A stretch of 64,000 bases of DNA, from positions 746,964 to 810,963 of the forward strand of contig JADJQN010000001.1 of the NCBI GenBank assembly GCA_016712745.1, written 5' to 3'. This document shows positions 1 to 64,000 of this stretch, piece by piece. The notes beneath the pieces are model-generated. The model was not told the origin of the DNA, did not search any database, and saw only the letters and a list, made by a program, of their open reading frames with translations. The position numbers and the translations under genes were made by a program. The stretch comes from Sandaracinaceae bacterium (GTDB lineage: Bacteria > Myxococcota_A > Polyangia > Polyangiales > JADJQN01). Every line of letters begins with the position of its first letter. The stretch's first letter is position 1.

Positions 1-437
1 AACTCCCCTTTCGATCGCAGAAGGCGAGCTAGTTGATCGAGAAGTACATCGTCCAAGATGCGCCGATGGGCATGCCGCTTCTTCCACCAAGGGTCGGGGA
101 AGTGGATGAAGAAGCGGGCGACGCCGCCATCGTCCGTGATTCGCGGGAGGACCACTCGCGCGTCATCGCCGAAGACGCGAGCATTCGAAAGTCCCCTGTC
201 ATTCCGGCGCTTTTCGACAAAAAACGCGAGCTTCTTTTTGATTTCGATCCCGATGATTCGTGAGTCTTTGGCGACTTCAGCGCGATCTAGAAGGAAGGCC
301 CCTCGGCCGTAGCCAAGCTCAATCTCGAAGTCGCCCTTTCCGGGCAGAAGCTGCTCGAGGCTCGCTTCCCCCTCGGGAAAGCGGGGCGCGATTTCGCCAT
401 AGCGGATGGGCGGGGCGGTCTGAACCTTGTCGTTCAC
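1..437 (-). CDS. trmB: tRNA (guanine-N7)-methyltransferase, 3' end cut by window edge
   Basis: Own minus-strand translation from GTG at 437: VNDKVQTAPPIRYGEIAPRFPEG...FEIELGYGRGAFLLDRA...IIGIEIKKK...FIHFPDPWWKKRHAHRRILDD. It shows the TrmB SAM-binding loop and the PDPWxKxRHxxRR motif. The ORF stays open to position 1, so it is missing from the ORF track. Confidence 0.8.
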   Translation of the reverse strand, partial: MNDKVQTAPPIRYGEIAPRFPEGEASLEQLLPGKGDFEIELGYGRGAFLLDRAEVAKDSRIIGIEIKKKLAFFVEKRRNDRGLSNARVFGDDARVVLPRITDDGGVARFFIHFPDPWWKKRHAHRRILDDVLLDQLARLLRSKGE

Positions 438-467
438 GGCCGGGAAGATAGCACCACGCGGATTTTC

Positions 468-496
468 TTGACCCTTTTAGCCTGCTCGCGTATCCA
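468..496 (+). promoter_or_regulatory. sigma70-like promoter candidate for the response regulator/valS unit
   Basis: TTGACC (468-473), 17-nt spacer, TATCCA (491-496). It lies in the 110-bp divergent gap between trmB and the gene starting at 548, and a GGAGG precedes the GTG start. Pattern match only. Confidence 0.3.
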
Positions 497-547
497 CATG
501 AACGGTTTTAAGGGGTTTTTGGGCTCTACGTACGACGGAGGCCATTC

Positions 548-1375
548 GTGGCTTTGACCATCCTTGCTGTTGATGACAGCGCGACGATGCGCCGCGTGAT
601 CGAAATGACGTTCGCAGCGGAAAATGTCCGCGTCGTCACACTTGAAAATGGAGCGTCGGCGGTCGAGACCGCGCTTGAGGTGAGGCCCGATGTGGTGCTC
701 GCCGACGCGTCGCTTGACGGTGTCGATGGCTATGCCATCTGCAGCCGCATCAAGGGCAACTCGACGCTCGCCCATGTGCGCGTGCTCGTGATGGCAAGTC
801 AGCATCATGCCTACGACGAGCAAAAGGGACGCGCCGCTGGCGTCGATGATCACATCATCAAGCCGTTCGACACGCAGGGTCTCATCGACCGCGTGACGCG
901 CCTCGCTGCGTCCGCGCCAAAGGGTGCGAACGTGGCCGCAGCTCCAGCACCGGTTGGTGCAGTGGGTGCGCCCGCGCGCCCGGCGCCCCCGCCCGCGCTC
1001 GGAATGCCGATGCCGCCCAGCACGCGTCCGCAGATTCCGCTGCCGCCGAGCATGAGCGCCCCGCTGCCGCCCGCACGCTCGGCCGACATGCCGCGCTCGC
1101 AGACATTGAAGATGGGTTCAGAGCCACCCCCCCCGATGCGGCCGAACGTGGAGATCACACCGGCGTCGCGTGCACCGCACGTGGGAGCAGCCGCGTCCGC
1201 GGGAATCAACGCAGGTATGGCTGAGAAGCTTTCAGGCTTGGGCCTTACCGCTGCTCAGAGCGAAGCGGTCCTCGCACTCTCGCGTGAAGTCGTCGAGCGC
1301 GTGGTATGGGAAGTCGTTCCCGACCTTGCAGAAGCCATCATTCGTGAAGAGCTGAAGCGCCTCGTAAGCGAGTAA
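548..1375 (+). CDS. response regulator (CheY-like receiver, Pro/Ala-rich linker, small C-terminal domain)
   Basis: 275-aa ORF. Receiver motifs are ILAVDDSATMRRVIE, VVLADASLDGVDGY and IIKPF. A long P/A-rich low-complexity linker is followed by a conserved-looking C-terminal helix region. The stop is 2 nt before the valS ATG. Confidence 0.8.
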   Translation: MALTILAVDDSATMRRVIEMTFAAENVRVVTLENGASAVETALEVRPDVVLADASLDGVDGYAICSRIKGNSTLAHVRVLVMASQHHAYDEQKGRAAGVDDHIIKPFDTQGLIDRVTRLAASAPKGANVAAAPAPVGAVGAPARPAPPPALGMPMPPSTRPQIPLPPSMSAPLPPARSADMPRSQTLKMGSEPPPPMRPNVEITPASRAPHVGAAASAGINAGMAEKLSGLGLTAAQSEAVLALSREVVERVVWEVVPDLAEAIIREELKRLVSE

Positions 1376-1377
1376 AA

Positions 1378-4149
1378 ATGACCGAGGAGATGCCTAAAGC
1401 TTACGACCCGCGCGAGACGGAGCCGCGCTGGTATGCGTATTGGGAGAAGGAAGGCCTCTTCCGCGCGACGGGCAAGCCGGGCGACGCGCGTCCGACGTAT
1501 GTCATAGCGATTCCTCCGCCCAACGTCACGGGCTCGCTGCACATGGGTCACGCGTGTCGCACGACGTTCGAAGACGCGCTCATTCGTCACAAGCGCATGC
1601 AGGGCTTCGACACGCTTTGGATCCCAGGCACCGATCACGCGGGCATCGCGACGCAGGTGGTCGTTGAGCGCTTGCTCAAAGCCGAAGGCAAGACGCGTCA
1701 TGATTTGGGGCGCGCTGAATTCATCAAGCGCGTTTGGCAGTGGAAGGAAGAATCGGGAAACCGCATCCTTCATCAGCTGCGCAAGCTCGGCGCGAGCTGC
1801 GATTGGTCGCACGAACGCTTCACGATGGACGAAGGGCTCTCGACGGCGGTGCGCGAAGTCTTCGTGCGTCTCTACGAAGAAGGTTTGATCTACCGCGACA
1901 CGCGTCTCGTGAACTGGGACGTCGAGACGCAGACCGTTTTGTCGGACCTCGAAGTCGATACCGAAGAGAACGTTCAGGGCGAGCTCTTCGAATTTGCGTA
2001 CAACGTCGAAGGCGGCGGCGAGGTCGTTGTTGCAACCACGCGACCCGAAACGATGCTTGGTGATTCGGGCTTGGCAGTTCATCCTGACGATCCGCGCTAC
2101 ACGCACTTGCACGGCAAGTTCGTCACGCACCCTTTTGTCTCGCGCCGCATTCCGATCATTGCGGACGCGGTACTCGTCGATCCGAAGTTCGGAACGGGCG
2201 TAGTCAAAGTTACGCCCGCACACGACTTCAACGATTTCGCGACCGGCAAGCGCCATAAGCTCGAGGAAATCAGCGTCATCGGCTTGAACGGCAAGATGAA
2301 CGAGAACGCCGGTGAGTTCCAAGGCCAAGACCGATTCGTCGCGCGCAAGCAGGTGAAGAAGAAGCTCGAGGAGCTAGGCCTTGTCCGCGGGTCGAAGCCG
2401 CACGTGATGACGCTGCCCAAATCACAGCGCTCAGGCACCGTTGTCGAACCCGTGATCAGCACGCAGTGGTTCGTGCGCATGCAACCACTCGCCGCACCCG
2501 CGATTGAAGCCGTTCAGAGCGGCAAGATTCAAATCGTTCCCGAAGAGTGGACGAAGACTTATTTCCACTGGATGAACAACATCCAGGATTGGTGCATCTC
2601 GCGCCAGCTCTGGTGGGGACATGAAATCCCTGCGTGGTATTGCGACGACTGTGAGCACATCAATGTTTCGCGCGAGACGCCAACCGCGTGCTCGAAGTGT
2701 AAGTCCGCCAATCTTCGCCAGGACGCGGACGTACTCGATACGTGGTTCAGCTCGGCGCTGTGGCCCTTCTCGACTCTCGGCTGGCCCGAGAAGACGCCGG
2801 ACCTTGCGCGTTACTACCCGACGACGGACATGGAGACGGGATTCGATATCCTCTTCTTCTGGGTCGCGCGCATGATCATGATGGGCCTAAAGTTCATGGG
2901 CGATGTGCCCTTCCGTCGTGTGCTGCTCTCAGGTCTTGTCACAGACGAGCGCGGCGAGAAGATGTCGAAGACCAAGGGCAACGTCATCGATCCGCTCGAT
3001 GTCATCGGTGGCTCGACGCTCGATGCGCTTGTGGCGAAGGCGGCCGATGCCGGGGCCAAGCCCTCCGGACTCGACTACCTGAAGAAGACGTATCCCGAGG
3101 GTTTTGCGGCCTATGGCGCAGATGCACTGCGCTTCACATTGGCGAGCTATGCGCCTCAGCAACGCAAGATTGCACTTTCGATCAAGCGCATCGAAGGCTA
3201 CCGCAACTTCTGCAACAAGCTGTGGAACGCGGCGCGTTTCTCGCTCGGCAAGCTCGAGGGACACGATGTCCGCGCGAGCGGGGAGCGGCCGGCTGCAACC
3301 TTGCTCGCCAATCGCTGGATCCTTTCGCGCCTCGACGCGGCGACGTCGACCGCGCAAAAGGGAATCGATGAGTATCGCCTCGATGATGCGAGCGGCGCTC
3401 TCTATCACTTCGTGTGGGGAGAACTCTGCGATTGGTATCTCGAGCTCACCAAGCCGCTACTAACTTCGGACGACCCGCGCGTCGTCAGCGAAACACTTGC
3501 GGTGCTCATGCACGTCATCGAAACAACGTTGCGCCTCTTGCATCCGTTCATTCCCTTCGTGACCGAAGAAATCTGGCAACGCATTCCGAAGACTGCCGCT
3601 GCACCGAAGAGCATCGTCATCGCCGCCTACCCGAAGGAAGGCCTCGAGGGCAAAGCGGATGCGGATGCCGAGCGCGAGATGTCCTCACTTATCGCCGTGA
3701 TCGTCGCCGCGCGCACGATGCGCTCCGAACACGACTTAGCGCCAAGCCGCGAAGTGCCGCTCATGCTGCGCACCGATGACCCGACCATCACCGCGCTGCT
3801 CACTCGTGAGCTTGCGGCGGTCACGACGCTGTGCCGTGCAACGGTCACCATCGCGAAGAGCGCTGGCAGCGAAGCAGCCGAAGATGCCGCAGTCGCCGTC
3901 GCGGAAGGCGTCACCATCATCATGCCGCTGGCGGGTCTCGTCGATCACGCCAAGGAACGCGAACGTCTCACGCGCGAAATCGCCAAGACCGTCAAGGACA
4001 TCGAAGCGATACAGAAGAAGCTCGGCAATGCAGGCTTCCTCGAGCGCGCACCCGCGGCGCTAGTCGAAACCGAACGCGCCCGCCTCACCGAACTTGAAAC
4101 CTCCCAGACCCGCCTCACCCAGGCCCTCGGTAAACTTCCCGCGGCGTGA
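1378..4149 (+). CDS. valS: valine--tRNA ligase
   Basis: 923 aa. Class I HIGH-type motif (SLHMGHA) and KMSKS motif (KMSKTKGN), a ValRS-length editing insertion, and a C-terminal coiled coil. Confidence 0.97.
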   Translation: MTEEMPKAYDPRETEPRWYAYWEKEGLFRATGKPGDARPTYVIAIPPPNVTGSLHMGHACRTTFEDALIRHKRMQGFDTLWIPGTDHAGIATQVVVERLLKAEGKTRHDLGRAEFIKRVWQWKEESGNRILHQLRKLGASCDWSHERFTMDEGLSTAVREVFVRLYEEGLIYRDTRLVNWDVETQTVLSDLEVDTEENVQGELFEFAYNVEGGGEVVVATTRPETMLGDSGLAVHPDDPRYTHLHGKFVTHPFVSRRIPIIADAVLVDPKFGTGVVKVTPAHDFNDFATGKRHKLEEISVIGLNGKMNENAGEFQGQDRFVARKQVKKKLEELGLVRGSKPHVMTLPKSQRSGTVVEPVISTQWFVRMQPLAAPAIEAVQSGKIQIVPEEWTKTYFHWMNNIQDWCISRQLWWGHEIPAWYCDDCEHINVSRETPTACSKCKSANLRQDADVLDTWFSSALWPFSTLGWPEKTPDLARYYPTTDMETGFDILFFWVARMIMMGLKFMGDVPFRRVLLSGLVTDERGEKMSKTKGNVIDPLDVIGGSTLDALVAKAADAGAKPSGLDYLKKTYPEGFAAYGADALRFTLASYAPQQRKIALSIKRIEGYRNFCNKLWNAARFSLGKLEGHDVRASGERPAATLLANRWILSRLDAATSTAQKGIDEYRLDDASGALYHFVWGELCDWYLELTKPLLTSDDPRVVSETLAVLMHVIETTLRLLHPFIPFVTEEIWQRIPKTAAAPKSIVIAAYPKEGLEGKADADAEREMSSLIAVIVAARTMRSEHDLAPSREVPLMLRTDDPTITALLTRELAAVTTLCRATVTIAKSAGSEAAEDAAVAVAEGVTIIMPLAGLVDHAKERERLTREIAKTVKDIEAIQKKLGNAGFLERAPAALVETERARLTELETSQTRLTQALGKLPAA

Positions 4150-4238
4150 TCTCGCGGCGGCGCGAAGCGAGGCTCGGCAAAAAGAAATGCCTTCCTCTTG
4201 AACTCTTGTAAACCCTGCCTTCAAAATCGCGGGCGGCA

Positions 4239-4790
4239 TTAGATAAGCGAGAGTTGTCCGGGGTGGACGATGTCGCGGTCGATGTGGACGCCTTCGAGCG
4301 CGAGCAGTTTGCGTTTGCGTGCAAGGCCTGCCGAGAAGCCGCCGAGGCGCATGCTGGCTTCGATGACGCGGTGGCAGGGGATGATGACGGGGATTGGGTT
4401 TGCGCCGCTTGCCGCGCCGACTGCCCGCATCGCGCGCGGTGAGCCGATGCCATTGGCGATCGCCCCGTAGGAACGCACAGCCCCGTACGGGATGCGAGCG
4501 AGCGCGTTCCACACCGAGAGTTGAAAGTCTGTGCCGCGCAGGTCGAGCGGGACAGTCGCGAAGTCGGTGGGCTCGCCGAAGAAGTAAGCCTTCAGCGGAT
4601 CGGCGTAGATGCTGGGGACGGCACTCAAACCGAGTGTGGCGTCTGCGCGTACTGCATCGAACGAGACGTGCATGAGCCCTTTCTCGCTCCAAACGAGATA
4701 AAGGTCGTCGAAGTTATTCACGGACAGGCGGCCGACACCGAGGATCGGGGGCTGTGTACCGGCATCGCGAGTGGTATCTTCCCTGCGCAT
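4239..4790 (-). CDS. ogt: methylated-DNA--protein-cysteine methyltransferase
   Basis: Active-site motif NPIPVIIPCHRVI and the helix-turn-helix region YGAVRSYGAIA. The start is uncertain (ATG at 4790 or an internal GTG). The first 27 codons of the 210-aa ORF look non-coding. Confidence 0.8.
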   Translation of the reverse strand: MRREDTTRDAGTQPPILGVGRLSVNNFDDLYLVWSEKGLMHVSFDAVRADATLGLSAVPSIYADPLKAYFFGEPTDFATVPLDLRGTDFQLSVWNALARIPYGAVRSYGAIANGIGSPRAMRAVGAASGANPIPVIIPCHRVIEASMRLGGFSAGLARKRKLLALEGVHIDRDIVHPGQLSLI

Positions 4791-5430
4791 GTTTCGTCTC
4801 TTCGCCCTGTGCGGGTTGGTTTTGGTGCTCTCGGCTTGCGCGCCGAGTCTGCGGATGTTGCACCGAAGCAACGAGAATTTCGAGCACTGTTATGCGCTCG
4901 ACACGCAACCCGACATGGAGAGCGCGGCGAAGACCGCATGCTGGTCGGATTGGTTGGAAAACTACAGCCAAGGCCAGTCGCAAGAGCGCATCCACTACGC
5001 ACGCGACCGACGCAACGCCATCGAGCACAACGACGTCTCGACGATCGCGGTCACGCCCGAGGCCGTCGCCGCGCAGCAGACGTCCGGTTCCGAAGCCGTG
5101 CCCCCCGGCTCAGCGGCGCCTGCACCTGCGTCAACGACTGCAGCTACTCCTGCGACGGCAACTGCAACGGCGCCCGCGACGACAGCCGCGAGCCCCCCCG
5201 AGGCTGCGACGAGTGCGCCCGCCACAGGCGAAGTGGTCGTCGGCGACCCTCCCCGCACCGCCGCTCCCTTGCCCGTGCGCCTTCCGCCTCGCGGCTCGAA
5301 CCCCGCGTGCGCATCCGTCTGCGATCCACATTACATGGCATGCGCAGACCGTTGCGATCGCGCGGACCTCGAAAGTTGCTATCACGCATGCGAGGCCGAG
5401 CATCGAACCTGCTCGGCGGGATGCTTCTGA
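4789..5430 (+). CDS. lipoprotein with Ala/Pro/Thr-rich linker and C-terminal 8-Cys module (no family recognised)
   Basis: Signal and lipobox MFRLFALCGLVLVLSAC. C-terminal sequence is CASVCDPHYMACADRCDRADLESCYHACEAEHRTCSAGCF. The stop overlaps the downstream GT start by 10 nt. Confidence 0.55.
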   Translation: MFRLFALCGLVLVLSACAPSLRMLHRSNENFEHCYALDTQPDMESAAKTACWSDWLENYSQGQSQERIHYARDRRNAIEHNDVSTIAVTPEAVAAQQTSGSEAVPPGSAAPAPASTTAATPATATATAPATTAASPPEAATSAPATGEVVVGDPPRTAAPLPVRLPPRGSNPACASVCDPHYMACADRCDRADLESCYHACEAEHRTCSAGCF

Positions 5431-6662
5431 TGTTGGTGACGGTCGCGTGGGTGCTGCTAGGCATCGCCGGATTCGCGCTTGTCTTCTTTGCGGGCGGCAT
5501 TCTCGCCGTCGTTCACCACCTGACCCGCAAGAAACACACGGTCGATGCTTCCTTACTGCCGCCCATTTCGCTGGTAAAGCCGCTCAAAGGGCTCGAGGAG
5601 GAGCTCGCAGCCAATCTGGCTTCCTTCTACGAGCAGGACTATCCGCAGAGCTTCGAAGTTGTTTTTGCAACCGCCACCGAAGACGATGTCGCCCTTCCCG
5701 TCGCCCGCGAAGTCGCGGCGCGCTACCCAGCTATTCCCACGCGTTTCGTCATTTCGGATCCTGCCTTTGGACTCAATCCCAAAGTTTCGAACCTCACCGC
5801 GGCTGTCGATGCCGCCGCCCACGACCTTGTCCTGCAATCCGACGCGAACGTGCGCGTACGAAAAAGCTATTTGCGCGAAGTCGTATCGGAAATGATTGCC
5901 GAGAAGGCCTCCCTTCTGAGCTCGATGGTCGTCGGCACCGGCGAGCGCTCCGTGGGCGCCGCGATGGAGAACCTCCAACTCTCTGCGTTCATCGCGCCGG
6001 CGACGTGCGTGGCTCTTTACGTGGCGCGCATCACGTGCGTGATCGGCAAGTCGATTCTATTCCGTAAGAGCGAAATCAAAACTGTCGGCGGCCTCGCTGA
6101 GTTCAAAGACTACCTCGCAGAAGATTTTCTGTTGGGAGCCGCATACGAGAAGGCGGGCAAGGTCGTCATTCTCTCGGGCACGCCCGCCGAGAACGTTAAC
6201 TCGCACGCCAGCATCGCGCGCTTTATGGGCCGCCATTCACGCTGGCTCAAGATGCGCGCCGTCATCGATTTGCGCGGCTTTTTCGGGGACTTTTTCGCGA
6301 ACTCCGTGTCCTTCGCGTTCCTCGCAATGTGCGTGAGTGGCTTTCGCGCGTTCTTCATCGCGTCATTCTTCGCAGTCGTGCTCGCCAAGCTCTGTCTCGA
6401 CGCAGCAATGGTTTCGCGAACACGCGGACATGGGATGTCGCTTAGCCATCTTTGGGTCGCGCCGTTCAAGGACCTCTTGATGGGCGGCATTTGGTTTTAC
6501 GCGACCCTCTCGCGGTCCGTGGAGTGGCGCGGCGTGAAGCTTCATCTCGAAGCGATGAGTCACCTGCGTCCGTACGGGGGCCCCCTCATTGTTCGCAAGC
6601 TAACGAGCATGCGACCGTCAAACCGTACCGAGGACGTCAGCAAGGAGAATCGTCATGTCTGA
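5421..6662 (+). CDS. GT2/GT21-type glycosyltransferase (ceramide glucosyltransferase / HpnI-like)
   Basis: This is the C-terminal 413 aa of the 713-aa ORF. It has an N-terminal TM helix, a GT-A core, the (Q/R)xxRW motif as GRHSRWLKMR, and C-terminal TM helices. The upstream 300 codons are R/P/A-rich and overlap the lipoprotein gene in another frame. Confidence 0.75.
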   Translation: MLLMLVTVAWVLLGIAGFALVFFAGGILAVVHHLTRKKHTVDASLLPPISLVKPLKGLEEELAANLASFYEQDYPQSFEVVFATATEDDVALPVAREVAARYPAIPTRFVISDPAFGLNPKVSNLTAAVDAAAHDLVLQSDANVRVRKSYLREVVSEMIAEKASLLSSMVVGTGERSVGAAMENLQLSAFIAPATCVALYVARITCVIGKSILFRKSEIKTVGGLAEFKDYLAEDFLLGAAYEKAGKVVILSGTPAENVNSHASIARFMGRHSRWLKMRAVIDLRGFFGDFFANSVSFAFLAMCVSGFRAFFIASFFAVVLAKLCLDAAMVSRTRGHGMSLSHLWVAPFKDLLMGGIWFYATLSRSVEWRGVKLHLEAMSHLRPYGGPLIVRKLTSMRPSNRTEDVSKENRHV

Positions 6663-8055
6663 AGGCGTAGTCAATGCACTCGCTCAGTTAGAAGCCGACT
6701 GGGATGCTCACATGAATGATCTCTGCGACCTTGTGCGTATTCCGGGAATTTCTGCCGAGCCGCCGCCGAGTCCCGCGCTTCACAAGAGTGCAGAAGCCAT
6801 TAAGGCCTTGATGCAGAAAGCCGGCCTCGAGCATTGCGAAGTAATCGATTTCCCCGGCGGACATCCCTATGCGTACGGCGAGTGGCTCCACGCCAAAGAC
6901 GCGCCGACTGTCTTGCTGTACGGGCATCACGATGTGCAGCCGCCGGGTCGTCCCGAGAAGTGGGAGACGCCAGCCTTCGAGCCAACGATTCGCAAGGACG
7001 GCCGCCTCTATGGGCGCGGCGCCGTGGACGACAAAGCTGGCGTGATGGTTCACATCGCCGCCATCGCTTCATTTTTGAAGAGGGGCGGAACGTTGCCTGT
7101 GAACGTGAAGTTTATCGTCGAAGGTGAAGAGGAAGCGGGCTCGCAAAGCCTTTCGGCGTTTCTTGAAAAGTACAAAGCGAAGCTCGCGGCCGACGTGATC
7201 GTCCTCACGGACACCGCCAATCACGAAGCGGGCTTACCGTCGCTCACGGTCTCGCTGCGCGGTCTGGTTGCGGTGATGGTGGAAGTGCGTTCGCTCGATC
7301 ATCCCGTGCACAGCGGCATGTGGGGAGGACCTGTGCCCGATCCCGTCATGGCCTTGTGCAAAGCCATCGCGGAACTCACCGACAAAGACGGCAAGGTCGC
7401 GCTCGATGTTTGGAAGGACGTTCGTAAACCGACCGACGCAGAGACGAAAGAGCTCGCGTCCCTGCCCTATAGCGAGAAAACTTTTCGTCATGAGGTCGGC
7501 CTTGTCGAGGGCGCGCATCTCACGGGGGATCCTGCGATGCCGGTCTGGGGACGCGTGTGGCGACAACCATCCGTGACGGTGATTGCACTCGAGGCGCGCC
7601 CCCTCGTTGGCTCGAGCAATCAGATCATCGAGAGCGCTCGCGCACGCATCAGCTGCCGCGTCGTCGCCGACATGGACCCGATGAAGGTCCAAGACCTTTT
7701 GGTTAAGCACTTCGAAACCAAGGTGCCGTGGGGTCTGCAAGTTCACATCGAACGCGATCCCGTCGCGGGCTGGTGGATGACCACGCCTGATCATCCGGCT
7801 TTTGCCGCGGCCGGGCGTGCTCTCAAAGCTGGCTATGGACGCGATGCTGTGCACATCGGTTGTGGTGGCTCGATTCCGTTTGTTGAACCGTTCAGCCGCG
7901 TCCTCGGCGGCGTGCCTGCGCTCTTGATGGGCGTCGAAGATCCCATTTGCAACGCACACGGGGAGAACGAATCGCTCAACTTGGACGACTTCCGCAAAGG
8001 CACGCGCGCGGCGATACACCTCTACGAAGAGCTGCGCTCGATTCCGCACGGCTAG
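6655..8055 (+). CDS. M20 family metallopeptidase/dipeptidase
   Basis: Motifs LLYGHHDVQPP, GRGAVDDKAG and FIVEGEEEAGS, typical of ArgE/DapE/CPG2-type enzymes. The ATG overlaps the upstream stop (ATGTCTGA). Confidence 0.85.
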   Translation: MSEGVVNALAQLEADWDAHMNDLCDLVRIPGISAEPPPSPALHKSAEAIKALMQKAGLEHCEVIDFPGGHPYAYGEWLHAKDAPTVLLYGHHDVQPPGRPEKWETPAFEPTIRKDGRLYGRGAVDDKAGVMVHIAAIASFLKRGGTLPVNVKFIVEGEEEAGSQSLSAFLEKYKAKLAADVIVLTDTANHEAGLPSLTVSLRGLVAVMVEVRSLDHPVHSGMWGGPVPDPVMALCKAIAELTDKDGKVALDVWKDVRKPTDAETKELASLPYSEKTFRHEVGLVEGAHLTGDPAMPVWGRVWRQPSVTVIALEARPLVGSSNQIIESARARISCRVVADMDPMKVQDLLVKHFETKVPWGLQVHIERDPVAGWWMTTPDHPAFAAAGRALKAGYGRDAVHIGCGGSIPFVEPFSRVLGGVPALLMGVEDPICNAHGENESLNLDDFRKGTRAAIHLYEELRSIPHG

Positions 8056-8116
8056 TATGCGAGCCTCCGTCGCTGGCATGCACCCGATTGCCATTGCGCA
8101 AGGCTGAACCTAGAGA

Positions 8117-8425
8117 TTGGCTATGGCAGAACCGAGCCGATCCGAAGTCGATGCACTACCGGGCGCCACCGTCGTGGAGTTTGGCACAACGTGGTGCGGT
8201 CACTGCCAGGCAGCTCGCCCGCACGTAGAAAGCGCGCTCGCAGCGCATCCCGACGTGCGGCACATCCGCGTTGAAGACGGCAAAGGCCTTGCGCTGGGAC
8301 GCTCGTTCGCGGTGAAACTGTGGCCGACGCTAGTCTTTTTGCGGGATGGTCAGGAAGTAGCGCGGCTCGTACGCCCCGCCTCCGCCACGCAGGTGCAAGA
8401 GGCGCTCGCGCGAATTGCTTCGTAA
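8117..8425 (+). CDS. thioredoxin-like protein
   Basis: 102 aa with a WCGHC redox motif in a thioredoxin-fold context (VVEFGTTWCGHCQA...WPTLVFL). Confidence 0.8.
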   Translation: MAMAEPSRSEVDALPGATVVEFGTTWCGHCQAARPHVESALAAHPDVRHIRVEDGKGLALGRSFAVKLWPTLVFLRDGQEVARLVRPASATQVQEALARIAS

Positions 8426-8441
8426 GCCCGCCGCGCGAACA

Positions 8442-9134
8442 ATGTATGCTCCGTGCGTGCGCGTTCTAGTTGTCGACGATGAGGAAGAAGTTCGTAGCGT
8501 AGTTGCGCGCTCGCTCGAACGCGACGGACACGCCGTCCTCACAGCATCGACAATCGAGGCCGCGCGCGTGTCCGTGCTTGCAGGGGTCGATTTGGTTGTG
8601 CTGGATCTCGGCCTACCCGATGGCTCAGGCGTTGAGTTTTGTCGCGAGCTGCGCGAGCGCAATCTCAGTTTGCCGATATTGATTCTAACCGCCCGCACGC
8701 AGGTAGACGTGCGTGTGCAGGGGCTCGACGCGGGTGCCGACGATTTTGTTGCTAAGCCATTCGCGATTTCTGAGCTGCGCGCACGGGTGCGTGCTCTCGG
8801 CCGGCGCGGAAACATTTTGCGCGCATTCTCCCATACGCATGCCGATGTCGTACTTGATCTCGCCGGCCGCAAAGCATCCAGAGCGGGGCAAGCCGTTCCT
8901 GTCACGGCGCGCGAGTGGGCGATCATCGAGGTCTTGGCGAATCGCGTTGGCCGATTCACGACGAAAGAGGCCCTGCTCGACGCCGTGTGGGGTGACGCGA
9001 GTGAGCGCGCTGGCAACAGCTTAGAAGTGCTGATCGCACGCTTGCGCAAAAAGTTTGGTCCAACCTTGATTGAGACGCTGCGCGGTGAGGGCTACTCGCT
9101 GCGAGGAGGTGCAGGCGATGGCAACGCTGCGTAG
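8442..9134 (+). CDS. OmpR/PhoB-family response regulator
   Basis: Receiver (VLVVDDEEE, LVVLDLGLPDGSG, FVAKPF) plus winged-helix output domain (LTAREWAIIEVLA, LEVLIARLRKKF, ETLRGEGYSL). The start is ATG 8442 or GTG 8457. Confidence 0.9.
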   Translation: MYAPCVRVLVVDDEEEVRSVVARSLERDGHAVLTASTIEAARVSVLAGVDLVVLDLGLPDGSGVEFCRELRERNLSLPILILTARTQVDVRVQGLDAGADDFVAKPFAISELRARVRALGRRGNILRAFSHTHADVVLDLAGRKASRAGQAVPVTAREWAIIEVLANRVGRFTTKEALLDAVWGDASERAGNSLEVLIARLRKKFGPTLIETLRGEGYSLRGGAGDGNAA

Positions 9135-10335
9135 CTCCGGGATCGTAGCTCGTGTCGCCGCGGGTTCGTCCGTCTCGGCGATGGTGGCAGCGTTGGTCGC
9201 CGCCACAACTACGAGCGTACTCACAGGTTATCTCGTTCAGCTGGCGCAGGACAAAACGCTGACCGACGCCGCGCGCGTACTTGATCACGAGATTCAGGCT
9301 GCTTCCATGGCCCGCACCCTGCAGGAGATTGTTCGCGATGAGCTTTCGGAAGTGGAACAGACGGGGGTCACGTTCGCTATCTACGCCGGAGCCTCATCGT
9401 CCGTGGTAGCCGGGCTCGGCGGCGTGCCGCGCGTGGCGTTTTCGAGTTGTTCCACATTCAGCGAGCTGCGAGCGTGCGCGGTTCGAGGTCAGCACGGCGT
9501 GACAATCGTTGCTGCATCTGCGCATCGCGACCTCACGCTCTGGCTCGCGCTCGCCGCCGCCGGTGCAGCGGCGGTTGCCGGACTTGGCGCATGGTTTGCG
9601 AGCCGGCCCGTGGCCAAGTGGTTGGTACGCGTTGATGATGCGCTCGACCAGGCAGAACGATTTGCGGCCGACGCGGCTCATGAGCTGCGAACGCCCCTTA
9701 CGACGCTACGCGGAGAGCTCGATTTGCTCGCGGAGGATGAGTCACTTCCTGCGCACGCGTCGGCAGACGTCGGTCGCGCGCGCGCAAAAGTGATCGAGCT
9801 TCAAACCTTGGTCGAGCGTTTACTCATTTTGGCAATGCCCGATCAAAGTAGCTGGACTGCGAGTGAGCTGGTTTCACTGCACGAAGTCATTGAAGATGCC
9901 ATCCAAGAGTTGAGCGACGAGGACGCCAAGCGAGTGACCGTTCGCGCCTCGAACGACGACGCCACCATGCGTTGTGACTCAGCGCTGCTGCGGACGTTGG
10001 TACTCAACGCACTGTCGAACGCCCTCAAGTTCGGCACGTCCGTTTCAGTCTCAGTGACTGCCGACGACGCCGAGCTTGTGCTGCACGTCGATGACGACGG
10101 TCCCGGGGTTCCTGTGGCGGAACGAGAATCACTGTTCGAGCCTTTCGTGCGCGGCACCGATCGGGAACGGGCACGCAAACCCGGGCATGGCCTTGGTCTA
10201 GCCATCGTTTCGCGCATTGCCCGGCGGCACGGTGGTTCAGCTATGTTCGCTGACGTACCCTCTGGTGCTCGTCCCGCGATTCGGTTGGCTCGCACCGAAG
10301 CGGTAATAGAGCGTGGGAATCACAAGAACGTTTAG
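9118..10335 (+). CDS. sensor histidine kinase
   Basis: Two TM segments, an H-box (AADAAHELRTPLTTLRGEL), and HATPase boxes (LSNALKF, DDDGPGVP, GHGLGLAIVSRI). ATG 9118 overlaps the response regulator stop. The 3' end overlaps the czcA 3' end. Confidence 0.85.
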   Translation: MATLRSSGIVARVAAGSSVSAMVAALVAATTTSVLTGYLVQLAQDKTLTDAARVLDHEIQAASMARTLQEIVRDELSEVEQTGVTFAIYAGASSSVVAGLGGVPRVAFSSCSTFSELRACAVRGQHGVTIVAASAHRDLTLWLALAAAGAAAVAGLGAWFASRPVAKWLVRVDDALDQAERFAADAAHELRTPLTTLRGELDLLAEDESLPAHASADVGRARAKVIELQTLVERLLILAMPDQSSWTASELVSLHEVIEDAIQELSDEDAKRVTVRASNDDATMRCDSALLRTLVLNALSNALKFGTSVSVSVTADDAELVLHVDDDGPGVPVAERESLFEPFVRGTDRERARKPGHGLGLAIVSRIARRHGGSAMFADVPSGARPAIRLARTEAVIERGNHKNV

Positions 10336-13300
10336 CAACGTCGAGCTCAATAGGCCACCCAGGATGACCACCGCCATGGGGTGCTCGATTTCATGCCCGG
10401 CCGCCTCGCCTGTTACGGCGAGCGGAATGAGCGCCAAGCCCGTCGCGAGTGCAGTCATCACGATAGGTCCAATGCGCTCCAAGCTTCCGGTGGTCACGAT
10501 TTCCTTGAAACTCAGGGAGCTATTTACTTCGAGGTGCCGGTAGTGACTGACAAGAAGAATGCCGTTGCGCGACGCGATGCCGAGCACCGTCACTAAGCCG
10601 ACCAGCGAACCCAGTGAGAGCACGCCGCCGGCGATCCAGGCACCGGCGACGCCACCCGCCAGCGCGAACGGAAGACTCGCCGCAACTAGCGCGGTGCGCC
10701 GGACGCTCCGGAAGTCCACGTAGAGCACCAAAAGGATCAGCGCGAGTGATATCGCCGAGAGCCATAGCAAGCGATGCTGAGCTTCGGTCCGCTCCTTCCA
10801 CTCGCCCGAGACCTCGGCGTGGTGCCCAGCCGCGAGCGGGGCTGCGTGCACCGCGCGATCAACTGCGTGCGCAACGCTGCCGAGGTCCCCAGTCACATCT
10901 ATCGAGACATGGATGCAGCGCAGCCCGTCTTCGTGCGGGATTTCGTTCGGCGTTGGCTCGATCGTCAGTGTGGCGACGTCACGCAGACGAGCGCGTGCGC
11001 CGTTCGCAGAGGTAACCAACGTTTCGCCAAGCGTAGCGGGATCCTCGCGATAGGAATCCAACCCGCGCACGACCACCGCGATGGAACGACTGTCGCGTAT
11101 GACATCACCCACGCGCTCGCCACCAACCCAAAGTCCCGCGGCACGGCGAATGTCGGTGGTCAGAAAGCCCAGTGCGGCCGCTTCCGGTCGAGGCACCACT
11201 CGGAGTTCCGGAACGAGAGTCTGATGCTCGACTTGCACATCGCCCACGCCTGCGATGCCGCGGACGCGAGCCGCGATCGCGTCAGCGCCTAGCCGCAAGC
11301 TGGCGAGCTCTGTGCCCGAAATCCGCACCACGATGCTGCCGTGAGATCCGCTAAGCACTTCCTCGATGCGCTCACGCAGATACGTCTCGACGTCGTGTTG
11401 TATGCCGGGATAGCGAGCGAGCGTGTCCTCAATTTGACCGACGACGCGGTCGTGATCGCTTCCCGGGTCAACGTGTACCCACAGCTCGCCGAAATTTGGC
11501 CCGGCGATTTCTTCGCCACCCTCGGCGCGCCCAAGATGCGCGCCCACGCTCGTGACGCCTGGAATCCTGCGCAACTCGCGAGTAACGATCTGCGTGGTCC
11601 GCTTGAGCGTGCTTAGCGACGCGCCCGGCTGTGCTACCCAGTGTGAGAGAAAATCGTTCTCACGGAACTCCGGTAAGAATGCGTCACCTAGTCGTAGAAA
11701 TCCGAATGCCGCAATCAGAACAATGGCTGCTGCGCTGCCGATAACGCTTCTCGGATGCGAGAGCAGAGGCGCGAGAATGCGCGCGTACCAGCGCGTGAGC
11801 ACCATGAGGACTGGCGAGTGGGACGTTCGCTCAAGAGAACCAGGCAGAAGCATCAGACTTAGCGCCGGCGTGACAGTCAGAGCGACGAACATCGACATCA
11901 GCACGCACAAACCATAGGCGAGCGCGAGAGGCCGAAAGAAGGACCCCGACACACCCTCGAGAAAGAGCACCGGAACGAAGACCAGTACGACGATGATGGT
12001 GGCGTAGACGACCGCGCTCCTCACTTCGAGCGACGCTTCCAGTGCCACGCGCAACGCCGCGCGAGGCGTCTCGCGTAGACGATTCTCGCGCAGGCGCCGC
12101 AGGATGTTCTCCACGTCGATGATCGCGTCATCCACGACTTCGCCCAACGCAATCACGAGGCCGGCAAGGACCATCGTGTTCAACGTTGCTCCCGTGGCTC
12201 GAAGAACGAGCAGCGCAGCGCTCACCGGAGAGAGGGATTGCAATCGCGCTGATGAGCGCGGTGCGCCAGTTCCAAAGCATGAGCAGGAGCACAGCCACAA
12301 CAAAGGCACAGCCAATCCACATGGCTTGCTGCAAGTTGGCGATCGATTGCGCTACGAACGTCGCTGGCCGAAATACGTGTGCGTTGATCTGCACTCCGGG
12401 CAATGCCGGCCGCATCTCAGCGAGAACCTCGTCGACGCGACGAGTGATCTCAAGCGTGTTGCCCCACGGCTGCTTGTCGAGGACGAGCAAAATCGCCGGC
12501 CCTTCACCAACGACCGCATCGCCAATCGGCGGCGCATGCGTTTCAAGCACGCTCGCAACGTCTTCCAAATGAAGCACGGCGCCTCCGCGCGTCGCGATGG
12601 GCAAGTGCGCAAGTGTTTCGGAGTCATTCACCGGCGACACCAACTGCACGGCCATGCGCTGTTGCGGGCCGTCCATGTACCCGCCCGCAATCGGCACGGT
12701 TGCTCCCCGCACCGCAGTGACAACGTCAGCTGCCGTAACATTGGCCGCCTCGAGCCGCGCCGGGTCCAGACGCACATCGTATTGGCGATCTCGGGCACCC
12801 CAAACAGCCACGCGTGCGACGCCTGGTACCGCGAGCAGACGGGGCCGCAGCGACCAACGTTCTAAGTCAGTCAGATCGAGCGGCGAGAGAGTGCGTGAGC
12901 TCAGACCGATCATCATCACGCGACCGGTCGAGGAGATAGGCGGCATGATCGCAGGCGGACGAGCGGACGCAGGCAAAAGCGGAATCGCGCGCCCGAGGCG
13001 CTCTTGCACAAGTTGACGCGCTACGAAGAGGTCGGTGCCTTGCTCAAACAGAAGCACCACCGACGACAAACCGAGCACGGACTGCGAGCGAATCGTCTGA
13101 ACGAAAGAGGTTCCCGCCAACGCGCTTTCGAGCGGCGTGGTTACCAGATTCTCGACATCGAGGCTCGACAGACCGGGCGCTTCGGTTTGAATCTCGACGG
13201 TCGGCTGCGCGAACTCAGGAAAAGTATCGACCGATGCGCTACGCGCTGCGAACACGCCCGCGACTAGCAAGCCAATGCCGGCAAGCACGACCAGCTGACG

Positions 13301-13336
13301 CGCTTGCAAGCAGGCCCGCACGAACGCGTGAATCAT
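10237..13336 (-). pseudogene. czcA: CusA/CzcA-family heavy-metal efflux RND transporter, interrupted by a frameshift near 12223-12232
   Basis: ORFs 12128..13363 (N-terminal part, from MIHAFVRACLQ...) and 10237..12315 (C-terminal part) together give about 1030 aa of one RND pump. The N frame ends sensibly at ALISAIAIPLS. The other frame resumes with SPVSAALLVLRATGATLNTMVLAGLVIALGEVVDDAIIDVENI. Confidence 0.85.
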
Positions 13337-14481
13337 CGATCGGCCCCAAGCTCGAAGCCCCACAGCTCGTTGCTTCCTGTACTTACGACTTCCGCGCCTG
13401 GTGGCGGCCCACGACGCAAAAGCATGCGGTCTTCCTCGCGACGCATGACTTCGACGCGCTCACGGCGGAAGCGATGCGCACCGACTTTCACATAGAGCCA
13501 AGCTGAACCCTCCGCGTCGCGTACGACCGACGTCCACGGAACCGACAACGCCGGAGCGGCGTCGGCACGTAAACCCGCCGCGTGTACAACCACACGTTCG
13601 CCCGGGATCCATACTTGTTCGCTCGGCAAGGAGAAGAAGCGATCGACTGTGCCGCGAGCCGGATCCGCGGATGGGGGGCCAGACGCGTCGGTGAGAGGCA
13701 CCTCTTCCGCGCTCCCAACACGTTGCGCGTAGGCCCGATGAACGTTTGCGAGAATCGCCGCGTCGCTTGCCGTGAAGCTTGCGCGGATCCAGCGGCCCGA
13801 GGATGTGATTTCAAAAAGGACTGCATTGTTCGGAACTGACTGCCCTGGCGCGACTCGCACCGAGCGCAGGATTCCTTCGGTTGGACTGCGCATGGCAAGC
13901 GCGACATCGGAGTCGAGCCCGCCCGACGCGATTGTGCGCACGCGTGCGCCGACTGAATCGACCGTTGCCTGCGCGGTATGCTGCTGCGCCTGCGCTTCTT
14001 CGAACGCGCGCACGCTGCCCGAGTGGTCGTTCATCATGAGCTCGGCGCGACGCGTACGCTGCTCACTGAGCGTGAGGTCCGCGCGTGCCGCCTCGAGGTC
14101 ACGCTGGGCGCGAGCGCGAGCGTCACGCTCAACACCGGCGAGAGGAACCAGCGTTACGAGCAGTTGCCCCGCATGAACCACATCGCCAGGTCGCGGCAAA
14201 TTGGCCGACGGAACGACACGGCCTCCCACCGGCGCAACCAATACGACCTCTTGGCCCGCCGGAACCATGACTTCCCCCCCGACAACGACGCTCTCGCCAC
14301 CGGGCGCTTGCGTGACGCGCGCCGTCTGCAGTGCGAGCGCCGCTTCTGACTCGGCGCTGAGCACGACCGTGCCGAGGTCATCGAGAGTTGCCGGCGGGTG
14401 CGATTCTTCGCCGGCCGTCTCCATGCTCGCAGGTGCGCAACCGGCCAGGACGAAGAATGCGAGTGCGTAGTGCGCTTTCAC
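13333..14481 (-). CDS. efflux RND transporter periplasmic adaptor (MFP, CzcB/CusB-like)
   Basis: Lipobox MKAHYALAFFVLAGC, a coiled-coil hairpin (RAQRDLEAARADLTLSEQRTRRAELMM), and barrel-sandwich/beta-barrel regions. The GTG start overlaps the OMF stop (GTGA). Its stop overlaps the czcA ATG (ATGA). Confidence 0.8.
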   Translation of the reverse strand: MKAHYALAFFVLAGCAPASMETAGEESHPPATLDDLGTVVLSAESEAALALQTARVTQAPGGESVVVGGEVMVPAGQEVVLVAPVGGRVVPSANLPRPGDVVHAGQLLVTLVPLAGVERDARARAQRDLEAARADLTLSEQRTRRAELMMNDHSGSVRAFEEAQAQQHTAQATVDSVGARVRTIASGGLDSDVALAMRSPTEGILRSVRVAPGQSVPNNAVLFEITSSGRWIRASFTASDAAILANVHRAYAQRVGSAEEVPLTDASGPPSADPARGTVDRFFSLPSEQVWIPGERVVVHAAGLRADAAPALSVPWTSVVRDAEGSAWLYVKVGAHRFRRERVEVMRREEDRMLLRRGPPPGAEVVSTGSNELWGFELGADR

Positions 14482-15795
14482 AACATCTCTCCCGACGCTC
14501 GACCGCCTACCGCGCGGTCCAGCTCGGCCTGCGCGCGAACGAGTTCTGCCTCCAACTCCACCCGGCGCAACTGCGCTTCCGCAGAGCGCCTTAGGGCATC
14601 AACGACGACGATGTAGCTTTCAGCACCGTTCTCAAACGAACGAGTGGATGCGCCGCTCGCTTCGCTCAACGCAGAAAGGATCTCGTCGTAAGTCCCGAGG
14701 GACTCTTCTGCGCGCTCCACAATCTCCCATGCCGAAAGGACCTCGGCCGTGACCGCGATTCGCGTCGCGGCGTATTGATGTATTGCGCGCGTAAGGCTCG
14801 CATCAGCGCGTCCAACGCCACCCTGATTCTGGTTGAAGATCGGCAGTTCGAAGTTTTGCACGCCCACGCTCGGATGCGGAACCAGCGCCCCGCGATCCGC
14901 CTGAGTATCAATCGTCGCAACGAGAGTCAGCACACGTGCGTGCTCCCATCGGCCGCGCGCTGCCGCTGCGTGAATCGCAAGTTCCGCTGCGCGTAAGTCC
15001 GCGCGCTGGCGCATCGCTTGCGTGAGCAACTCTGACGCTGAAGCACGGCTCGTGCTGACGGGCGCAGCTACGAGCGTAGGGACGTTCGGCCACGGCACCC
15101 CGATCAGTGCGAGCAAGCGAACATTGGCGACCCGAGCGTCGTGCAAAGAGCGTCGTCGCGCGTCCGTCGCAAGCAAGGCTTCGGCACGCACGGCGGATGC
15201 CTGTGCAGGCGCAATGTCTCCAGCTCTCGCCCGCGCCTCGGCGAGGCGCAGCATCGGACCAAGTAGCGACGAGCGGCTCGTACGCACGCACGCGACGCAT
15301 CGCAAGATAAGCGTCGACATGCGCAATACGAACGTCGCGTTCGACGTTCAGCACAACGTGGATCATCGATTCTGAAACGCGCTCAAGCTCGCGGTTCGCC
15401 GCGGCTGCGCGGTAGGGCGTTTGCCAAATCGCTTCGATTGGCAGAAAGAGAATCGCGCTGAGCTGGCGAGGATCGATGGGTGCGAGCAGATTGATGCGCG
15501 GATTCGCGGGGCGACTCGCTTCGTCAAAATCGGCGAGTGCGGTGTCGAGCGCGGTGAGCTCGGCCTGCAAAGCCGGACTGCGCCATAGCGCTATCGCTAC
15601 AGCATCGTCGGCACTTAGACCGTCGGCGACGCTCACGCCAAGCGGCATCGCTGCGCGGCCTTCGCTCGTCGCTGGCCCAAGAGCGTGCCCGGTTCGCGCA
15701 CGCACGGATTGCGCAAGCCAGCCCCGATCACGCGACGCCGTCGCACAACCCCAAAACGTGACGCTGACGGCAAGAAGAACGAGCAGTCTGTGCAT
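14478..15795 (-). pseudogene. outer-membrane efflux factor (CzcC/TolC family), interrupted by a frameshift near 15259-15279
   Basis: ORF 14908..15795 gives the lipoprotein N-terminus (MHRLLVLLAVSVTFWGC) and the first OEP repeat up to ...AYLAMRRVRAYE. ORF 14478..15326 continues in another frame from ...LGPMLRLAEARARAGDIAPAQ through the second OEP repeat. Confidence 0.75.
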
Positions 15796-15916
15796 TGAAT
15801 CAGGCTCCCACGCTGGCCTTAACGCAGGCTGAACAACCGGACCTCCAGAAAGAAGGGTCGCTGGTCTAGCGCGCGTGGCCGTGGCACACCGAGCTCACAT
15901 CGAAAGCAGGCAAAAT

Positions 15917-16342
15917 ATGGCGTGGTGGGTATACGCGTTCATCTCCGCGGCAGCGGCTGCGGCCACGGCGATTCTCGCGAAGATCGGGATGCAAGGCGTT
16001 TCCTCAACGCTTGCGACAGCGCTCCGCACGTGTGTCGTCCTGGCCTTTGCGTGGTCCATGGTTTTCATCGCCGGAGAACAGCAAGGCATTCGCGATTTGA
16101 AAACGCGTTCGCTCGTGTATCTGGGACTCTCGGGAGCGGCGACGGGGATCTCGTGGCTCGCCTACTTCAAAGCACTACACATGGCCCCAGCCTCGCGAGT
16201 GGCGCCTGTAGACAAGATAAGCCTCGCACTTACCATCGTTCTCGCCGCGGTCGTGCTCGGCGAAACCATCACCTGGAAAGTCGGCGTCGGCGCAGCCCTT
16301 ATCGTAGCCGGCGCCCTACTCACCCTAAGCCCGGACGCGTAA
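15917..16342 (+). CDS. small EamA/DMT-family membrane transporter
   Basis: About 141 aa with four or five TM helices and a single EamA-type repeat (SRVAPVDKISLALTIVLAAVVLGE). ATG 15917 is preferred over the ORF-track start at 15875. Confidence 0.7.
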   Translation: MAWWVYAFISAAAAAATAILAKIGMQGVSSTLATALRTCVVLAFAWSMVFIAGEQQGIRDLKTRSLVYLGLSGAATGISWLAYFKALHMAPASRVAPVDKISLALTIVLAAVVLGETITWKVGVGAALIVAGALLTLSPDA

Positions 16343-16379
16343 CGCGCCCCCACGCGCGTCACAACTGCGACCAGCGCCG

Positions 16380-16548
16380 CACACTCGAGTCAGGTCTTCC
16401 AGATTGGACTGAGGCGCGAGCGCGCCCGCAGACAACTGAGGGAGTGAGCTCTTGCCCATGACCGAAGGCGGCGAGCACCGGAAAGCGCTTCAGCTTTCCG
16501 CTGGCATTCAAAGCCGCGGATCAGGCCAATCTGGAAGACCTCAGTGTG
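16380..16548. repeat. long inverted-repeat element in the EamA/polA convergent gap
   Basis: AGGTCTTCCAGATTGG (16392-16407) and its perfect reverse complement CCAATCTGGAAGACCT (16526-16541) flank 118 nt. An extra 6-bp pairing, CACACT (16380-16385) with AGTGTG (16543-16548), extends the stem. An inner 7-bp hairpin is GGAAAGC-gcttca-GCTTTCC. Confidence 0.6.
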
Positions 16549-19237
16549 CTTTGCCCCAACTCGGCCCCCAGCCCTGATCCACGACCAGTGGAACGTCGAG
16601 CTTGATGACGCTCTCCATGGTCCTCTTCACCATCGAACCGACGACGTCTTTTTCTTCCGGCGGGACCTCGAACACGAGCTCATCGTGAACGGTGAGCAGC
16701 ATGCGTGCTTGTAGCTTCTGAGCCACAAGCTCGCGGTCGACATTGACCATCGCAATCTTGATGATGTCAGCGCTCGTGCCTTGAATGGGTGTGTTGCGCG
16801 CCACGCGTTCGGCAGCCATACGCAGCCCACGATTAGCGCTGGTCAGCTCATTGATGACGCGTTTGCGGCCGAGCAACGTGCGAACGCTTCCGCTCACGCG
16901 CGCTTCCTCAATCACAGTATCGAGGAACTTCTTTACGCCTGCGTAACGTTCGAAGAAGGCCGTGATGTAGTGCGCTGCTTCTTTACGGTCGATACGAAGA
17001 TTGCGTGCCAACGCGAATTCCGTTTGGCCGTAGATGACAGCGAAGTTCACGGTCTTGGCGCGTCCACGCATCTCACGTGTCACGCCCTCGGTCGGTACAC
17101 CGAAGAGAGCGCGCGCAGTTCGAATGTGAACGTCCTCGCCCGTGACGAAGGCCTCCACCAGCTCCGGGTCGTGGCTGAGGTGCGCAAGTACGCGCAGCTC
17201 AATCTGCGAGTAATCGGACGACATCATGAGCCAGCCGGGCTTGGCGATGAAAGCGTCGCGAATCGAACGTCCAAGCTCCGTGCGGATCGGAATGTTCTGA
17301 AGATTGGGATCGCTGGAGGACAGCCGGCCGGTCGCAGCCACCGCCTGGTTGTAGCGCGTGTGCACTCGCCCTTCTCTGTCCAAAACCTTCGGAAGAATTT
17401 CGAGGTAGGTGCTCTTCAATTTGGAAAGCGCGCGATGCTCGAGAATGGTGCCCGGCAATGGATGCTCGGCCGCAAGTTCCTCCAGCACTTCGTGATCGGT
17501 CGAGCGCGCCGTCTTCGTGCGCTTGATCACGCGCAGGCCAAGCTCGTCGAAGAGCACCGTTTCCAGCTGGCGCGGCGCGCCGAGATTGATGTCGCGTCCG
17601 ACGATTTCACGACAGCGCGCTTCGAGCTTGTTCATCTCGCCTGCGACCAACTTCGACAAGGTCGTCATGTGATGTATGTCGAGCAGAATCCCGGTGCGCT
17701 CCATCTTCGCGAGCACGTGGGACAGCGGCAGCTCGATTTCCTGAAGCATCTTCTCGAGCCCCTCGGCCTCAACGCGCGTGCGCATGGCGTTGGCGGCGTT
17801 GCGAAGAGCGTCGACTGACTTGACGGCATAGTCTGTCGCAGTCTCGACGCTGATCTCCGCCATCGGCTTCTGCGAGCCTCGCTGCTTCTCGGTAATAATG
17901 TCGTAGAGCGGCAAATCCACGCGCGACTCACTCTGCGCAACTTCGGTCAGCGAATGGCCACCGCGCTCTGGATCGAGGAGGTAGCTCGCGAGCATTGTGT
18001 CAAAGTCCACGCCCAAAAGATCAATGCCCTGCGACTTCAGCATGTTCTCGTCGCGCTTTGAGTCCGCGAGATCTTTACGGACGCGCGCATCTTCAAATAG
18101 CGGCTTGAGTGCGGCCCAAGTTTCCTTGATATCGAGCTGCTTTGGCGCACCAAGGTAGAGGTGACCCATAGGCAGATACGCCGCGTCCGACTCGCCCCAC
18201 GCAAGCGCCACTCCGATGGGACGTGCGCCTGAGAAGTCGCTCTGGTCGAGCACCGGGAACATCGCAAAACGGCCCACTTTCCTGATCGCAGCGACGATCT
18301 TATCCACATCAACGCCGCTTGAGCTGGACGAAACTTTAGTTTCGACTTTCGGTTCGGTGTTGGGCTTCAATTGTGCGAGCAGACGCGTGAACTCAAACTC
18401 AGTGAAGAGTGCGCGAAGCTTCTCTGTATCGGCTCCGCCGTACTGCAGCTTCGCCAAATCAAGCTCCACCGGAATGTCATCGCGCAAGGTCACGAGGCGC
18501 TGCGAGAGGAGCGCTGCTTCCTTGTGTTCGACCAGCTTGTCGTGAAGCCCCTTCTTCTTGATCTTCTCGATATTCTCGTACACGCCTTCGAGCGTTCCGT
18601 AATCGATGAGTAGCTGCGCCGCCGTCTTAGGCCCCACCGAGGGAACGCCTGGAACGTTGTCCGACGAGTCGCCCATGAGCGCGAGCAAGTCGCGCACTTG
18701 CTCCGGGGCAACCCCCATTTTCTCCTTGGTCTCGTCGGCCCCAAAAACCTTGTCGCGCATCGAGTCGAACATGAGTACATTTTCATCGACGAGCTGCAAA
18801 AGATCTTTGTCCGCGCTCACGACGACGACGCGCAGTCCGGCCGCCTTTGCCTTCTTGACGATGCTCGCGATCAAATCATCCGCTTCAACGCCGTCCTGCT
18901 GGAATGTCGGAATCGCGTAGGCGTCGATCACTTCGCGCAGGCGCTCGACTTGCTGCTTGAGATCGGGCGGCGTGGGCGGACGGGTGGCCTTGTACTCCGG
19001 GTACATTTCATGACGAAACGATTTCGTCTTGCTATCGAGGGCCACCGCCAAGAGCGCCGGCTTCTGCACATCGACGAGCTTTTGCATCATCGCCGTCACG
19101 CCATAGATGGCATTCGTCGGCTGCCCCTTCTTGTTCGAAAGCGGAGGGATCGCGTGATAGGCGCGGAAGACGTAGCCGCTGAAATCGACGACAAAAAGCG
19201 TGTTGGGATCGTGGGCGTTGGGGAGCTTCGCGCTCAT
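16541..19237 (-). CDS. polA: DNA polymerase I
   Basis: 898 aa. N-terminal 5'-3' exonuclease domain, a 3'-5' exonuclease-like middle, and family A polymerase motifs (DYSQIELRVLAH, RGRAKTVNFAVIYG, TVHDELVFE). Confidence 0.97.
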   Translation of the reverse strand: MSAKLPNAHDPNTLFVVDFSGYVFRAYHAIPPLSNKKGQPTNAIYGVTAMMQKLVDVQKPALLAVALDSKTKSFRHEMYPEYKATRPPTPPDLKQQVERLREVIDAYAIPTFQQDGVEADDLIASIVKKAKAAGLRVVVVSADKDLLQLVDENVLMFDSMRDKVFGADETKEKMGVAPEQVRDLLALMGDSSDNVPGVPSVGPKTAAQLLIDYGTLEGVYENIEKIKKKGLHDKLVEHKEAALLSQRLVTLRDDIPVELDLAKLQYGGADTEKLRALFTEFEFTRLLAQLKPNTEPKVETKVSSSSSGVDVDKIVAAIRKVGRFAMFPVLDQSDFSGARPIGVALAWGESDAAYLPMGHLYLGAPKQLDIKETWAALKPLFEDARVRKDLADSKRDENMLKSQGIDLLGVDFDTMLASYLLDPERGGHSLTEVAQSESRVDLPLYDIITEKQRGSQKPMAEISVETATDYAVKSVDALRNAANAMRTRVEAEGLEKMLQEIELPLSHVLAKMERTGILLDIHHMTTLSKLVAGEMNKLEARCREIVGRDINLGAPRQLETVLFDELGLRVIKRTKTARSTDHEVLEELAAEHPLPGTILEHRALSKLKSTYLEILPKVLDREGRVHTRYNQAVAATGRLSSSDPNLQNIPIRTELGRSIRDAFIAKPGWLMMSSDYSQIELRVLAHLSHDPELVEAFVTGEDVHIRTARALFGVPTEGVTREMRGRAKTVNFAVIYGQTEFALARNLRIDRKEAAHYITAFFERYAGVKKFLDTVIEEARVSGSVRTLLGRKRVINELTSANRGLRMAAERVARNTPIQGTSADIIKIAMVNVDRELVAQKLQARMLLTVHDELVFEVPPEEKDVVGSMVKRTMESVIKLDVPLVVDQGWGPSWGKAH

Positions 19238-19278
19238 AGGCGCGGCAGGATATCAGAGTTCGGTTATCCTTCATCTCG

Positions 19279-19884
19279 ATGGCGAAAGTGAAAGCAAAGG
19301 CCCATGCGAGCTACCCGCTCGTGCACCCCAAGGACCGCAAAGCCTGGCGCGCGTGGCTTGCGAAAAACCACAGATCATCCTCGCCGATTTGGCTTGTGCT
19401 CAATAAGAAGGCCAGCGGCAAAATGAAGATGAGCTACGCCGACGCTGTCGAGGAAGCCTTGTGCTTCGGCTGGATCGACGCGCTAAAGCATCCGCTCGAC
19501 GAACACACCTACAAACAATCGTTCTCAAAGCGCAAGCCGACGAGCGTTTGGTCGGCGTTGAACAAAACGCGTGTGGCAACGCTCATCAAGAGCGGCCAAA
19601 TGACACACGCCGGGCTCGTTTGCATTGAGGTTGCTAAGAAGAACGGTAAGTGGACGGCGCTCGACGACACCGAGGCGATGCTGATGCCAGCCGACCTCGA
19701 AAAGGCGCTCGGGAAGAGCAAAAAGGCGAAAGCTTTTTTTGAAACGATCTCTCCTTCGCCGAAGAAGGCCTACCTCTACTGGATCAATGCTGCCAAACGC
19801 ACGGAGACTCGCGCCGCTCGCATCAAGCAAGCAATTGTCTACCTCGCTCAAGGCGTCCGCTCGCGGCACGACGTGAAGGCGTAG
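19279..19884 (+). CDS. YdeI/OmpD-associated family protein
   Basis: WRAWLAKNH...WLVLNKKASGK..SYADAVEEALCFGWIDA...SVWSALNKTRVATLIKSGQMTHAGL...YLYWINAAKRTETRAARIKQ matches the YdeI family pattern. Confidence 0.8.
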   Translation: MAKVKAKAHASYPLVHPKDRKAWRAWLAKNHRSSSPIWLVLNKKASGKMKMSYADAVEEALCFGWIDALKHPLDEHTYKQSFSKRKPTSVWSALNKTRVATLIKSGQMTHAGLVCIEVAKKNGKWTALDDTEAMLMPADLEKALGKSKKAKAFFETISPSPKKAYLYWINAAKRTETRAARIKQAIVYLAQGVRSRHDVKA

Positions 19885-20472
19885 ATGGCAAGCGCGCCCA
19901 AAGTACTGCTCATTGGCGGCATCTGGGACAACGACAAAAAATTGGCGGCCATCGCTGCGGCATTACGAGCGAGCGGGCGCGTGCCTGTCTTGCATCAACT
20001 CGTTCCTTGCAACGGGAGCGCTCCCATTTCAGAGCTCGCTCAGCAAGTCGCGCGGGCGATTGACAGCGTCAGCCCCAATAGCAAGGTCGACATCCTCGGC
20101 TTTAGTATGGGTGCGCTCGTTGTCCGCTATTACATCCAGCGTCTCGGAGGACGCGAGCGCGTTCGGCGCTTCATCTCCATGGCCGGCCCGCACTCAGGCA
20201 CGCACACCGCGTGGTTTATGTCCGTGCCCGGCGTGCGAGATATGCGACCGGGCAGTGCGCTCTTGCGCGACCTCGCGAGTGATATGCATCCGTGGGGCGA
20301 CGTCGACGTTCACACGATTCTTACGCCATTCGACACGATGATTGTGCCTGCGACATCGAGCCGTCTCGCCGGCGTGAAATCACACACGACGATACCGGCG
20401 CTCTTGCATCGACTTCTGGCCAACGACACGCGCGTGATCAAACGCGTGCTGGAAATCCTCAACGGAGACTAA
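19885..20472 (+). CDS. alpha/beta hydrolase, small lipase/esterase-like
   Basis: Nucleophile elbow GFSMG in VDILGFSMGALVVRYY. Size and layout resemble small secreted lipase/esterase-type hydrolases. The start abuts the ydeI-like stop. Confidence 0.65.
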   Translation: MASAPKVLLIGGIWDNDKKLAAIAAALRASGRVPVLHQLVPCNGSAPISELAQQVARAIDSVSPNSKVDILGFSMGALVVRYYIQRLGGRERVRRFISMAGPHSGTHTAWFMSVPGVRDMRPGSALLRDLASDMHPWGDVDVHTILTPFDTMIVPATSSRLAGVKSHTTIPALLHRLLANDTRVIKRVLEILNGD

Positions 20473-20482
20473 CGCGACCGAG

Positions 20483-21325
20483 TTAGAAGCCCGTGAACAT
20501 GTAGGCGACGCCGAGATTGAACTGCGTCGAGGTGCCGGTGGAGTTGCCGAGTTCCCACGGAGTTACGCGATGCATGACGTCGAGCGAGACAAGCAACCAT
20601 TCGATGGGACGGAAATCCAGGCGCGCTCCGGCCTCGAGCCACAGCCAGTGCCCCCCCTCGGACAGCAGGCCCAGTGGGCCAAGCAGCGGATCGATCGCAA
20701 AGCGCGGGCTCACCGAGAGCATCGGCAAGAACGAATAGTTAAGCGAGAGGCCGAGCGGCATACCGATCCACGTGGAATCGATTTCGCCCGCGGGCGTATT
20801 GCCTGACCACGACTCCCACAGCACGCCAAGGAAGAGTCCAAGCTCCATGTTCGGCGCGAGATCCCAAAAGACGAATGAAGAGCGCAAGTCGAGCAAGAAG
20901 TAGCTCACGCCGCCTTCATTGAAATCGAGGCTGCCAATCGAACCGCTCGCGGCGCTCCCCCAGCCGAGAGTCATCGATGTCTTCGTTCCCGCCGCAGGCG
21001 GAACAACTTGATACGAATATGAGTACGTATCGCCGGCTTGCGCGCCTGAACGCACAGCTCGGTCCTGAGCCTCCATGCGAGCGTTGTGCGCATTACCGGC
21101 TGTACCAAGAGCTGCAAGCAGCATGCCCGTCGTGTCGTACAGCGTAACGGTGTTGATGCGCGCAAACCCGACGCGCGTCTGTTGCGTGGTCGGCGTTTCC
21201 GAGAATGTTGAGGACTGTGGTCCCATCGTGGAGCGCGCAAAGCCCTGGCCGACTCCGATGCCGCATCCCCCCAATAAGAGACCACACCCCACCGCCAATA
21301 GCGGCGCCCACCCACGTGTATTCAT
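20483..21325 (-). CDS. putative outer-membrane beta-barrel lipoprotein
   Basis: Signal and lipobox MNTRGWAPLLAVGCGLLLGGC, alternating amphipathic strands, and a C-terminal ...GVAYMFTGF ending in Phe as in OMP beta-barrels. The internal ATG at 21325 is preferred. Confidence 0.55.
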   Translation of the reverse strand: MNTRGWAPLLAVGCGLLLGGCGIGVGQGFARSTMGPQSSTFSETPTTQQTRVGFARINTVTLYDTTGMLLAALGTAGNAHNARMEAQDRAVRSGAQAGDTYSYSYQVVPPAAGTKTSMTLGWGSAASGSIGSLDFNEGGVSYFLLDLRSSFVFWDLAPNMELGLFLGVLWESWSGNTPAGEIDSTWIGMPLGLSLNYSFLPMLSVSPRFAIDPLLGPLGLLSEGGHWLWLEAGARLDFRPIEWLLVSLDVMHRVTPWELGNSTGTSTQFNLGVAYMFTGF

Positions 21326-21393
21326 GCGGAGGAAATACACGAGGTCGCGCTTCCGTGACAAAGAAAAGCCAACGCCGTGCTAGTTCTGCCGCC

Positions 21394-22017
21394 ATGCGAA
21401 ACGTGATCTGCGGGGATGCGGGCGCTTATCTCAGGTCGCACGACACGCCAACGGATGCGTCGTTCGTCACTTCATTACCAGACGTTTCGGAGCTACGCGG
21501 ACAAACGCTGGACGCCTGGCGCGCATGGTTCATCGACACGGTCGCACTCGTCGCAGCCAAGTCTGCGGCAAACGGAGTCGCGATCTTTTTCCAAACCGAT
21601 GTGTTCCGAAATGGCCAATGGATCGACAAGAGTTATCTCTGTCATCAAGGGGCCGAACGCGCGGGCGCGCGCTTACTCTGGCACAAGATTGTGTGCCGAG
21701 TCCCCGCGGGCAGCGTGGCCGATGGCCGCCCCGGTTACGCACACATGCTCTGCTTCGCGCGCGAGCTCCCGATGACGAGCGGCTTCACGCCGGACGTCAT
21801 CCCCGATCTTGGTTCGATGGATTGGTCAAAGGCGATGGGCCGTAACGCATGCGTCGCAGCATGTGAATGGATCCGTGATCACACCGAGACGCGAACCATC
21901 ATCGATCCATTTTGCGGAACGGGGACCGTGCTCGCGGTCGCCAACGAGCTTGGCCTCGAGGCGCTGGGCATTGAAATCGATGAAGCCCGCGCCGAGCGCG
22001 CACGCCGGAAAAAGTAA
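21394..22017 (+). CDS. beta-class N4/N6 DNA-methyltransferase-like protein with a degenerate catalytic motif
   Basis: The N-terminal region VICGDAGAYLRSHDTPTDASFVTSLPD sits where motif IV (xSPPY) is expected. The C-terminal SAM motif I is IIDPFCGTGTVLAVANELG..LGIEID. ATG 21394 is preferred. Confidence 0.6.
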   Translation: MRNVICGDAGAYLRSHDTPTDASFVTSLPDVSELRGQTLDAWRAWFIDTVALVAAKSAANGVAIFFQTDVFRNGQWIDKSYLCHQGAERAGARLLWHKIVCRVPAGSVADGRPGYAHMLCFARELPMTSGFTPDVIPDLGSMDWSKAMGRNACVAACEWIRDHTETRTIIDPFCGTGTVLAVANELGLEALGIEIDEARAERARRKK

Positions 22018-22161
22018 GCGATTACCTTCGCATCGATCGCAACGGCGCCAGTTTCTGGCGCAATCCGGCGAATGCGACGAGCGTAGTGAATCTTAAGACT
22101 TAGTGAAGCGTGAATGCGCCCGCTTAGCATCGCAACGGACTTTGAGATTGGGAGGGACGCA

Positions 22162-22590
22162 ATGTTGAAGATCACTCGTCCCGCGGCCTTGGTCGTGGCG
22201 CTGCTCGTATCGTTGGTCGGAGCTTTGAGCCCGGCGTACGCCGACGGGCCTTCGCGACGCAATACGCGTCGTCGCGCGCATGCGCACCGAGTGGTGGTGC
22301 CAAGCTTTGAGGAAGCCCACGTTTCGCGCGCGATCCAGGCTCGCATAGCGACAATCCGGTCCTGCTACGAGCGCCAACTTCGCGTCAATCCGGATCTCGC
22401 GGGCAAAGTCACGGTCGAGTTTACAGTGCAGCAGAGCGGCGGAGTGAGCGATGCGCGTGCAACAGAAAACACGACACGCGACGAGCGCGTTGCAAGCTGC
22501 ATCGTAGGCACCGTTAGTCGGCTACGGTTTGACCCCGCACCTGTCGACGCCAGCGTCACGCTCAACTATCCGTTCGTGTTTGCGCCGTAA
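22162..22590 (+). CDS. AgmX/PglI C-terminal domain protein (TonB-C-like)
   Basis: Signal peptide, then IRSCYERQLRVNPDLAGKVTVEFTV...VASCIVGTVSRLRFDP...VTLNYPFVFAP, the pattern of the AgmX/PglI C-terminal domain. A GGGAGGG SD precedes ATG 22162. Confidence 0.7.
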   Translation: MLKITRPAALVVALLVSLVGALSPAYADGPSRRNTRRRAHAHRVVVPSFEEAHVSRAIQARIATIRSCYERQLRVNPDLAGKVTVEFTVQQSGGVSDARATENTTRDERVASCIVGTVSRLRFDPAPVDASVTLNYPFVFAP

Positions 22591-22605
22591 CGCTATACTG
22601 CGCGG

Positions 22606-23283
22606 GTGACCGAGTTTGCCCACGGCAGTCGATCGAAACTCACCGAGCGAGACGTTCCGCGTTTTGCCAGTGAGTCGCTTTTCGACCGTATCGCGCGCGC
22701 GGTATGTCGCGCCGATTGCCTGCCGCGCAAGGAGCTTTACGAAGCGTGGGAGGTCGCGCGTCGCGTGCGTCGCAAAGTGCGCGGCGGTCGCGTGCTCGAC
22801 CTTGCGTGCGGACACGGCCTGCTTGCCCACATCATGCTGCTCCTCGACGACACGTCCGCATCCGCACTCGCCGTCGACACGCGCATTCCGCAGAGCGCAC
22901 ACGCACTAAGTGCCGAGCTTGTGCGAACATGGCCGCGGTTGGCATCGCGCATCGAGTTTAGGTCTGCACCGATCGAGTCTGTCGCTGCCCAAGCTGCAGA
23001 CCTCATTGTGTCTGTGCACGCGTGCGGCGCGCTCACCGACAAAGTGCTCAGCGTGGCGCTCAACGCGGGTGCTGCCATCGCCGTCCTGCCCTGCTGCCAA
23101 GACGCGCGCATCTGTGACGCTGGTCCCATAGCCGGATGGCTCGATCGACCCCTTGCGATCGACGTCATGCGTGCGCAGCGCTTGGCCGCCGCGGGCTACT
23201 CCGTCGCGACCCAAACCATCCCCGCGGAGATCACGCCGAAAAACCGCCTTCTGATCGGGCTGCCTCAGCGCTCGCCAATCTAG
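22606..23283 (+). CDS. class I SAM-dependent methyltransferase
   Basis: Motif I is RVLDLACGHGLLA, followed by a Rossmann-like core (DLIVSVHACG). The substrate cannot be inferred. Confidence 0.65.
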   Translation: MTEFAHGSRSKLTERDVPRFASESLFDRIARAVCRADCLPRKELYEAWEVARRVRRKVRGGRVLDLACGHGLLAHIMLLLDDTSASALAVDTRIPQSAHALSAELVRTWPRLASRIEFRSAPIESVAAQAADLIVSVHACGALTDKVLSVALNAGAAIAVLPCCQDARICDAGPIAGWLDRPLAIDVMRAQRLAAAGYSVATQTIPAEITPKNRLLIGLPQRSPI

Positions 23284-23400
23284 CTGGCAAATGGCCGAAA
23301 CCTCCTTCAATTCGGGCGTTCGCTTGAAGGACGCGTGTCTGCGTGGTACGTGGCCGCCTGCTCGTTTTTGAGCCGTTTTTGAAAGAGGCGCACACCTGTC

Positions 23401-25029
23401 ATGTTCGAAGCCCTGACAAAGGGATTCCGTTCCGCACGCAACCGCCTTCAAGGCGTCGCCGAGCTTACGGAAGAGAACATCGATCAAGCGTTGCGCGATG
23501 TGCGCTTGTCGCTCCTCGAGGCCGACGTCGAGTTCGGCGTCGTCAAGCGCTTCCTTGCTTCTGTAAAAGAAAAAGCGATCGGCGAGACGGTTCAGACGTC
23601 GGCTGAGGTCAAGGGCAAGAAGGTCAAGGTCGGCCCGGCCGAGAAGTTCATCAAGATTTGCCAGGACGAACTCGAGAGCATGATGCGGTTCGAAGGCGAA
23701 CCCGTCGACTTCCTCCCGAGTCCGCAAGTCACCGGCATCATGATGGTCGGTCTTCAAGGCGCTGGCAAAACCACCACGGCAGGCAAGCTTGCCTTGTGGT
23801 TGGAAAAAGAGAAGCAGCGCAAAGTTCTTCTCGTTGCCGCCGACGTGCAGCGCCCGGGTGCCATTGAGCAACTTCAAGTGCTCGGCGAGCGTTTGAACAT
23901 TCCCGTCTTCGCGATCCCCGGCGGCCGCCCCGTCGACATCTGCGTCAAGGCTCTCGACCAAGCGAAGAAGCTCAAGCGCGACACGATCATATTCGACACC
24001 GCCGGCCGCCTCGCCATCGACACCGCGTTGATGGAAGAGCTGAGCGAGATTCAGGCGAAGACTGCGCCTAAGAACATCTTCCTCGTCATCGACGCGATGA
24101 TCGGTCAGGACTCGGTCAAGACCGCAAAGACCTTCCATGATCGCCTCGGCCTCAGCGGTGTCGTGCTCACCAAGCTCGACGGCGATGCGCGCGGTGGCGC
24201 GGCAATCTCGGTCAAAGAAGTCACAGGAGCCGCCATTAAGTTCGCCGGTATGGGCGAGGCGATGGACAAGCTCGAGGCGTTCCGCCCCGAAGGCATGGCC
24301 AGCCGCATCTTGGGCTTCGGCGATGTCGTGGGCCTGATGAAAGACTTCGAGCAAGTCGTCGACGAGAAAAAAGCGGAAGAAGACGCGAAGCGGATGCTTC
24401 AAGGTCGCTTCACTCTCGACGATTTCTTGGAGCAGATCCGCACCATCAAAAAGATGGGCCCGCTCAAAGAGATTTTCGAAAAGCTTCCGATGTTCGGCGA
24501 TGCGATGCCCGAGGGCGTCAACCTCGACGACGGCGAGCTCAAGAAAGTTGAAGCGATGGTGAGCTCCATGACACGCGACGAGCGTCGCCAGGTGGAGCTT
24601 TTTCAAAAGCAACCGTCACGCGTAAAGCGTGTAGCCAAGGGCTCGGGACGCACCGACAAGGAAGTCGTCGAGCTTCTTCAGAAGTTTTCTTTCATGCGCC
24701 AGATGATGGGCGACATCGGACAGCAAGCGGGAATGTTGCAGCGCTTGCCGGGCATGAAACAGCTCGCGATGGCGCGTCGCTTGAAGGATGCTGTCTCCAC
24801 CGGGGGCCTCGAAGGCAATCCGATGATGGCTGGACTCGCCGACTCCTTGCTCGAGTCAGTCGTAGCTGGCGACGGCGGCAATCCATTCGCGGGCATGGGC
24901 CTGGGCGCAATGCCCGGCATGGGCGGCGGCCCCGGAATGCCCGGCGTTCGCAAGAAGCCGCTCGACAAGAATAAGACGAAGAAGCTGCGTCAGATGCAGA
25001 AAAAGGCGCGCAAAAAGTCGCGCCGCTGA
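23401..25029 (+). CDS. ffh: signal recognition particle protein
   Basis: N domain, G domain (GLQGAGKTTTAGKLA, DTAGR, TKLDGDARGG), a Met-rich M domain, and a Lys/Arg-rich tail. Confidence 0.97.
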   Translation: MFEALTKGFRSARNRLQGVAELTEENIDQALRDVRLSLLEADVEFGVVKRFLASVKEKAIGETVQTSAEVKGKKVKVGPAEKFIKICQDELESMMRFEGEPVDFLPSPQVTGIMMVGLQGAGKTTTAGKLALWLEKEKQRKVLLVAADVQRPGAIEQLQVLGERLNIPVFAIPGGRPVDICVKALDQAKKLKRDTIIFDTAGRLAIDTALMEELSEIQAKTAPKNIFLVIDAMIGQDSVKTAKTFHDRLGLSGVVLTKLDGDARGGAAISVKEVTGAAIKFAGMGEAMDKLEAFRPEGMASRILGFGDVVGLMKDFEQVVDEKKAEEDAKRMLQGRFTLDDFLEQIRTIKKMGPLKEIFEKLPMFGDAMPEGVNLDDGELKKVEAMVSSMTRDERRQVELFQKQPSRVKRVAKGSGRTDKEVVELLQKFSFMRQMMGDIGQQAGMLQRLPGMKQLAMARRLKDAVSTGGLEGNPMMAGLADSLLESVVAGDGGNPFAGMGLGAMPGMGGGPGMPGVRKKPLDKNKTKKLRQMQKKARKKSRR

Positions 25030-25053
25030 GCTTAGATAAAAGACGAGGACACT

Positions 25054-26532
25054 ATGCGTAAGACCACGACAACGATCAGCATCGCCCTACTCTGTGGATT
25101 GTTCAGCACCGCGTGTGTTGAGCAGAGCAACCGCATGAGCGAAGCCGACCGAGCTCAGCTCGCGCGCTATCGTTCGACGACGGCGCCCCATCCTCAGCAT
25201 CCACTCGACGTCGATTTCGAAGGCAAGATTCACTTGCTCGGCTACGACCTCAGCGCAGAACGCGCGACGGCCGGCCAGCCCTTCACGGTGACTTGGCATT
25301 GGAAGGTTGATCACAAGCTTGACGCGGGCTGGAAGCAGTTCACGCACGTCGCCACCGCGACCGGCGAGAATCGCGTCAATCAAGACGGCACGGGCTGGGT
25401 TCGTCAGCACTATGCGCCGAGCGATTGGCAGGCGGGCGAATACATTCGCGACGAGCAGACCATTATGGTTCCCGAGGACTGGAACTCACCGGCCACCAAG
25501 CTCTTCATCGGCTTCTGGAGCGAGCGTCGCCGCCTTCGCATTGCGAGCGGCCCGAACGACGGCGACAACCGCGTGCCTGCGCTCACGATCCCCACCACCG
25601 CGCGTGCGGGCGGCGCTGCGACGACGCCAACTCCCGCGAATGCGGTGATCTCGACTCAATCGATCAAGGCCACCACGCCGATCACCGTCGACGGCCGGCT
25701 CGACGAGCCGGCATGGGCAACCGCCGTCCAGACCGGCAACCTTGTTGAGACGATGACGGGCGCACCGGCGGCCTTTCAAGCGAGCGGCAAAATCACGTGG
25801 GACGCAAACAATCTCTACGTCGCGTTCGAAGTCAGCGACGACTTTCTCAAGAGCACGTACACAGCGCACGATGAGCATCTCTGGGAGCAAGACACCGTCG
25901 AAGTAATGGTCGACCCGGGCAACGACGGCGTGAACTATTTCGAGATCCAAGTCGCCCCCACGGGCCAGGTTTTCGAGACCCGCTACGACTCGCGCCGCCA
26001 GCCGCAACCGGTTGGGCACTTGGATTGGACGAGCAACGTACGCCAGCGCGTTGTACTTCGCGGTCACGTGAACGATGACGATGCGGATCAGGGCTACACC
26101 GTTGAGATGGCATTGCCGTGGACCGCATTCGCGGCAGGCACGCCGCCAGCGGGTCGTCCTGAGTCGGGCGCGACGTGGGGCATCAATCTTTACGTAATGG
26201 ACGCGCGCGACGACGATGCGCCGCAGCGTTTTGCAGCGTGGTCACCACCGCGCGTCGGCGACTTTCACGCGACCAATCGTTTTGCGCGTGTGACCTTTGT
26301 CGATGCGGCAGCTGCCCCCGCCACAGCCCTCGGTGTAGCTGCACCCGGCGTTCAAGTTGGCGCGCCCGCCGCGGCCGCTGCGCCAGCCGGCCAACCCAAC
26401 CAAGTCGTGCCCGTCGTACCGCGCGGTGTCGCTGCGCAGATCGTCGAGCGCCAGTTCGGGGGAACGAATCGCAATAGCGCCCAGATGCCCAGCACCGCAG
26501 CCCCGGCGCGCGGCGCCGCAACTGGCCCCTAA
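25054..26532 (+). CDS. lipoprotein with carbohydrate-binding family 9-like domain
   Basis: Lipobox LLCGLFSTAC. The central region DGRLDEPAW...WDANNLYVAFEVSDD...VEVMVDP...YFEIQVAP...EMALPW is typical of CBM9/DOMON-like sugar-binding domains. Confidence 0.7.
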   Translation: MRKTTTTISIALLCGLFSTACVEQSNRMSEADRAQLARYRSTTAPHPQHPLDVDFEGKIHLLGYDLSAERATAGQPFTVTWHWKVDHKLDAGWKQFTHVATATGENRVNQDGTGWVRQHYAPSDWQAGEYIRDEQTIMVPEDWNSPATKLFIGFWSERRRLRIASGPNDGDNRVPALTIPTTARAGGAATTPTPANAVISTQSIKATTPITVDGRLDEPAWATAVQTGNLVETMTGAPAAFQASGKITWDANNLYVAFEVSDDFLKSTYTAHDEHLWEQDTVEVMVDPGNDGVNYFEIQVAPTGQVFETRYDSRRQPQPVGHLDWTSNVRQRVVLRGHVNDDDADQGYTVEMALPWTAFAAGTPPAGRPESGATWGINLYVMDARDDDAPQRFAAWSPPRVGDFHATNRFARVTFVDAAAAPATALGVAAPGVQVGAPAAAAAPAGQPNQVVPVVPRGVAAQIVERQFGGTNRNSAQMPSTAAPARGAATGP

Positions 26533-26542
26533 CACCAACGTT

Positions 26543-27838
26543 CTAAAACTCGATGTGGGCGGGCACAGCTGCAAAATGCTCGCCCCAGCAGTAGAGGCCA
26601 GGATCTGAGGTCGACGTGTCCGCTTCACGAAGCGCGCAGGTGCGGCGACCGCCGCTAGCGATCTCTGCCACGCGGCCGTCGATGGCGAGCGTGGTTACCC
26701 GAACGGGCGTTCGCGATAAAGCGAGCGTTGCCGTATCTGCACCCAGTTCGCCAAGCGCGTTGTCACCCCAGCACCATACCGAGCCGTCGTCTTTGAGCGC
26801 GCACGTATGAACGCGACCCGCTGTGATCTGGATCACGTGATCGAGAGCCGGCACGCTGTGGGCGACCTGCAGGGATGCGTCACCGCTGCTCTGCCCCAAG
26901 TCGTTCAAGCCCCAGCACGAAACCGTTCCGTCCAGCAGTAGCGCGCATGTATGCGCGTCGCCTGCGGCGAGACGAATCGCCGACGTCACTCCGAGTACGA
27001 TAGTCGGAGAAAATCCGTCCCCGCCCAAACGCATGTCGTCCGGCTTGCCCCAGCACGCGACATCGCCTCCCGTGCGGGCAACACAGGTGTGAGCATCGCC
27101 TGTGGCAAGCGAGACGCCACTGCGAACCGGCACTAAATCGAATCGAGTCGGATTTTCGAAGGCCCCCGTTTGCCCGTCCGAGTTATCACCCGCACAACGC
27201 AAAATCGCGTCGTTGCTGCGCAGGCAAGTGTGTCGCGAACCACAGCTGAGCTCGCTCGCAGAAGCTAGCCGAGAGCCTTCCTCCATGCGCGCAGCCACGG
27301 GCGACGATGACGACATCGCCATCCCCCACCCCAGCTCGCCGTGCACTCCGAGTCCAAAGCACATAACGCCGATGTTCGTGTCGTAACTGCGCACGCAGGT
27401 GTGGCTTGCGCCCGCCTCGACCTCGACCACTTGTCCTATGTCAGCCACGACGCGCGGTGTGTTTGGTACGGCCGCGCCGGCAAACCCCAATTGGCCGTAC
27501 GTGTTCTCGCCCCAACACAAGAGCTTTCCATCCTCACGCACAAAACAAGCGTGCGCGTCCCCAACCGCTACGCGAGCCTGCCGTGCTGCGCATCCGTCGA
27601 AGATGGTGTCGCACGCTACGCACTCGCGCGTGATGGGGTCGCATGCTTCGGCGATGCCGCACGCGCTACAGCCACCGCCATCCCCCCCCGCGTCCGAGTC
27701 TCCCTGATCCGCTAAGCCGAGATCGACAGAAGCATCGCGACGTGCGCCTAGGTTGCTCTGGGTCACGCAAGCGCTTGTCGCCATCGAGAACGCGCACAGC
27801 GTCAAAGCCAGCCCGAATCGATTTTCCCTAGAAAGCAC
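26543..27838 (-). CDS. RCC1-repeat (beta-propeller) lipoprotein
   Basis: Repeated CWG.N..GQLG-type blades (CWGENTYGQLG, CWGLNDLGQSSG, CWGDNALGELG and others). Lipobox SMATSAC. AAGGAG lies 6 nt upstream of GTG 27838. The ORF-track start at 27856 is also possible. Confidence 0.8.
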   Translation of the reverse strand: MLSRENRFGLALTLCAFSMATSACVTQSNLGARRDASVDLGLADQGDSDAGGDGGGCSACGIAEACDPITRECVACDTIFDGCAARQARVAVGDAHACFVREDGKLLCWGENTYGQLGFAGAAVPNTPRVVADIGQVVEVEAGASHTCVRSYDTNIGVMCFGLGVHGELGWGMAMSSSSPVAARMEEGSRLASASELSCGSRHTCLRSNDAILRCAGDNSDGQTGAFENPTRFDLVPVRSGVSLATGDAHTCVARTGGDVACWGKPDDMRLGGDGFSPTIVLGVTSAIRLAAGDAHTCALLLDGTVSCWGLNDLGQSSGDASLQVAHSVPALDHVIQITAGRVHTCALKDDGSVWCWGDNALGELGADTATLALSRTPVRVTTLAIDGRVAEIASGGRRTCALREADTSTSDPGLYCWGEHFAAVPAHIEF

Positions 27839-28005
27839 GCAACTCCTTTTTAGCACGAACCCCAGGTGCTCTGCGAAAACGAGTAATTACTCTCGCAGCG
27901 TCTAGGCGTTTACAGCTCGCGCCACCGCGTTCTTGATCTTCGCGTTCATCGATCGGCTATCGAGAGAACGGCTGCGTGGTGCCAGCACCGCCCCACCGGA
28001 GGCGC

Positions 28006-29421
28006 TTAGTGAGCGTTAATTCCGTCGAGGAAGAGCACGGCATAGTGGTAGTTGGGTGCGTAGCGAAAGACGCGCGCCACGCGAAAGTTATCGTGCACCC
28101 ATCGCATGCGCCCGACGCGTTGCTCAACGCCGTAGCCCCGCATGTTGCGCACTCGCCCATCGCCATCGATTTCAAACGGCGTCTGCGAATGCAGCACGAT
28201 AGTGTCGGGCTCGCGCGCTCGCAGCTCGGCTTCGGAAATGCGCTTATCGAGATAAGGCCCGCGCGCACGACCCATGGCGGCATCCGTCACGCCGCCCAGA
28301 TCAACCACGGTGAGATTGCTTCGGTAGGCCAAGTAGCCCACGTCGACGAGCGCAACTCGATGAGCGTGGCTGCGCAAGTATGAGGCGACTTCGTGACCCA
28401 CGCGATCCCGAGAGTGACCGGCTTCGCGCGCGAGTGGGAGCTCGACGACAATATCGAGAACCGGCAAGACGAGCGCGAGGCCCAAAAGCATCGGCGCAAG
28501 CGCCCTCCGTTGTTTGCGAAAGAGCTCCAACGCCCCGTCTGCAGCAAGCCACGCATAGAGCGGGATCACCGGCGCAAACAAGCGATATCCGGGCATCCAG
28601 TCGCCCCCCGCAAGAGCCACGGCGAGCAAATGGACGACGAGCACGGATTGAAGAGCGCGCTTCGTACTGTAGGCTGCGAGAATAGCGCCAGCGAGTGTCG
28701 TGTGCACGACGAGCGCGCGCAACGTGTAGCCCGCCCCCGCTCCAAGTTCGCCTGGCTTGGCGAAGAAGCTAAGCGGAACGAGAGTTCCAAACATCGCGAG
28801 CCGGAAGACGACGATGCCAATCACGCCTATCGCGCAAAGCGAAACTAATACGATGCGCTCGCGCTTCGTAACGCGTGTGATGGTCCATGCGATGAGCACC
28901 CAGGTCGCGGGCAAAAGCTCGGGGCGCAGCCATGCGATCGCGGCAGCACACAAACCAAGGAGCTTTACGTTCGTGACCGGCTCGCGCGAAGCCGCTAGCA
29001 CCGCAACCGAAAAGCACAATGTGGCACCACCCGTTTCGAGACCGGCCTGGCCCCAGATCCCGAGCGTTGGCGTCAGCGCAACGAGGCAGCACGTGAACCA
29101 GCCGAGCATTGCGCCGCTGGCTTCATACGCGCGCTGCACAACCAACGCCGCCGCGAGCGCTGCGCAGAAGAGGCCAAAGACCTTTGCGGCTGCCACGGCA
29201 TCGATGCCGACCCACTGAGCCAGCACGCCAGGCATTACAGCGAGCGGACCGGTGACGCCGTCACCTGTGTGCCCGGGGTTGAAGCCGTAGCCGTCGCCCG
29301 ACGCGAGATTCATGGCGAATCGTCCAACGATGTACGCGTCGTCGACTGTGTATGGCCAAGCGGCAACGCCCAGTGCGACCACGATTACGAACGCGACGAA
29401 ACTCGCGAGAAGTCGAGGCAT
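28006..29421 (-). CDS. polytopic membrane protein, putative GT-C-type glycosyltransferase
   Basis: About 12 predicted TM helices. The first loop carries an acidic motif (YTVDDAYIVGRF), as in GT-C enzymes, and there is a soluble C-terminal domain. The family assignment is tentative. Confidence 0.45.
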   Translation of the reverse strand: MPRLLASFVAFVIVVALGVAAWPYTVDDAYIVGRFAMNLASGDGYGFNPGHTGDGVTGPLAVMPGVLAQWVGIDAVAAAKVFGLFCAALAAALVVQRAYEASGAMLGWFTCCLVALTPTLGIWGQAGLETGGATLCFSVAVLAASREPVTNVKLLGLCAAAIAWLRPELLPATWVLIAWTITRVTKRERIVLVSLCAIGVIGIVVFRLAMFGTLVPLSFFAKPGELGAGAGYTLRALVVHTTLAGAILAAYSTKRALQSVLVVHLLAVALAGGDWMPGYRLFAPVIPLYAWLAADGALELFRKQRRALAPMLLGLALVLPVLDIVVELPLAREAGHSRDRVGHEVASYLRSHAHRVALVDVGYLAYRSNLTVVDLGGVTDAAMGRARGPYLDKRISEAELRAREPDTIVLHSQTPFEIDGDGRVRNMRGYGVEQRVGRMRWVHDNFRVARVFRYAPNYHYAVLFLDGINAH

Positions 29422-29571
29422 ACGCGAGGAGGTGAGCGGCACCTCCACAGAATCGCGCAATAAAGCGGTGTGTGTCCATCTCGCACACGGCCAAGGCCCC
29501 ACTTGAATATGACAGCGCCGCGCACTAGCCTCGCGGCATGTTTCGACCGTGGGGGTCGGAGCACCTGAACT

Positions 29572-31329
29572 ATGCTTCGCACACGTCTGATCGCTGGCTC
29601 GGCCGCGGGGTTTGTGCTGAGTGCGGTTTTCGCAACCGTCAGCGCCGGTATCGGCATTGGCGATGCGCTCGTAGAGCCGCTGCGTGTGGTTCCAGGCCAG
29701 CCTGCGCCCATCACGCTACGCCTGCCTCCGATCACCGTGCGCGACGCCGACCCGGTCAGCGGCGTCGTCGTTCTGCGGAACATCCAACCGGTGGTCCCGC
29801 GCGGTTCCATCATCAGTAACCGACGCGCAGGCTTTCGCGACACCTACACCGAGAACTTGGTACGGCTCTACGAGAGTAGCCGGCGTCCTCCGCCGATCGG
29901 CGCCGTCATTGGCCTGTGGTTTGTCTATTTCCTCATCGCGATGCTCATCACGAGTTATCTGCGCACCTTCATTCCTAGTCGGGGCGCCCTGCTCCGCACG
30001 CAAGCAGGCATGTTGGGACTGGGGCTCATCCTGCTGGCCGTGGCGAAAGTTGTCCTGCTTATGACGGCAGCTTCTCCCTACGTCCTTCCGGTCGCGGCTG
30101 TGCCGTTATGGGCCTCGCTCTATTTGGACCGACGCACTTCGTTCATGGTGACTATGACGTTCGCGTTCCTCGCCGCGTCCCTGATCGGTTTCAGCCTCAC
30201 GGCGGTCACGGTCTTCATGGCGGCCGGCATGGCCGGGGCATTTGGCTTTCGCGACCGAAAGCACTCCACCTCGCTGCTTGTCGCGGGCGTGGTATCGGGC
30301 ATCGCCTCAGCAGCAGTACTCATCGCGGCCAAAATGCTTTTCGAGGGCGGCATCAACGTTGTCGAGGATCTGAAGCGCTTCACCGAATCAGAGCTTCTGT
30401 CCGCGGCCACCGGTGGCGTGCTTTCGGGCGCGTTTGCCTTTACCTTGCAGCCGCTCGCAGTGCTGGTGCTCGGGGCGGTTTCGCGCAGCCGGCTCCTCGA
30501 CCTCACAGACCTCGAGCAGCCACTGCTGCAGAAGATGGCGCGCGAAGCTCCTGGTTCGTGGGAACACTCGCGCGCGATGGCTAACCTCGCCGAAGCGGCT
30601 GCGGCGGCCGTCGGCGCCGATTCACTGCTGACGCGCGTCGGCGCCTACTATCACGACCTCGGAAAGACCTGTCAGCCGAAGTACTTCGTCGAGAATCTCG
30701 AACCGGGCGAGACGAGCCCGCACGCCGACCTCGAACCGGATGTAAGCGCTGATGCCATCATGGCGCACGTCGTTGAAGGCGTGAGCATCCTTCGCAAGGG
30801 CGGCATCCCGGAGCCTGTGGTGGAGTTCGCATACACGCACCACGGCACGAGCATCATCGAGTACTTCTGGCACAAGTGTTTGGAGCAAGGGAATCCGAAG
30901 AATCTCAAAGAGACCTTTTTCCGTTATCCCGGCATGCGTCCGCGCAACAAAGAGACCGCGATTCTCATGCTGATCGATTCTATCGAAGCCGCATCGCGCA
31001 CGGTGTTTCCGCCGGAGCGCGCGAAGTTCGAAGAAATGGTGCAGCGCATTCTCTTTGTGAAGCTCAAGCAAGGCCAGCTCGACGAATCGGGTTTGACGCT
31101 GGAGGATTTGCGCGTGCTCTCGACGCGCGTGACTGAGACGTTGCTGAATGTCTACCACGGCCGCGTGCGCTATCCATGGCAGGACCGTCAGGCGCGCGGC
31201 GAAGCACAGCTGCCCGTCCCCGGTCTCGCGACGGAAAAAGACATGGAGCGTGACCAAGCCGAAAAAGAGCGCACGGGACGACAAACAGTGTCTCCGCCCG
31301 TACCGCCCAAGGACGATCACCACCACTGA
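29572..31329 (+). CDS. 7TM-receptor HD/HDIG phosphohydrolase (PgpH/YqfF-like)
   Basis: N-terminal extracytoplasmic region, seven TM helices, and a cytoplasmic HD domain (WEHSRAMANLA, GAYYHDLGKT, YTHHG). Confidence 0.8.
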   Translation: MLRTRLIAGSAAGFVLSAVFATVSAGIGIGDALVEPLRVVPGQPAPITLRLPPITVRDADPVSGVVVLRNIQPVVPRGSIISNRRAGFRDTYTENLVRLYESSRRPPPIGAVIGLWFVYFLIAMLITSYLRTFIPSRGALLRTQAGMLGLGLILLAVAKVVLLMTAASPYVLPVAAVPLWASLYLDRRTSFMVTMTFAFLAASLIGFSLTAVTVFMAAGMAGAFGFRDRKHSTSLLVAGVVSGIASAAVLIAAKMLFEGGINVVEDLKRFTESELLSAATGGVLSGAFAFTLQPLAVLVLGAVSRSRLLDLTDLEQPLLQKMAREAPGSWEHSRAMANLAEAAAAAVGADSLLTRVGAYYHDLGKTCQPKYFVENLEPGETSPHADLEPDVSADAIMAHVVEGVSILRKGGIPEPVVEFAYTHHGTSIIEYFWHKCLEQGNPKNLKETFFRYPGMRPRNKETAILMLIDSIEAASRTVFPPERAKFEEMVQRILFVKLKQGQLDESGLTLEDLRVLSTRVTETLLNVYHGRVRYPWQDRQARGEAQLPVPGLATEKDMERDQAEKERTGRQTVSPPVPPKDDHHH

Positions 31330-31339
31330 GTGAGGCATC

Positions 31340-33066
31340 ATGGCCGCGCGCGCACAGAGCTTTATGAAATCGTTGTTCCACGGCGTCATCGCCGAGGAGC
31401 TCATCTTTCCCTATCCAGAAATGGCGGCGGACGAACGCGAGAACGTTCAGCTCATGCGCGAGAGTATCGCCAAGTTCGCGGAGCAGCACGTCGACCCGAA
31501 GAAAATCGACGAGGAGCACCACATCCCTGATGAAGTGCTAAAAGGGATGAAGGAGCTCGGCCTTTTCGGCTTGAGCATTCCGGAGCAGTACGGCGGCATC
31601 GGCCTCTCGCACACCGCATATGCACGCGTTGTTCAAGATGTTGCAGCGATTGACGCGTCTCTCGCAGTTACGCTCGGCGCACACCAATCCATTGGACTCA
31701 AAGCGCTGCTACTCTTCGGCACCGAAGCGCAGAAGAAGAAGTACCTGCCGCGCCTCGCGACGGGCGAGTGGGTAGCGGCGTTTGCGCTCACGGAGCCGGG
31801 CGCGGGCAGCGACGCGGCAAGCATAACGACGCACGCCGAGCTCACGGCCGACGGTGAGCATTACGTTCTCAACGGCTCGAAGATTTGGATCACCAACGGC
31901 GGCTTTGCTGATCTCTTCACGGTCTTTGCGCGCACAAGTTCACCGGACAGCGGCAGCAAGCCGCGCATCACCGCCCTGCTCGTAGAGCGGTCGTACGGCG
32001 TAAAGAACGGACCGTCGGAAAAGAAGATGGGCATTCGCGGCTCTTCGACGACGGAACTTTTTTTCGAGGACGTAAAGGTTCCAGCGGCGAACGTGCTCGG
32101 CGAAGCGGGTCGCGGCTTCAAAGTTGCGATGGAGGTGCTGAACAACGGACGACTCGGTCTTGCATCGGGTGCGCTTGGCAATTGCAAACACCTCATCCAA
32201 CTGGCTGTGCAGCGCACTCAGGAGCGCAATGCCTTCGGCCGCAAGATTGGCGATTTCGGCATGATCAAAGACAAGGTCGCGCGCATGATGTGCGAGACCT
32301 ATGCGCTCGAGTCGATGACCTATCTGACGGCGGGTCTCATCGACGCCGGCGTGCACGACTACTCGCTCGAGAGCGCTATCTGCAAAGTCTTCGGCTCGGA
32401 AACGCTGTGGCGCATTGTGAACGAGACGATGCAAATCGCCGCGGGCATTGGTTATATGTCGGACTACCCCTACGAGCGCTATTTGCGTGACGCGCGCATC
32501 AATCTCATCTTTGAGGGCACCAACGAGATTCTACGCGCCTTTATTGCACTCTCGGGCATGCAGGGACCCGGACAACAGCTGACCGAGGTGGCGCGCGCCA
32601 TGCGCGAACCATTAAGGGATTTGGAGTCCTTAGCGACTTTGCGATCCAGCGCGCGCGCTCGGCCCTTGGCCGCGAGCGACTTGAAAAAGTGCACCCTCTC
32701 CTTCGGCGCGAATCCGTCATCTTCGAAGAAGCCGTGGGAGGACTCGCGCGTGAAACAGAGCGAATCCTGCGCAAGCACGGCAAGCACATTGCCGAACGTC
32801 AGTTCGTGCAAAAGCGCATCGCGGAGGTTGCGATCGATCTCTACGCGCTCTCGGCGATTCTCTCGCGCACAACGCGAACCATTGAACAGCGCGGCGTCGA
32901 GGCATCGCGTCGCGAGATCGATCTCGCAGCGGGCTTTGCCACCCTGGCCAACGATCGCCTGAAGGGCCGCCTCGATCACATGGAGCGTGAGGACGACGAA
33001 CTTCTCAAACAGATCGCCGGCAGCGCTTACGAGGATGCCGGATACCCGTACGACGTCATCGGCTGA
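31340..33066 (+). pseudogene. VLCAD/ACAD9-type acyl-CoA dehydrogenase, frame broken at about 32609-32611
   Basis: ACAD motifs ALTEPGAGSDAAS, IWITNGG and IFEGTNEILR. After ...VARAMRE the frame degenerates. The +2 frame continues IKGFGVLSDFAIQRARSALGRERLEKVHPLL...AIDLYALSAILSRTTRTI... to the stop at 33066, which is the typical VLCAD C-terminal extension. Confidence 0.85.
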
Positions 33067-33070
33067 GCGG

Positions 33071-33508
33071 GTGCGTCCCCTTCGGTACGTTGCGGGAGTC
33101 TGCGCCGCGCTTCTGATGACGAGCTGCGATCAATTGGGCAATCCGCCCCGTCGCTCCAGAACAGAAGCGCACCCGTGGCAAAGCGGCGTCTTGCAGCTCG
33201 TGACACGCACCGAGTCCATTGCGGTCTCGCGTGTGCAACTTTTGCTTGCAGAGCACGCCGGCGAAGAGATCTTGGGCGAACCTGCCCCTCGCGACCCCGA
33301 AGGAGTTGCAACACTTGTGAGCGTCGTCGCTCGAGTCAGCCCGGCCATTCCGCCCGGCACGCGCCTTACAATCGCAACCACGTTCCGCGCCCGTGACGGA
33401 AGCTCAGTCGTGCGGCGCTGGTACGGTCAGCCGGGCGATCCAACGTGGCTCGGGCTGTTCTATCTGCCCGAGGCGCCTGTGGCTGCCGTGACTACGCTCG
33501 CGCAATGA
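33071..33508 (+). CDS. small lipoprotein (no family recognised)
   Basis: GTG start 4 nt after the ACAD stop. Lipobox AALLMTSC. About 145 aa. Confidence 0.5.
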   Translation: MRPLRYVAGVCAALLMTSCDQLGNPPRRSRTEAHPWQSGVLQLVTRTESIAVSRVQLLLAEHAGEEILGEPAPRDPEGVATLVSVVARVSPAIPPGTRLTIATTFRARDGSSVVRRWYGQPGDPTWLGLFYLPEAPVAAVTTLAQ

Positions 33509-33563
33509 TCGTTTAGACGACGTGCATCGTTGCGCCGATGGACTATCCTGCCCGGCCTCAGCC

Positions 33564-34934
33564 ATGCGCAAACAGAGCCCCCACTCACTCCCAGTACTTT
33601 TCGCTCTCTTGGTAACGGCCGCGTCCTGCGCAACTACGGACGACGAGCATGCTGCGGCCGCACACGCTGCAGTCGCGCGCACCGGTCCGTGGCTAATCCC
33701 CACCACTGTTCGTGCAAGCGCGGCAACCCAGGATGTAACGATCACTGAGGCTGGATTGTGGGTTGGCACGAGCGGGTGCTCAGGTTCGTTCACGGAAGGC
33801 GCTCGGATTTTCGGCGACTACCTCCTGGAGAACTTCCCGCAGGTCTCCGACTACGGCGGCTACGACTGCCGCCCCATCGTCGGCGCCGAAGACTGGATGT
33901 CGGTGCATGCAACGGGCCGTGCCCTCGATCTCTTCATACCGGTTGACACGGATGTCGCATCCCCAGGTGACGCCGACAACGACGCGGGCGACGCTGTGGC
34001 CAATTGGCTTATCGCCAATGCCGAATACATCGGCGTGCAGCGCGTGATTTGGGACCGATGGATCTGGCAGGCGGATTCCGATCCTACAGCGCGCGATGGC
34101 GCCTACGATTTTGCAGGCTCGCACCCGCATAACGATCACATTCACATGGAGCTCTCAGTAGAAGCATCCGAGATGGACACTGAGTTCTTCTCAGGTCCGA
34201 TGGATCCGCCCGTACTCACGGGGTGCGCTGCCCTTCCCGCCGAAGGCGGCATCATCGACAATTCTGACGCGTGCTTTCAGGCATTCGGCAGCCCGACGTA
34301 CTGGCGCCAGGTCGAGGGTGCAGGTATCGGCGGCTCCTACATCTGGACGAATGCGTTTAGCTCGACCGATCCATCAAACTGGGCGCGCTGGGCGATCAAT
34401 CTCACCCGCTCGGGTCATTATGAAGTTGAAGTTCATGTGATCCCCGCGCACGCCGTCTTCGCACGCACACAGTATGAGATACGCCGCGCCGAGGGCTCTG
34501 GGACCGTGATCGTTGATCAGAGCGCGCACGCTGCATGGGTCACCTTGGGCGAGTTCGACTTCGTGTCCGGGGGCGCGCAATCCGTCTCGGTCTACGATAA
34601 CGCGAGCGGCACCGTGCCAAGCAATCAGAACATTTGCGTCGATGCGATCCGCGTTACGAATCTAGACCCGGTCGAGCCGACTGACGGTGGCGTCGGGATC
34701 GTGGACGGCGGCGTCGCCGACGCAGCACCGGAAGACACAGATGGCGGGGGTCTGCCTCGCGACGCGGGCGCGAACATCGACGGCGCTGCGAGCGGTGACG
34801 CATCAAGTTTTGCGAGTCCGCGGATGAGCAGCGGATGCTCGGTGAGCGCGCACACGGGTAGCCCCACGCCACTCCTGGCTGGGCTCTTCGCACTGCTGTA
34901 TCTGGTAGCGTCGCGCAGGCGTACACGGCGCTAG
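33564..34934 (+). CDS. secreted LAS/M15-type zinc peptidase with golvesin-like C-terminal domain and MYXO-CTERM sorting tag
   Basis: Lipobox-like signal LLVTAASC. SxHxxGxAxD motif (SVHATGRALD) and HxH (HNDHIHMEL). The domain CFQAFGSPTYWRQVEG...SGHYEVEVHVIP...VDAIRV follows. The C-terminal tag is SSGCSVSA-(hydrophobic helix)-SRRRTRR. Confidence 0.65.
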   Translation: MRKQSPHSLPVLFALLVTAASCATTDDEHAAAAHAAVARTGPWLIPTTVRASAATQDVTITEAGLWVGTSGCSGSFTEGARIFGDYLLENFPQVSDYGGYDCRPIVGAEDWMSVHATGRALDLFIPVDTDVASPGDADNDAGDAVANWLIANAEYIGVQRVIWDRWIWQADSDPTARDGAYDFAGSHPHNDHIHMELSVEASEMDTEFFSGPMDPPVLTGCAALPAEGGIIDNSDACFQAFGSPTYWRQVEGAGIGGSYIWTNAFSSTDPSNWARWAINLTRSGHYEVEVHVIPAHAVFARTQYEIRRAEGSGTVIVDQSAHAAWVTLGEFDFVSGGAQSVSVYDNASGTVPSNQNICVDAIRVTNLDPVEPTDGGVGIVDGGVADAAPEDTDGGGLPRDAGANIDGAASGDASSFASPRMSSGCSVSAHTGSPTPLLAGLFALLYLVASRRRTRR

Positions 34935-35094
34935 AACGCATCTCATAAATCCCGACCGAGGATTTCCGAAGCGCGGCCAAGCCGTAGCTAGGCGCGGCGA
35001 CGACGAATACTGGTTGTATTTGGAGGAGCCGCAACGACGCTACGGCGAAGTGCCCGCGAGGAAGCCGACCGAGGGATTTATGAGATGCGTTCTA
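34932..35094. mobile_element. MITE-like element with 22-bp perfect terminal inverted repeats
   Basis: TAGAACGCATCTCATAAATCCC (34932-34953) and its exact reverse complement GGGATTTATGAGATGCGTTCTA (35073-35094) flank 119 nt. The outermost TA on each side could be a TA target duplication. An inner 8-bp pair is GCCGTAGC/GCTACGGC. No transposase is present. Confidence 0.5.
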
Positions 35095-35113
35095 AAACGG
35101 ACGCTCGTCTCGG

Positions 35114-36640
35114 CTATTCCGGAACGACTTCGCCGCGTCCCGCTGCTTCGAGGCGCAAAGCCTCAATGGACGTCTCGAATTGATCGGCCATCTCCGGGTC
35201 GAACTGAGACCCGGAACAACGGCGGATTTCGGCAAGGGCTGTTTCGTGGGGCAGCGCCTTACGGTACGCCCGGTCGCTCGTCATCGCATCGTAGGTGTCG
35301 GCTACCGAAATGATACGTGCGATGAGCGGAATCTCCTGCGCCGTCATGCCAAGCGGGTAACCGCGCCCGTCCCAACGCTCATGATGCAAATGCACGCCAG
35401 GGATCAGTGGATGCAAAAAGGTAATCGGCTCGAGGATGTCTTTGCCGTAGCCAGGATGCTTCTTGAAGATCTCATAATCATCCTGCGAGAGCTTGCCGGG
35501 CTTGTTGAGGTTGAGCACGCAGCCAATCTTGCCGATGTCGTGCATCATGGCCGACTGTCGAACAATCTCGACCTGCTCTTCGGAAAGCTCGAGCTTGATA
35601 GCGAGGATCTGTGCGTATGCGGCAACACGCTCCGAGTGACCGGCCGTGTAGCGATCCATCTTGTCGATAGCGCTCGCGAGACCGCGAATCGTCTGGCGAA
35701 ACGTCGCCTTCAAGTCTTCGTATAGCTTTGCGTTCTCAATCGCCGCCGCAGCGCGATTGGCGACCATGCTGAGCAGCTTGCGCTGCCCTTCATCAAACTT
35801 CTTATCTTTCGTGTAGCTGCAGGCGACTAGGAAACCGATGATCTTTCCGCGCACACGAAGTGACGTAACGATCAACGCCTGCAGCTTCGTGCGTTCGGGC
35901 GCAACCTTGTAGTACCGATGACTACGCGTGCCGTGCAAACGAAGAGGCTTTTCTTCCTTGAACCACTCGAGCAGCGCATCGACATCGAGCTCGCCGTGAT
36001 CGAGGTCTCCATGCCACCTGGGCGAGACCTCGCGTGCTGCTTGAAAGAATCCGCCCTCGCCATCTGCGAGGAGCACTTCCACGGCGTCCGCTTCGACCTC
36101 GTGAATCGCAGCGTCCATCACCGTGCGCGTCACTTCGTCGAGCGAGAGCGATGCGGCGATGGCTTCGCTCACCTTGTAGAGCGACAAGGCTTCGCGCAGA
36201 CGAAGATTTTCTGCGTGGAGCTTTTGCTTTTCGAGCCCGCGCCGGATGACGTGCACTACCTCTTCAACCTTGAAGGGCTTGAGGATGTAGTCATACGCGC
36301 CGCGCTTCATCGCGTCGATGGCCGTCTCGACAGTGCCAAAGCCGGTCATGATGACCGTCACAACATTGGGAGTGTGCTTGGCAATCGCTTCGAGCAACTC
36401 GATGCCGCCCATGTTGGGCATCTTCAAATCGGTGAGCACCAAGTCGTAGGCCGAGCGCGAGAGCTCGACTAGCGCAGCAGCTCCGTCTTCAGCTGTGCGA
36501 ACCCAAAAGCCTTCCATCGACAGAAAGTCCGCAACGATCTCGCGGATCACTTTCTCATCGTCGACGACGAGTATTCGAGGCGACTCATCGGGAAGCAGGG
36601 ATTCGTTGATCGGGGATTCCATACTGGGGGCGGTCCCCAT
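35114..36640 (-). CDS. response regulator with GAF-like and HD-GYP domains (c-di-GMP phosphodiesterase type)
   Basis: Receiver (ILVVDDEKVIREIV, LVLTDLKMPNMGG), a GAF-like middle region, and HD-GYP motifs (HSERVAAY, MMHDIGKI, HHERWDGRGYP). Confidence 0.85.
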   Translation of the reverse strand: MGTAPSMESPINESLLPDESPRILVVDDEKVIREIVADFLSMEGFWVRTAEDGAAALVELSRSAYDLVLTDLKMPNMGGIELLEAIAKHTPNVVTVIMTGFGTVETAIDAMKRGAYDYILKPFKVEEVVHVIRRGLEKQKLHAENLRLREALSLYKVSEAIAASLSLDEVTRTVMDAAIHEVEADAVEVLLADGEGGFFQAAREVSPRWHGDLDHGELDVDALLEWFKEEKPLRLHGTRSHRYYKVAPERTKLQALIVTSLRVRGKIIGFLVACSYTKDKKFDEGQRKLLSMVANRAAAAIENAKLYEDLKATFRQTIRGLASAIDKMDRYTAGHSERVAAYAQILAIKLELSEEQVEIVRQSAMMHDIGKIGCVLNLNKPGKLSQDDYEIFKKHPGYGKDILEPITFLHPLIPGVHLHHERWDGRGYPLGMTAQEIPLIARIISVADTYDAMTSDRAYRKALPHETALAEIRRCSGSQFDPEMADQFETSIEALRLEAAGRGEVVPE

Positions 36641-36739
36641 GGCGGACCTGACTTAGGATGCATCTTATCGGCCCGCGCGCCCGTGCACAACGTTCGCCAT
36701 TTGCCGCAGCCGAAAACCTCTGCTATTTCGGGCTAGCTC

Positions 36740-37366
36740 GTGACCAATCACCGCCTCCGATTGTCTGCTTTGATCTACGGAGCGCTCGCCGCAGCAGCGA
36801 TTGTTTGGGGTGGTTTGCGCGGACAATGGCTGCTTTTCCGGCCTTCCGCGGGCTGGGCCGACGGCTCCGCCAGTGCGCGAATCGCGGTGTCCCTCGCGCT
36901 CGGGTTGGCGGTGGCCGCGATCACGATCGCAGGCACGCGCGTTTTGGTGCGTAAATCCTCCCACGTGCGGGCACTCCATTCTGAGTTCCATCGGCTTTTC
37001 GGTCCCCTCTCCGGCTCCGAGATCGCGCTCTTTGCAGTCTTCTCGGGCGTTGCGGAGGAGCTCTTCTTCCGCGGTGCAATGCAGCCAGCGCTCGGCGTGG
37101 TGCTCACGTCGATTATCTTCGGCCTTGTGCACATCGGACCTACTCGCAGGTTTTGGATCTGGACGCTTTGGGCGACGCTGATGGGCTTTGTGTTTGGATT
37201 CATCGCTTGGATCACGGGCGACATTTTTGGAACGACGCTCGCGCACGTGCTCATCAACTACGAGAACATGCACTTCATCGCAGGGCACGATCCCGAACGT
37301 AACGCCGGCCACCCCTACGCGACACTCCCGGAACCCAACCTCGTCGGCAAGCCCACGCGCTCCTAA
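36740..37366 (+). CDS. CPBP-family intramembrane glutamic endopeptidase (CAAX protease-like)
   Basis: The three CPBP motifs are present: EELFFRG, FGLVHIG and AHVLINYE. There are about six TM helices. Confidence 0.8.
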   Translation: MTNHRLRLSALIYGALAAAAIVWGGLRGQWLLFRPSAGWADGSASARIAVSLALGLAVAAITIAGTRVLVRKSSHVRALHSEFHRLFGPLSGSEIALFAVFSGVAEELFFRGAMQPALGVVLTSIIFGLVHIGPTRRFWIWTLWATLMGFVFGFIAWITGDIFGTTLAHVLINYENMHFIAGHDPERNAGHPYATLPEPNLVGKPTRS

Positions 37367-37367
37367 C

Positions 37368-37502
37368 CGTCATGGATGACGGTCTGAGTGCTCGTCGTCA
37401 TTGCATGACGGTCTGAGTGCTCGTCGTCATTGCATGACGGTCTGAGTGCTCGTCGTCATTGCATGACGGTCTGAGTGCTCGTCGTCATTGCATGACGACG
37501 CT
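37368..37502. repeat. tandem repeat, 29-bp unit x 4 perfect copies plus degenerate flanking copies
   Basis: ATGACGGTCTGAGTGCTCGTCGTCATTGC occurs at 37376-37404, 37405-37433, 37434-37462 and 37463-37491 with 100 percent identity. Partial copies lie at 37368-37375 and 37492-37502. The array fills the whole CPBP/protease convergent gap. Confidence 0.95.
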
Positions 37503-39053
37503 GAGCTCATACGGGGCCTGGTTGCCGTTGCCGCCGTCGCGAACGTAAAGGATGTAATAGCCAGGCATGAGCACGCGCCCGACGCTCTCGAGCGGGGTCT
37601 CGCCGTTCGACACCGCGATGCGCGTCGCGCGAATGTCGCGCAGTTCAAGATCCAAATCCTGATGATCGGCGGCTCGACCCGTTCCTAAAATGGTGAGTCG
37701 CGCGAGGAAAAATCCGGGCTGCGTCACGTGCACCCTGTACGCGCGCATCGAATCAAACCCGTTCTCGGGCTGCGCACGTCCACCACTCGGTGCCGGATTG
37801 CTTACGCCATCGATCTTGCTGCTGTGCAAACCCGGCAACCCAATATCGAGCGGCCATGGCATTCGGTCATCGTCGGGCAACAGCGCAGGCGGCTGCCCTG
37901 ACACCGCAAGCAAGCGATGCACTGCATCGCGCGTCGCCGCATTGTTCTTCACTAGATTGCGCAGCACATCCGACAAGCTGGGGAACGCGCCCGGTTCGCT
38001 CGCGACATCGATCATCGAGCGCAGCACGGCCGCCGGCCCAAGCGAAATGCCGTCGTTATCGACGTCGGCAATTCCCTCCACACCATCGGTCAAATCCCAG
38101 AGCACTTTTGAAACGCCGATTTCGGAGCCTAATCCCACGGGCCCGCGCATGTCGGTCTCGATGTTCTCGTCCACGCGCAGCGAGCCCTGCGGCTCGAGGC
38201 CAATCGTGTCGCGATACCACGGAGCTCCAAGTACGGCCGTGGCGAACCAAGTCGCACGCCCCTCCTCCCACGCAACCCCGGGATCTAAAAGCACGCCGCC
38301 CGGATGCATGCCGCCCGCCGACGAGTCGGAGCTGAGTCGATCGAACACAAAATGCCCAAGCTCATGGAGCATGATCGCTTCGTCGTGATCATCGGCGTCA
38401 GTCGTAGCAAGCCGCCCACGCTCACCACCCATAAGCTCGAGTGCATAGCGATGCGAGCCCGCTGGCCGCTCGCCGCGATAGAAGCTCCAGACGGTCGTCA
38501 CGCCTCGGCCCCAATAGACGAAGAGAGGCGGCAGCTCGCGCCCCGACCACGCAACCGCTGCGTCGAGCCCTTTGATCATCGTATCGAGAATATGCAGTCC
38601 GCCAGCGATGCCCTCGTCGCTCAGATCGCTTACATCCGTTTCCAGCGGAGCGCCATTGAGCGAGAGAGGCAACGTCAAGGTGTGCGGATGCAATCCGTTT
38701 GGATCGCGTGTGACCGCAACGTCGTGGCCATGCACGCTCGAGTGGAGCACGAGCACGAGAGATGTCGCCTCGGAGGGCATCGAAATCGAGAAGTGGCCTC
38801 GCTCATCCGTCGTCGCACGCGCGAGCGTTTGGCCCGCGGGGTCCTGGGCTTCGAGGTCGACGAAACGCGCCGGCCGTATCTCGCGCGCGACCGAAGCGCC
38901 GCGCGGCGTTGCCGAGCGAGCCTCGTAGCGAACAATGCCCTCGCGCAACGTCGGGGCGGCGACAACTGCCTGGGCCAAGGGCGGTTGCGAAATGGAACCA
39001 CCGCACGAAATGGTCCACAGACTCATCGTCAGAACAGCAACGCGTAAGCGCAT
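37485..39053 (-). CDS. secreted zinc metalloprotease lipoprotein with C-terminal PPC-like domain
   Basis: Lipobox LWTISCGG and an HExxH motif (MLHELGHFV). The C-terminal beta-rich region (DLDLELRDI...GYYILYVRDGGNG) resembles pre-peptidase C-terminal domains. The last codons lie inside the 29-bp repeat. Confidence 0.65.
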   Translation of the reverse strand: MRLRVAVLTMSLWTISCGGSISQPPLAQAVVAAPTLREGIVRYEARSATPRGASVAREIRPARFVDLEAQDPAGQTLARATTDERGHFSISMPSEATSLVLVLHSSVHGHDVAVTRDPNGLHPHTLTLPLSLNGAPLETDVSDLSDEGIAGGLHILDTMIKGLDAAVAWSGRELPPLFVYWGRGVTTVWSFYRGERPAGSHRYALELMGGERGRLATTDADDHDEAIMLHELGHFVFDRLSSDSSAGGMHPGGVLLDPGVAWEEGRATWFATAVLGAPWYRDTIGLEPQGSLRVDENIETDMRGPVGLGSEIGVSKVLWDLTDGVEGIADVDNDGISLGPAAVLRSMIDVASEPGAFPSLSDVLRNLVKNNAATRDAVHRLLAVSGQPPALLPDDDRMPWPLDIGLPGLHSSKIDGVSNPAPSGGRAQPENGFDSMRAYRVHVTQPGFFLARLTILGTGRAADHQDLDLELRDIRATRIAVSNGETPLESVGRVLMPGYYILYVRDGGNGNQAPYELSVVMQ

Positions 39054-39096
39054 GGCGGCAGCTTACCAGAACACGCCGTGATAACGTGGATGCGTC

Positions 39097-40131
39097 ATGA
39101 CAAAACCATCCACTTTCGATCCCAGCGCGGCGGCGAGTCCAGACTCGGGCATCTACGGATTGCCCTACAGCGTCGACGAAGCGCGCGTCATCGTTCTGCC
39201 CGTTCCCTACGCTGCAACGACTTCCTACGGCGGCGGTGCCGAAGACGGGCCTGCAGCGCTCGTGGAAGCGTCGCGCCAAGTCGACCTCTTCGATTTGGAT
39301 CTGAAGCGACCCTACGAGGCAGGCATCGCCCTGCTCCACGAGGCCGCTCACGTACGCGCGTGGCACGACGAGGCGCGCCCGCACGCCTCGGTCGTGATCG
39401 CAAACGCTGGGGTCGATGACGGCACGCCGGCCTTCAAAGAGGCGCTGCATCGCGTAAACGAGCTTTCGCATCGCGTGAACGAAGACACCTACGAGCATGC
39501 GCGTGAGCTGCTGAGCCGCAACAAGCTTGTTGCGTTGGTCGGTGGCGATCACGCAACACCGTACGGCGCAATTCGTGCGCATGCCGAAGTGCACCCGGGG
39601 ATGGGTGTGCTTCACATCGACGCGCATGCAGATTTGCGCGTCGCCTACGAGGGCTTTACGTGGTCGCACGCGTCAATCATGCACAACGTGATGGAGCGCC
39701 TGGACAAGGTCGCCAAGCTCGTGCAGGTGGGGATTCGCGACTTTTCGGAAGACGAATACCAGGCCATTAAGGAATCCAAAGACCGCATCGTCACGCACTT
39801 CGATTCAAATCTTGCGCGTCGAAGGTTCACCGGCGAGACCTGGGGGAAGCAGGTCGCGACGATTCTGGAAGACCTACCTGCGAAGGTATACGTCTCGTTC
39901 GACATCGATGGACTCGATCCAGCGCTGTGCCCGCGCACTGGCACGCCTGTACCCGGTGGCCTCTCCTTTCAAGAAGTCGTCTATCTGCTGCACGCGCTCT
40001 CTGATTCCGGACGCACCATTGTCGGGGTCGACGTAAACGAAGTCGTGCCCGGCGAGAGCGAGTGGGACGCCAACGTTGGCGCGCGTGTGCTCTACAAGCT
40101 GATCGGCAATATGCTCAAGACGCAGCGCTAG
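39097..40131 (+). CDS. arginase-family ureohydrolase (agmatinase/formimidoylglutamase-like)
   Basis: Mn-ligand motifs GGDHATP, HIDAHADLR and SFDIDGLDP. Confidence 0.8.
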   Translation: MTKPSTFDPSAAASPDSGIYGLPYSVDEARVIVLPVPYAATTSYGGGAEDGPAALVEASRQVDLFDLDLKRPYEAGIALLHEAAHVRAWHDEARPHASVVIANAGVDDGTPAFKEALHRVNELSHRVNEDTYEHARELLSRNKLVALVGGDHATPYGAIRAHAEVHPGMGVLHIDAHADLRVAYEGFTWSHASIMHNVMERLDKVAKLVQVGIRDFSEDEYQAIKESKDRIVTHFDSNLARRRFTGETWGKQVATILEDLPAKVYVSFDIDGLDPALCPRTGTPVPGGLSFQEVVYLLHALSDSGRTIVGVDVNEVVPGESEWDANVGARVLYKLIGNMLKTQR

Positions 40132-40148
40132 CTCCCGCGAGCGAACGC

Positions 40149-40829
40149 CTACACGAATGGAAGCGACGGTTGCGGCAAGGTGTTCGCGATTAACTCGACG
40201 ACCGCTTCCAGGTCTTCCGGACGATTCAAAAAATCGAAGTCGTTTCCTTCGATCAGCAGCTTCGGGCCCAGAGCGTACGAGTCAAACCACCCGTCATAGC
40301 GCATCCCGAGATCCTCGAGATAGCCCGCGGGCATGGATTGCTCGTACTCGCGCCCTCGTTTTTGAATCTGCGCACGGCATCCCTCAGGCGTGCGGTGCAA
40401 GTAGACAACCAGGTCAGGTGGCGTGAGGCCCTCGAAAAGTTGGGCAGCCAAGATCTGGTACGTCTCCCAATCGCGTTCGTCGAGTGCGCCGCGCGCGTGC
40501 AGGTTTGCCGCGAAGATGTGTGCGTCTTCGTAGCAGGTCCGATCCTGAACCGCGCTGACCTGCGCCTTCTGCGTCTCGCGCGTCTCGCCAACGCGCATAG
40601 CCAAGAAGCGCAGCTGCAAAGGCAGCGCATATCGCGGCATGTCGTGATAAAAATCCGCCAGATAGGGGTTTGCGGCCGTACTTTCAAAGAGCCCGCGAAC
40701 GCCCAAGCGCTCAACAAGCTTCTTTGTAAGGGTGGTTTTGCCCGACCCGATGTTTCCGGCTACCGCCAGGAATGGATGTTCCACCGACACGTTTGACGCT
40801 CCATGCCACAGACCTGGATCGCGAAGCAA
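40149..40829 (-). CDS. deoxynucleoside kinase
   Basis: P-loop AGNIGSGKTTL, a dNK-family core (NPYLADFY, QDRTCYEDAHIFA), and a lid region IQKRGREYE. The start codon is uncertain. Confidence 0.8.
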   Translation of the reverse strand: MLRDPGLWHGASNVSVEHPFLAVAGNIGSGKTTLTKKLVERLGVRGLFESTAANPYLADFYHDMPRYALPLQLRFLAMRVGETRETQKAQVSAVQDRTCYEDAHIFAANLHARGALDERDWETYQILAAQLFEGLTPPDLVVYLHRTPEGCRAQIQKRGREYEQSMPAGYLEDLGMRYDGWFDSYALGPKLLIEGNDFDFLNRPEDLEAVVELIANTLPQPSLPFV

Positions 40830-40907
40830 CCGGTCGTTACCCAGCTACACGAGAAGTCTCCGTGGGGGGATGTGGGACTTTTCTGCGGCACCACCTCGCG
40901 TCATCGC

Positions 40908-40936
40908 TTGACGGTGGGCGCGCCACTTCCTACCCT
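40908..40936 (+). promoter_or_regulatory. sigma70-like promoter candidate upstream of the FHA-GGDEF gene
   Basis: TTGACG (40908-40913), 17-nt spacer, TACCCT (40931-40936). It shares the 11-mer ATCGCTTGACG with the dksA promoter candidate. If it is used, the ATG at 40939 would be leaderless, or the true start lies downstream. Confidence 0.3.
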
Positions 40937-40938
40937 CA

Positions 40939-41868
40939 ATGAGTTCGCTGTTAGCACCGAGAGGTAGGGGCTGCCCCTTGGATTCAGACGTCAAAACCAG
41001 AATAACTCCGCTTGATGAGATCAAAGGTGGCGCGCCTGACAAAGGTGCCGACTGTCTCGTCGTGATCTACACGTCAGATGCAAGTCAGTTTGGTAAGCGC
41101 CATGTGCTCGCTGCCAATCAGCTGAACTTCGGCCGCGGCAGTGAGAACGATGTCCAGCTCGAGAACGATAGCGTCTCCCGTCGCCACTGCCGCGTCGAGC
41201 AGCGCAAGGGCGCTTGGTACGCCGTCGACCTTGATTCGACCAACGGCACGTACGTCAACGACGAGTTGATCAACAAAGAGGTTCAGCTTCGCCGGGGCGA
41301 TCAGATTAAGGTCGGCGACACCATCCTCAAGTATCTGAGCGGTTCCGACGTCGAAGCTCAGTACCACGAGACGATTTACAAGATGACCATCATCGATGGT
41401 CTTACTGGCGCGAACAACAAACGCTTCCTCTTGGAGAGCCTCGAGCGCGAGCTTCCGCGTGCACGGCGACATCAGCGGCCCCTATCGCTCTGCATGATCG
41501 ACATCGATCATTTCAAGGCGGTCAACGATGGCTTTGGCCACCTTGCCGGCGACTACGTGTTGAAAGAGCTCGCGACGCTCATTCGCACGCGCCTTCGTCC
41601 CGATGACATCCTCGCCCGCTACGGCGGCGAAGAATTCGGCATCGCATTGCCTGAAACGTCACGCGAAGGTGCCGTCAAGATCGCCGACCAACTGCGCGCG
41701 CTCGTCGAGAAGCATCGTTTTCAGTTCGAAGGCGAGCACATTCCCGTCACCATGTCCGTGGGCGTAGCTCAGCTCGACGATAAATGGGACGTGTTGCAGC
41801 TTATTAAAGCGGCTGACGAAAAGCTCTACGAAGCCAAACGCAGCGGCCGAAATCGCGTTTGTTCCTGA
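40939..41868 (+). CDS. FHA domain-containing diguanylate cyclase (FHA-GGDEF)
   Basis: FHA domain (FGRGSENDVQLENDSVSRRHCRV...STNGTYVN) followed by GGDEF (GFGHLAGD, RYGGEEFGIAL, RSGRNR). The start is uncertain. Confidence 0.85.
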   Translation: MSSLLAPRGRGCPLDSDVKTRITPLDEIKGGAPDKGADCLVVIYTSDASQFGKRHVLAANQLNFGRGSENDVQLENDSVSRRHCRVEQRKGAWYAVDLDSTNGTYVNDELINKEVQLRRGDQIKVGDTILKYLSGSDVEAQYHETIYKMTIIDGLTGANNKRFLLESLERELPRARRHQRPLSLCMIDIDHFKAVNDGFGHLAGDYVLKELATLIRTRLRPDDILARYGGEEFGIALPETSREGAVKIADQLRALVEKHRFQFEGEHIPVTMSVGVAQLDDKWDVLQLIKAADEKLYEAKRSGRNRVCS

Positions 41869-41937
41869 AGAGTTAACTCACTCGCACGCGATGGCGGCTT
41901 TTTAGCCCTCAAAAGCGCGAGCGGCTAACATGACGCG

Positions 41938-43989
41938 ATGCGCTGCCACGCAATTGCACTCGTGTCTCTGCTGCTCTCGTTGTCCGGGCACGCACTCGCT
42001 CAAAACACAACCTCGTCGAACGACGACGCGCTCGCCGCCGGCGCAGAAAGTCCAGAGCTTGCTGCCCTTCGCACCGCCGAGAGCGAAATCTTTCGTGCAG
42101 GCAGGCCGCTCGTAGAAATCGGCGCTCAGCTCCCCGCGGTCGTCGCGGAGATGGGCGACGCTGAACAAGAGGAGCACGAGGATGTGGCGTGGACCGAGGG
42201 CCTCGCCCTGCCCGACTTGCCGGTGCGCTGGGATCACCGCGTCGTCACGTTCGTGGAATTCTTTCGCGACGACGCGCGCGGCCGCTCAATCATGAGCAGC
42301 TGGTTGCGTCGAGAGCCGCGTTATGCGGCGCTTGTGCAATCGGAGCTACGCGCGGCGGAGCTGCCTTTAGACCTGCTCTATGTGGCCATGATCGAAAGCG
42401 GCTTCGACCCGCGGGCCCGCTCGAGCGCAAGCGCAGTCGGCATGTGGCAATTCGTGGGCGGCACCGGCGACGAGTACGGACTGCGCCGTGACCATTGGAT
42501 GGATCAGCGAATGAGCCCGGAAGCGTCGACGCGCGCAGCCGCGCACTATTTACGTGATCTCTATCAGCGATTCGGCTCGTGGGAGCTCGCTCTCGCCGCC
42601 TACAACATGGGCTACAACGCGCTCCTTCGTTCTATTCGCAAGTACAACACCAACGATTTCTGGGTCCTGTCTCGTCTTGAAGACGCACTGCCTTTTGAGA
42701 CGACGGTCTACGTAGCGAAGATCATGGCGTGCGCGATCATCGCCAAGAACCCTGCCCGATTTGGCTTTGGTGATGTGACGCGGGACGCACCACTCACGAC
42801 AGTGAACGTGGAAGTACCAGGCGGCACGGCGACCGAAGCGGTTGCGCGCGCGGTGGGCATCAGCGTAGCGGACTTTTCCGCGCTAAATCCTGAGTTTCTG
42901 CGCTCACACACCTCGCCCGGCGACACGCGCAGCGTAGTGCGAATTCCGGCAGCAAGTGCGAGCGTTTTCGAGCGAGCCTGGGCGCGCTCTGAGAACCGGC
43001 GCACGCCTCATCGCGCGTACGCCGTACGCTTTGGCGAAACGCTTTCGGACATCGCCGATGCCTTCGCGACGAACGTGACCACCCTTCGTCGTCTGAACGA
43101 GCTCGAAGAACGCGAGACCATCGGCGCAGGCTTCAGCATGCTCGTTCCCAATGTCGAGCGCACGCGGGTCGCGTCGGCGACGCCACCTATAGCAACGGTG
43201 CCCGCGACGCGCTTCGAGCACCCGGGCCGGACACGCGTGTTCTACCGCGTGATCGAAGGGGACAGCTCGCGCGCAATCGGTCGTTTCTTCGGTGTGACGA
43301 TGGACGAGCTTCGCCGCTGGAATGGCATCGACCCTAGCGCAAGCTTGCAACGCGGCATGATCTTGCAGCTCTTCATCGCAAACGCGTTCGACATGTCTCG
43401 CGCGGCACTACTCACTGAGAATCAGGTTCGCCTGCTCGTGGTAGGGAGCGCAGAATTCTACGAGCATCACGAGTCGCAACGCGGCCGAGTCCGGTCGCGC
43501 TACCGCGTACGCGACGGTGAAACGGTCGCGTCGATCGCTCGTCGCTTCGAGTTAAGCGCAGCCTCGCTCGCGCGCATCAACCGATTCTCGGAGCGCACGG
43601 CACTCGAGACTGGCCGCGAAATCACCGTCTACGCGCCGCGTGGCGTAGACGTCAACGCGTCGCCCCGCAGCGCGACGGCCGCTGCAGCTCCAGCGAACGA
43701 CAACTCGGCCGCGCCCGCGCCCGTCCTTGGGGCTCCCGAAGCGGCGTCCGACGCGGCGCCTTCCCCGGCCGACGCACCAGCGTCTGCACCCGAGTCCGAA
43801 TCAGCGTCGGCGCCCGGGTTGCAGCCTGCACCTGGGCCGTCAACCGGCTCGGCACCGCCGGCGAGCACTGGCGAAGCGACCCCAGCCGGCGCGGCCACCC
43901 GGTCCTCGGCTTCACCCGTCTCCGCGCACACCCTGCCCGCCGCTCCTGCGCCTGCACCCTCGCGTCGCCGCGCGCGACGGGCGAACTAA
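41938..43989 (+). CDS. lytic transglycosylase with three LysM domains (MltD-like)
   Basis: Signal peptide MRCHAIALVSLLLSLSGHALA. SLT domain (YVAMIESGFDP, GMWQF). There are three LysM repeats (YAVRFGETLSDIA, YRVIEGDSSRAIG, YRVRDGETVASIA) and an Ala/Pro-rich tail. Confidence 0.85.
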   Translation: MRCHAIALVSLLLSLSGHALAQNTTSSNDDALAAGAESPELAALRTAESEIFRAGRPLVEIGAQLPAVVAEMGDAEQEEHEDVAWTEGLALPDLPVRWDHRVVTFVEFFRDDARGRSIMSSWLRREPRYAALVQSELRAAELPLDLLYVAMIESGFDPRARSSASAVGMWQFVGGTGDEYGLRRDHWMDQRMSPEASTRAAAHYLRDLYQRFGSWELALAAYNMGYNALLRSIRKYNTNDFWVLSRLEDALPFETTVYVAKIMACAIIAKNPARFGFGDVTRDAPLTTVNVEVPGGTATEAVARAVGISVADFSALNPEFLRSHTSPGDTRSVVRIPAASASVFERAWARSENRRTPHRAYAVRFGETLSDIADAFATNVTTLRRLNELEERETIGAGFSMLVPNVERTRVASATPPIATVPATRFEHPGRTRVFYRVIEGDSSRAIGRFFGVTMDELRRWNGIDPSASLQRGMILQLFIANAFDMSRAALLTENQVRLLVVGSAEFYEHHESQRGRVRSRYRVRDGETVASIARRFELSAASLARINRFSERTALETGREITVYAPRGVDVNASPRSATAAAAPANDNSAAPAPVLGAPEAASDAAPSPADAPASAPESESASAPGLQPAPGPSTGSAPPASTGEATPAGAATRSSASPVSAHTLPAAPAPAPSRRRARRAN

Positions 43990-45176
43990 AACGCTTCGAG
44001 CGCGTTGACGTAGGGCGCGCACCCGTCCGTGCTGCAGCCCACGTCGAGGCGAACGTAGATGCGTTCGGCTTCATCGAGCGCGAAGCGAATGCCGCCGCCG
44101 AGACTCATCTTCAGCTCCGTGGCGCGAAACTCGGCAATGGTAGGCGCGACGCCCCCAATACCTGCGAAGAAGACCAGGCCGAAGCGCCAGACAACGGGCA
44201 TGATTCGCCACTCGACTTGGGCTGCGAGGTAATCGTTGTCGCGATAGCGCCCCATATACGAGCCTCGCATGCGTGCGTTGCCGCCCAGCAAGGAGAGCTG
44301 ATCGAAGGGGACATCTCCCATGTTGAAGTCCGCATAAAGCTGCATCGCCAGCACGTGATGCGGCGCGAGTTGTACGTACTGACGTAGGTCGATGTTTATG
44401 TGCGTAAAGTGGAAACGACTCCCAAGAAAACCCGGGTACGTAATCGCGAACGCTTGGTGAAAGGCGCCCGTGTGCGCAGACTGAAGATTGTCGCGTGAGT
44501 CCCAGACGACGCTCAATCCCAGACCCGAACGCACACCGCCCTCGACGCCGCGTGTCCCCGCAAGCAAACCGGTCGGATTTACGTCGCGAACCTGTGAGAG
44601 CTGAAACTCTTGCCTGACACCGACCATCAACGGTCCCCACACGCGCGTGCGAAAATCCATGAAGTCCCAGAACGAGTGCATCGTGTACAGCTCTTCGTTC
44701 GCCTCATTGGTATTGGGCCCGACGCCGTAGAAATAGTCGGGCATCAATCGATACGCCACCTGCCCCGTGATGGAATGACGCTCAAAGAGCCACCAGCGAT
44801 CGTGCTCGCTGAGCTCGCCATCTTCTAAGCCGCGCAGTACGCGGCGACTCTCCGCACGCGTCAGCGAGGGGCCAAACCAGAATGTCGGAAAGAGATCGAC
44901 AAGCGCCTGATTGCGAAACGTGTACAGGGCATCCGCCGCCAAGTACGAGGGTCTCGCCTCCACCGGCGCCTCGCCGAGGCGAAAGTAGTGAACGCCGAAT
45001 CCGCCAAACGCCGCGCTCGTTTCCGGCGCGTAACTAAATATCGGGAAGCCCGTCGTCGAGGACGTGGCACAGCCATCCCCGCCCCGCGGGCCGTGGCATT
45101 CCTGCTGGGCCGAAGCCACCCGGGGTAGCAGAGCGATGAAAAGCATCATTCCAAGATAAGCGGCGAGAGAGCGCAT
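43986..45176 (-). CDS. Omp85/bacterial surface antigen (D15) family beta-barrel protein
   Basis: Signal peptide MRSLAAYLGMMLFIALLPRVASA. The C-terminal barrel has LGGNARMRGSYMGRYRDNDY..AQVEWR...FFAGIGGV and ends in ...ALEAF. The stop region overlaps the MltD-like stop. Confidence 0.75.
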   Translation of the reverse strand: MRSLAAYLGMMLFIALLPRVASAQQECHGPRGGDGCATSSTTGFPIFSYAPETSAAFGGFGVHYFRLGEAPVEARPSYLAADALYTFRNQALVDLFPTFWFGPSLTRAESRRVLRGLEDGELSEHDRWWLFERHSITGQVAYRLMPDYFYGVGPNTNEANEELYTMHSFWDFMDFRTRVWGPLMVGVRQEFQLSQVRDVNPTGLLAGTRGVEGGVRSGLGLSVVWDSRDNLQSAHTGAFHQAFAITYPGFLGSRFHFTHINIDLRQYVQLAPHHVLAMQLYADFNMGDVPFDQLSLLGGNARMRGSYMGRYRDNDYLAAQVEWRIMPVVWRFGLVFFAGIGGVAPTIAEFRATELKMSLGGGIRFALDEAERIYVRLDVGCSTDGCAPYVNALEAF

Positions 45177-45339
45177 GAAGTCTCCACAACGCTCGGTGCA
45201 ACGTGCGTACCAGGCGGATTTGCGGGGAATTGGGCTGCTCACGGGACTATTGTCTACACACGCAGACTGCGTTCCATGGATGCGTGGCAAAAGGATGCAG
45301 TCGCCTATCACGCAGGCAACGAATGTGTAAGCTCTTCGC

Positions 45340-46578
45340 GTGCTCACAATTGAAGAAGCGATCGCTCGCATCTTGAGCGCGTGCCGAACGACTGAGGTTG
45401 CGAACGTCGGGTTGCACGACGCGCTCGGACTGTGCTTGGCCGAGGACGTTGTTGCTCCCTACGGCCTGCCCGAATTCGCAAATAGCGTAATGGACGGCTA
45501 CGCCGCCTGTGCGGCCGACCTCGCGGGCGCGAGCGCTGCCACCGAAAAGGCGCTCCCACTGATTGGGGAATCGCGAGCCGGCGCGACGCCAGCGGCGCTC
45601 ACGCCCGGCACGACGATGCGCATCTTTACCGGCGCGCCAATCCCGCAAGGTGCTGACGCAGTTGTAATGCAGGAAGACGTCCGCGTCGCAAATCAACACG
45701 TGCATTTCAAAGACGCGCCGCGCTCGCTCGCATTCGTCCGCATGCAGGGCAGCGATGTGGCGCAGGGGGCGACCGTATTGCGTGCGGGCGCGATGGTGCA
45801 CGCCGGCGAGATCGGTCTGCTCGCAAGCTTGGGTTTTTCGCGCGTACCCGTGCACAAGCGACCTCGCGTGGCGATTCTGTCTACGGGCGACGAGCTTCGC
45901 GACGTTGAATCAGAGCGGCGCCCGTTCACGGTAGTCAACAGCAACGCGTACGCCCTCGCTGCGCTAGTGCGCGAAGCGGATGCCGAGCCGTGGGTGCTTC
46001 CGCGAGTAGCCGATGACGCAGAAGCTATCGCCGAACAGATTCGCATCGGTCTCAGTGCGGATCTGCTGCTCTCCTCGGGCGGTGTGTCCGTGGGCGACTA
46101 CGACATGGTGCAAGACGCGTACAAACGCGCGCACGTCTCGCTTGATTTCTGGCGTGTCGCGATGAAGCCAGGAAAGCCTCTCATGTTTGGAAAAGGCGGC
46201 GCCGACGGTCGCACGCCGGTGCTGGGTCTACCCGGCAATCCCGCCAGTGCGATGGTCACGTTTGAGCTTTTCGCTCGGCCGGCGATTCGAACCATGCTTG
46301 GCACCGCCACGCCGATGCGGCCGCGCGTGCTCGTTGAACTGACGCACTCGCACTCGCACGCCGAAGGGCGCGTAGAACTGGCGCGCGCATCGCTTGATCT
46401 GGGCGATCCCTACCTTCGCGCGACGCTGCGCGAGAATCAGACGTCGGGTGCGCTTTCGTCGATGGTGGGCACTGACGCGCTGGTTATCCTTCCTGCCGAG
46501 GACAAATCCTTCCAGGAGGGCCAGATCCTCGAGGCGCTGATGATACGGCCACCAAACTCCGCGCAATTTCGGCGTTAA
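45340..46578 (+). CDS. moeA: molybdopterin molybdotransferase
   Basis: 412 aa. N-terminal sequence is L.EA...IL....P.FANSVMDGYA, with a central MoCF-binding domain (RVAILSTGDEL, SSGGVSVGDYD) and PGNPASAMVTFE. Confidence 0.9.
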   Translation: MLTIEEAIARILSACRTTEVANVGLHDALGLCLAEDVVAPYGLPEFANSVMDGYAACAADLAGASAATEKALPLIGESRAGATPAALTPGTTMRIFTGAPIPQGADAVVMQEDVRVANQHVHFKDAPRSLAFVRMQGSDVAQGATVLRAGAMVHAGEIGLLASLGFSRVPVHKRPRVAILSTGDELRDVESERRPFTVVNSNAYALAALVREADAEPWVLPRVADDAEAIAEQIRIGLSADLLLSSGGVSVGDYDMVQDAYKRAHVSLDFWRVAMKPGKPLMFGKGGADGRTPVLGLPGNPASAMVTFELFARPAIRTMLGTATPMRPRVLVELTHSHSHAEGRVELARASLDLGDPYLRATLRENQTSGALSSMVGTDALVILPAEDKSFQEGQILEALMIRPPNSAQFRR

Positions 46579-46715
46579 TTCTACCGAGCGCCCGCTAATC
46601 TCTTGCTCGACGAGCCCAAGGAGCCAGGTACACTCGTGTCGAAAGGCATGCGCCGGGAAACTTCTTGGTTTCCCATACGTCTATTAGGCGCAGGACCCGT
46701 ATTCAGCCTTTTCCA

Positions 46716-48785
46716 ATGACCGACCTCCACAAGCTCCTACGACCCCTCCATGCCGTGAAGCGACGCGTGCGCGTCCAGCGTGCGCTCGACATCGCAACGA
46801 CGTTGGGCCTGGCCGGTCTGGGCTCACTCGCGGTGGTCATCGCTGTCATGAAAGTCGGCGCGATGGATGCGGCCCATGCCCGCGTCTGGATGGCTGTGGC
46901 CGTCTCTCTGCCGGTCGTCGGCGCACTGGTTGGCGCGCTTTTGCCCGTGAAGGAATTGCACGCAGCGCAGCTTCTTGACCGTTCGCATCGCCTTGCGGAT
47001 CGGATTGCGAGCGCATTGCAGTTTGGTCAGGTTCCCGCCGCCGAACAAACACCCTTCATGGTCGCGTCGATCGCCGATGCGATAGCGCATGCCGACGAGC
47101 TTAGCCCGAGGCGCGCCCTGCCCTTGCGCGTGCCGCGCGATTTGGTCGGGTGCGTAGGATTGGTCGCTGCTGTTGTTGCAGTCTCGCTCGTGGAAGTGCG
47201 ACACCGCGTGCGCGTGCCTGTGGTCACGCGAATCACTCCGCTCGTCATGCATCCAGACGATATCGACGCATTCCAAAACGGACTCGATGCGCTGATGGCG
47301 CAGCAGGGGCTTGACGAGGGCGTTCGTGATACGGCGCGCCAATTCAACCAACTAATGGAAGACCTGGCAGCGCAGCGATTGGATCGCACCGAAGCCTTGC
47401 GAAGGTTGCAGCAGGTATCTGAGAACATCGACGGCGCTCGGCGCGCCGATGCCGACCAAATGCGCGAATCGCTGCAACAACTCTCGCAGGATCTGCAGCG
47501 CGCGCAATCCACGGAGGCGGCGGCGCAAGCGCTTCACGACGGCGACGCCGCTCGCGCTTCGCAGGAAATGCAGCGTCTTGCCGAGATGCTGCGCGAAAAT
47601 CCACCCAGTCGCGCCGAGCTCGAGCGTCTGCGTGAAGCGATGCGTCGCGCTGCTGAGCGCCAAAGCCCTGACTCACGCGCGGAGTTGCAACGGCAGCGGG
47701 AAGAAATGAACCGCCTTCTGCAGCGGCAGCGCGAGCAGAAGACTGGCGAGACTGAAGCCGAACGTCGCCTACTTCAGCGGCGGCGCCGTGAACTTGAGCG
47801 TCTGGAACGGCAAGTCGCGCAAGAGACCGAGCAGCGTCGTCAGCTCGAACGTCTGCAGCGCGATATGCAGCAGGCGGCCGAGCATTTGAATCAGGGGGCC
47901 AATCCCGAAGAAGCAGCGGACGATATCGAGCGTTCCGCTGAAGAGCTCAACCGTGTCGCGCAAGAGCAGATGTCTGAAGAGGAACGGCAACGCTTGCAGG
48001 AGCGAGTGGCGGAGTTGCGCGAGATGATTCGCCGGCAGCGCGAGCAACAGGCGCAAAACGGACAGCAAGGCCAGCAAGGCCAGCAAGGCCAGCAAGGCCA
48101 GCAAGGCCAGCAGGGTCAACAGGGTCAAGGGCAGTCGCGCATGGACCGGTTCGTTCTTCGTGCAAATGGACAGGGGCAGCAGGCGCGCATTGTGGGCCCT
48201 GGCCAACAAGGTCAGGGACAGCAGGGCCAAGGCCAGCAAGGTCAGGGGCAGCAGGGTCAAGGGCAGCAGGGCCAAGGTCAGGGACAGCAGGGTCAAGGTC
48301 AGCAGGGTCAGGGACAGGGCGGGCAGCAAGGGCAAGCCGGGCAAGGAGCTGGGCAACCGGGCCAAGGACAGGGACAAGGACCGCTCACGCTGCAAATGGG
48401 CGGTCAAGGCGGAAACGCGACGCTGGAGATCCCGGGCGCGGGCCAGGGACGCGGCCAGCAAGGCCAGGGACAAGGACAGGGTTCCATGCCCGGCCCGGGC
48501 GCTGGCACCGGCCACAACGATGCGACTCTCGACGACCCGACCCACTTGCAAAGCAACCGACAGAACTCACGCGTTGAAGGCGACCAGAACGGTCAAGGCC
48601 CGACTCGCAGCGAAGTCATTCTTGGCGCGGCCGAGCGCGGCTTTGCCAATCGCGCGTACGAACGCGTCTACGTTGATTACGAGCACCACGCCGAAGAGGT
48701 GCTTGAGCAGGACGAAATTCCCGGCGGCTATCGTTTTTACGTGCGCCGCTATTTTCAACTCATCCGCCCACGCGAGGAACAGTAA
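46716..48785 (+). CDS. two-TM membrane protein with long coiled coil and Gln/Gly-rich low-complexity region (DUF4175/TIGR02302-like)
   Basis: Two N-terminal TM helices, an about 250-aa charged coiled coil (ELERLREAMRRAAER...), (QGQ)n tracts, and a conserved-looking C-terminus IPGGYRFYVRRYFQLIRP. ATG 46716 is preferred because a hairpin (46654-46673) overlaps the TTG at 46665. Confidence 0.6.
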   Translation: MTDLHKLLRPLHAVKRRVRVQRALDIATTLGLAGLGSLAVVIAVMKVGAMDAAHARVWMAVAVSLPVVGALVGALLPVKELHAAQLLDRSHRLADRIASALQFGQVPAAEQTPFMVASIADAIAHADELSPRRALPLRVPRDLVGCVGLVAAVVAVSLVEVRHRVRVPVVTRITPLVMHPDDIDAFQNGLDALMAQQGLDEGVRDTARQFNQLMEDLAAQRLDRTEALRRLQQVSENIDGARRADADQMRESLQQLSQDLQRAQSTEAAAQALHDGDAARASQEMQRLAEMLRENPPSRAELERLREAMRRAAERQSPDSRAELQRQREEMNRLLQRQREQKTGETEAERRLLQRRRRELERLERQVAQETEQRRQLERLQRDMQQAAEHLNQGANPEEAADDIERSAEELNRVAQEQMSEEERQRLQERVAELREMIRRQREQQAQNGQQGQQGQQGQQGQQGQQGQQGQGQSRMDRFVLRANGQGQQARIVGPGQQGQGQQGQGQQGQGQQGQGQQGQGQGQQGQGQQGQGQGGQQGQAGQGAGQPGQGQGQGPLTLQMGGQGGNATLEIPGAGQGRGQQGQGQGQGSMPGPGAGTGHNDATLDDPTHLQSNRQNSRVEGDQNGQGPTRSEVILGAAERGFANRAYERVYVDYEHHAEEVLEQDEIPGGYRFYVRRYFQLIRPREEQ
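48060..48485 (+). repeat. coding microsatellite-like Gln/Gly tracts
   Basis: Five perfect CAGCAAGGC units lie at 48063-48107, followed by degenerate CAG/CAA-GGN repeats in three blocks up to about 48485. They encode QQGQQGQ... and QGQGQQGQG... Confidence 0.9.
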
Positions 48786-48789
48786 AGCC

Positions 48790-49791
48790 ATGAGCGATCC
48801 GAACTCAGTCGCAGCGTCCGTTGAAGCCTTTCGCAAAGATGTCGCCACGCTTCGTGCAGAAGTCGGAAAGATGATCGTTGGCCAGGGCGATATCGTCGAC
48901 GGAGTCATCACCTGCCTCATCGCGGGCGGGCATGCGCTACTCGAAGGCGTGCCGGGTCTTGGCAAGACGATGCTCGTCCGGTCCATGGCCGACGCGCTCT
49001 CGCTCAACTTTTCGCGCGTTCAGTTCACGCCTGACTTGATGCCCGCCGACATTCTCGGCACCACGGTCATCAACGAGGACCACACCGGCCACAAAGAGTT
49101 CGAGTTTCGCCCGGGCCCCATTTTCGCAAACATCGTCCTCGCGGACGAAGTGAACCGCGCAACACCTAAGACGCAGAGCGCGCTTCTCGAAGTCATGCAG
49201 GAGCACTCGATCACGGTCGCGAAGAAAACTCATAAGCTCGAGGAGCCGTTCTTCGTGCTAGCGACCCAAAACCCGCTCGAGATGGAAGGCACCTACCCCC
49301 TGCCCGAAGCACAGCTCGACCGTTTTCTCTTCAAGTTGCACGTGGAGTTCCCGTCACGCGATGAGCTTCACAGCATCCTCGATCGCACGACAGGGACCGA
49401 ACATCCCACTGTACGGCCGGTACTCGATCAACCGCGCATCCTCGCGATGAAGCGCTTGGCGCGCGATGTTGCTGTGGCACGCCACGTCCAGGATTACGTG
49501 ATTCGCGTACTTGAAGCCACGCATGCCGACCGCGCCGGTGCGCCGGACATCGTCAAGCAGTTCGTTCGCTTTGGCGCGAGCCCGCGTGGAGCGCAAGCGA
49601 TTCTGATCGCTGCGAAGATTCAGGCGCTCTTTGACGGACGTTTCAGCGCGTCGGTGGACGACGTACGCAAGGTCGCGAAGCAGGCTTTGCGCCATCGCAT
49701 GATTCTCAACTTCGAAGGAGAAGCCGAGGGAATCAAGACCGACCAAGTTCTCGACACCGTACTTTCATCCGTCACGGAAGCCGCGAAGTAA
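48790..49791 (+). CDS. MoxR-family AAA+ ATPase
   Basis: Walker A region LLEGVPGLGKTMLV, FSRVQFTPDLMPADILGT, Walker B ANIVLADEVNRATPKTQSALLE, ATQNPLEMEGTYPLPEAQLDRF. The ATG lies 4 nt after the upstream stop. The long N-terminal extension in the ORF track is read-through of the repeat region. Confidence 0.9.
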   Translation: MSDPNSVAASVEAFRKDVATLRAEVGKMIVGQGDIVDGVITCLIAGGHALLEGVPGLGKTMLVRSMADALSLNFSRVQFTPDLMPADILGTTVINEDHTGHKEFEFRPGPIFANIVLADEVNRATPKTQSALLEVMQEHSITVAKKTHKLEEPFFVLATQNPLEMEGTYPLPEAQLDRFLFKLHVEFPSRDELHSILDRTTGTEHPTVRPVLDQPRILAMKRLARDVAVARHVQDYVIRVLEATHADRAGAPDIVKQFVRFGASPRGAQAILIAAKIQALFDGRFSASVDDVRKVAKQALRHRMILNFEGEAEGIKTDQVLDTVLSSVTEAAK

Positions 49792-49796
49792 GAACC

Positions 49797-50735
49797 GTGT
49801 TCGACTGGCTCAGGCGCGGTGCATCGACGACGGCGAAAAGCGTCGCTTCGAAAGAAGACGATGACCTTTTCGGCGACGACTTTCAGGCGCGCCTCGAGTA
49901 CCTCGCGATTGTCGCGCGTCGTATTTATTCCGGCCGCATGCGCGCGGAACGCCGGTCGAAGAAGACCGGAAGCGGCATCGAGTTTGCCGACCATCGCGAG
50001 TACTCCCCGGGCGATGACTTTCGTTATCTCGACTGGAGCGTATACGGCCGAACCGGCCGGCTGCTCCTGCGCCTCTTCGAAGAAGAGGAAGACCTTTCGG
50101 TGTACGTGCTCATCGATTGCTCGCGAAGCATGCAGTTCGGCAAGCCGAAAAAGTTCGACTACGCACGCCGCATCGCCGCTGGCCTCGCCTACGTTGCACT
50201 CGCGAACCTTGATCGCGTTTCGATGGCGAGCTTCGCGGATGCCGTGACCGGGCGCCTTGCACCGACGCGCGGCAAAAACCGGATCTTCAAAGTCTTCGAG
50301 TTCTTGCGAAATATAGAGCCCGAGGGGCGAACCGGCATCGCCGACGCGATGAAGACGTTCGTTGCGCAGAATAAACGTCGCGGCGTCGCAATATTGATTA
50401 GCGACTTCTACGATCCCGCGGGTTTCGAAGCCGGCATCAATACGCTGCGCTACCACAAGTTCGAGACCTACGTGATTCAAGTCTTCGATCCCGTCGAAGT
50501 GCGCCCGGCGCTGCATGGCGATGTGCAGCTTGTCGATAACGAAACTGGCGAAGCGCGCGAAATCACAGTGACGCCGCGCATTCTCGAGCGCTACGCCGCG
50601 GCGCACGCGAGCTATCGCAAGCAAATCGAAGATTTCTGCGCAAAGAAGCAAGTTACTTATTTCTCCATCGAGACGAGCACGCCGTTTGACGATGCGATTC
50701 TGCGAATACTTCGTCGCGGCGGGATGCTGGGTTAG
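49797..50735 (+). CDS. DUF58 domain protein
   Basis: FADHREYSPGDDFRYLDWSVYGRTGRLLLRLFEEEEDLSVYVLIDCSRSM is the DUF58 signature. The GTG start is 5 nt after the MoxR stop. Confidence 0.85.
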   Translation: MFDWLRRGASTTAKSVASKEDDDLFGDDFQARLEYLAIVARRIYSGRMRAERRSKKTGSGIEFADHREYSPGDDFRYLDWSVYGRTGRLLLRLFEEEEDLSVYVLIDCSRSMQFGKPKKFDYARRIAAGLAYVALANLDRVSMASFADAVTGRLAPTRGKNRIFKVFEFLRNIEPEGRTGIADAMKTFVAQNKRRGVAILISDFYDPAGFEAGINTLRYHKFETYVIQVFDPVEVRPALHGDVQLVDNETGEAREITVTPRILERYAAAHASYRKQIEDFCAKKQVTYFSIETSTPFDDAILRILRRGGMLG

Positions 50736-50741
50736 CGCGCG

Positions 50742-52622
50742 ATGGAATTCACGGCACTTTCGTTGACGCAGGTTCTCACCGTGCTCGGCGCATTTGGCGC
50801 AGGCGTGGTGGTTTTCTACCTGCTCAAACTGCGCCGCCGTCAGGTGCCTGTGCCCTTCGTCCGCCTGTGGGAGCAGATACTCGCCGAGAAGCAAAGCACG
50901 CGCCTCTTCTCGCAGATCAAGCGCCTCCTTTCACTGCTCATCGCCCTACTCTTCGTGGCCTTGGTGGCGTTTGCACTGGGCGACCCGCGCACAAAAGGCG
51001 CGCACGATGCGGGCCGAAGTCTCGTCGTGCTCGTGGATGCCAGTACGTCGATGCAGGCGACGGACATGCGTCCCACCCGACTCGAGCGAGCGTTCGAGGA
51101 AACGCGACGCATCATCGACGGATTAGGTCCCTCCGATCGCATGCTCATCGCACAAATGGATGCGACCACCACGCCGGTGAGTCCGATGACTGATGACACG
51201 CGCGTGCTGCGCGAGTCGCTGACGCATGTCGCGCCGACCGATCTGACGACAAATTTCGCCCGCGCGCTCCGTTTTGCGCTCGACGTTCTTCGCGACAAAG
51301 AGCGTGCTGAGATTATCGTCGTCTCCGACGGGCATTTACCCGAGGCGCGTGACGAGGAAGGCCTCGTGAGCGCGCGCGGCGCGAAGCTGAGCTACGTGGC
51401 GATTGGCAGGCATCACCGAAACGTTTCAATCAGTGCATTCAGTGTGCGCCGCTACCCGCTCGACAAGAGCCGCAGCGAAGTGCTCGTCGAACTTCTCAAC
51501 TCGTCAACTGATCCCGAGGCTATAGAGCTGACGTTGCTCGGTGACGGGCAGCCTATCGACGTACAGCGATTGCAGCTCGCAGCAGGTGAGCGAACGAGCC
51601 GTTTCTTTGAAAACATTTCGGGCGCCGATCGCACGCTCGAAGCGCGCATCACGTTGGCGGACGGCAAGCACGATGATTTGCCGGCGGACGATCGCGCGTT
51701 CGCGCGCTTGCCCGAGCGACGTCGCGCGCGTGTCATGTCCGTTTCCGAGGGCAACCGCTACATCGAGGCGGCCCTCTTGCTCGACGAGTATCTCGACGTG
51801 ACCGAAGTGAGCCCCGCCGAATACCCCGCGCCGGGTCACTTCGACGTCGTCATTTTTGATGGTTTCGTGCCGCCGAGTCCGCCAACCACGAGCGCGGTCT
51901 ACCTGAATCCGCTTCCCCCGACTGGGGTGCAGGGCCCGCTCGAAGTGCTCGGCGTTATTGAACGACCCTTCTTCGAGCAAATCGATCGACGCCACCCGCT
52001 CGTGCGATGGACAGCTCTGCGCGATGTGAATATCGCGAGCGCTTTGCAAGTGCGCCTTGCGCCAGGCGACCGTCCGGTCGCAGGAGACTCGCGCGGCCCT
52101 CTGCTCGTCGCCGGCACGCGAAGTGGCAAGAAGTTTGTCGCGCTTACTTTTGACGTGCGGCGTAGCGACCTTCCCCTACGTCCCGCGTGGCCGCTCTTGC
52201 TCTTAAACTCAATTGACTGGTTCGTCTCGGAAGACGCCGCCTATCTATCCAGCTACATGGTTGGAGAAACGTGGCACGTCGGAGTTCCGGCGGGGCACGC
52301 CACGGCAACTCTGCAGGCGCCCGACGGGACGTCGCGCGAAGTCCCGGTTGTGGATGGACGCGCCGTGTGCGGGGGCACGCGCGCAGGCTTCTATCACGTG
52401 CGTACCGGCACTGAGGACGAGCTCATCGCAGTCAATCTCGACGCGAACGCGGAGAGCGACATCACGCCCGTCCCGCGCCTCACCGTCCAAGGCCAAGCCG
52501 CGGGCCATTTCACACCCGGCACCATTGGCGTGCGTCGTGAGATTTGGATCTACCTGGTCATCGCCGCACTTTTGCTGATGGCCATCGAGTGGTTTTCGTA
52601 CCATCGGCGGTGGACCGTATGA
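50742..52622 (+). CDS. BatA-like protein (aerotolerance-regulator N-terminal double-TM domain plus VWA domain)
   Basis: The N-terminus LTVLGAFGAGVVVFYLLKLRRRQVPVPFVRLWEQ is BatA_N-type. A VWA domain has a MIDAS-like VDASTSM, and there is a C-terminal TM anchor. Confidence 0.8.
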   Translation: MEFTALSLTQVLTVLGAFGAGVVVFYLLKLRRRQVPVPFVRLWEQILAEKQSTRLFSQIKRLLSLLIALLFVALVAFALGDPRTKGAHDAGRSLVVLVDASTSMQATDMRPTRLERAFEETRRIIDGLGPSDRMLIAQMDATTTPVSPMTDDTRVLRESLTHVAPTDLTTNFARALRFALDVLRDKERAEIIVVSDGHLPEARDEEGLVSARGAKLSYVAIGRHHRNVSISAFSVRRYPLDKSRSEVLVELLNSSTDPEAIELTLLGDGQPIDVQRLQLAAGERTSRFFENISGADRTLEARITLADGKHDDLPADDRAFARLPERRRARVMSVSEGNRYIEAALLLDEYLDVTEVSPAEYPAPGHFDVVIFDGFVPPSPPTTSAVYLNPLPPTGVQGPLEVLGVIERPFFEQIDRRHPLVRWTALRDVNIASALQVRLAPGDRPVAGDSRGPLLVAGTRSGKKFVALTFDVRRSDLPLRPAWPLLLLNSIDWFVSEDAAYLSSYMVGETWHVGVPAGHATATLQAPDGTSREVPVVDGRAVCGGTRAGFYHVRTGTEDELIAVNLDANAESDITPVPRLTVQGQAAGHFTPGTIGVRREIWIYLVIAALLLMAIEWFSYHRRWTV

Positions 52623-55408
52623 CTCGCCGGGTCTTTGTGCTCTCCGGAAGTTTGGTGCTCGCTGCAACAGCGGCCTGCGTCTACGGCGTGCATTCGCTCA
52701 TCCGCGTAATCCCCCGCGACATGCTTTGGCACGGGGAGCACTACTCGATTCTGTCGCCGCAGATGCTCTACATTGTGGCGGTCGCGCCGTTGCTTTTCTG
52801 GGTGGCTAGCCGCTCGCTCGCGGATTTGCCGCGCATTCAGCGTTTTATCGCCACGTTCATTCGCGTACTGATATTCGCGTTTCTGGCGCTTGCATTGTCG
52901 CGGCCGGCACGCACCACCGATTCGCAGCGCGTCAGCACAGTCTATCTGGTTGACGTTTCGGACTCGGTCACGAATGAGTCACTGGACGACGCGCGCCAGA
53001 GCGTACAGCAAGCATGGACGGCTCGGGGCGAAAACGATGTGCAGCTCGTTACCTTCGCGCGCCATCCGCGGGTCGTGCCCTTAGACGCCGACACGAACGA
53101 AGTCCCTGCAATCACGCGGCCGAGCGCAGGAACGGGCGCCGGAAGCAGTGCAGGCGACCAAAGCAGCGCAATGACGGCGACGCAGGGATCGGGAACGAAC
53201 TTGCAAGCGGCCCTTCAGCTTGCCTATGGGTTGTATCCAGCCGGCTATTTGCGACGCGCCGTGATCATTTCTGACGGTGGTCAGACCGACGGTGATCTAC
53301 TCGCGGAGGCGTCGCGCGCGCGCGCATTCGGCACGCGCCTCTTTTATACGCCCTACCGCCGCGGCGCTCCGCGCGAGGTCGCGTTGCGAGCTCTCACAGT
53401 GCCCGATCGCATCGAAGTGGGCGAACCGTTCTTCGTACGCGCCCGCGTCTTTTCGAGCACGGACACCCGCGCGCGCGTACGCCTCTATCAAGGCGAGACG
53501 CTGAACGGCCTCGATAGCATTCGCGAAGTCGACTTGCATCGCGGCGATACTGACCTTGAGTTTCGGTCGGTGGTCCGCGTTGCTGGGCCCATCACCTATA
53601 CGCTCGACATCGAACCCACCGGCGCCGACCGATTCCGCGCCAACAACCGCTTCGCGGTCAGCACCATTGTCCCCGGTCGCCCGACCGTACTCTACGTGGA
53701 GAGCGACCCCAGTCGCGCACTTTACCTGGCGCGTGCGCTCACGGCGGGCGACTACGAGGTGGAAGTGCGCAGCCCACGCGAGATCCCGCAAAGCTTGCGC
53801 GAGCTCGAGCGTTTCGATTTCTTCATCCTGTCGGATGTCGCGGCCGATCAGGTTTCGCTTACGCAAATGGACATGATCGAACGCTACGTCCGCGACCTGG
53901 GCGGCGGCTTTATCATGGCGGGCGGCGAGGCCGGCTTCGGCCTTGGTGGTTGGCAGCACACGCGCATCGAGCAGCTTCTGCCCGTACGCATGGACGCTGA
54001 GAGACGCCGCGATCAGCCGTCGCTCGCGCTCGCGCTCGTGATCGACAAGAGCGGATCGATGTCGGGTACGAAGATGGAGCTCGCCAAGGACGCCGCGAAA
54101 GCCACGGCCGAGTTGTTGGGCGCGGAAGACTATATCGAGGTTGTCGGCTTCGACTCATCGCCCACCCGCGTCGTGCGCATGCAGAGCGCCGCCAATCGCA
54201 TACGCATCCTGACCGACATCGGTCGGCTCACGGCGAATGGTGGCACCGCGATTCTTCCTGCGCTCGATATGGCGTTTCAGGATTTGTCCGTCACGCGCGC
54301 GCGTGTGAAGCACGTTATTTTACTTACGGATGGGCAGACCCAGGAGACCGGCTTCGAGACGTTGGTCCAAGCGATGCGCGCAGAAGGCATCACGCTGTCC
54401 ACGGTGGGCCTCGGCGGCGACGTGAACCGTGCACTTCTAACCGCCGCAGCAAACCTGGGCGGGGGGCGCGCCTACTTCACAACCGACCCGCACAACGTGC
54501 CGCGCATCTTCATGCGTGAGACATCGACCGTCCAACGGTCGAGTGCCGTGGAGGAGTACTTTCAGCCGCAAATCGTGACGCAAGCGGACTTTCTGCGCGG
54601 ACTCGACGTGGGCCGTGCTCCGTTCTTGCACGGTTACGTCGCGACCCAGGCCAAGCCCGATCCCGTGCAGGTGATTCTGCAAAGCGAGCTTGGCGAACCG
54701 ATCCTTGCACGCTGGCGCGTGGGCTTGGGATGGGCCCTTGCGTGGACGAGCGACGTGAAGAATCGCTGGGCCGTCGAGTGGCTGAGATGGCCGGGCTTCC
54801 AGCCGTTCTGGTCGCAACTGGTGCGCGAGCATATGCGTCAGCGCAGACGCCAAACATTGGATATGCGTGCGGAGATTCTCGACGGCGAAGTACGTGTCGC
54901 CGTAGACGCCATAGGACAGGATGATCAATTCCTCAACGGACTCGATAGCGAGCTCACCATCGATGGTCCGATGGGCGCCCGCGCGGGCCGCGGCGCGGGG
55001 GATGCGGCTATCCACGCAACTCATCCCCTTCGGCAGGTGGCCCCAGGAAGATACGAAGCGCGCTTTCCGCTCGACCGTTACGGATCGTTTGTAATGACCG
55101 CAACACACAGGCGCGACGGCCGGCCCGTCGCCGAGAGCATTGCGCAAATCTCCAACCCCTACCCGCGTGAGTATGGAACCCTCGAGCCCGACGAAACGTT
55201 GATGCGCCGCGCGGCGAGCGTAACCGGCGGTTTCGGCAACCCCACGCCTCAGCAAGTGTTCGACCCGAACGGAGAAAAAATCCGGCGCCATGAAGACCTC
55301 TGGTCGAAGTTTCTCTACGCCGCGCTCGTCGCGTTCCTGATCGACCTCCTGCTTCGCCGCATCCGGCTTTTCGACCGCAAGTTCAAAGCTGCGCCCTCGC
55401 GCCGCTAA
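52619..55408 (+). CDS. membrane protein with two VWA domains and a glutamine-amidotransferase-like (DUF1355-type) domain
   Basis: The ATG overlaps the upstream stop (ATGA). N-terminal TM helices are followed by VWA 1 (YLVDVSDSV), a GATase1-like middle region (FDFFILSDV...GGGFIMAGGEAGFG), and VWA 2 (LVIDKSGSMSG...ILLTDGQT). There is a C-terminal TM anchor. Confidence 0.75.
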   Translation: MTRRVFVLSGSLVLAATAACVYGVHSLIRVIPRDMLWHGEHYSILSPQMLYIVAVAPLLFWVASRSLADLPRIQRFIATFIRVLIFAFLALALSRPARTTDSQRVSTVYLVDVSDSVTNESLDDARQSVQQAWTARGENDVQLVTFARHPRVVPLDADTNEVPAITRPSAGTGAGSSAGDQSSAMTATQGSGTNLQAALQLAYGLYPAGYLRRAVIISDGGQTDGDLLAEASRARAFGTRLFYTPYRRGAPREVALRALTVPDRIEVGEPFFVRARVFSSTDTRARVRLYQGETLNGLDSIREVDLHRGDTDLEFRSVVRVAGPITYTLDIEPTGADRFRANNRFAVSTIVPGRPTVLYVESDPSRALYLARALTAGDYEVEVRSPREIPQSLRELERFDFFILSDVAADQVSLTQMDMIERYVRDLGGGFIMAGGEAGFGLGGWQHTRIEQLLPVRMDAERRRDQPSLALALVIDKSGSMSGTKMELAKDAAKATAELLGAEDYIEVVGFDSSPTRVVRMQSAANRIRILTDIGRLTANGGTAILPALDMAFQDLSVTRARVKHVILLTDGQTQETGFETLVQAMRAEGITLSTVGLGGDVNRALLTAAANLGGGRAYFTTDPHNVPRIFMRETSTVQRSSAVEEYFQPQIVTQADFLRGLDVGRAPFLHGYVATQAKPDPVQVILQSELGEPILARWRVGLGWALAWTSDVKNRWAVEWLRWPGFQPFWSQLVREHMRQRRRQTLDMRAEILDGEVRVAVDAIGQDDQFLNGLDSELTIDGPMGARAGRGAGDAAIHATHPLRQVAPGRYEARFPLDRYGSFVMTATHRRDGRPVAESIAQISNPYPREYGTLEPDETLMRRAASVTGGFGNPTPQQVFDPNGEKIRRHEDLWSKFLYAALVAFLIDLLLRRIRLFDRKFKAAPSRR

Positions 55409-55486
55409 AGTCGGTCGCTTAGCAACGCCGCCACACCTACGTCGCCCGAAATCGATTGTCTTATCAATCGTTTTCGAAGGAATCGC

Positions 55487-55514
55487 TTGACGTGGCGGGC
55501 TCCGTCGTTATGCT
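55487..55514 (+). promoter_or_regulatory. sigma70-like promoter candidate for dksA
   Basis: TTGACG (55487-55492), 16-nt spacer, TATGCT (55509-55514), about 35 nt upstream of the dksA ATG. A G-rich SD (GGGGGGG) lies 8 nt upstream of the ATG. Confidence 0.4.
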
Positions 55515-55547
55515 CTTCTGCTCTCGTTTTTTGGGGGGGTCAGACCA

Positions 55548-55910
55548 ATGAAGAAAACCGAACTCAAGCGGTTCAAGAAAATCCTCGAGGAAAAGCGCGA
55601 GGCGCTCGTCAAGAACGCCCAGCAGACGATGACCGAGGATATGACCCTCGACACCAACGACCTGCCGGACGAAATGGACCTCGCGTCCAGCGAGTACATC
55701 CAGTCCTTCACGTTCCGCCTGCGCGGACGCGAGAAGTCGTTCCTCGACAAGATTGACCGCGCCCTTCGCAAGATCGAAGACGGCTCGTTCGGTACCTGCG
55801 AAAGCTGCGAAGAAGAGATCTCAGTGAAGCGCCTCGAAGCGCGCCCAGAGACCAGCCTCTGCATCCGCTGCAAAGAAGACCAAGAGCGTCAGGAACGCGA
55901 CTTCGGCTGA
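55548..55910 (+). CDS. dksA: DksA/TraR-family C4 zinc-finger transcription factor
   Basis: 120 aa with a coiled-coil N-terminal half and a CxxC-N17-CxxC finger (CESCEEEISVKRLEARPETSLCIRC). Confidence 0.9.
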   Translation: MKKTELKRFKKILEEKREALVKNAQQTMTEDMTLDTNDLPDEMDLASSEYIQSFTFRLRGREKSFLDKIDRALRKIEDGSFGTCESCEEEISVKRLEARPETSLCIRCKEDQERQERDFG

Positions 55911-55957
55911 TCACGCATCGCGGGCCGTGCCATTGGTTCATTTTCGCCCAACCCGGC

Positions 55958-57814
55958 TTATGCGGCTGCGTTGGGCGATTTCGTATCACCGGTCGAGCTC
56001 GTGTGATTCGCGCTCTGCGGAAGCACCATCGTAAAGATGGTTCCGTCCTGACTGCTGGCGACGTCGATCGTGCCTTGATGATCGTCGACGACCTTCTTCA
56101 CAATGGCCAGACCAAGGCCGGTGCCGCCTTCCTTGCCATGAGTGGCGAAGCTTTGAAAAAGGCGGCCGCGAATTTCCTCGGCAATACCCGGCCCGTTATC
56201 GCTGAAGGTGAGAATCACGGCTCCGTCTGCAGTGCGTCGCGAAGCCGACATCGTGAACTCGCCCCCACGTTTGCCCAACGCTTCGGCGGCATTGCGCGCG
56301 AGGTTGTAGACCGCGCGCTGCATCTTCTGTTGATCGAAATAGACGACGCCTTTGTCGGCTAGCTCCAACTTGACCGTGATGCCCCGATCGCGGAATTGCT
56401 TCTCAAGCTGCTCGACGATTTCACCGAAGAATTTGTGCAAATAGACTTTGCTCACGAAGAGCGTCGTTTCGCCGCGCGCGAACGCTAAAATTTCGCGAGT
56501 CATTGAATCGACCAATTGAATCTGACGCAACGCGGCCTGCCCAAATGTATGCCGCGTCGCATCCTCAGGCTCGTTCATCAAGAGTTGCAGGTAGCCTGAG
56601 ATCACCGTCATCGGCGTTTTTAGATCATGAATCACGCCCGACAAGAGTTGCCCGATAGTCGACAAGCGGTCTTCGCGCGCTTGCTTCTCACGCGACAGAG
56701 CCAAGCCAATCGCGTTGGAAACCTGGCCGGCGATCACGCTCGCAAACTTCACATCGTCGTCGGTAAAAGCTTCCTTGCCCTTTGACTTGTTGAAGAGCTC
56801 GATCGCGCCGACGCCATCTTCCCAGCGGAGCGGCACACACATCATCGAACGCGGGTGGTAGCCCACGCGGTCTGCAAGCTCACGGGAATACCGAGGATCT
56901 TTTCGCACATCGGTGACGATCTGCGGCAAACCATGCTGCGCAACCCAACCTGAAATTCCATGTCCCGCTTCGATGTGCATCTTCTTAACTTCGTCCGGCA
57001 CGCCGCCAATCGCTGCGCGAAAGTGCAGATCTCGATTATCCCCCTCCAACATCAGTATCGCGCCGGCTTCTGCATCGACGGCGCGCACCGCACCCATGAG
57101 TACTCCGTCGAGCATCTCGTCGAGCTTCGACGCTTCCGCCGCCACTTGCATGATCTCGAAGAGCACGTCGAGCTCGCGAATCTTCAACTCGAGGGCGCTC
57201 TTCGCCTCGAGGAGCTCCATGTTCTTGCCGACGATGGACAAGAATAATTTGGAATTCTCGATGGACACTGCCGCCTGCGAAGCGAGCGCGGACAGTAGCC
57301 CTTCGTCCTCCTTCGAGAAGTAGCCGTTGCATTTATTGAGCACTTGCACGACCCCGATGGTGCGGCCGTGGTGATTCTTCATGGGCGTGCAAAGAATCGA
57401 CTGGGTTCGGTAGCCCGTGCGTCGATCCCACTCCGAATCGAAACGGGAATCTTGATAGGCGTCCTTGATGTTAAGCGCCTTGCCGGTTTTCGCCACCCAA
57501 CCCGCCAGGCCCTCCCCTAGCTTTACGCGGATCTCGTGGACCTCTTCGCCCTGCGCAAACTTCGACCAGAGCTCCCCCGTGTGCTCGTCGAGCAGATACA
57601 GAGTCGAGCGCTCTGCATCCATTACGCGGGAGGTGCGCTCAAGAACAAGAGTCAAAAGCTCGTTCAGATCCAGCGTCGACCCAAGTGCCACGCTGATATC
57701 CTGGAGCGCGCGCAGCTTCTCGTGCTCACGCGCCAGCGCAGCGCGCAAGTCCGCCGGTGGGACGGAAGGAGGCTTTGAGTCAGTTGCCATGCGCTCGGAC
57801 AAAAACTGTCCCAT
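55958..57814 (-). CDS. cytoplasmic GAF-GAF sensor histidine kinase
   Basis: Two GAF domains, an H-box (GVIHDLKTPMTVISGYLQLL), and HATPase boxes (NLARNAAEA, DNGPGI, GTGLGLAIV). ATG 57814 is preferred over TTG 57889, which would overlap the divergent GT39 gene. Confidence 0.85.
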   Translation of the reverse strand: MGQFLSERMATDSKPPSVPPADLRAALAREHEKLRALQDISVALGSTLDLNELLTLVLERTSRVMDAERSTLYLLDEHTGELWSKFAQGEEVHEIRVKLGEGLAGWVAKTGKALNIKDAYQDSRFDSEWDRRTGYRTQSILCTPMKNHHGRTIGVVQVLNKCNGYFSKEDEGLLSALASQAAVSIENSKLFLSIVGKNMELLEAKSALELKIRELDVLFEIMQVAAEASKLDEMLDGVLMGAVRAVDAEAGAILMLEGDNRDLHFRAAIGGVPDEVKKMHIEAGHGISGWVAQHGLPQIVTDVRKDPRYSRELADRVGYHPRSMMCVPLRWEDGVGAIELFNKSKGKEAFTDDDVKFASVIAGQVSNAIGLALSREKQAREDRLSTIGQLLSGVIHDLKTPMTVISGYLQLLMNEPEDATRHTFGQAALRQIQLVDSMTREILAFARGETTLFVSKVYLHKFFGEIVEQLEKQFRDRGITVKLELADKGVVYFDQQKMQRAVYNLARNAAEALGKRGGEFTMSASRRTADGAVILTFSDNGPGIAEEIRGRLFQSFATHGKEGGTGLGLAIVKKVVDDHQGTIDVASSQDGTIFTMVLPQSANHTSSTGDTKSPNAAA

Positions 57815-57868
57815 GAACGAGCGAATCCGCGCAATCGCCTTCGCGAATGCTACAAAGCGCCCGCACTC

Positions 57869-59110
57869 ATGAACGCGCGGCGCGGGCAAAAGACACTGTG
57901 GCGGCGGGATCTTGGGCTGATCTTCGTGCTAGCGCTCGCTCCGCGCTTGCTATGTGCTGTGGCTCTGCCGGTGCGGCCGACGTGGGATGGCGTGATCTAC
58001 CTGCGAGCGGCCGAGCAACTTGCGCGCGGAGAAGGTTACACCCAACGTGCGCTACGCGCCGACGCACCAGCGCGCGCCAATGCTTACTATCCAGTAGGAT
58101 TTCCGGCGACACTCGCTGTCGTGCGTGTGGCCGGAGACGGCGCGCGTACGGATCTAATCCTACAAAGTCTTTTTGGCGCACTCACTGCGTGCGCGACCTA
58201 TCTGCTGGCTCGACGCTACGGCGCGCGACGTCGGGCGCGCACCGCAGCTTTGCTAATCGCGTTTTGGCCGACTGGCATCCTGCTTTCGGCGACGTGGATG
58301 AGCGAGGCGCTCTTCACATGCGCTCTCTGCTTCGCTTTGCTGCCGCTTGCGTGGGCGAAGCTTCGCCATGCTGCGCTTGGCTTTGCGTTCACGTGCATCG
58401 GCTTAGGCGTTTGCGCCTACGTGCGCCCCATCGCATTGATTATCGCCGGCACGCTGGCCGTGGCGCTGGTGGCACGCGACGTGCGCAGGCGCTGGCACTT
58501 CGCGTTGATAGCGCTCGTATGCACGGCAGCCCCCCTTCTGCCCTGGACTCTGCGCAACGCGCGTGTCCTCGACGCCCCAGCGCTCGTATCCACAAACGGC
58601 GGAACGAACCTCCTGCTGGGCACGGTGGGTGACGGCCGTTTCACTCGCATCCCTGCCGCGATCGACTGCCCCGACGGATTACGCGAGGTCGAGCGCGATC
58701 GCTGCCGTTCCGACCACGCCCTCACGCGCATTCGAGCAAAACCGCTAGCGTTCGTCGCACGTGCGGCGATGAAGCTCGGAGACACCTTCGCGTACGAGTC
58801 CGCAACGGCCCTCGAGCTTGGCGTATCGTTGGCACCTCGCGGAGCACCAATCCCGCACTGGGCCTTGGCACTCGCCGCGTTGAGCAGCATCTATTATATC
58901 TTGCTGCTCGCCGCGGCCGTGTACGCCGCCTGGATGTCTCGCACTACAATCCCGGCAAGCTTACGCGTTTTGGTGCTGGGACCGGTCGTGGCGACCGCTG
59001 CGCTGCACGCAGTGTCACTCGGGGGTGACCGATACCACCTGCCACTCGTCCCGCTATTCGCAGCGATCGCCGTCTTTGCGCTAAGGGCTGGGCGCAGCAG
59101 CTCGGTCTGA
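57869..59110 (+). CDS. GT-C glycosyltransferase, family 39/PMT_2 (ArnT-like)
   Basis: About 11 TM helices. The first periplasmic loop reads WDGVIYLRAAEQLARGEGY. The size and topology are typical of ArnT/PMT_2 enzymes. Confidence 0.65.
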   Translation: MNARRGQKTLWRRDLGLIFVLALAPRLLCAVALPVRPTWDGVIYLRAAEQLARGEGYTQRALRADAPARANAYYPVGFPATLAVVRVAGDGARTDLILQSLFGALTACATYLLARRYGARRRARTAALLIAFWPTGILLSATWMSEALFTCALCFALLPLAWAKLRHAALGFAFTCIGLGVCAYVRPIALIIAGTLAVALVARDVRRRWHFALIALVCTAAPLLPWTLRNARVLDAPALVSTNGGTNLLLGTVGDGRFTRIPAAIDCPDGLREVERDRCRSDHALTRIRAKPLAFVARAAMKLGDTFAYESATALELGVSLAPRGAPIPHWALALAALSSIYYILLLAAAVYAAWMSRTTIPASLRVLVLGPVVATAALHAVSLGGDRYHLPLVPLFAAIAVFALRAGRSSSV

Positions 59111-59138
59111 CCTGAGCGCTCCCCTGCCGCGACATGCG

Positions 59139-59597
59139 TTAGGGGGAATCGCTGCGCGCCGCGCAACCTACGCCGGGCGTGAAGCAACCGTCACCGCATT
59201 CGCAAAAGGCAACGTTGTGGCTCGAGCTCGGCGCGCAGCCGCAAGCGCCGATACCACAGCTATCGGGAAAATCGCTCGTTGCTCCGCAGCACAGGTGACT
59301 GGCGACGACCCCTCCGGTCGACGTACACAATTCGGCAGCCGGCGATGGGCCCGCGTCGAGTGCAGTACCGCCATCCGCAGGCGCGGCGTCTTGCGAGCCC
59401 GCATCGAGCGCCCCGCTGTCGGCCGCTCCTGCGTCAGTGCCGAGATCGACCGTGCTTGCGTCGGCATTACCCTGGTCAGCTCCGAGATCTCCGACACCCC
59501 AATCCGGAAGCGCTCCCATATCGGCAGCCGACGGCGATTCGTTGCTGCACCCGGCGATGGAGACTACGACCAAGATGGGAAGCAATCGCTTGAACAT
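59139..59597 (-). CDS. small Asp/Ala/Gly-rich lipoprotein with Cys-rich C-terminus
   Basis: Lipobox MFKRLLPILVVVSIAGC, an acidic low-complexity middle region, and the C-terminal sequence LCCGATSDFPDSCGIGACGCAPSSSHNVAFCECGDGCFTPGVGC. No family recognised. Confidence 0.55.
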   Translation of the reverse strand: MFKRLLPILVVVSIAGCSNESPSAADMGALPDWGVGDLGADQGNADASTVDLGTDAGAADSGALDAGSQDAAPADGGTALDAGPSPAAELCTSTGGVVASHLCCGATSDFPDSCGIGACGCAPSSSHNVAFCECGDGCFTPGVGCAARSDSP

Positions 59598-60036
59598 GGC
59601 CAGACCGTACCGCGAAACCTTCGCCCGATCTATCGGTTGCCAACTTGGCTGTGCGCTCGCTGCCGGGCCCGCACAGGGCGGACACATTGTCCCGCTGCGC
59701 CCCCTGCTCGCGCAAACGCTGCGCGAAAACACGACGATTCTTCGCATGGGTGGCCGTGCCGCGCTTGGGCATGCGCCTTGCTCTACTAGAAAACTAAGAG
59801 AACGCGGACTTGGCGAAACAACGGAAAGGAAGCACACCGCCATCCGCGCCTCAGGACACCTCATGCGAACGAGTGCTTCGTTTCGATCGGCGGGATGCCC
59901 TCACCCCCACCTCGCTCCCGCCGATCGTAACGAAGGATTGCCTAGTGGCCATGCAGGCAGATTCCCAAAGAAGTTCGTGAGCGCGAGCGGCAGTTGGTGA
60001 TAGGGTCGCGCCGCACTTTCACTGCGAGGAATTACC

Positions 60037-60558
60037 ATGGCTAATGCATTCATCGAACTGAGCACGGACGACGTAAAGGGCGCGATCAAGTTCTACACGA
60101 AGGTCTTCGGTTGGAAGCACACCAACATGCCTGACGCGAACTACAACATGCTCGACATGGGAACGCACCAGACCGGCGGCGGCATCTCGAAGAAAATGCA
60201 ACCGAATCAGCCCACCGCGTGGCTTCCGTACATCACGGTCGACAGCGTCAAGAAGACGATCAAGAACGCCAACAAGGCGGGCGCCAAGTCTCTCGTTCCG
60301 TACATGTCCATCGGGGAAATGGGCGCAATCGGCGTATTCATGGATCCCACCGGTGCAGCACTCGGTGTCTGGGAAGGCCCCAAGACCACCACGAAGACCG
60401 CTTCGACGAAGACGACGGCGAAGAGCACTACGATGAAGATGGCCGCAAAGTCGTCGGCTAAGAAAGCGACGAAGACGGCGTCCAAGTCTGCATCGAAGAT
60501 GACCGCGAAGAAGAGCGCAGCCAAGAAGAGCAGCAAGAAGTCCTCGAAGAAGAACTAG
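60037..60558 (+). CDS. VOC (glyoxalase/bleomycin-resistance fold) protein with Lys/Ala/Ser/Thr-rich histone H1-like tail
   Basis: The N-terminal about 115 aa (FIELSTDDVKGAIKFYTKVFGW...GAIGVFMDPTGAALGVWE) look like a single VOC module. The C-terminal about 57 aa are KTTTKTASTKTTAKS...AKKSAAKKSSKKSSKKN. A GAGGA SD precedes the ATG. Confidence 0.7.
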   Translation: MANAFIELSTDDVKGAIKFYTKVFGWKHTNMPDANYNMLDMGTHQTGGGISKKMQPNQPTAWLPYITVDSVKKTIKNANKAGAKSLVPYMSIGEMGAIGVFMDPTGAALGVWEGPKTTTKTASTKTTAKSTTMKMAAKSSAKKATKTASKSASKMTAKKSAAKKSSKKSSKKN

Positions 60559-60577
60559 TTCTTTCGACATCGAAAGC

Positions 60578-60619
60578 CGAGCCTCGCCGCGTTCACGTGG
60601 CGGGGCTCGTTTCGTTTTT
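60578..60619 (+). terminator. Rho-independent terminator after the VOC gene
   Basis: An 11-bp stem, CGAGCCTCGCC (60578-60588) with GGCGGGGCTCG (60599-60609), has one G-U pair and a 10-nt loop. It is followed by TTTCGTTTTT (60610-60619). Confidence 0.7.
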
Positions 60620-60711
60620 GGACGCTGCGACGCGCCAGCTATTGTTAAATGCCCGTCGAGGGCTGTGCTAAACGAACCACGTCGCGGCCGTCTGTGTCAT
60701 CGTCCATCGTA

Positions 60712-62172
60712 ATGCACACGCCGAACCTATCCATGGCGCTCGCAACCGCGGCGCTCACGCTAGCGACACAACTCGGGTGCGGCGCGACGCAAGCGAGCCC
60801 GCGCACGGAAGCGCGAGCCGACCCTAGCGCGCCTATCGTTGTGAATGAGCCGACCACCGCGCCCACCCCTGCGCCGCGACCGGCGTGCCTCGCGATTCCG
60901 GCGCGCGCCGAGGAGCGCGTCGCGCGCGATCCCGAAGCGCTTGCGCCGAACTGGGCGCGCCTCGCCCACTACCAGCGCTGCGCCCCTGAGACGCCCGAGC
61001 ACATTGCTGCGCGCCAGGCCTTCCACGTACTCGACGAAGCGTTCTCCTCGACGCCGATCAATGCCGACGTCGCGCAGCTTCGGCGGCTCTTGCTCGGCGC
61101 CCTTGAGCTGCCGTGCTTTGCCGTCGCGCAGGAGACCGGCGAGCTCCCTCGAGCAGCGTCCACCGAGAGTTTACGACGCTGGTGGGAAGAAGGTGGAAAG
61201 CAGTGGCTTGAGCAATATCTCAGGCCTATGCCGCGCACCGCGACGGACGACGCGTCGTCATCACGTTTTGTTGTACTGCCCCCTGCGGAGGCGCGCGTAC
61301 TTGGGCCCGCGACTCTGTACGAGGGTCATCCGCTGCGCAGGCTTTTGTGTTCGCCCACCGATGCCACGTGCGACGAAGAGGTGCGTCCCTTTCGGCGTCG
61401 TCTTGAGCGCACGCTTGGCGCCCAGGCCGAGCAAGCACGCTCTTCGACGGAGCGTTTCGGGGACAGCCTCGAAAACCGTATGTCGCAGTGCGAGCGCGAA
61501 GCACGGGCGCAGGGTAGCGACCGCTACCTATTCTGGCGCCGCTGCATCGAATCGCTTCGCGTTACCGCACCGCAGATGCCGGTGGTGCATGCGCGGGCCC
61601 CCAGCACTGGTTGGCTCGTCGCTCAATCGCACAGCCATCCCGATGACCAGAGGAGCTGCGAACGATACTGTGCGTACGACCTCGCAACCGGAGGCGCGCA
61701 TTGCGCAACTTCGTGCGGAGAATCGGCCACTGGCGAACGCGGCGCGATCACCGTGCAGCGGGGCAACGTCGAGCTGCCATTTTTGCGCGAGCTCGGCTGG
61801 GTGATGGTTTTCGCCAACGACATCGACCGGGACGCAGCACTCGGCGAGATGGTTCGAGTCCCGCGAGGTTTTTCGCCTGAGTGGTCCGACAACGAAGCCT
61901 CCGGGCTTGGCATGGGCGGGATGGGCGGTGGGTGTAGCAGCATCACTTCACTGCGATGGATCGAAGACGGCTGTGTGCTCTTCGAAACGCTCGTGGCCGT
62001 GAGCTCTGGCACCAATCCGATCGACGCGTATCTAGGCGACCTGTATGCGGTGGTCGATAGTGCATTCGTTGAGGGCGTCCCGCGCGCGGCAGCTTCGGGC
62101 TTGGCTGCGCACGAAGGAGATCACGACCACGCGATGCAGCTGCGCTTCATTGAAGCTTTGTCTCGGGACTGA
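60712..62172 (+). CDS. hypothetical lipoprotein (no family recognised)
   Basis: Signal and lipobox MHTPNLSMALATAALTLATQLGC. 486 aa with codon usage like its neighbours and no motifs I can name. Confidence 0.5.
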   Translation: MHTPNLSMALATAALTLATQLGCGATQASPRTEARADPSAPIVVNEPTTAPTPAPRPACLAIPARAEERVARDPEALAPNWARLAHYQRCAPETPEHIAARQAFHVLDEAFSSTPINADVAQLRRLLLGALELPCFAVAQETGELPRAASTESLRRWWEEGGKQWLEQYLRPMPRTATDDASSSRFVVLPPAEARVLGPATLYEGHPLRRLLCSPTDATCDEEVRPFRRRLERTLGAQAEQARSSTERFGDSLENRMSQCEREARAQGSDRYLFWRRCIESLRVTAPQMPVVHARAPSTGWLVAQSHSHPDDQRSCERYCAYDLATGGAHCATSCGESATGERGAITVQRGNVELPFLRELGWVMVFANDIDRDAALGEMVRVPRGFSPEWSDNEASGLGMGGMGGGCSSITSLRWIEDGCVLFETLVAVSSGTNPIDAYLGDLYAVVDSAFVEGVPRAAASGLAAHEGDHDHAMQLRFIEALSRD

Positions 62173-62182
62173 GGCGGATGGC

Positions 62183-63400
62183 TTAGTAGCCCTGCCGCAT
62201 CTGCGCGCGGTCGCCTACCGAAGTTTCGCGTAGCGACATCGTGACAAACGCCGCGCAGCTGTGGCGATCCACATGCACGACGCGCACCTCGGCGACAACT
62301 TCGTCCGGGAACGCACCGCGAGGATTCGGATTCTCAACAGAGTTACCGGGATCCATCGTGTTGTCGTCCACGGTTTGCTGCCACGAGTCTCCGTGAGCAA
62401 GGATGAAGAAGCGATTGCCCGCGAGCACGCCGTCTTCGGATCCAACGCCCAAGAAAATCAGCTGGTGTTCGCCGACGAGGGTGCGCGGACGAAGCGTCGC
62501 GACGATGGTCGTGTCAAGGTCACGTTGATTGCGCACCGGCAGAACGCTGTAGAAGCGACGCGGGATCGCCGCAACGTGGTAACCGCGTTCAATAGGGTCG
62601 AGCGCTTCCGTAATCATCGCGCGCGCAACGTGTTCCTCGGGATCGTAGGAATCGATGCGCACTGTTCCGTAGATGCGCACCAACGTGCCAGATTCGTGAT
62701 CGGCGCGATCACGCGGCGCGACTTCGTGAAAGAGTGAGAGCTCTTGACCCGGGGCCGGCGCGTCCGCGTCGTCGTTGTACTTGATGTAAACGCTTTCGTA
62801 CGGCATCAAAAGCATATGATCGGCCGTGGAACCGGTGAGCTCGCCCGCGTGGGCTATCGTTTCCGGATCGAGAAAGCCTTCTTCGCGCAAGTAGACTTCC
62901 AGTGGTCCATTCGTGGGTCGCTCCGCACGCACAAAGTGTCGGTCAGGTAGCTGCGTTTGAGTGGTTCCCTCTCGCAAGAGACGCACCTGATCAAGCGGGT
63001 AGATCCAGTTCGGATTGGTAATCTCGGGATTGAACGACCACACGCGCGGCCACTCGAAAGGGTCGCCGTAGTAATGCCCACTGAGATCCCAAAGGGTGTC
63101 GCCTCGCTCAACAGTGTGTGTCGGCGGAATCGTTCGCGGGGCCATCGGACGCTGACCAATGCGAATGCCTTCGCGCCGCGAACGGGCGTCGTTCACCGTA
63201 CGTGGCGAGTCCACTCCGTCCGCACCGCTTGGCAACGCCCCACCCTGATACGCGCCGTTATCCGATCCGTCGTCGACGAAGGATCCGCCCGAGTCACTCA
63301 TGTCTTGCGCCAGCGATCCCGCGGGTAAAAGCAGCCCCAATGCCGAGAAAAGAAGCTGGGTGCGCCGAAGCAAAGGAGATGACTTCGTGATGGCTTTCAT
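62183..63400 (-). CDS. LysM domain-containing periplasmic protein
   Basis: Signal peptide ending ...LLLPAGSLAQD. LysM domain (HTVERGDTLWDLSGHYYGDPFEWPRVWSFNPEITNPNWIYPLDQV). The start overlaps the cpoB stop (ATGA). Confidence 0.75.
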   Translation of the reverse strand: MKAITKSSPLLRRTQLLFSALGLLLPAGSLAQDMSDSGGSFVDDGSDNGAYQGGALPSGADGVDSPRTVNDARSRREGIRIGQRPMAPRTIPPTHTVERGDTLWDLSGHYYGDPFEWPRVWSFNPEITNPNWIYPLDQVRLLREGTTQTQLPDRHFVRAERPTNGPLEVYLREEGFLDPETIAHAGELTGSTADHMLLMPYESVYIKYNDDADAPAPGQELSLFHEVAPRDRADHESGTLVRIYGTVRIDSYDPEEHVARAMITEALDPIERGYHVAAIPRRFYSVLPVRNQRDLDTTIVATLRPRTLVGEHQLIFLGVGSEDGVLAGNRFFILAHGDSWQQTVDDNTMDPGNSVENPNPRGAFPDEVVAEVRVVHVDRHSCAAFVTMSLRETSVGDRAQMRQGY

Positions 63401-64000
63401 GACGGATCCTCGCGCAACGCGGCACGCGCTGCTTCGGTGTTGGGGTATTGCTCGCGAACCCTGAGAAATGTGGCGTGAGCGCGCGCACGGTCGCCCATGC
63501 GAACCTGGCAGAGCCCGATCTTTAGAAGTGCATCCGCTGCTTTTGCGCCGCGCGGAAAACGGTCGAGCACCGACTGAAACTCAGCCGCGGCACGCGCGTA
63601 CTCGCGCTGCGCGTATCGCACCTCGCCGCGCCAATAGAGTGCGTTGCCAACGTACGCGTGCGACGGATTGTTGCGCACGAACTCAGCAAGCGCTGTTGCG
63701 GCAGGTTCGAGTTGGCCCGCGCGAAAGAGGCCGAGCGCGCTTTGATACTGTCGCACGGCCGGGTCTTCAGGATTGGTCAGTGCGACGGGGGTCGCAGGCG
63801 CCGGGGCGTGTGCGAAGGCAACTGGCGCTGCCGCGCCAGGCAAAGCGACGACGGGCAATCGCGCAGATACCCCGGCGGGCGGAGCGGGAACGGCAAACGG
63901 AACTGCGTCAGCGGGCGGCGTGCGCGCTCCGCTTGTCAAAGGCGCCGCCGCTCTTTGCGGCGAACCGTAGAGCGTGAGAACCGTACGTGGTCCTTGCTCG
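63397..64000 (-). CDS. cpoB: Tol-Pal system protein YbgF/CpoB, 5' end beyond window
   Basis: The C-terminal TPR region YQSALGLFRAGQLEPAATALAEFVRNNPSHAYVGNALYWRGEVRYAQREYARAAAEFQSVLDRFPRGAKAADALLKIGLC matches YbgF. My translation shows the frame stays open to position 64000, so the TTG at 63939 is probably not the real start. Confidence 0.8.
   Translation of the reverse strand, partial: EQGPRTVLTLYGSPQRAAAPLTSGARTPPADAVPFAVPAPPAGVSARLPVVALPGAAAPVAFAHAPAPATPVALTNPEDPAVRQYQSALGLFRAGQLEPAATALAEFVRNNPSHAYVGNALYWRGEVRYAQREYARAAAEFQSVLDRFPRGAKAADALLKIGLCQVRMGDRARAHATFLRVREQYPNTEAARAALREDPS

Follow-up and report, generated by a model that had tools for sequence, protein, structure and literature searches.

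The 163-bp element at 34932..35094 of the window (the whole stretch of 64,000 nucleotides of Sandaracinaceae DNA that was analysed) is most probably a non-autonomous MITE derived from an insertion sequence (IS) of the IS5 family, IS427 type, which inserted at a CTAA holding the stop codon of a MYXO-CTERM gene, with the stop regenerated as TAG. The core of this reading, i.e., terminal inverted repeats (TIRs), TA flanks and a regenerated stop, had been put forward in a first-pass annotation; it was upheld by a near-identical copy at an unrelated locus, by diverged members elsewhere, and by ISs with the same termini. The element lacks a transposase gene, and its 163 bp fall within the size range of bacterial MITEs (about 30–300 bp).

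The 163 bp, assigned to neither strand, include the flanking TAs, form a full-length foldback and have no protein-coding role: the single open frame across the element, as seen in six-frame translation, amounts to 54 codons of read-through and nothing more. The left TIR, TAGAACGCATCTCATAAATCCC (34932..34953, plus strand), and the right TIR, GGGATTTATGAGATGCGTTCTA (35073..35094, minus strand), are perfect complements over 22/22 nt (100%) with 119 nt between them, as had been claimed, and the tip of the foldback is a central stem-loop, GAATAC-TGGTT-GTATT, at 35005..35020. The arms are AT-rich relative to their surroundings (41% G+C vs. 62% for the window), also in agreement with the annotation, whose chance expectation of about 1e-6 per window for such a pair agrees in magnitude with 64,000 positions x ~400 spacings x 4^-22. 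When up to 3 mismatches were allowed, these two sites were the sole occurrences of the 22-mer arm in the 64 kb, and 100 shuffles yielded no match at all. No further copy or degenerate TIR was found inside the window, the best other site (8765-8784) having 5 mismatches and being taken as chance; nor was a transposase homologue found within these 64 kb.

A second foldback lies at 16.4 kb of the window, with arms of 27 nt that are 89% matched. The two had been said to have almost equal spacers without similarity in sequence; the 119 nt of the MITE and the dissimilarity stood, and the spacer of the 16.4-kb foldback proved to be 96 nt, not 118. Kinship between them was rejected for want of any sequence similarity, and the likeness in spacer was put down to coincidence.

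The position of the element relative to its neighbours can be read directly. The upstream gene (33564..34934, plus strand, within an ORF spanning 33522..34934) encodes a secreted VldE/Golvesin_C-domain protein of 456 aa with a MYXO-CTERM-type tail; it is matched at 100% over 456 aa by P0121, and many of its homologues bear MYXO-CTERM names. Its TAG stop at 34932-34934 is made of MITE bases 1–3, namely the left TA (34932..34933), a putative target-site duplication, plus G34934, so that the insertion does lie exactly at the stop codon, as annotated. The insertion leaves the upstream MYXO-CTERM protein unaltered, since the first 3 nt of the MITE serve as the stop codon of its gene. The right TA (35093..35094), putatively the second copy of the duplication, is followed by A35095, which gives a pre-insertion target C-TA-A, the original TAA stop. 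Excision of the MITE together with one TA yields ...CGG CGC TAA AAC GG with the in-frame TAA kept, just as had been proposed, and the reconstructed empty site at the window locus reads ...GGCGCTAAAACGG...; between the convergent genes 18 nt (35096-35113) would then remain, and the figure of 17 bp given earlier needs correction. The convergent downstream gene (35114..36622, minus strand, ORF to 36640) ends 19 nt past the MITE, at 35114, and encodes an RpfG-like response regulator of 502 aa, with receiver, GAF and HD-GYP domains, that is 100% identical to a Sandaracinaceae MAG protein (P0001). The MITE thus accounts for the 179-nt gap that separates the two convergent genes.

The parentage of the element was read from its ends. 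The terminus TAGAACGCATCTCATAAATC is also found at both ends of insertion sequences of 847 bp in Acidobacteriota MAGs. At loci L005 and L011 the terminal sequence is repeated in inverted form at a distance of 847 bp with 1–2 mismatches; the first 20 nt of the window's left TIR equal the left end of these ISs (20/20 nt), and the right ends agree at 18–19/20. Each has TA on both sides and carries two overlapping ORFs meeting at a slippery CAAAAAGGGGGG. The fused 261-aa product scored 234 bits against NCBIfam NF033580 (IS5 family transposase; cut-off 110), aligning to model positions 2–258 of 258, and it is the fused product alone that covers the whole model; the Pfam domains recognized were DUF4096 (PF13340; 1.7e-27) and DDE_Tnp_1 (PF01609; 9e-18). 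The transposase stop codon (…CAT TTA TGA) sits inside the right end of this parent-type IS, which partly explains the conservation of the inner TIR. An 18-mer of the terminus, GAACGCATCTCATAAATC, gave 18 single matches in a scan of 185,579 species genomes, close to the chance number, and none of these was in Myxococcota; TA preceded 8 of the 18, vs. an expected 1/16 (binomial P ~5e-6), and the 8 TA-preceded matches were mostly in Acidobacteriota and Verrucomicrobiota MAGs. The nearest annotated plasmid relatives of the transposase are IS5-family enzymes of Leptospira weilii (61% identity) and of Deinococcus, including ISDds9. The ends of the 867-bp L. weilii IS, TAGAACCCATCTCAAAAA and TTTTTGAGATGGGTTATA, match the window TIR at 16–17/20, and by sequence are clearly the same kind of terminus as that of the MITE.

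Elements of the IS427 group measure 832–865 bp, with inverted repeats of 13–21 bp, two frameshifted ORFs and a direct repeat of 2 (PMC3281130), and for one of them, ISPsp10, a trap experiment showed duplication of TA beside a TAA (PMC4133298). The L005 and L011 ISs resemble this group (IS1248, ISPpa2 and ISPaes1 of Paracoccus; ISPsp10 of Pseudomonas) in size class, two frameshifted ORFs, a transposase with DUF4096 and DDE_Tnp_1, ends starting GA after TA, and TA flanks; they are IS5-family elements of IS427-group architecture, the group being set by architecture and NF033580. The window MITE differs from such ISs in having no transposase and only ~20 nt in common at each end, its interior being unlike IS subterminal sequence when compared by eye. 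The full-length ISs carrying identical ends belong to phyla other than that of the MITE host.

The first-pass annotation had suggested instead that a transposase of IS630/Tc1-mariner type mobilised the MITE, and TA flanks with short TIRs are indeed typical of IS630-derived MITEs such as RUP (PMC2229807). This parentage was not borne out and we regard it as extremely improbable: the 20-nt identical termini belong to elements with an IS5-family transposase (NF033580, DUF4096 plus DDE_Tnp_1), the ends of the related IS5-family element from Leptospira are of this kind too, and all full-length elements recovered with such ends code for an IS5-family enzyme, no IS630-type match having been obtained. 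The TA flanks cannot separate the two families because IS427-group elements duplicate TA too (PMC3281130, PMC4133298).

That the element has moved as a 163-bp unit is argued by its other copies. A second copy occupies 314-476 of locus L034; it is likewise 163 bp, lies in the opposite orientation and differs from the window MITE by two 1-nt indels. The rest of L034 has no match in the window, the flanks being unrelated. It was found by a protein-database search with six-frame peptides of the MITE, which stood in for a DNA search, and the hit, P0241, is a predicted protein read straight through this sister copy. The proteins of the two genes adjoining it exactly match MBK8170292/3 (IPK60_08080/85) of a Sandaracinaceae MAG; for each of these, and for the window's response regulator, the longest contig on record is 1,976,722 bp. 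The sister copy, read from metagenome contigs and not from the MAG, is therefore apparently located elsewhere on the window's own contig. In or near this genome the element was seen only twice (the window; L034/L035). Contig L024, 99.4% identical to window 29551-34960, stops 29 nt into the MITE, and L035 begins 13 nt inside the sister copy; both are short-read contigs of other samples, and such breaks are the usual behaviour at a repeat. L024, L034 and L035 derive from the metagenomes SRR26425197, GCA_020050275.1 and GCA_020051655.1. The 29-nt overhang of L024 would fit k = 31 graph branching in the Logan contigs at a further copy that is also preceded by C. The window and L034 copies share the flank ACGGCGC/TA; this was rejected as a part of the element, for it stands at opposite ends relative to the internal orientation, and is better put down to an extended preference at the target or to chance.

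More diverged members were recovered from metagenomes by scanning for the inner 14 nt of both ends spaced 105–135 nt apart, which gave four loci, three of them distinct. These three further members (163–164 bp), from three other metagenomic organisms and in unrelated contexts, begin TAGAGCGCATCTCATAAATC and align over their full length with the minus strand of the window MITE, at 81% mean column identity and with few gaps. In Verrucomicrobiota, shorter elements of 124 and 134 bp occur at loci L017 and L009, each with one exact end and one degenerate far end. No MITE of this family was found in viral contigs or plasmids.

MITEs are generally held to arise through internal deletion of an IS, and the match to the IS lies at the ends only; both points suit the alternative that a full-length IS decayed in place and lost its interior, the 163 bp never having been mobile themselves. 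We give this very little credence, given that the same 163-bp structure stands at a second locus, two 1-nt indels apart, and that members of 163–164 bp with a homologous interior occur in three other organisms; the repeated length and interior argue against independent deletions, which would not recur identically.

The empty site was not recovered among response-regulator orthologues, MYXO-CTERM homologues or at the L021 locus, where each of the 10 contigs read carries the element. L023 (reached via P0002), the closest relative with synteny, has a response regulator with 89% protein and 79% DNA identity; there a small lipoprotein gene abuts the regulator gene, and both the MITE and the entire MYXO-CTERM gene are absent, so that window 33509-35113 is extra sequence relative to L023. 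In L028 (P0004 gave L028–L030) the downstream neighbourhood differs from that of the window, and the best non-self match among MYXO-CTERM homologues, 58% identical, lies in another context. At the left edge of the 1.6 kb of extra sequence, 33509-33563 (TTTAGACGACGTGCATC) was considered as a remnant TIR and dismissed as chance, since it needs two 2-nt gaps to fit and does not appear at ≤5 mismatches.

The whole 163 bp, and not the TIRs alone, fold as one long imperfect hairpin. Predicted RNA folds have energies of −97.9 kcal/mol (z = −10.9) for the plus strand and −84.5 kcal/mol (z = −7.3) for the minus strand, and the DNA fold −46.4 kcal/mol (z = −7.1). The tip motif AATAC-N5/6-GTATT is conserved in every family member, and standard pairs fill 94% of all cells across four distinct members. 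Changes on both sides of a pair were seen in 12 of 49 pairs, vs. 4.2 ± 1.7 in shuffles, with none of 500 shuffles reaching 12; in a control where the partner was slid by 1–3 columns the count fell to 2–5. One compensatory change lies within the TIR, where the window MITE has GAAC/GTTC vs. GAGC/GCTC in the other members.

A hairpin so stable on both strands, placed between convergent genes and showing compensatory changes throughout the family (the 12 of 49 pairs above), would also be expected of a host-encoded, non-mobile structure such as a bidirectional terminator, an mRNA-stabilising hairpin or a small RNA gene. We consider an origin of this kind very improbable. A search for intrinsic terminators (G+C-rich stem plus U-tract) over 34500-35500 on both strands gave 0 sites, the bases after the hairpin being AAAACGG on the plus strand and GCGCCGU on the minus strand rather than a U-tract; a scan of the element found no sigma-70-like promoter consensus; and Rfam 15 returned nothing credible (best E = 1.4), the only match on the MITE being MIR918 at 17.3 bits vs. 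a gathering threshold of 268 (E = 4.1). Moreover, the MITE ends equal IS termini, a near-identical copy stands in opposite orientation between unrelated flanks, and the element is missing from the syntenic position in a relative with an 89% identical response regulator. The annotation had said that a single copy without related TIRs anywhere, conserved as a hairpin at orthologous loci, would speak for such a host structure; what was found is that copies and related TIRs exist and that L023 is without the element. A secondary, exapted RNA role of the MITE hairpin, or a regulatory one, is conceivable.

Judged on four sequences, the foldback could have been retained because a hairpin, in DNA or in RNA, is selected for, or simply because the element was palindromic in origin and both its ends have to fit one transposase. 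The four co-directional copies all share one orientation relative to the upstream gene. Taken with the constant length of 163–164 bp, the conserved tip and the compensatory stem changes, this shared orientation leads us to entertain, though as an unlikely proposition, that the foldback has been kept as a functional structure and is not decaying junk. If so, the structure might serve as a single-stranded DNA hairpin in which the two ends come together for an IS5-type transposase; alternatively, exapted as an RNA hairpin at 3' ends, it might insulate or stabilise transcripts where gene ends are closely packed. Targeting of stop codons (CTAR) would then be a safe-landing strategy in high-G+C genomes.

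Target choice was assessed from the bases adjoining the TAs. The base 5' of the TA was C in 11 of 14 TA-flanked ends (window, L034, L019, L020, L022, L005, L009, L013, L015, L017 and others). On the 3' side of the second TA, 7 cases were readable, with G in 4 (L034, L019, L005, L011) and A in 1 (window). On these sequences the putative insertion target is C-TA-R. The copies in the window, L034 and L019, like the ISs, have TA on both flanks; being self-complementary, TA in a single copy may be counted equally with the duplication or with the TIR, and from the family members and the IS427-group literature we infer that it is a target-site duplication.

The window copy lies on the upstream stop codon and the L019 copy on the stop codon of ORF 2927..3346; the L021, L034 and L022 copies lie 3, 14 and 124 nt, respectively, after the upstream stop codon. 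Two of the five independent insertions are thus exactly on a stop codon and four of the five within 15 nt of one. The window contains 157 YTAR sites, 15 of them on stop codons of gene-like ORFs and 29 intergenic, so that stop codons make up about a third of the tolerated targets and no special mechanism is needed. Elements of this family come to lie on or just after stop codons because of C-TA-R targeting combined with purifying selection against coding insertions, and because the genome is 62% G+C, the non-coding YTAR sites are largely stop codons.

The steps by which the MITE reached its present site may be set out as follows. Having no gene of its own, the MITE would retain the ~20-nt termini recognised by the DDE transposase of such an IS, and transposase supplied in trans could move it. 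The transposase would insert it at the TA within C-TA-R and duplicate that TA, as suggested by family members and the literature. The target here would have been the CTAA holding the TAA stop of the MYXO-CTERM gene, where the left TA and the first G of the MITE now read TAG, so that the protein stayed unchanged and the insertion was tolerated. A transcript running into the MITE from one or other of the convergent genes would finish in a ~160-nt hairpin, and this might alter 3'-end stability or processing; such an effect is not needed to explain the presence of the MITE.

Among characterised repeats, the MITE is most readily compared with RUP (Streptococcus pneumoniae, derived from IS630-Spn1) and the Correia elements (Neisseria), which are likewise non-coding, ~100–160 bp, bounded by TIRs with terminal TA, able to form long hairpins, and placed mostly between genes or at gene ends. 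RUP and Correia elements are co-transcribed with their neighbours, and trans mobilisation has been inferred from TIR similarity to an IS, although for Correia elements no partner is known (PMC2229807, PMC4133298). They differ from the window MITE in showing no sequence similarity to it, whereas the MITE has an IS5/IS427 partner rather than IS630, and a high-G+C myxobacterium as host. The non-autonomous IS/Tn-ended elements described in PMC4133298 share with the MITE a low copy number and predicted RNA hairpins of comparable energy (−70 to −115 kcal/mol vs. −98), but use another transposase family, have target-site duplications of 5–6 bp and measure ~250 bp. One co-mention aside, no paper dealing with MITEs in myxobacteria was found in the literature searched.

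The element is an unnamed MITE family of a well-known kind in Sandaracinaceae, ordinary selfish DNA that does not overturn current understanding. As a repeat it interrupts short-read contigs (L024, L035), and its sister copy flags a source of wrong gene calls (P0241). One IS427-type terminus occurs nearly unchanged across Acidobacteriota, Verrucomicrobiota and Myxococcota, and Leptospira has a variant close to it; MITEs bearing the shared terminus measure 124, 134 and 163–164 bp. The landing on stop codons is a clear case of target specificity and selection together yielding insertions that are seemingly precise.

The junction 3' of the response-regulator gene, which is convergent with the MYXO-CTERM gene whose stop codon carries the 163-bp MITE (34932-35094), differs among relatives. 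About 1.6 kb of the window (33509-35113), comprising the MYXO-CTERM gene and the MITE, is missing from L023, the closest relative, at the syntenic locus, where the stop codons of the lipoprotein gene and the response regulator directly adjoin; the arrangement at another relative, L028, is different again.

We compared the flanks and orientation of the MITE copies. The sequence (A)CGGCGC lies directly 5' of the TA at three independent insertions, namely in the window (34925-34931), at the sister copy in metagenome contig L034 (307-313), and at the diverged family member in L022 (1823-1828), and the right flank in L034, GTGCC, is a near-complement of this left flank. The common flanks may have arisen by chance, or the target preference may extend to a longer palindrome, GCRC-TA-GYGC. 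All four copies situated between co-directional genes (L019, L021, L022 and L034) share one internal orientation with respect to the gene upstream of them, and three of the four end 17-30 nt before the point at which the next gene probably starts; the sample is too small for an orientation bias to be called.

Two short-read contigs from other samples break within the element: L024, which matches the window up to 34960, stops 29 nt into the MITE, and L035 begins 13 nt into its sister copy. Breaks of this kind fit a repeat present in several copies in the metagenomes concerned. The sister copy in L034 (314-476) is also spanned by a gene call, P0241 (300-779), which starts upstream of the MITE, passes through it in frame and enters the real lipoprotein gene. 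This database protein is an annotation artefact, and the true start of the lipoprotein gene is probably at MVPSILVALVCALAGC, about position 505. In the window copy one plus-strand frame is likewise open over all 163 bp (54 codons).

In contigs L036, L039 and L041 the L021-type MITE is preceded by a fibro-slime/PA14 gene, upstream of which lies a short ORF (30-323) with a reverse-transcriptase (RVT_1) match; the region of this ORF is annotated as a 309-aa protein in other contigs. At orthologous positions in two Verrucomicrobiota genomes (L001, 1846-1865; L012, 7906-7925) the IS end occurs singly, adjoined in both by a different hairpin repeat (TGTCATGTTGAGCGAA...TTCGCTCCGCTCAGAATGACA); it resembles a remnant solo TIR next to a second repeat family.

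Two other inverted repeats were seen in the window. The 21-nt repeat at 30250-30432 (90% complementary, arms 141 nt apart) was assumed to be chance. The 150-bp foldback at 16392-16541, unrelated to the MITE, has 27-nt arms that are 89% complementary, and its predicted RNA folding energy is -80 kcal/mol (z = -5.4). The ORFs on either side of this foldback are convergent (15875..16342, plus strand; 16541..19237, minus strand). Its right arm terminates on the stop codon of the minus-strand ORF, and it may represent another MITE family in a position of the same kind as that of the 163-bp element.

Follow-up and report, generated by a model that had tools for sequence, protein, structure and literature searches.

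An apparently undescribed membrane protein family heads a conserved MoxR, DUF58 and VWA gene module in Polyangia

A five-gene module

The window analysed here is a stretch of 64,000 nucleotides from a Sandaracinaceae bacterium. It contains what, judged by spacing and synteny, is a tightly packed operon of five genes, encoding a leading membrane protein (G1), a MoxR ATPase (G2), a DUF58 protein (G3) and two VWA proteins (G4 and G5). The core of this cluster is already known, and G1 together with the architecture of G5 makes it a lineage-specific variant. G1 is the sole new element of the module and is itself lineage-specific; from its sequence it appears to represent a membrane protein family that had not been described, whose members found here all belong to Polyangia. 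G1 aside, the locus is typical of a class that is already known. The initial annotation of this DNA had described a MoxR/DUF58/VWA cluster of known type and unresolved function, a reading that is upheld and that did not overclaim novelty.

Organisation and conservation of the locus

The five genes lie on the same strand and span positions 46716–55408. G1 (46716–48785, + strand) encodes a 689 amino acid membrane protein without a known family, G2 (48790–49791, + strand) a MoxR-family AAA+ ATPase with AAA_3 and AAA_lid_2 domains, and G3 (49797–50735, + strand) a DUF58 protein, which is VWA-like. G4 (50742–52622, + strand) encodes a protein with a BatA_N double-transmembrane anchor and a VWA domain, and G5 (52619–55408, + strand) a protein that combines two VWA domains with a GATase1-like one. 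The TAA stop codon of G1 is separated by 4 nt from the ATG of G2, the TAA of G2 by 5 nt from the GTG of G3 and the TAG of G3 by 6 nt from the ATG of G4; G4 and G5 meet in an ATGA, in which the TGA stop of G4 shares bases with the ATG of G5. These open reading frames and junctions match the gene order, gaps and single overlap given in the initial annotation. NCBI places the start of G5 at a GTG 9 nt further upstream, giving a protein of 932 amino acids that overlaps G4 too. The NCBI protein accessions of G2–G5 are MBK8169379–82 (G2 is MBK8169379.1), and the exact 689 amino acid sequence of G1 is absent from the protein collection that contains them. Promoter and terminator scans of the cluster gave background-level signals with no terminator-like excess within it, and an Rfam search of positions 45000–58000 found no RNA family.

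The conserved neighbourhood anticipated by the initial annotation was recovered: of the 55 related Polyangia loci with sufficient downstream DNA, 51 carry G1–G5 in colinear order, and a 52nd does so with frameshifts. In a few loci G1 stands by itself. The genes flanking the module differ between Sandaracinus amylolyticus, a metagenomic Polyangia contig and Labilithrix luteola. Since the order of G1–G5 is kept while the flanks vary, the five genes form a conserved module, and their arrangement is not due to chance. In the window the flanking genes are MoeA, an Omp85-like gene, DksA and a GAF histidine kinase, and none of the flanking genes is a linked client gene (mxaFI or another metalloenzyme). 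The upstream MoeA was considered as a hint of a molybdenum client and rejected, because the genes around the module change from one genome to another. Two apparent G4-G5 fusions, P0203 (1559 amino acids) and P0136 (1480 amino acids), were likewise discarded as an argument that the two proteins are physically coupled; in both, the C-terminal part of G4 fails to align, which suggests a frameshift or an assembly artefact.

The G1 family

G1 contains three strongly hydrophobic segments (amino acids 26–44, 60–78 and 143–161), all confidently helical in the AlphaFold model, instead of the two transmembrane helices in the initial annotation. Between the second and third lies a conserved helical loop domain (amino acids 79–142) in which D88, R89, H91 and R96 are invariant. 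Further along are a coiled-coil-like helical region (amino acids ~180–450; residues 181–455 are helices rich in R, Q, E and A), a disordered Q/G-rich region (amino acids 456–620; 34% Q, 31% G) and a conserved C-terminal domain of three helices (amino acids ~621–689). This composition agrees with the coiled-coil, Gln/Gly-rich protein that had been described. Within the Q/G-rich region, QQG repeats are encoded by 5.6 copies of the perfect 9-nt tandem repeat CAGCAAGGC (48063–48112, + strand), and imperfect repeats of 15–36 nt occupy 48194–48319.

The C-terminal domain is the signature of the family. It is encoded at 48576–48782 (+ strand), ending ...RGFANRAYERVYVDYEHHAEEVLEQDEIPGGYRFYVRRYFQLIRP, and is always found at the extreme C-terminus of the protein. 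It is also the most conserved part of G1, with 60–70% identity across families, and is present in about 890 protein clusters (at 50% identity). Pfam and NCBIfam searches of G1 gave no family match, a Foldseek search of the G1 model against the PDB gave no match at E<=0.001, and a G1 sequence profile against the PDB returned coiled-coil noise only. That G1 is a lineage-specific, undescribed component was overlooked in the initial annotation.

DUF4175 (PF13779)/TIGR02302 proteins have N-terminal transmembrane helices followed by a long Gln/Gly-rich low-complexity stretch. G1 resembles them in its transmembrane helices and Q/G-rich tail, and the initial annotation had listed the family among the HMMs to be searched, but Pfam and NCBIfam searches of the window protein and 63 homologues led us to reject membership. 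The window protein has no match even at E<=1, TIGR02302 matches none of 18 homologues and PF13779 matches one of the 63, at 18.6 bits (cutoff 27.3) and in the coiled-coil region only. A tblastn search with G1 against plasmid and chromid records in which DUF4175-type neighbours are annotated found no match; with G4, one weak VWA match was found in such records.

The MoxR ATPase and the DUF58 protein

The MoxR and DUF58 assignments made earlier hold for G2 and G3. G2 matches AAA_3 (3.4e-64, 215 bits; Pfam cutoff 27) and AAA_lid_2 (59 bits), and its Walker A (GVPGLGKT, amino acid 53) and Walker B (IVLADE, amino acid 115) motifs are intact. MoxR ATPases of the MRP subfamily are defined in the classification of Snider and Houry (summarised in PMC12067865, PMC11834572), and G2 has the features of this subfamily, namely AAA_3 with its lid, the Walker motifs, and DUF58 and VWA genes in the same operon. 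G3 matches DUF58 (1.3e-42), and its DxSxS motif (D107, S109, S111) is invariant in 55/55 orthologues. G2 has no transmembrane segment. All four non-ATPase proteins had been described as membrane-anchored, which is wrong for G3, in which no hydrophobic segment was found and which is predicted to be cytoplasmic. We place G2 and G3 together in the cytoplasm.

G2 has a secondary Pfam match to bpMoxR (1.6e-14, 54 bits). A catalogue of MoxR-vWA conflict systems is reportedly given by Kaur et al. 2020, and threat sensing of this kind has reportedly been shown for the actinobacterial Esr pathway; in such a system G1 would be a filamentous surface sensor, with MoxR and the VWA proteins relaying the signal. 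The EsrA sensors of that pathway (bioRxiv 10.64898/2026.09.08.750141) are formally similar to G1 in having a transmembrane anchor, a long repetitive linker and a terminal domain. We nevertheless consider such a role very improbable: the AAA_3 score of G2 far exceeds that of bpMoxR, no beta-propeller, kinase, phosphatase, FHA or effector genes lie within or beside the cluster, and the module sits amid housekeeping genes with its order kept across the group. The terminal domain of G1, as its most conserved part, is also not what a diversifying sensor would have. PADLOC matched no specific defence model; it gave no match for G1, G3, G4 and G5, and only weak P-loop-level matches for G2 (mad8, REase_II; E 2e-4 to 5e-4). 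A reading of the cluster as a defence system was rejected on this result.

The VWA proteins

G4 begins with a BatA_N double-transmembrane anchor (amino acids 10–28 and 62–80), followed by a VWA domain (amino acids 94–223) whose DxSxS motif (DASTS) is invariant in 51/51 sequences. About 370 amino acids follow the VWA domain and lead to a C-terminal transmembrane segment (amino acids ~598–618). The earlier BatA_N plus VWA assignment is borne out by Pfam BatA (PF07584; 30.1 bits, gathering cutoff 25.9) and VWA_2 (1e-16). TIGR02226 scores 16.2 bits (cutoff 23.05), and the equivalent Pfam BatA model is above its cutoff.

G5 has three transmembrane helices at the N-terminus and one at the C-terminus (amino acids 894–912). 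Between them are a first VWA domain (amino acids 96–245), a beta-sandwich (amino acids 254–351), a Rossmann/GATase1-like domain (amino acids 356–434), a second VWA domain (amino acids 469–630), a further GATase1-like part that is modelled with low confidence (amino acids 649–740) and a second beta-sandwich (amino acids 748–846). The double VWA and GATase1-like content noted earlier was found again, with VWA matching in two stretches (6e-26) and GATase1_like (PF07090, formerly DUF1355) at 6.4e-11 and 42.7 bits (cutoff 27), split into two stretches either side of the second VWA domain. The MIDAS motif (DxSxS) of each of the two VWA domains is invariant in 36/36 sequences. In the G5 model (pLDDT 77.8) the VWA domains match solved VWA structures, for example BatB (3ibs) and 4jdu, an aerotolerance-related membrane protein of B. 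fragilis.

Amino acids 58–372 of G4 align with amino acids 72–404 of G5 (probability 97%, E 5.7e-11). G4 and G5 are paralogous proteins, anchored in the membrane at both ends, with three VWA domains between them. Their paralogy was overlooked in the initial annotation.

Membrane topology

By the positive-inside rule, K/R-rich loops place amino acids 81–594 of G4 and 95–893 of G5 outside the cytoplasm. The VWA domain of the BatA-type protein BB0173 has been shown experimentally to be exposed to the periplasm (PMC5700661). On the basis of the positive-inside rule and this published topology, the three VWA domains of G4 and G5 are predicted to be periplasmic.

The VWA domains could alternatively be adhesins or parts of a surface or motility apparatus, comparable to BB0172 of Borrelia, an integrin-binding protein for which exposure on the cell surface has been reported (PMC5700661). 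Adhesive VWA domains typically have an intact MIDAS motif, as those of G4 and G5 do, and the Foldseek matches include integrin I-domains and LapA vWFA. However, transmembrane helices at both ends and K/R-rich cytoplasmic tails keep G4 and G5 in the inner membrane, a retention for which BB0173 is a precedent, and with no outer-membrane targeting signal and no motility gene in the vicinity we regard a surface role as extremely unlikely.

The K/R distribution of the G1 family favours an N-in, C-out orientation, the mean K/R count being 3.1 before the third transmembrane segment and 2.1 after it, and 5.7 at the N-terminus. The coiled-coil and Q/G-rich tail of G1 is therefore probably periplasmic, a placement that rests on the family average and the K/R-rich N-terminus because in the window protein four Arg occur within the 15 residues that follow the third segment. 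If this segment did not span the membrane, or the topology were inverted, the tail would be cytoplasmic, G4 and G5 would be separate partners, and G1 would be a cytoplasmic coiled-coil scaffold or a direct substrate of MoxR and DUF58. Besides the four Arg, a cytoplasmic tail is favoured by a simple hydropathy threshold, which gives three transmembrane segments in only 48/63 family members, and by the tail itself, since a highly charged helix of 270 amino acids with 170 amino acids of Q/G-rich sequence would be odd cargo for Sec export. We consider this arrangement unlikely, as the third segment has the highest hydrophobicity of the three (Kyte-Doolittle 2.52), is hydrophobic across the family and lies in a modelled helical domain with pLDDT 84–97, and the family K/R averages run the other way.

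Comparison with known systems

MRP MoxR systems share with the Polyangia cluster a MoxR (AAA_3) gene followed by DUF58 and then membrane VWA genes in one operon. The Polyangia operon differs in being headed by G1 and not by MoxR, in having no TPR proteins and in the two VWA domains of G5, the second of which lies between two GATase1-like matches.

The Bat operon of Bacteroides and spirochaetes contains BatI (MoxR), BatII (DUF58) and BatA–E. It has in common with the Polyangia cluster the MoxR and DUF58 genes and the BatA-type two-transmembrane anchor with a MIDAS VWA domain; the predicted periplasmic orientation is that of BB0173 and the folds are like BatB (3ibs, 4jdu). In contrast to Bat, G4 and G5 exceed BatA and BatB two- to threefold in length, with additional beta-sandwich and GATase1-like domains and a C-terminal transmembrane helix, and G1 has no Bat counterpart. 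A literal Bat function, in which the operon would confer aerotolerance or oxidative-stress resistance by supplying or protecting periplasmic reducing power, is quite unlikely in our view. It would fit the Pfam BatA match of G4 above the gathering score, the resemblance of the VWA folds to BatB and the B. fragilis protein, and the altered survival of Riemerella moxR and batA mutants under oxidative and heat stress (PMC11834572). However, equivalents of BatC and BatE (TPR, SH3) and of BatD are missing, with no match in the five proteins (0/5) or the flanking genes, the cluster contains no redox domain, and a Leptospira biflexa strain without any bat genes has no phenotype, including none under oxidative stress (PMC3557215). 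Because of this last result the role of the Bat-type family may be subtle or conditional.

The cmd-like operon of Rhizobium and Sinorhizobium encodes MoxR, DUF58, a DUF4159 protein and a VWA-like membrane protein. The Sinorhizobium operon, reached through a MoxR search, shares a MoxR that is 47.5% identical, then DUF58 and two large membrane proteins with double transmembrane anchors, and has no G1-like gene. G4 and G5 have no BLAST-level similarity to its membrane proteins, so the likeness to other operons is one of domains and architecture only. Envelope defects in Rhizobium cmd mutants are reported in a work cited by PMC5700661.

NorQ/NorD, RavA/ViaA and CbbQ/CbbO combine a MoxR hexamer with a VWA/MIDAS adaptor, which is the likely mode for G2 and G3. 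Each of these systems consists of two soluble or peripheral components and has a known client, whereas the Polyangia cluster has three more integral membrane partners.

The MxaRSACKL system has cytoplasmic MoxR and DUF58 proteins, membrane-associated VWA proteins and a periplasmic target. By analogy of domains and architecture, it appears to be the best functional precedent for the cluster, although the Polyangia locus has neither a methanol dehydrogenase gene nor that of any other client linked to it.

Proposed function

With moderate confidence, we propose that the cluster encodes an MRP-subfamily MoxR/DUF58/membrane-VWA chaperone machine that acts on an envelope client and groups with the Bat operon, the Rhizobium cmd operon and the Mxa genes for calcium insertion. 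The MoxR hexamer and its DUF58 adaptor would be cytoplasmic and bind G4 and G5 through their short loops and tails on that side of the membrane, and G1 through a conserved cytoplasmic domain of 65 amino acids. The energy of ATP hydrolysis would be relayed through the transmembrane helices to the periplasmic VWA/MIDAS domains, which may hold or remodel a divalent-cation-dependent envelope client encoded outside the operon. The task could be metal loading, or the assembly of a periplasmic or outer-membrane protein, and G1, through its long helical and Q/G-rich tail and the conserved domain at the end of it, may provide a periplasmic scaffold or tether. We know of no system of the MoxR/membrane-VWA type for which the route of force or signal across the membrane has been established. 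In the precedents, MxaR (MoxR), MxaS (DUF58) and the membrane/VWA proteins MxaA/C/K/L are all needed to introduce Ca2+ into periplasmic methanol dehydrogenase (PMC12276312), and NorQ, a MoxR-type ATPase, pulls and twists its VWA partner NorD for metal insertion (PMC13036017).

A bolder form of this proposal, which we consider speculative and improbable, is that G1 is a periplasm-spanning tether and that G1–G5 form an undescribed ATP-driven machine for trans-envelope force or signal. MoxR and DUF58 would grip the cytoplasmic domain of G1, whose helical rod of about 270 residues, flexible Q/G linker and conserved end domain would extend as far as the peptidoglycan or outer membrane; G4 and G5 would contribute their three MIDAS domains in the periplasm to the five-protein machine. 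If true, its function would be analogous to that of TonB or Tol-Pal, with an AAA+ ATPase and not protons as the source of power.

Implications

MoxR-DUF58-VWA operons occur in many bacterial phyla, and to our knowledge no role has been assigned to them beyond Ca2+ insertion into methanol dehydrogenase. G1 adds a defined and conserved fifth partner to such an operon, and its family is sizeable, judging by its roughly 890 clusters, yet lacks a Pfam or NCBIfam model. The predicted cytoplasmic domain and long extracytoplasmic tail of G1 suggest a physical path across the membrane into the envelope. The Polyangia variant opens work on interactions and topology in the cultivable Sandaracinus amylolyticus, Sorangium and Labilithrix.

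Organisation of the cluster

The window contains a cluster of five genes on the + strand, numbered G1 to G5 from 5' to 3'. G1 (46716-48785) encodes a membrane protein, G2 (48790-49791) a MoxR AAA+ ATPase, G3 (49797-50735) a DUF58 protein, and G4 (50742-52622) and G5 (52619-55408) membrane proteins with VWA domains. G1 and G2 end in TAA and G3 in TAG, with gaps of 4, 5 and 6 nt to the ATG of G2, the GTG of G3 and the ATG of G4 respectively. G4 and G5 overlap in the sequence ATGA, which contains both the G4 stop (TGA) and the G5 start (ATG). The five genes and their junctions are therefore as the initial annotation had described them. In the NCBI annotation G5 has a GTG start 9 nt earlier, giving a 100% identical protein of 932 aa that still overlaps G4.

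Proteins MBK8169379-MBK8169382 of a Sandaracinaceae MAG are identical to G2-G5. The exact G1 protein has no match in the collection of 15 billion proteins that contains these four; another start may have been called, or the gene may have been left uncalled. A TTG at 46665 would be a candidate alternative start for G1, giving 706 aa.

The upstream neighbour of the cluster is a MoeA gene (45340-46578, + strand), and a DksA gene lies downstream (55548-55910, + strand), followed at a greater distance by a GAF histidine kinase gene on the opposite strand. A 461-aa ORF upstream (43986-45371, - strand) has a weak match to the Omp85 superfamily (1.4e-7), and an ORF downstream (57869-59110, + strand) matches PMT_2-type glycosyltransferases (2.5e-7). 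Both are envelope-related, yet neither is kept beside the cluster in other genomes. Pattern scans of the cluster for promoters and terminators gave background levels only, and an Rfam search of the region found no match.

Conservation across Polyangia

Homologues of G1 come from Polyangia only, including Sandaracinaceae, Polyangiaceae, Sorangium, Polyangium, Byssovorax and Labilithrix, and the best among the matches listed is 54% identical. Scanning one genome from each GTDB species yielded 185 relatives. We fetched 80 of these loci and used the five window proteins as queries against the ORFs in all six frames. Of the 55 loci that extend 6.7 kb or more beyond G1 on its downstream side, 51 have G1-G2-G3-G4-G5 colinear on one strand, and a 52nd locus has the same order but is full of frameshifts. 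The flanks are entirely different in the window, Sandaracinus amylolyticus, a metagenomic contig and Labilithrix luteola. Since the order is kept while the flanks change, the five genes form an independent module, to which the adjoining MoeA gene does not belong.

The exceptions are of two kinds. In three loci the G1 homologue stands alone (L019, 576-2585; L068, 10001-11956; L077, 1-1032), with no MoxR, DUF58 or VWA genes upstream or in the available 3.7-7.7 kb downstream. These loci indicate that some lineages can have G1 apart from the operon, unless the cause is assembly breaks. In two others (L079 and L080, about 15700-21800) G1-G4 are present and the 6-10 kb that follow G4 contain no homologue of G5; one of the two is labelled as a Myxococcaceae MAG.

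The G1 family

G1 has three hydrophobic segments (26-44, 60-78 and 143-161). TM2 and TM3 are separated by a conserved helical domain of 64 residues with invariant D88, R89, H91, R96 and D121. In the AlphaFold model residues 1-160 have a pLDDT of 83-97, 180-450 form helical segments, 453-646 are disordered and 631-683 form three short helices (pLDDT about 75).

Gln makes up 34% and Gly 31% of residues 456-620. A perfect tandem repeat of 9 nt at 48063-48112 (CAGCAAGGC, 5.6 copies) codes for part of this region, and imperfect repeats of 15-36 nt lie at 48194-48319. An alignment of G1 homologues shows large indels here, the length of the region differing widely, so it may grow and shrink by slippage at these repeats. 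The best conserved part is the C-terminal ~70 residues, which are 60-70% identical where the remainder is about 40%. A 99-residue query from this end found 890 clusters (E<=1e-3) among 1.84 billion representative proteins. Among the matches listed the domain is at the extreme C-terminus in 150 of 150, in proteins of about 600-840 aa or fragments.

Topology was judged from hydropathy and K/R counts. On average the G1 family has 5.7 K/R ahead of TM1, 1.9 in the loop of 12 residues joining TM1 to TM2, 3.1 preceding TM3 and 2.1 following it, a pattern that favours N-in, C-out. For the window G1 this topology is predicted more cautiously because its stretch after TM3 is Arg-rich, and its tail may instead be cytoplasmic.

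The window G1 has no Pfam or NCBIfam match even at E<=1, and neither a sequence profile search against the PDB nor a fold search gave a significant match. The only recurrent NCBIfam matches of 18 homologues are SMC/Rad50-type coiled-coil noise. Membership of DUF4175/TIGR02302, families named in the initial annotation, was rejected since the HMM searches gave no match above threshold. PF13779 (DUF4175) was matched by one of 63 homologues, below threshold (18.6 vs 27.3 bits) and in the coiled-coil region only, and TIGR02302 by none of 18.

Domains of G2-G5

G2 is a MoxR ATPase that matches AAA_3 (3.4e-64) and AAA_lid_2 (3.8e-16) in Pfam and has Walker A (GVPGLGKT) and Walker B (IVLADE) motifs. 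G3 matches DUF58 (1.3e-42) with an embedded VWA_2 match. G4 matches VWA_2 (1e-16) and Pfam BatA (30.1 bits vs a cutoff of 25.9), and scores under the cutoff of TIGR02226. G5 has two stretches matching VWA (6e-26) and two matching GATase1_like (PF07090, 6.4e-11), one on each side of the second VWA. The classification as MoxR, DUF58 and VWA proteins made earlier is essentially right. The MIDAS motif DxSxS is invariant in G3 (55/55), G4 (51/51) and both VWA domains of G5 (36/36), the second of which also has invariant T543 and D571.

A MoxR-vWA conflict or threat-sensing system is an unlikely interpretation of these genes. The bpMoxR match of G2 is secondary to AAA_3, beta-propeller, kinase, FHA and effector genes are all absent from the cluster, PADLOC gives nothing specific, and in G1 the putative sensor tip is conserved more strongly than any other part.

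Hydropathy gives no TM segments in G2 or G3. G4 consists of a short K/R-free N-terminus, TM1, a 33-residue loop with nine K/R, TM2, a 514-residue domain and a C-terminal TM with the tail HRRW. G5 starts with MTRR, followed by three TM helices, a 799-residue domain and a C-terminal TM with a 17-residue tail that includes eight K/R. The positive-inside rule predicts that both large domains lie outside the cytoplasm. This agrees with the BatA-type protein BB0173, whose VWA domain was shown experimentally to be periplasmic (PMC5700661). A role for the VWA proteins as adhesins does not fit, as G4 and G5 have inner-membrane anchors at each end.

Comparison of family profiles aligns G4 58-372 with G5 72-404 (probability 97%, E 5.7e-11), running from the last N-terminal TM helix through the VWA and a beta-sandwich into the first part of a Rossmann-like domain; by this similarity the two are paralogues. 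In the AlphaFold model of G5 (mean pLDDT 77.8) the three TM helices are followed by VWA1 (aa 96-245), a beta-sandwich (254-351), the Rossmann-like domain (356-434), VWA2 (469-621), a poorly modelled stretch overlapping the second GATase1_like match (642-717) and a second beta-sandwich (748-846), and the C-terminal TM helix ends the protein. VWA domains were the only Foldseek matches of this model in the PDB, including B. thetaiotaomicron BatB (3ibs) and a B. fragilis aerotolerance-related membrane protein (4jdu). Two homologues from metagenome assemblies, P0203 (1559 aa) and P0136 (1480 aa), are apparent G4-G5 fusions. We rejected them as natural fusions; they look like frameshift or assembly artefacts because the C-terminal ~50-100 residues of G4 fail to align.

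Relationship to known systems and possible function

MoxR hexamers engage a VWA-domain adaptor and remodel the adaptor or a client, often inserting metal. In NorQ/NorD the pore of the hexamer takes up a finger of the VWA domain, and a linker is twisted as ATP is hydrolysed (PMC13036017). Ca2+ incorporation into the periplasmic methanol dehydrogenase needs every one of MxaR (MoxR), MxaS (DUF58), MxaA, MxaC, MxaK and MxaL (PMC12276312); this is the closest functional precedent for a membrane-embedded MoxR/VWA system.

Evidence from Bat-type operons is contradictory. Stress and virulence phenotypes are known in Riemerella (PMC11834572), envelope defects are reported for Rhizobium cmd mutants (as cited in PMC5700661), and no phenotype was found in Leptospira (PMC3557215). 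An aerotolerance operon in the literal Bat sense is weakly supported, given this negative Leptospira result, a cluster that has no equivalents of BatC, BatD or BatE, and the absence of a redox domain from it. In a Sinorhizobium cmd-like operon, MoxR and DUF58 are accompanied by a DUF4159 protein and by a membrane protein that is VWA-like; nothing resembling G1 is encoded there, and BLAST shows no relationship between the membrane proteins of this operon and G4 or G5. In Sinorhizobium meliloti Ak57 the fourth gene (L084, 13684-15752) is broken into two overlapping ORFs, of 197 aa and 492 aa, and has no entry in the gene table; in this strain it is probably a frameshift or pseudogene. The record, labelled pSymB, is 3.7 Mb and looks like a chromosome labelled as a plasmid.

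The cluster is real. Its core matches known MoxR-DUF58-VWA systems, as the initial annotation had recognised, and it is therefore not a new kind of system. What is new is G1, an undescribed family that leads the operon and is found so far only in Polyangia; the enlarged paralogues G4 and G5 with VWA, beta-sandwich and GATase1-like modules; and the second VWA domain of G5 between its GATase1-like matches. Beyond the parts list, topology prediction and conservation presented here, we infer a coupling of G2 and G3 to the periplasmic domains, and a client, from the known MoxR/VWA pairs, the Mxa precedent and Bat-type operons. G2 and G3 would be the cytoplasmic motor and adaptor, docking on those loops and tails of G4 and G5 that face the cytoplasm and, in G1, on its conserved cytoplasmic domain; the tail of G1 may be a scaffold or tether. 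The motor and adaptor would change the conformation of three periplasmic MIDAS domains, and these would handle a putative cation-dependent client in the envelope.
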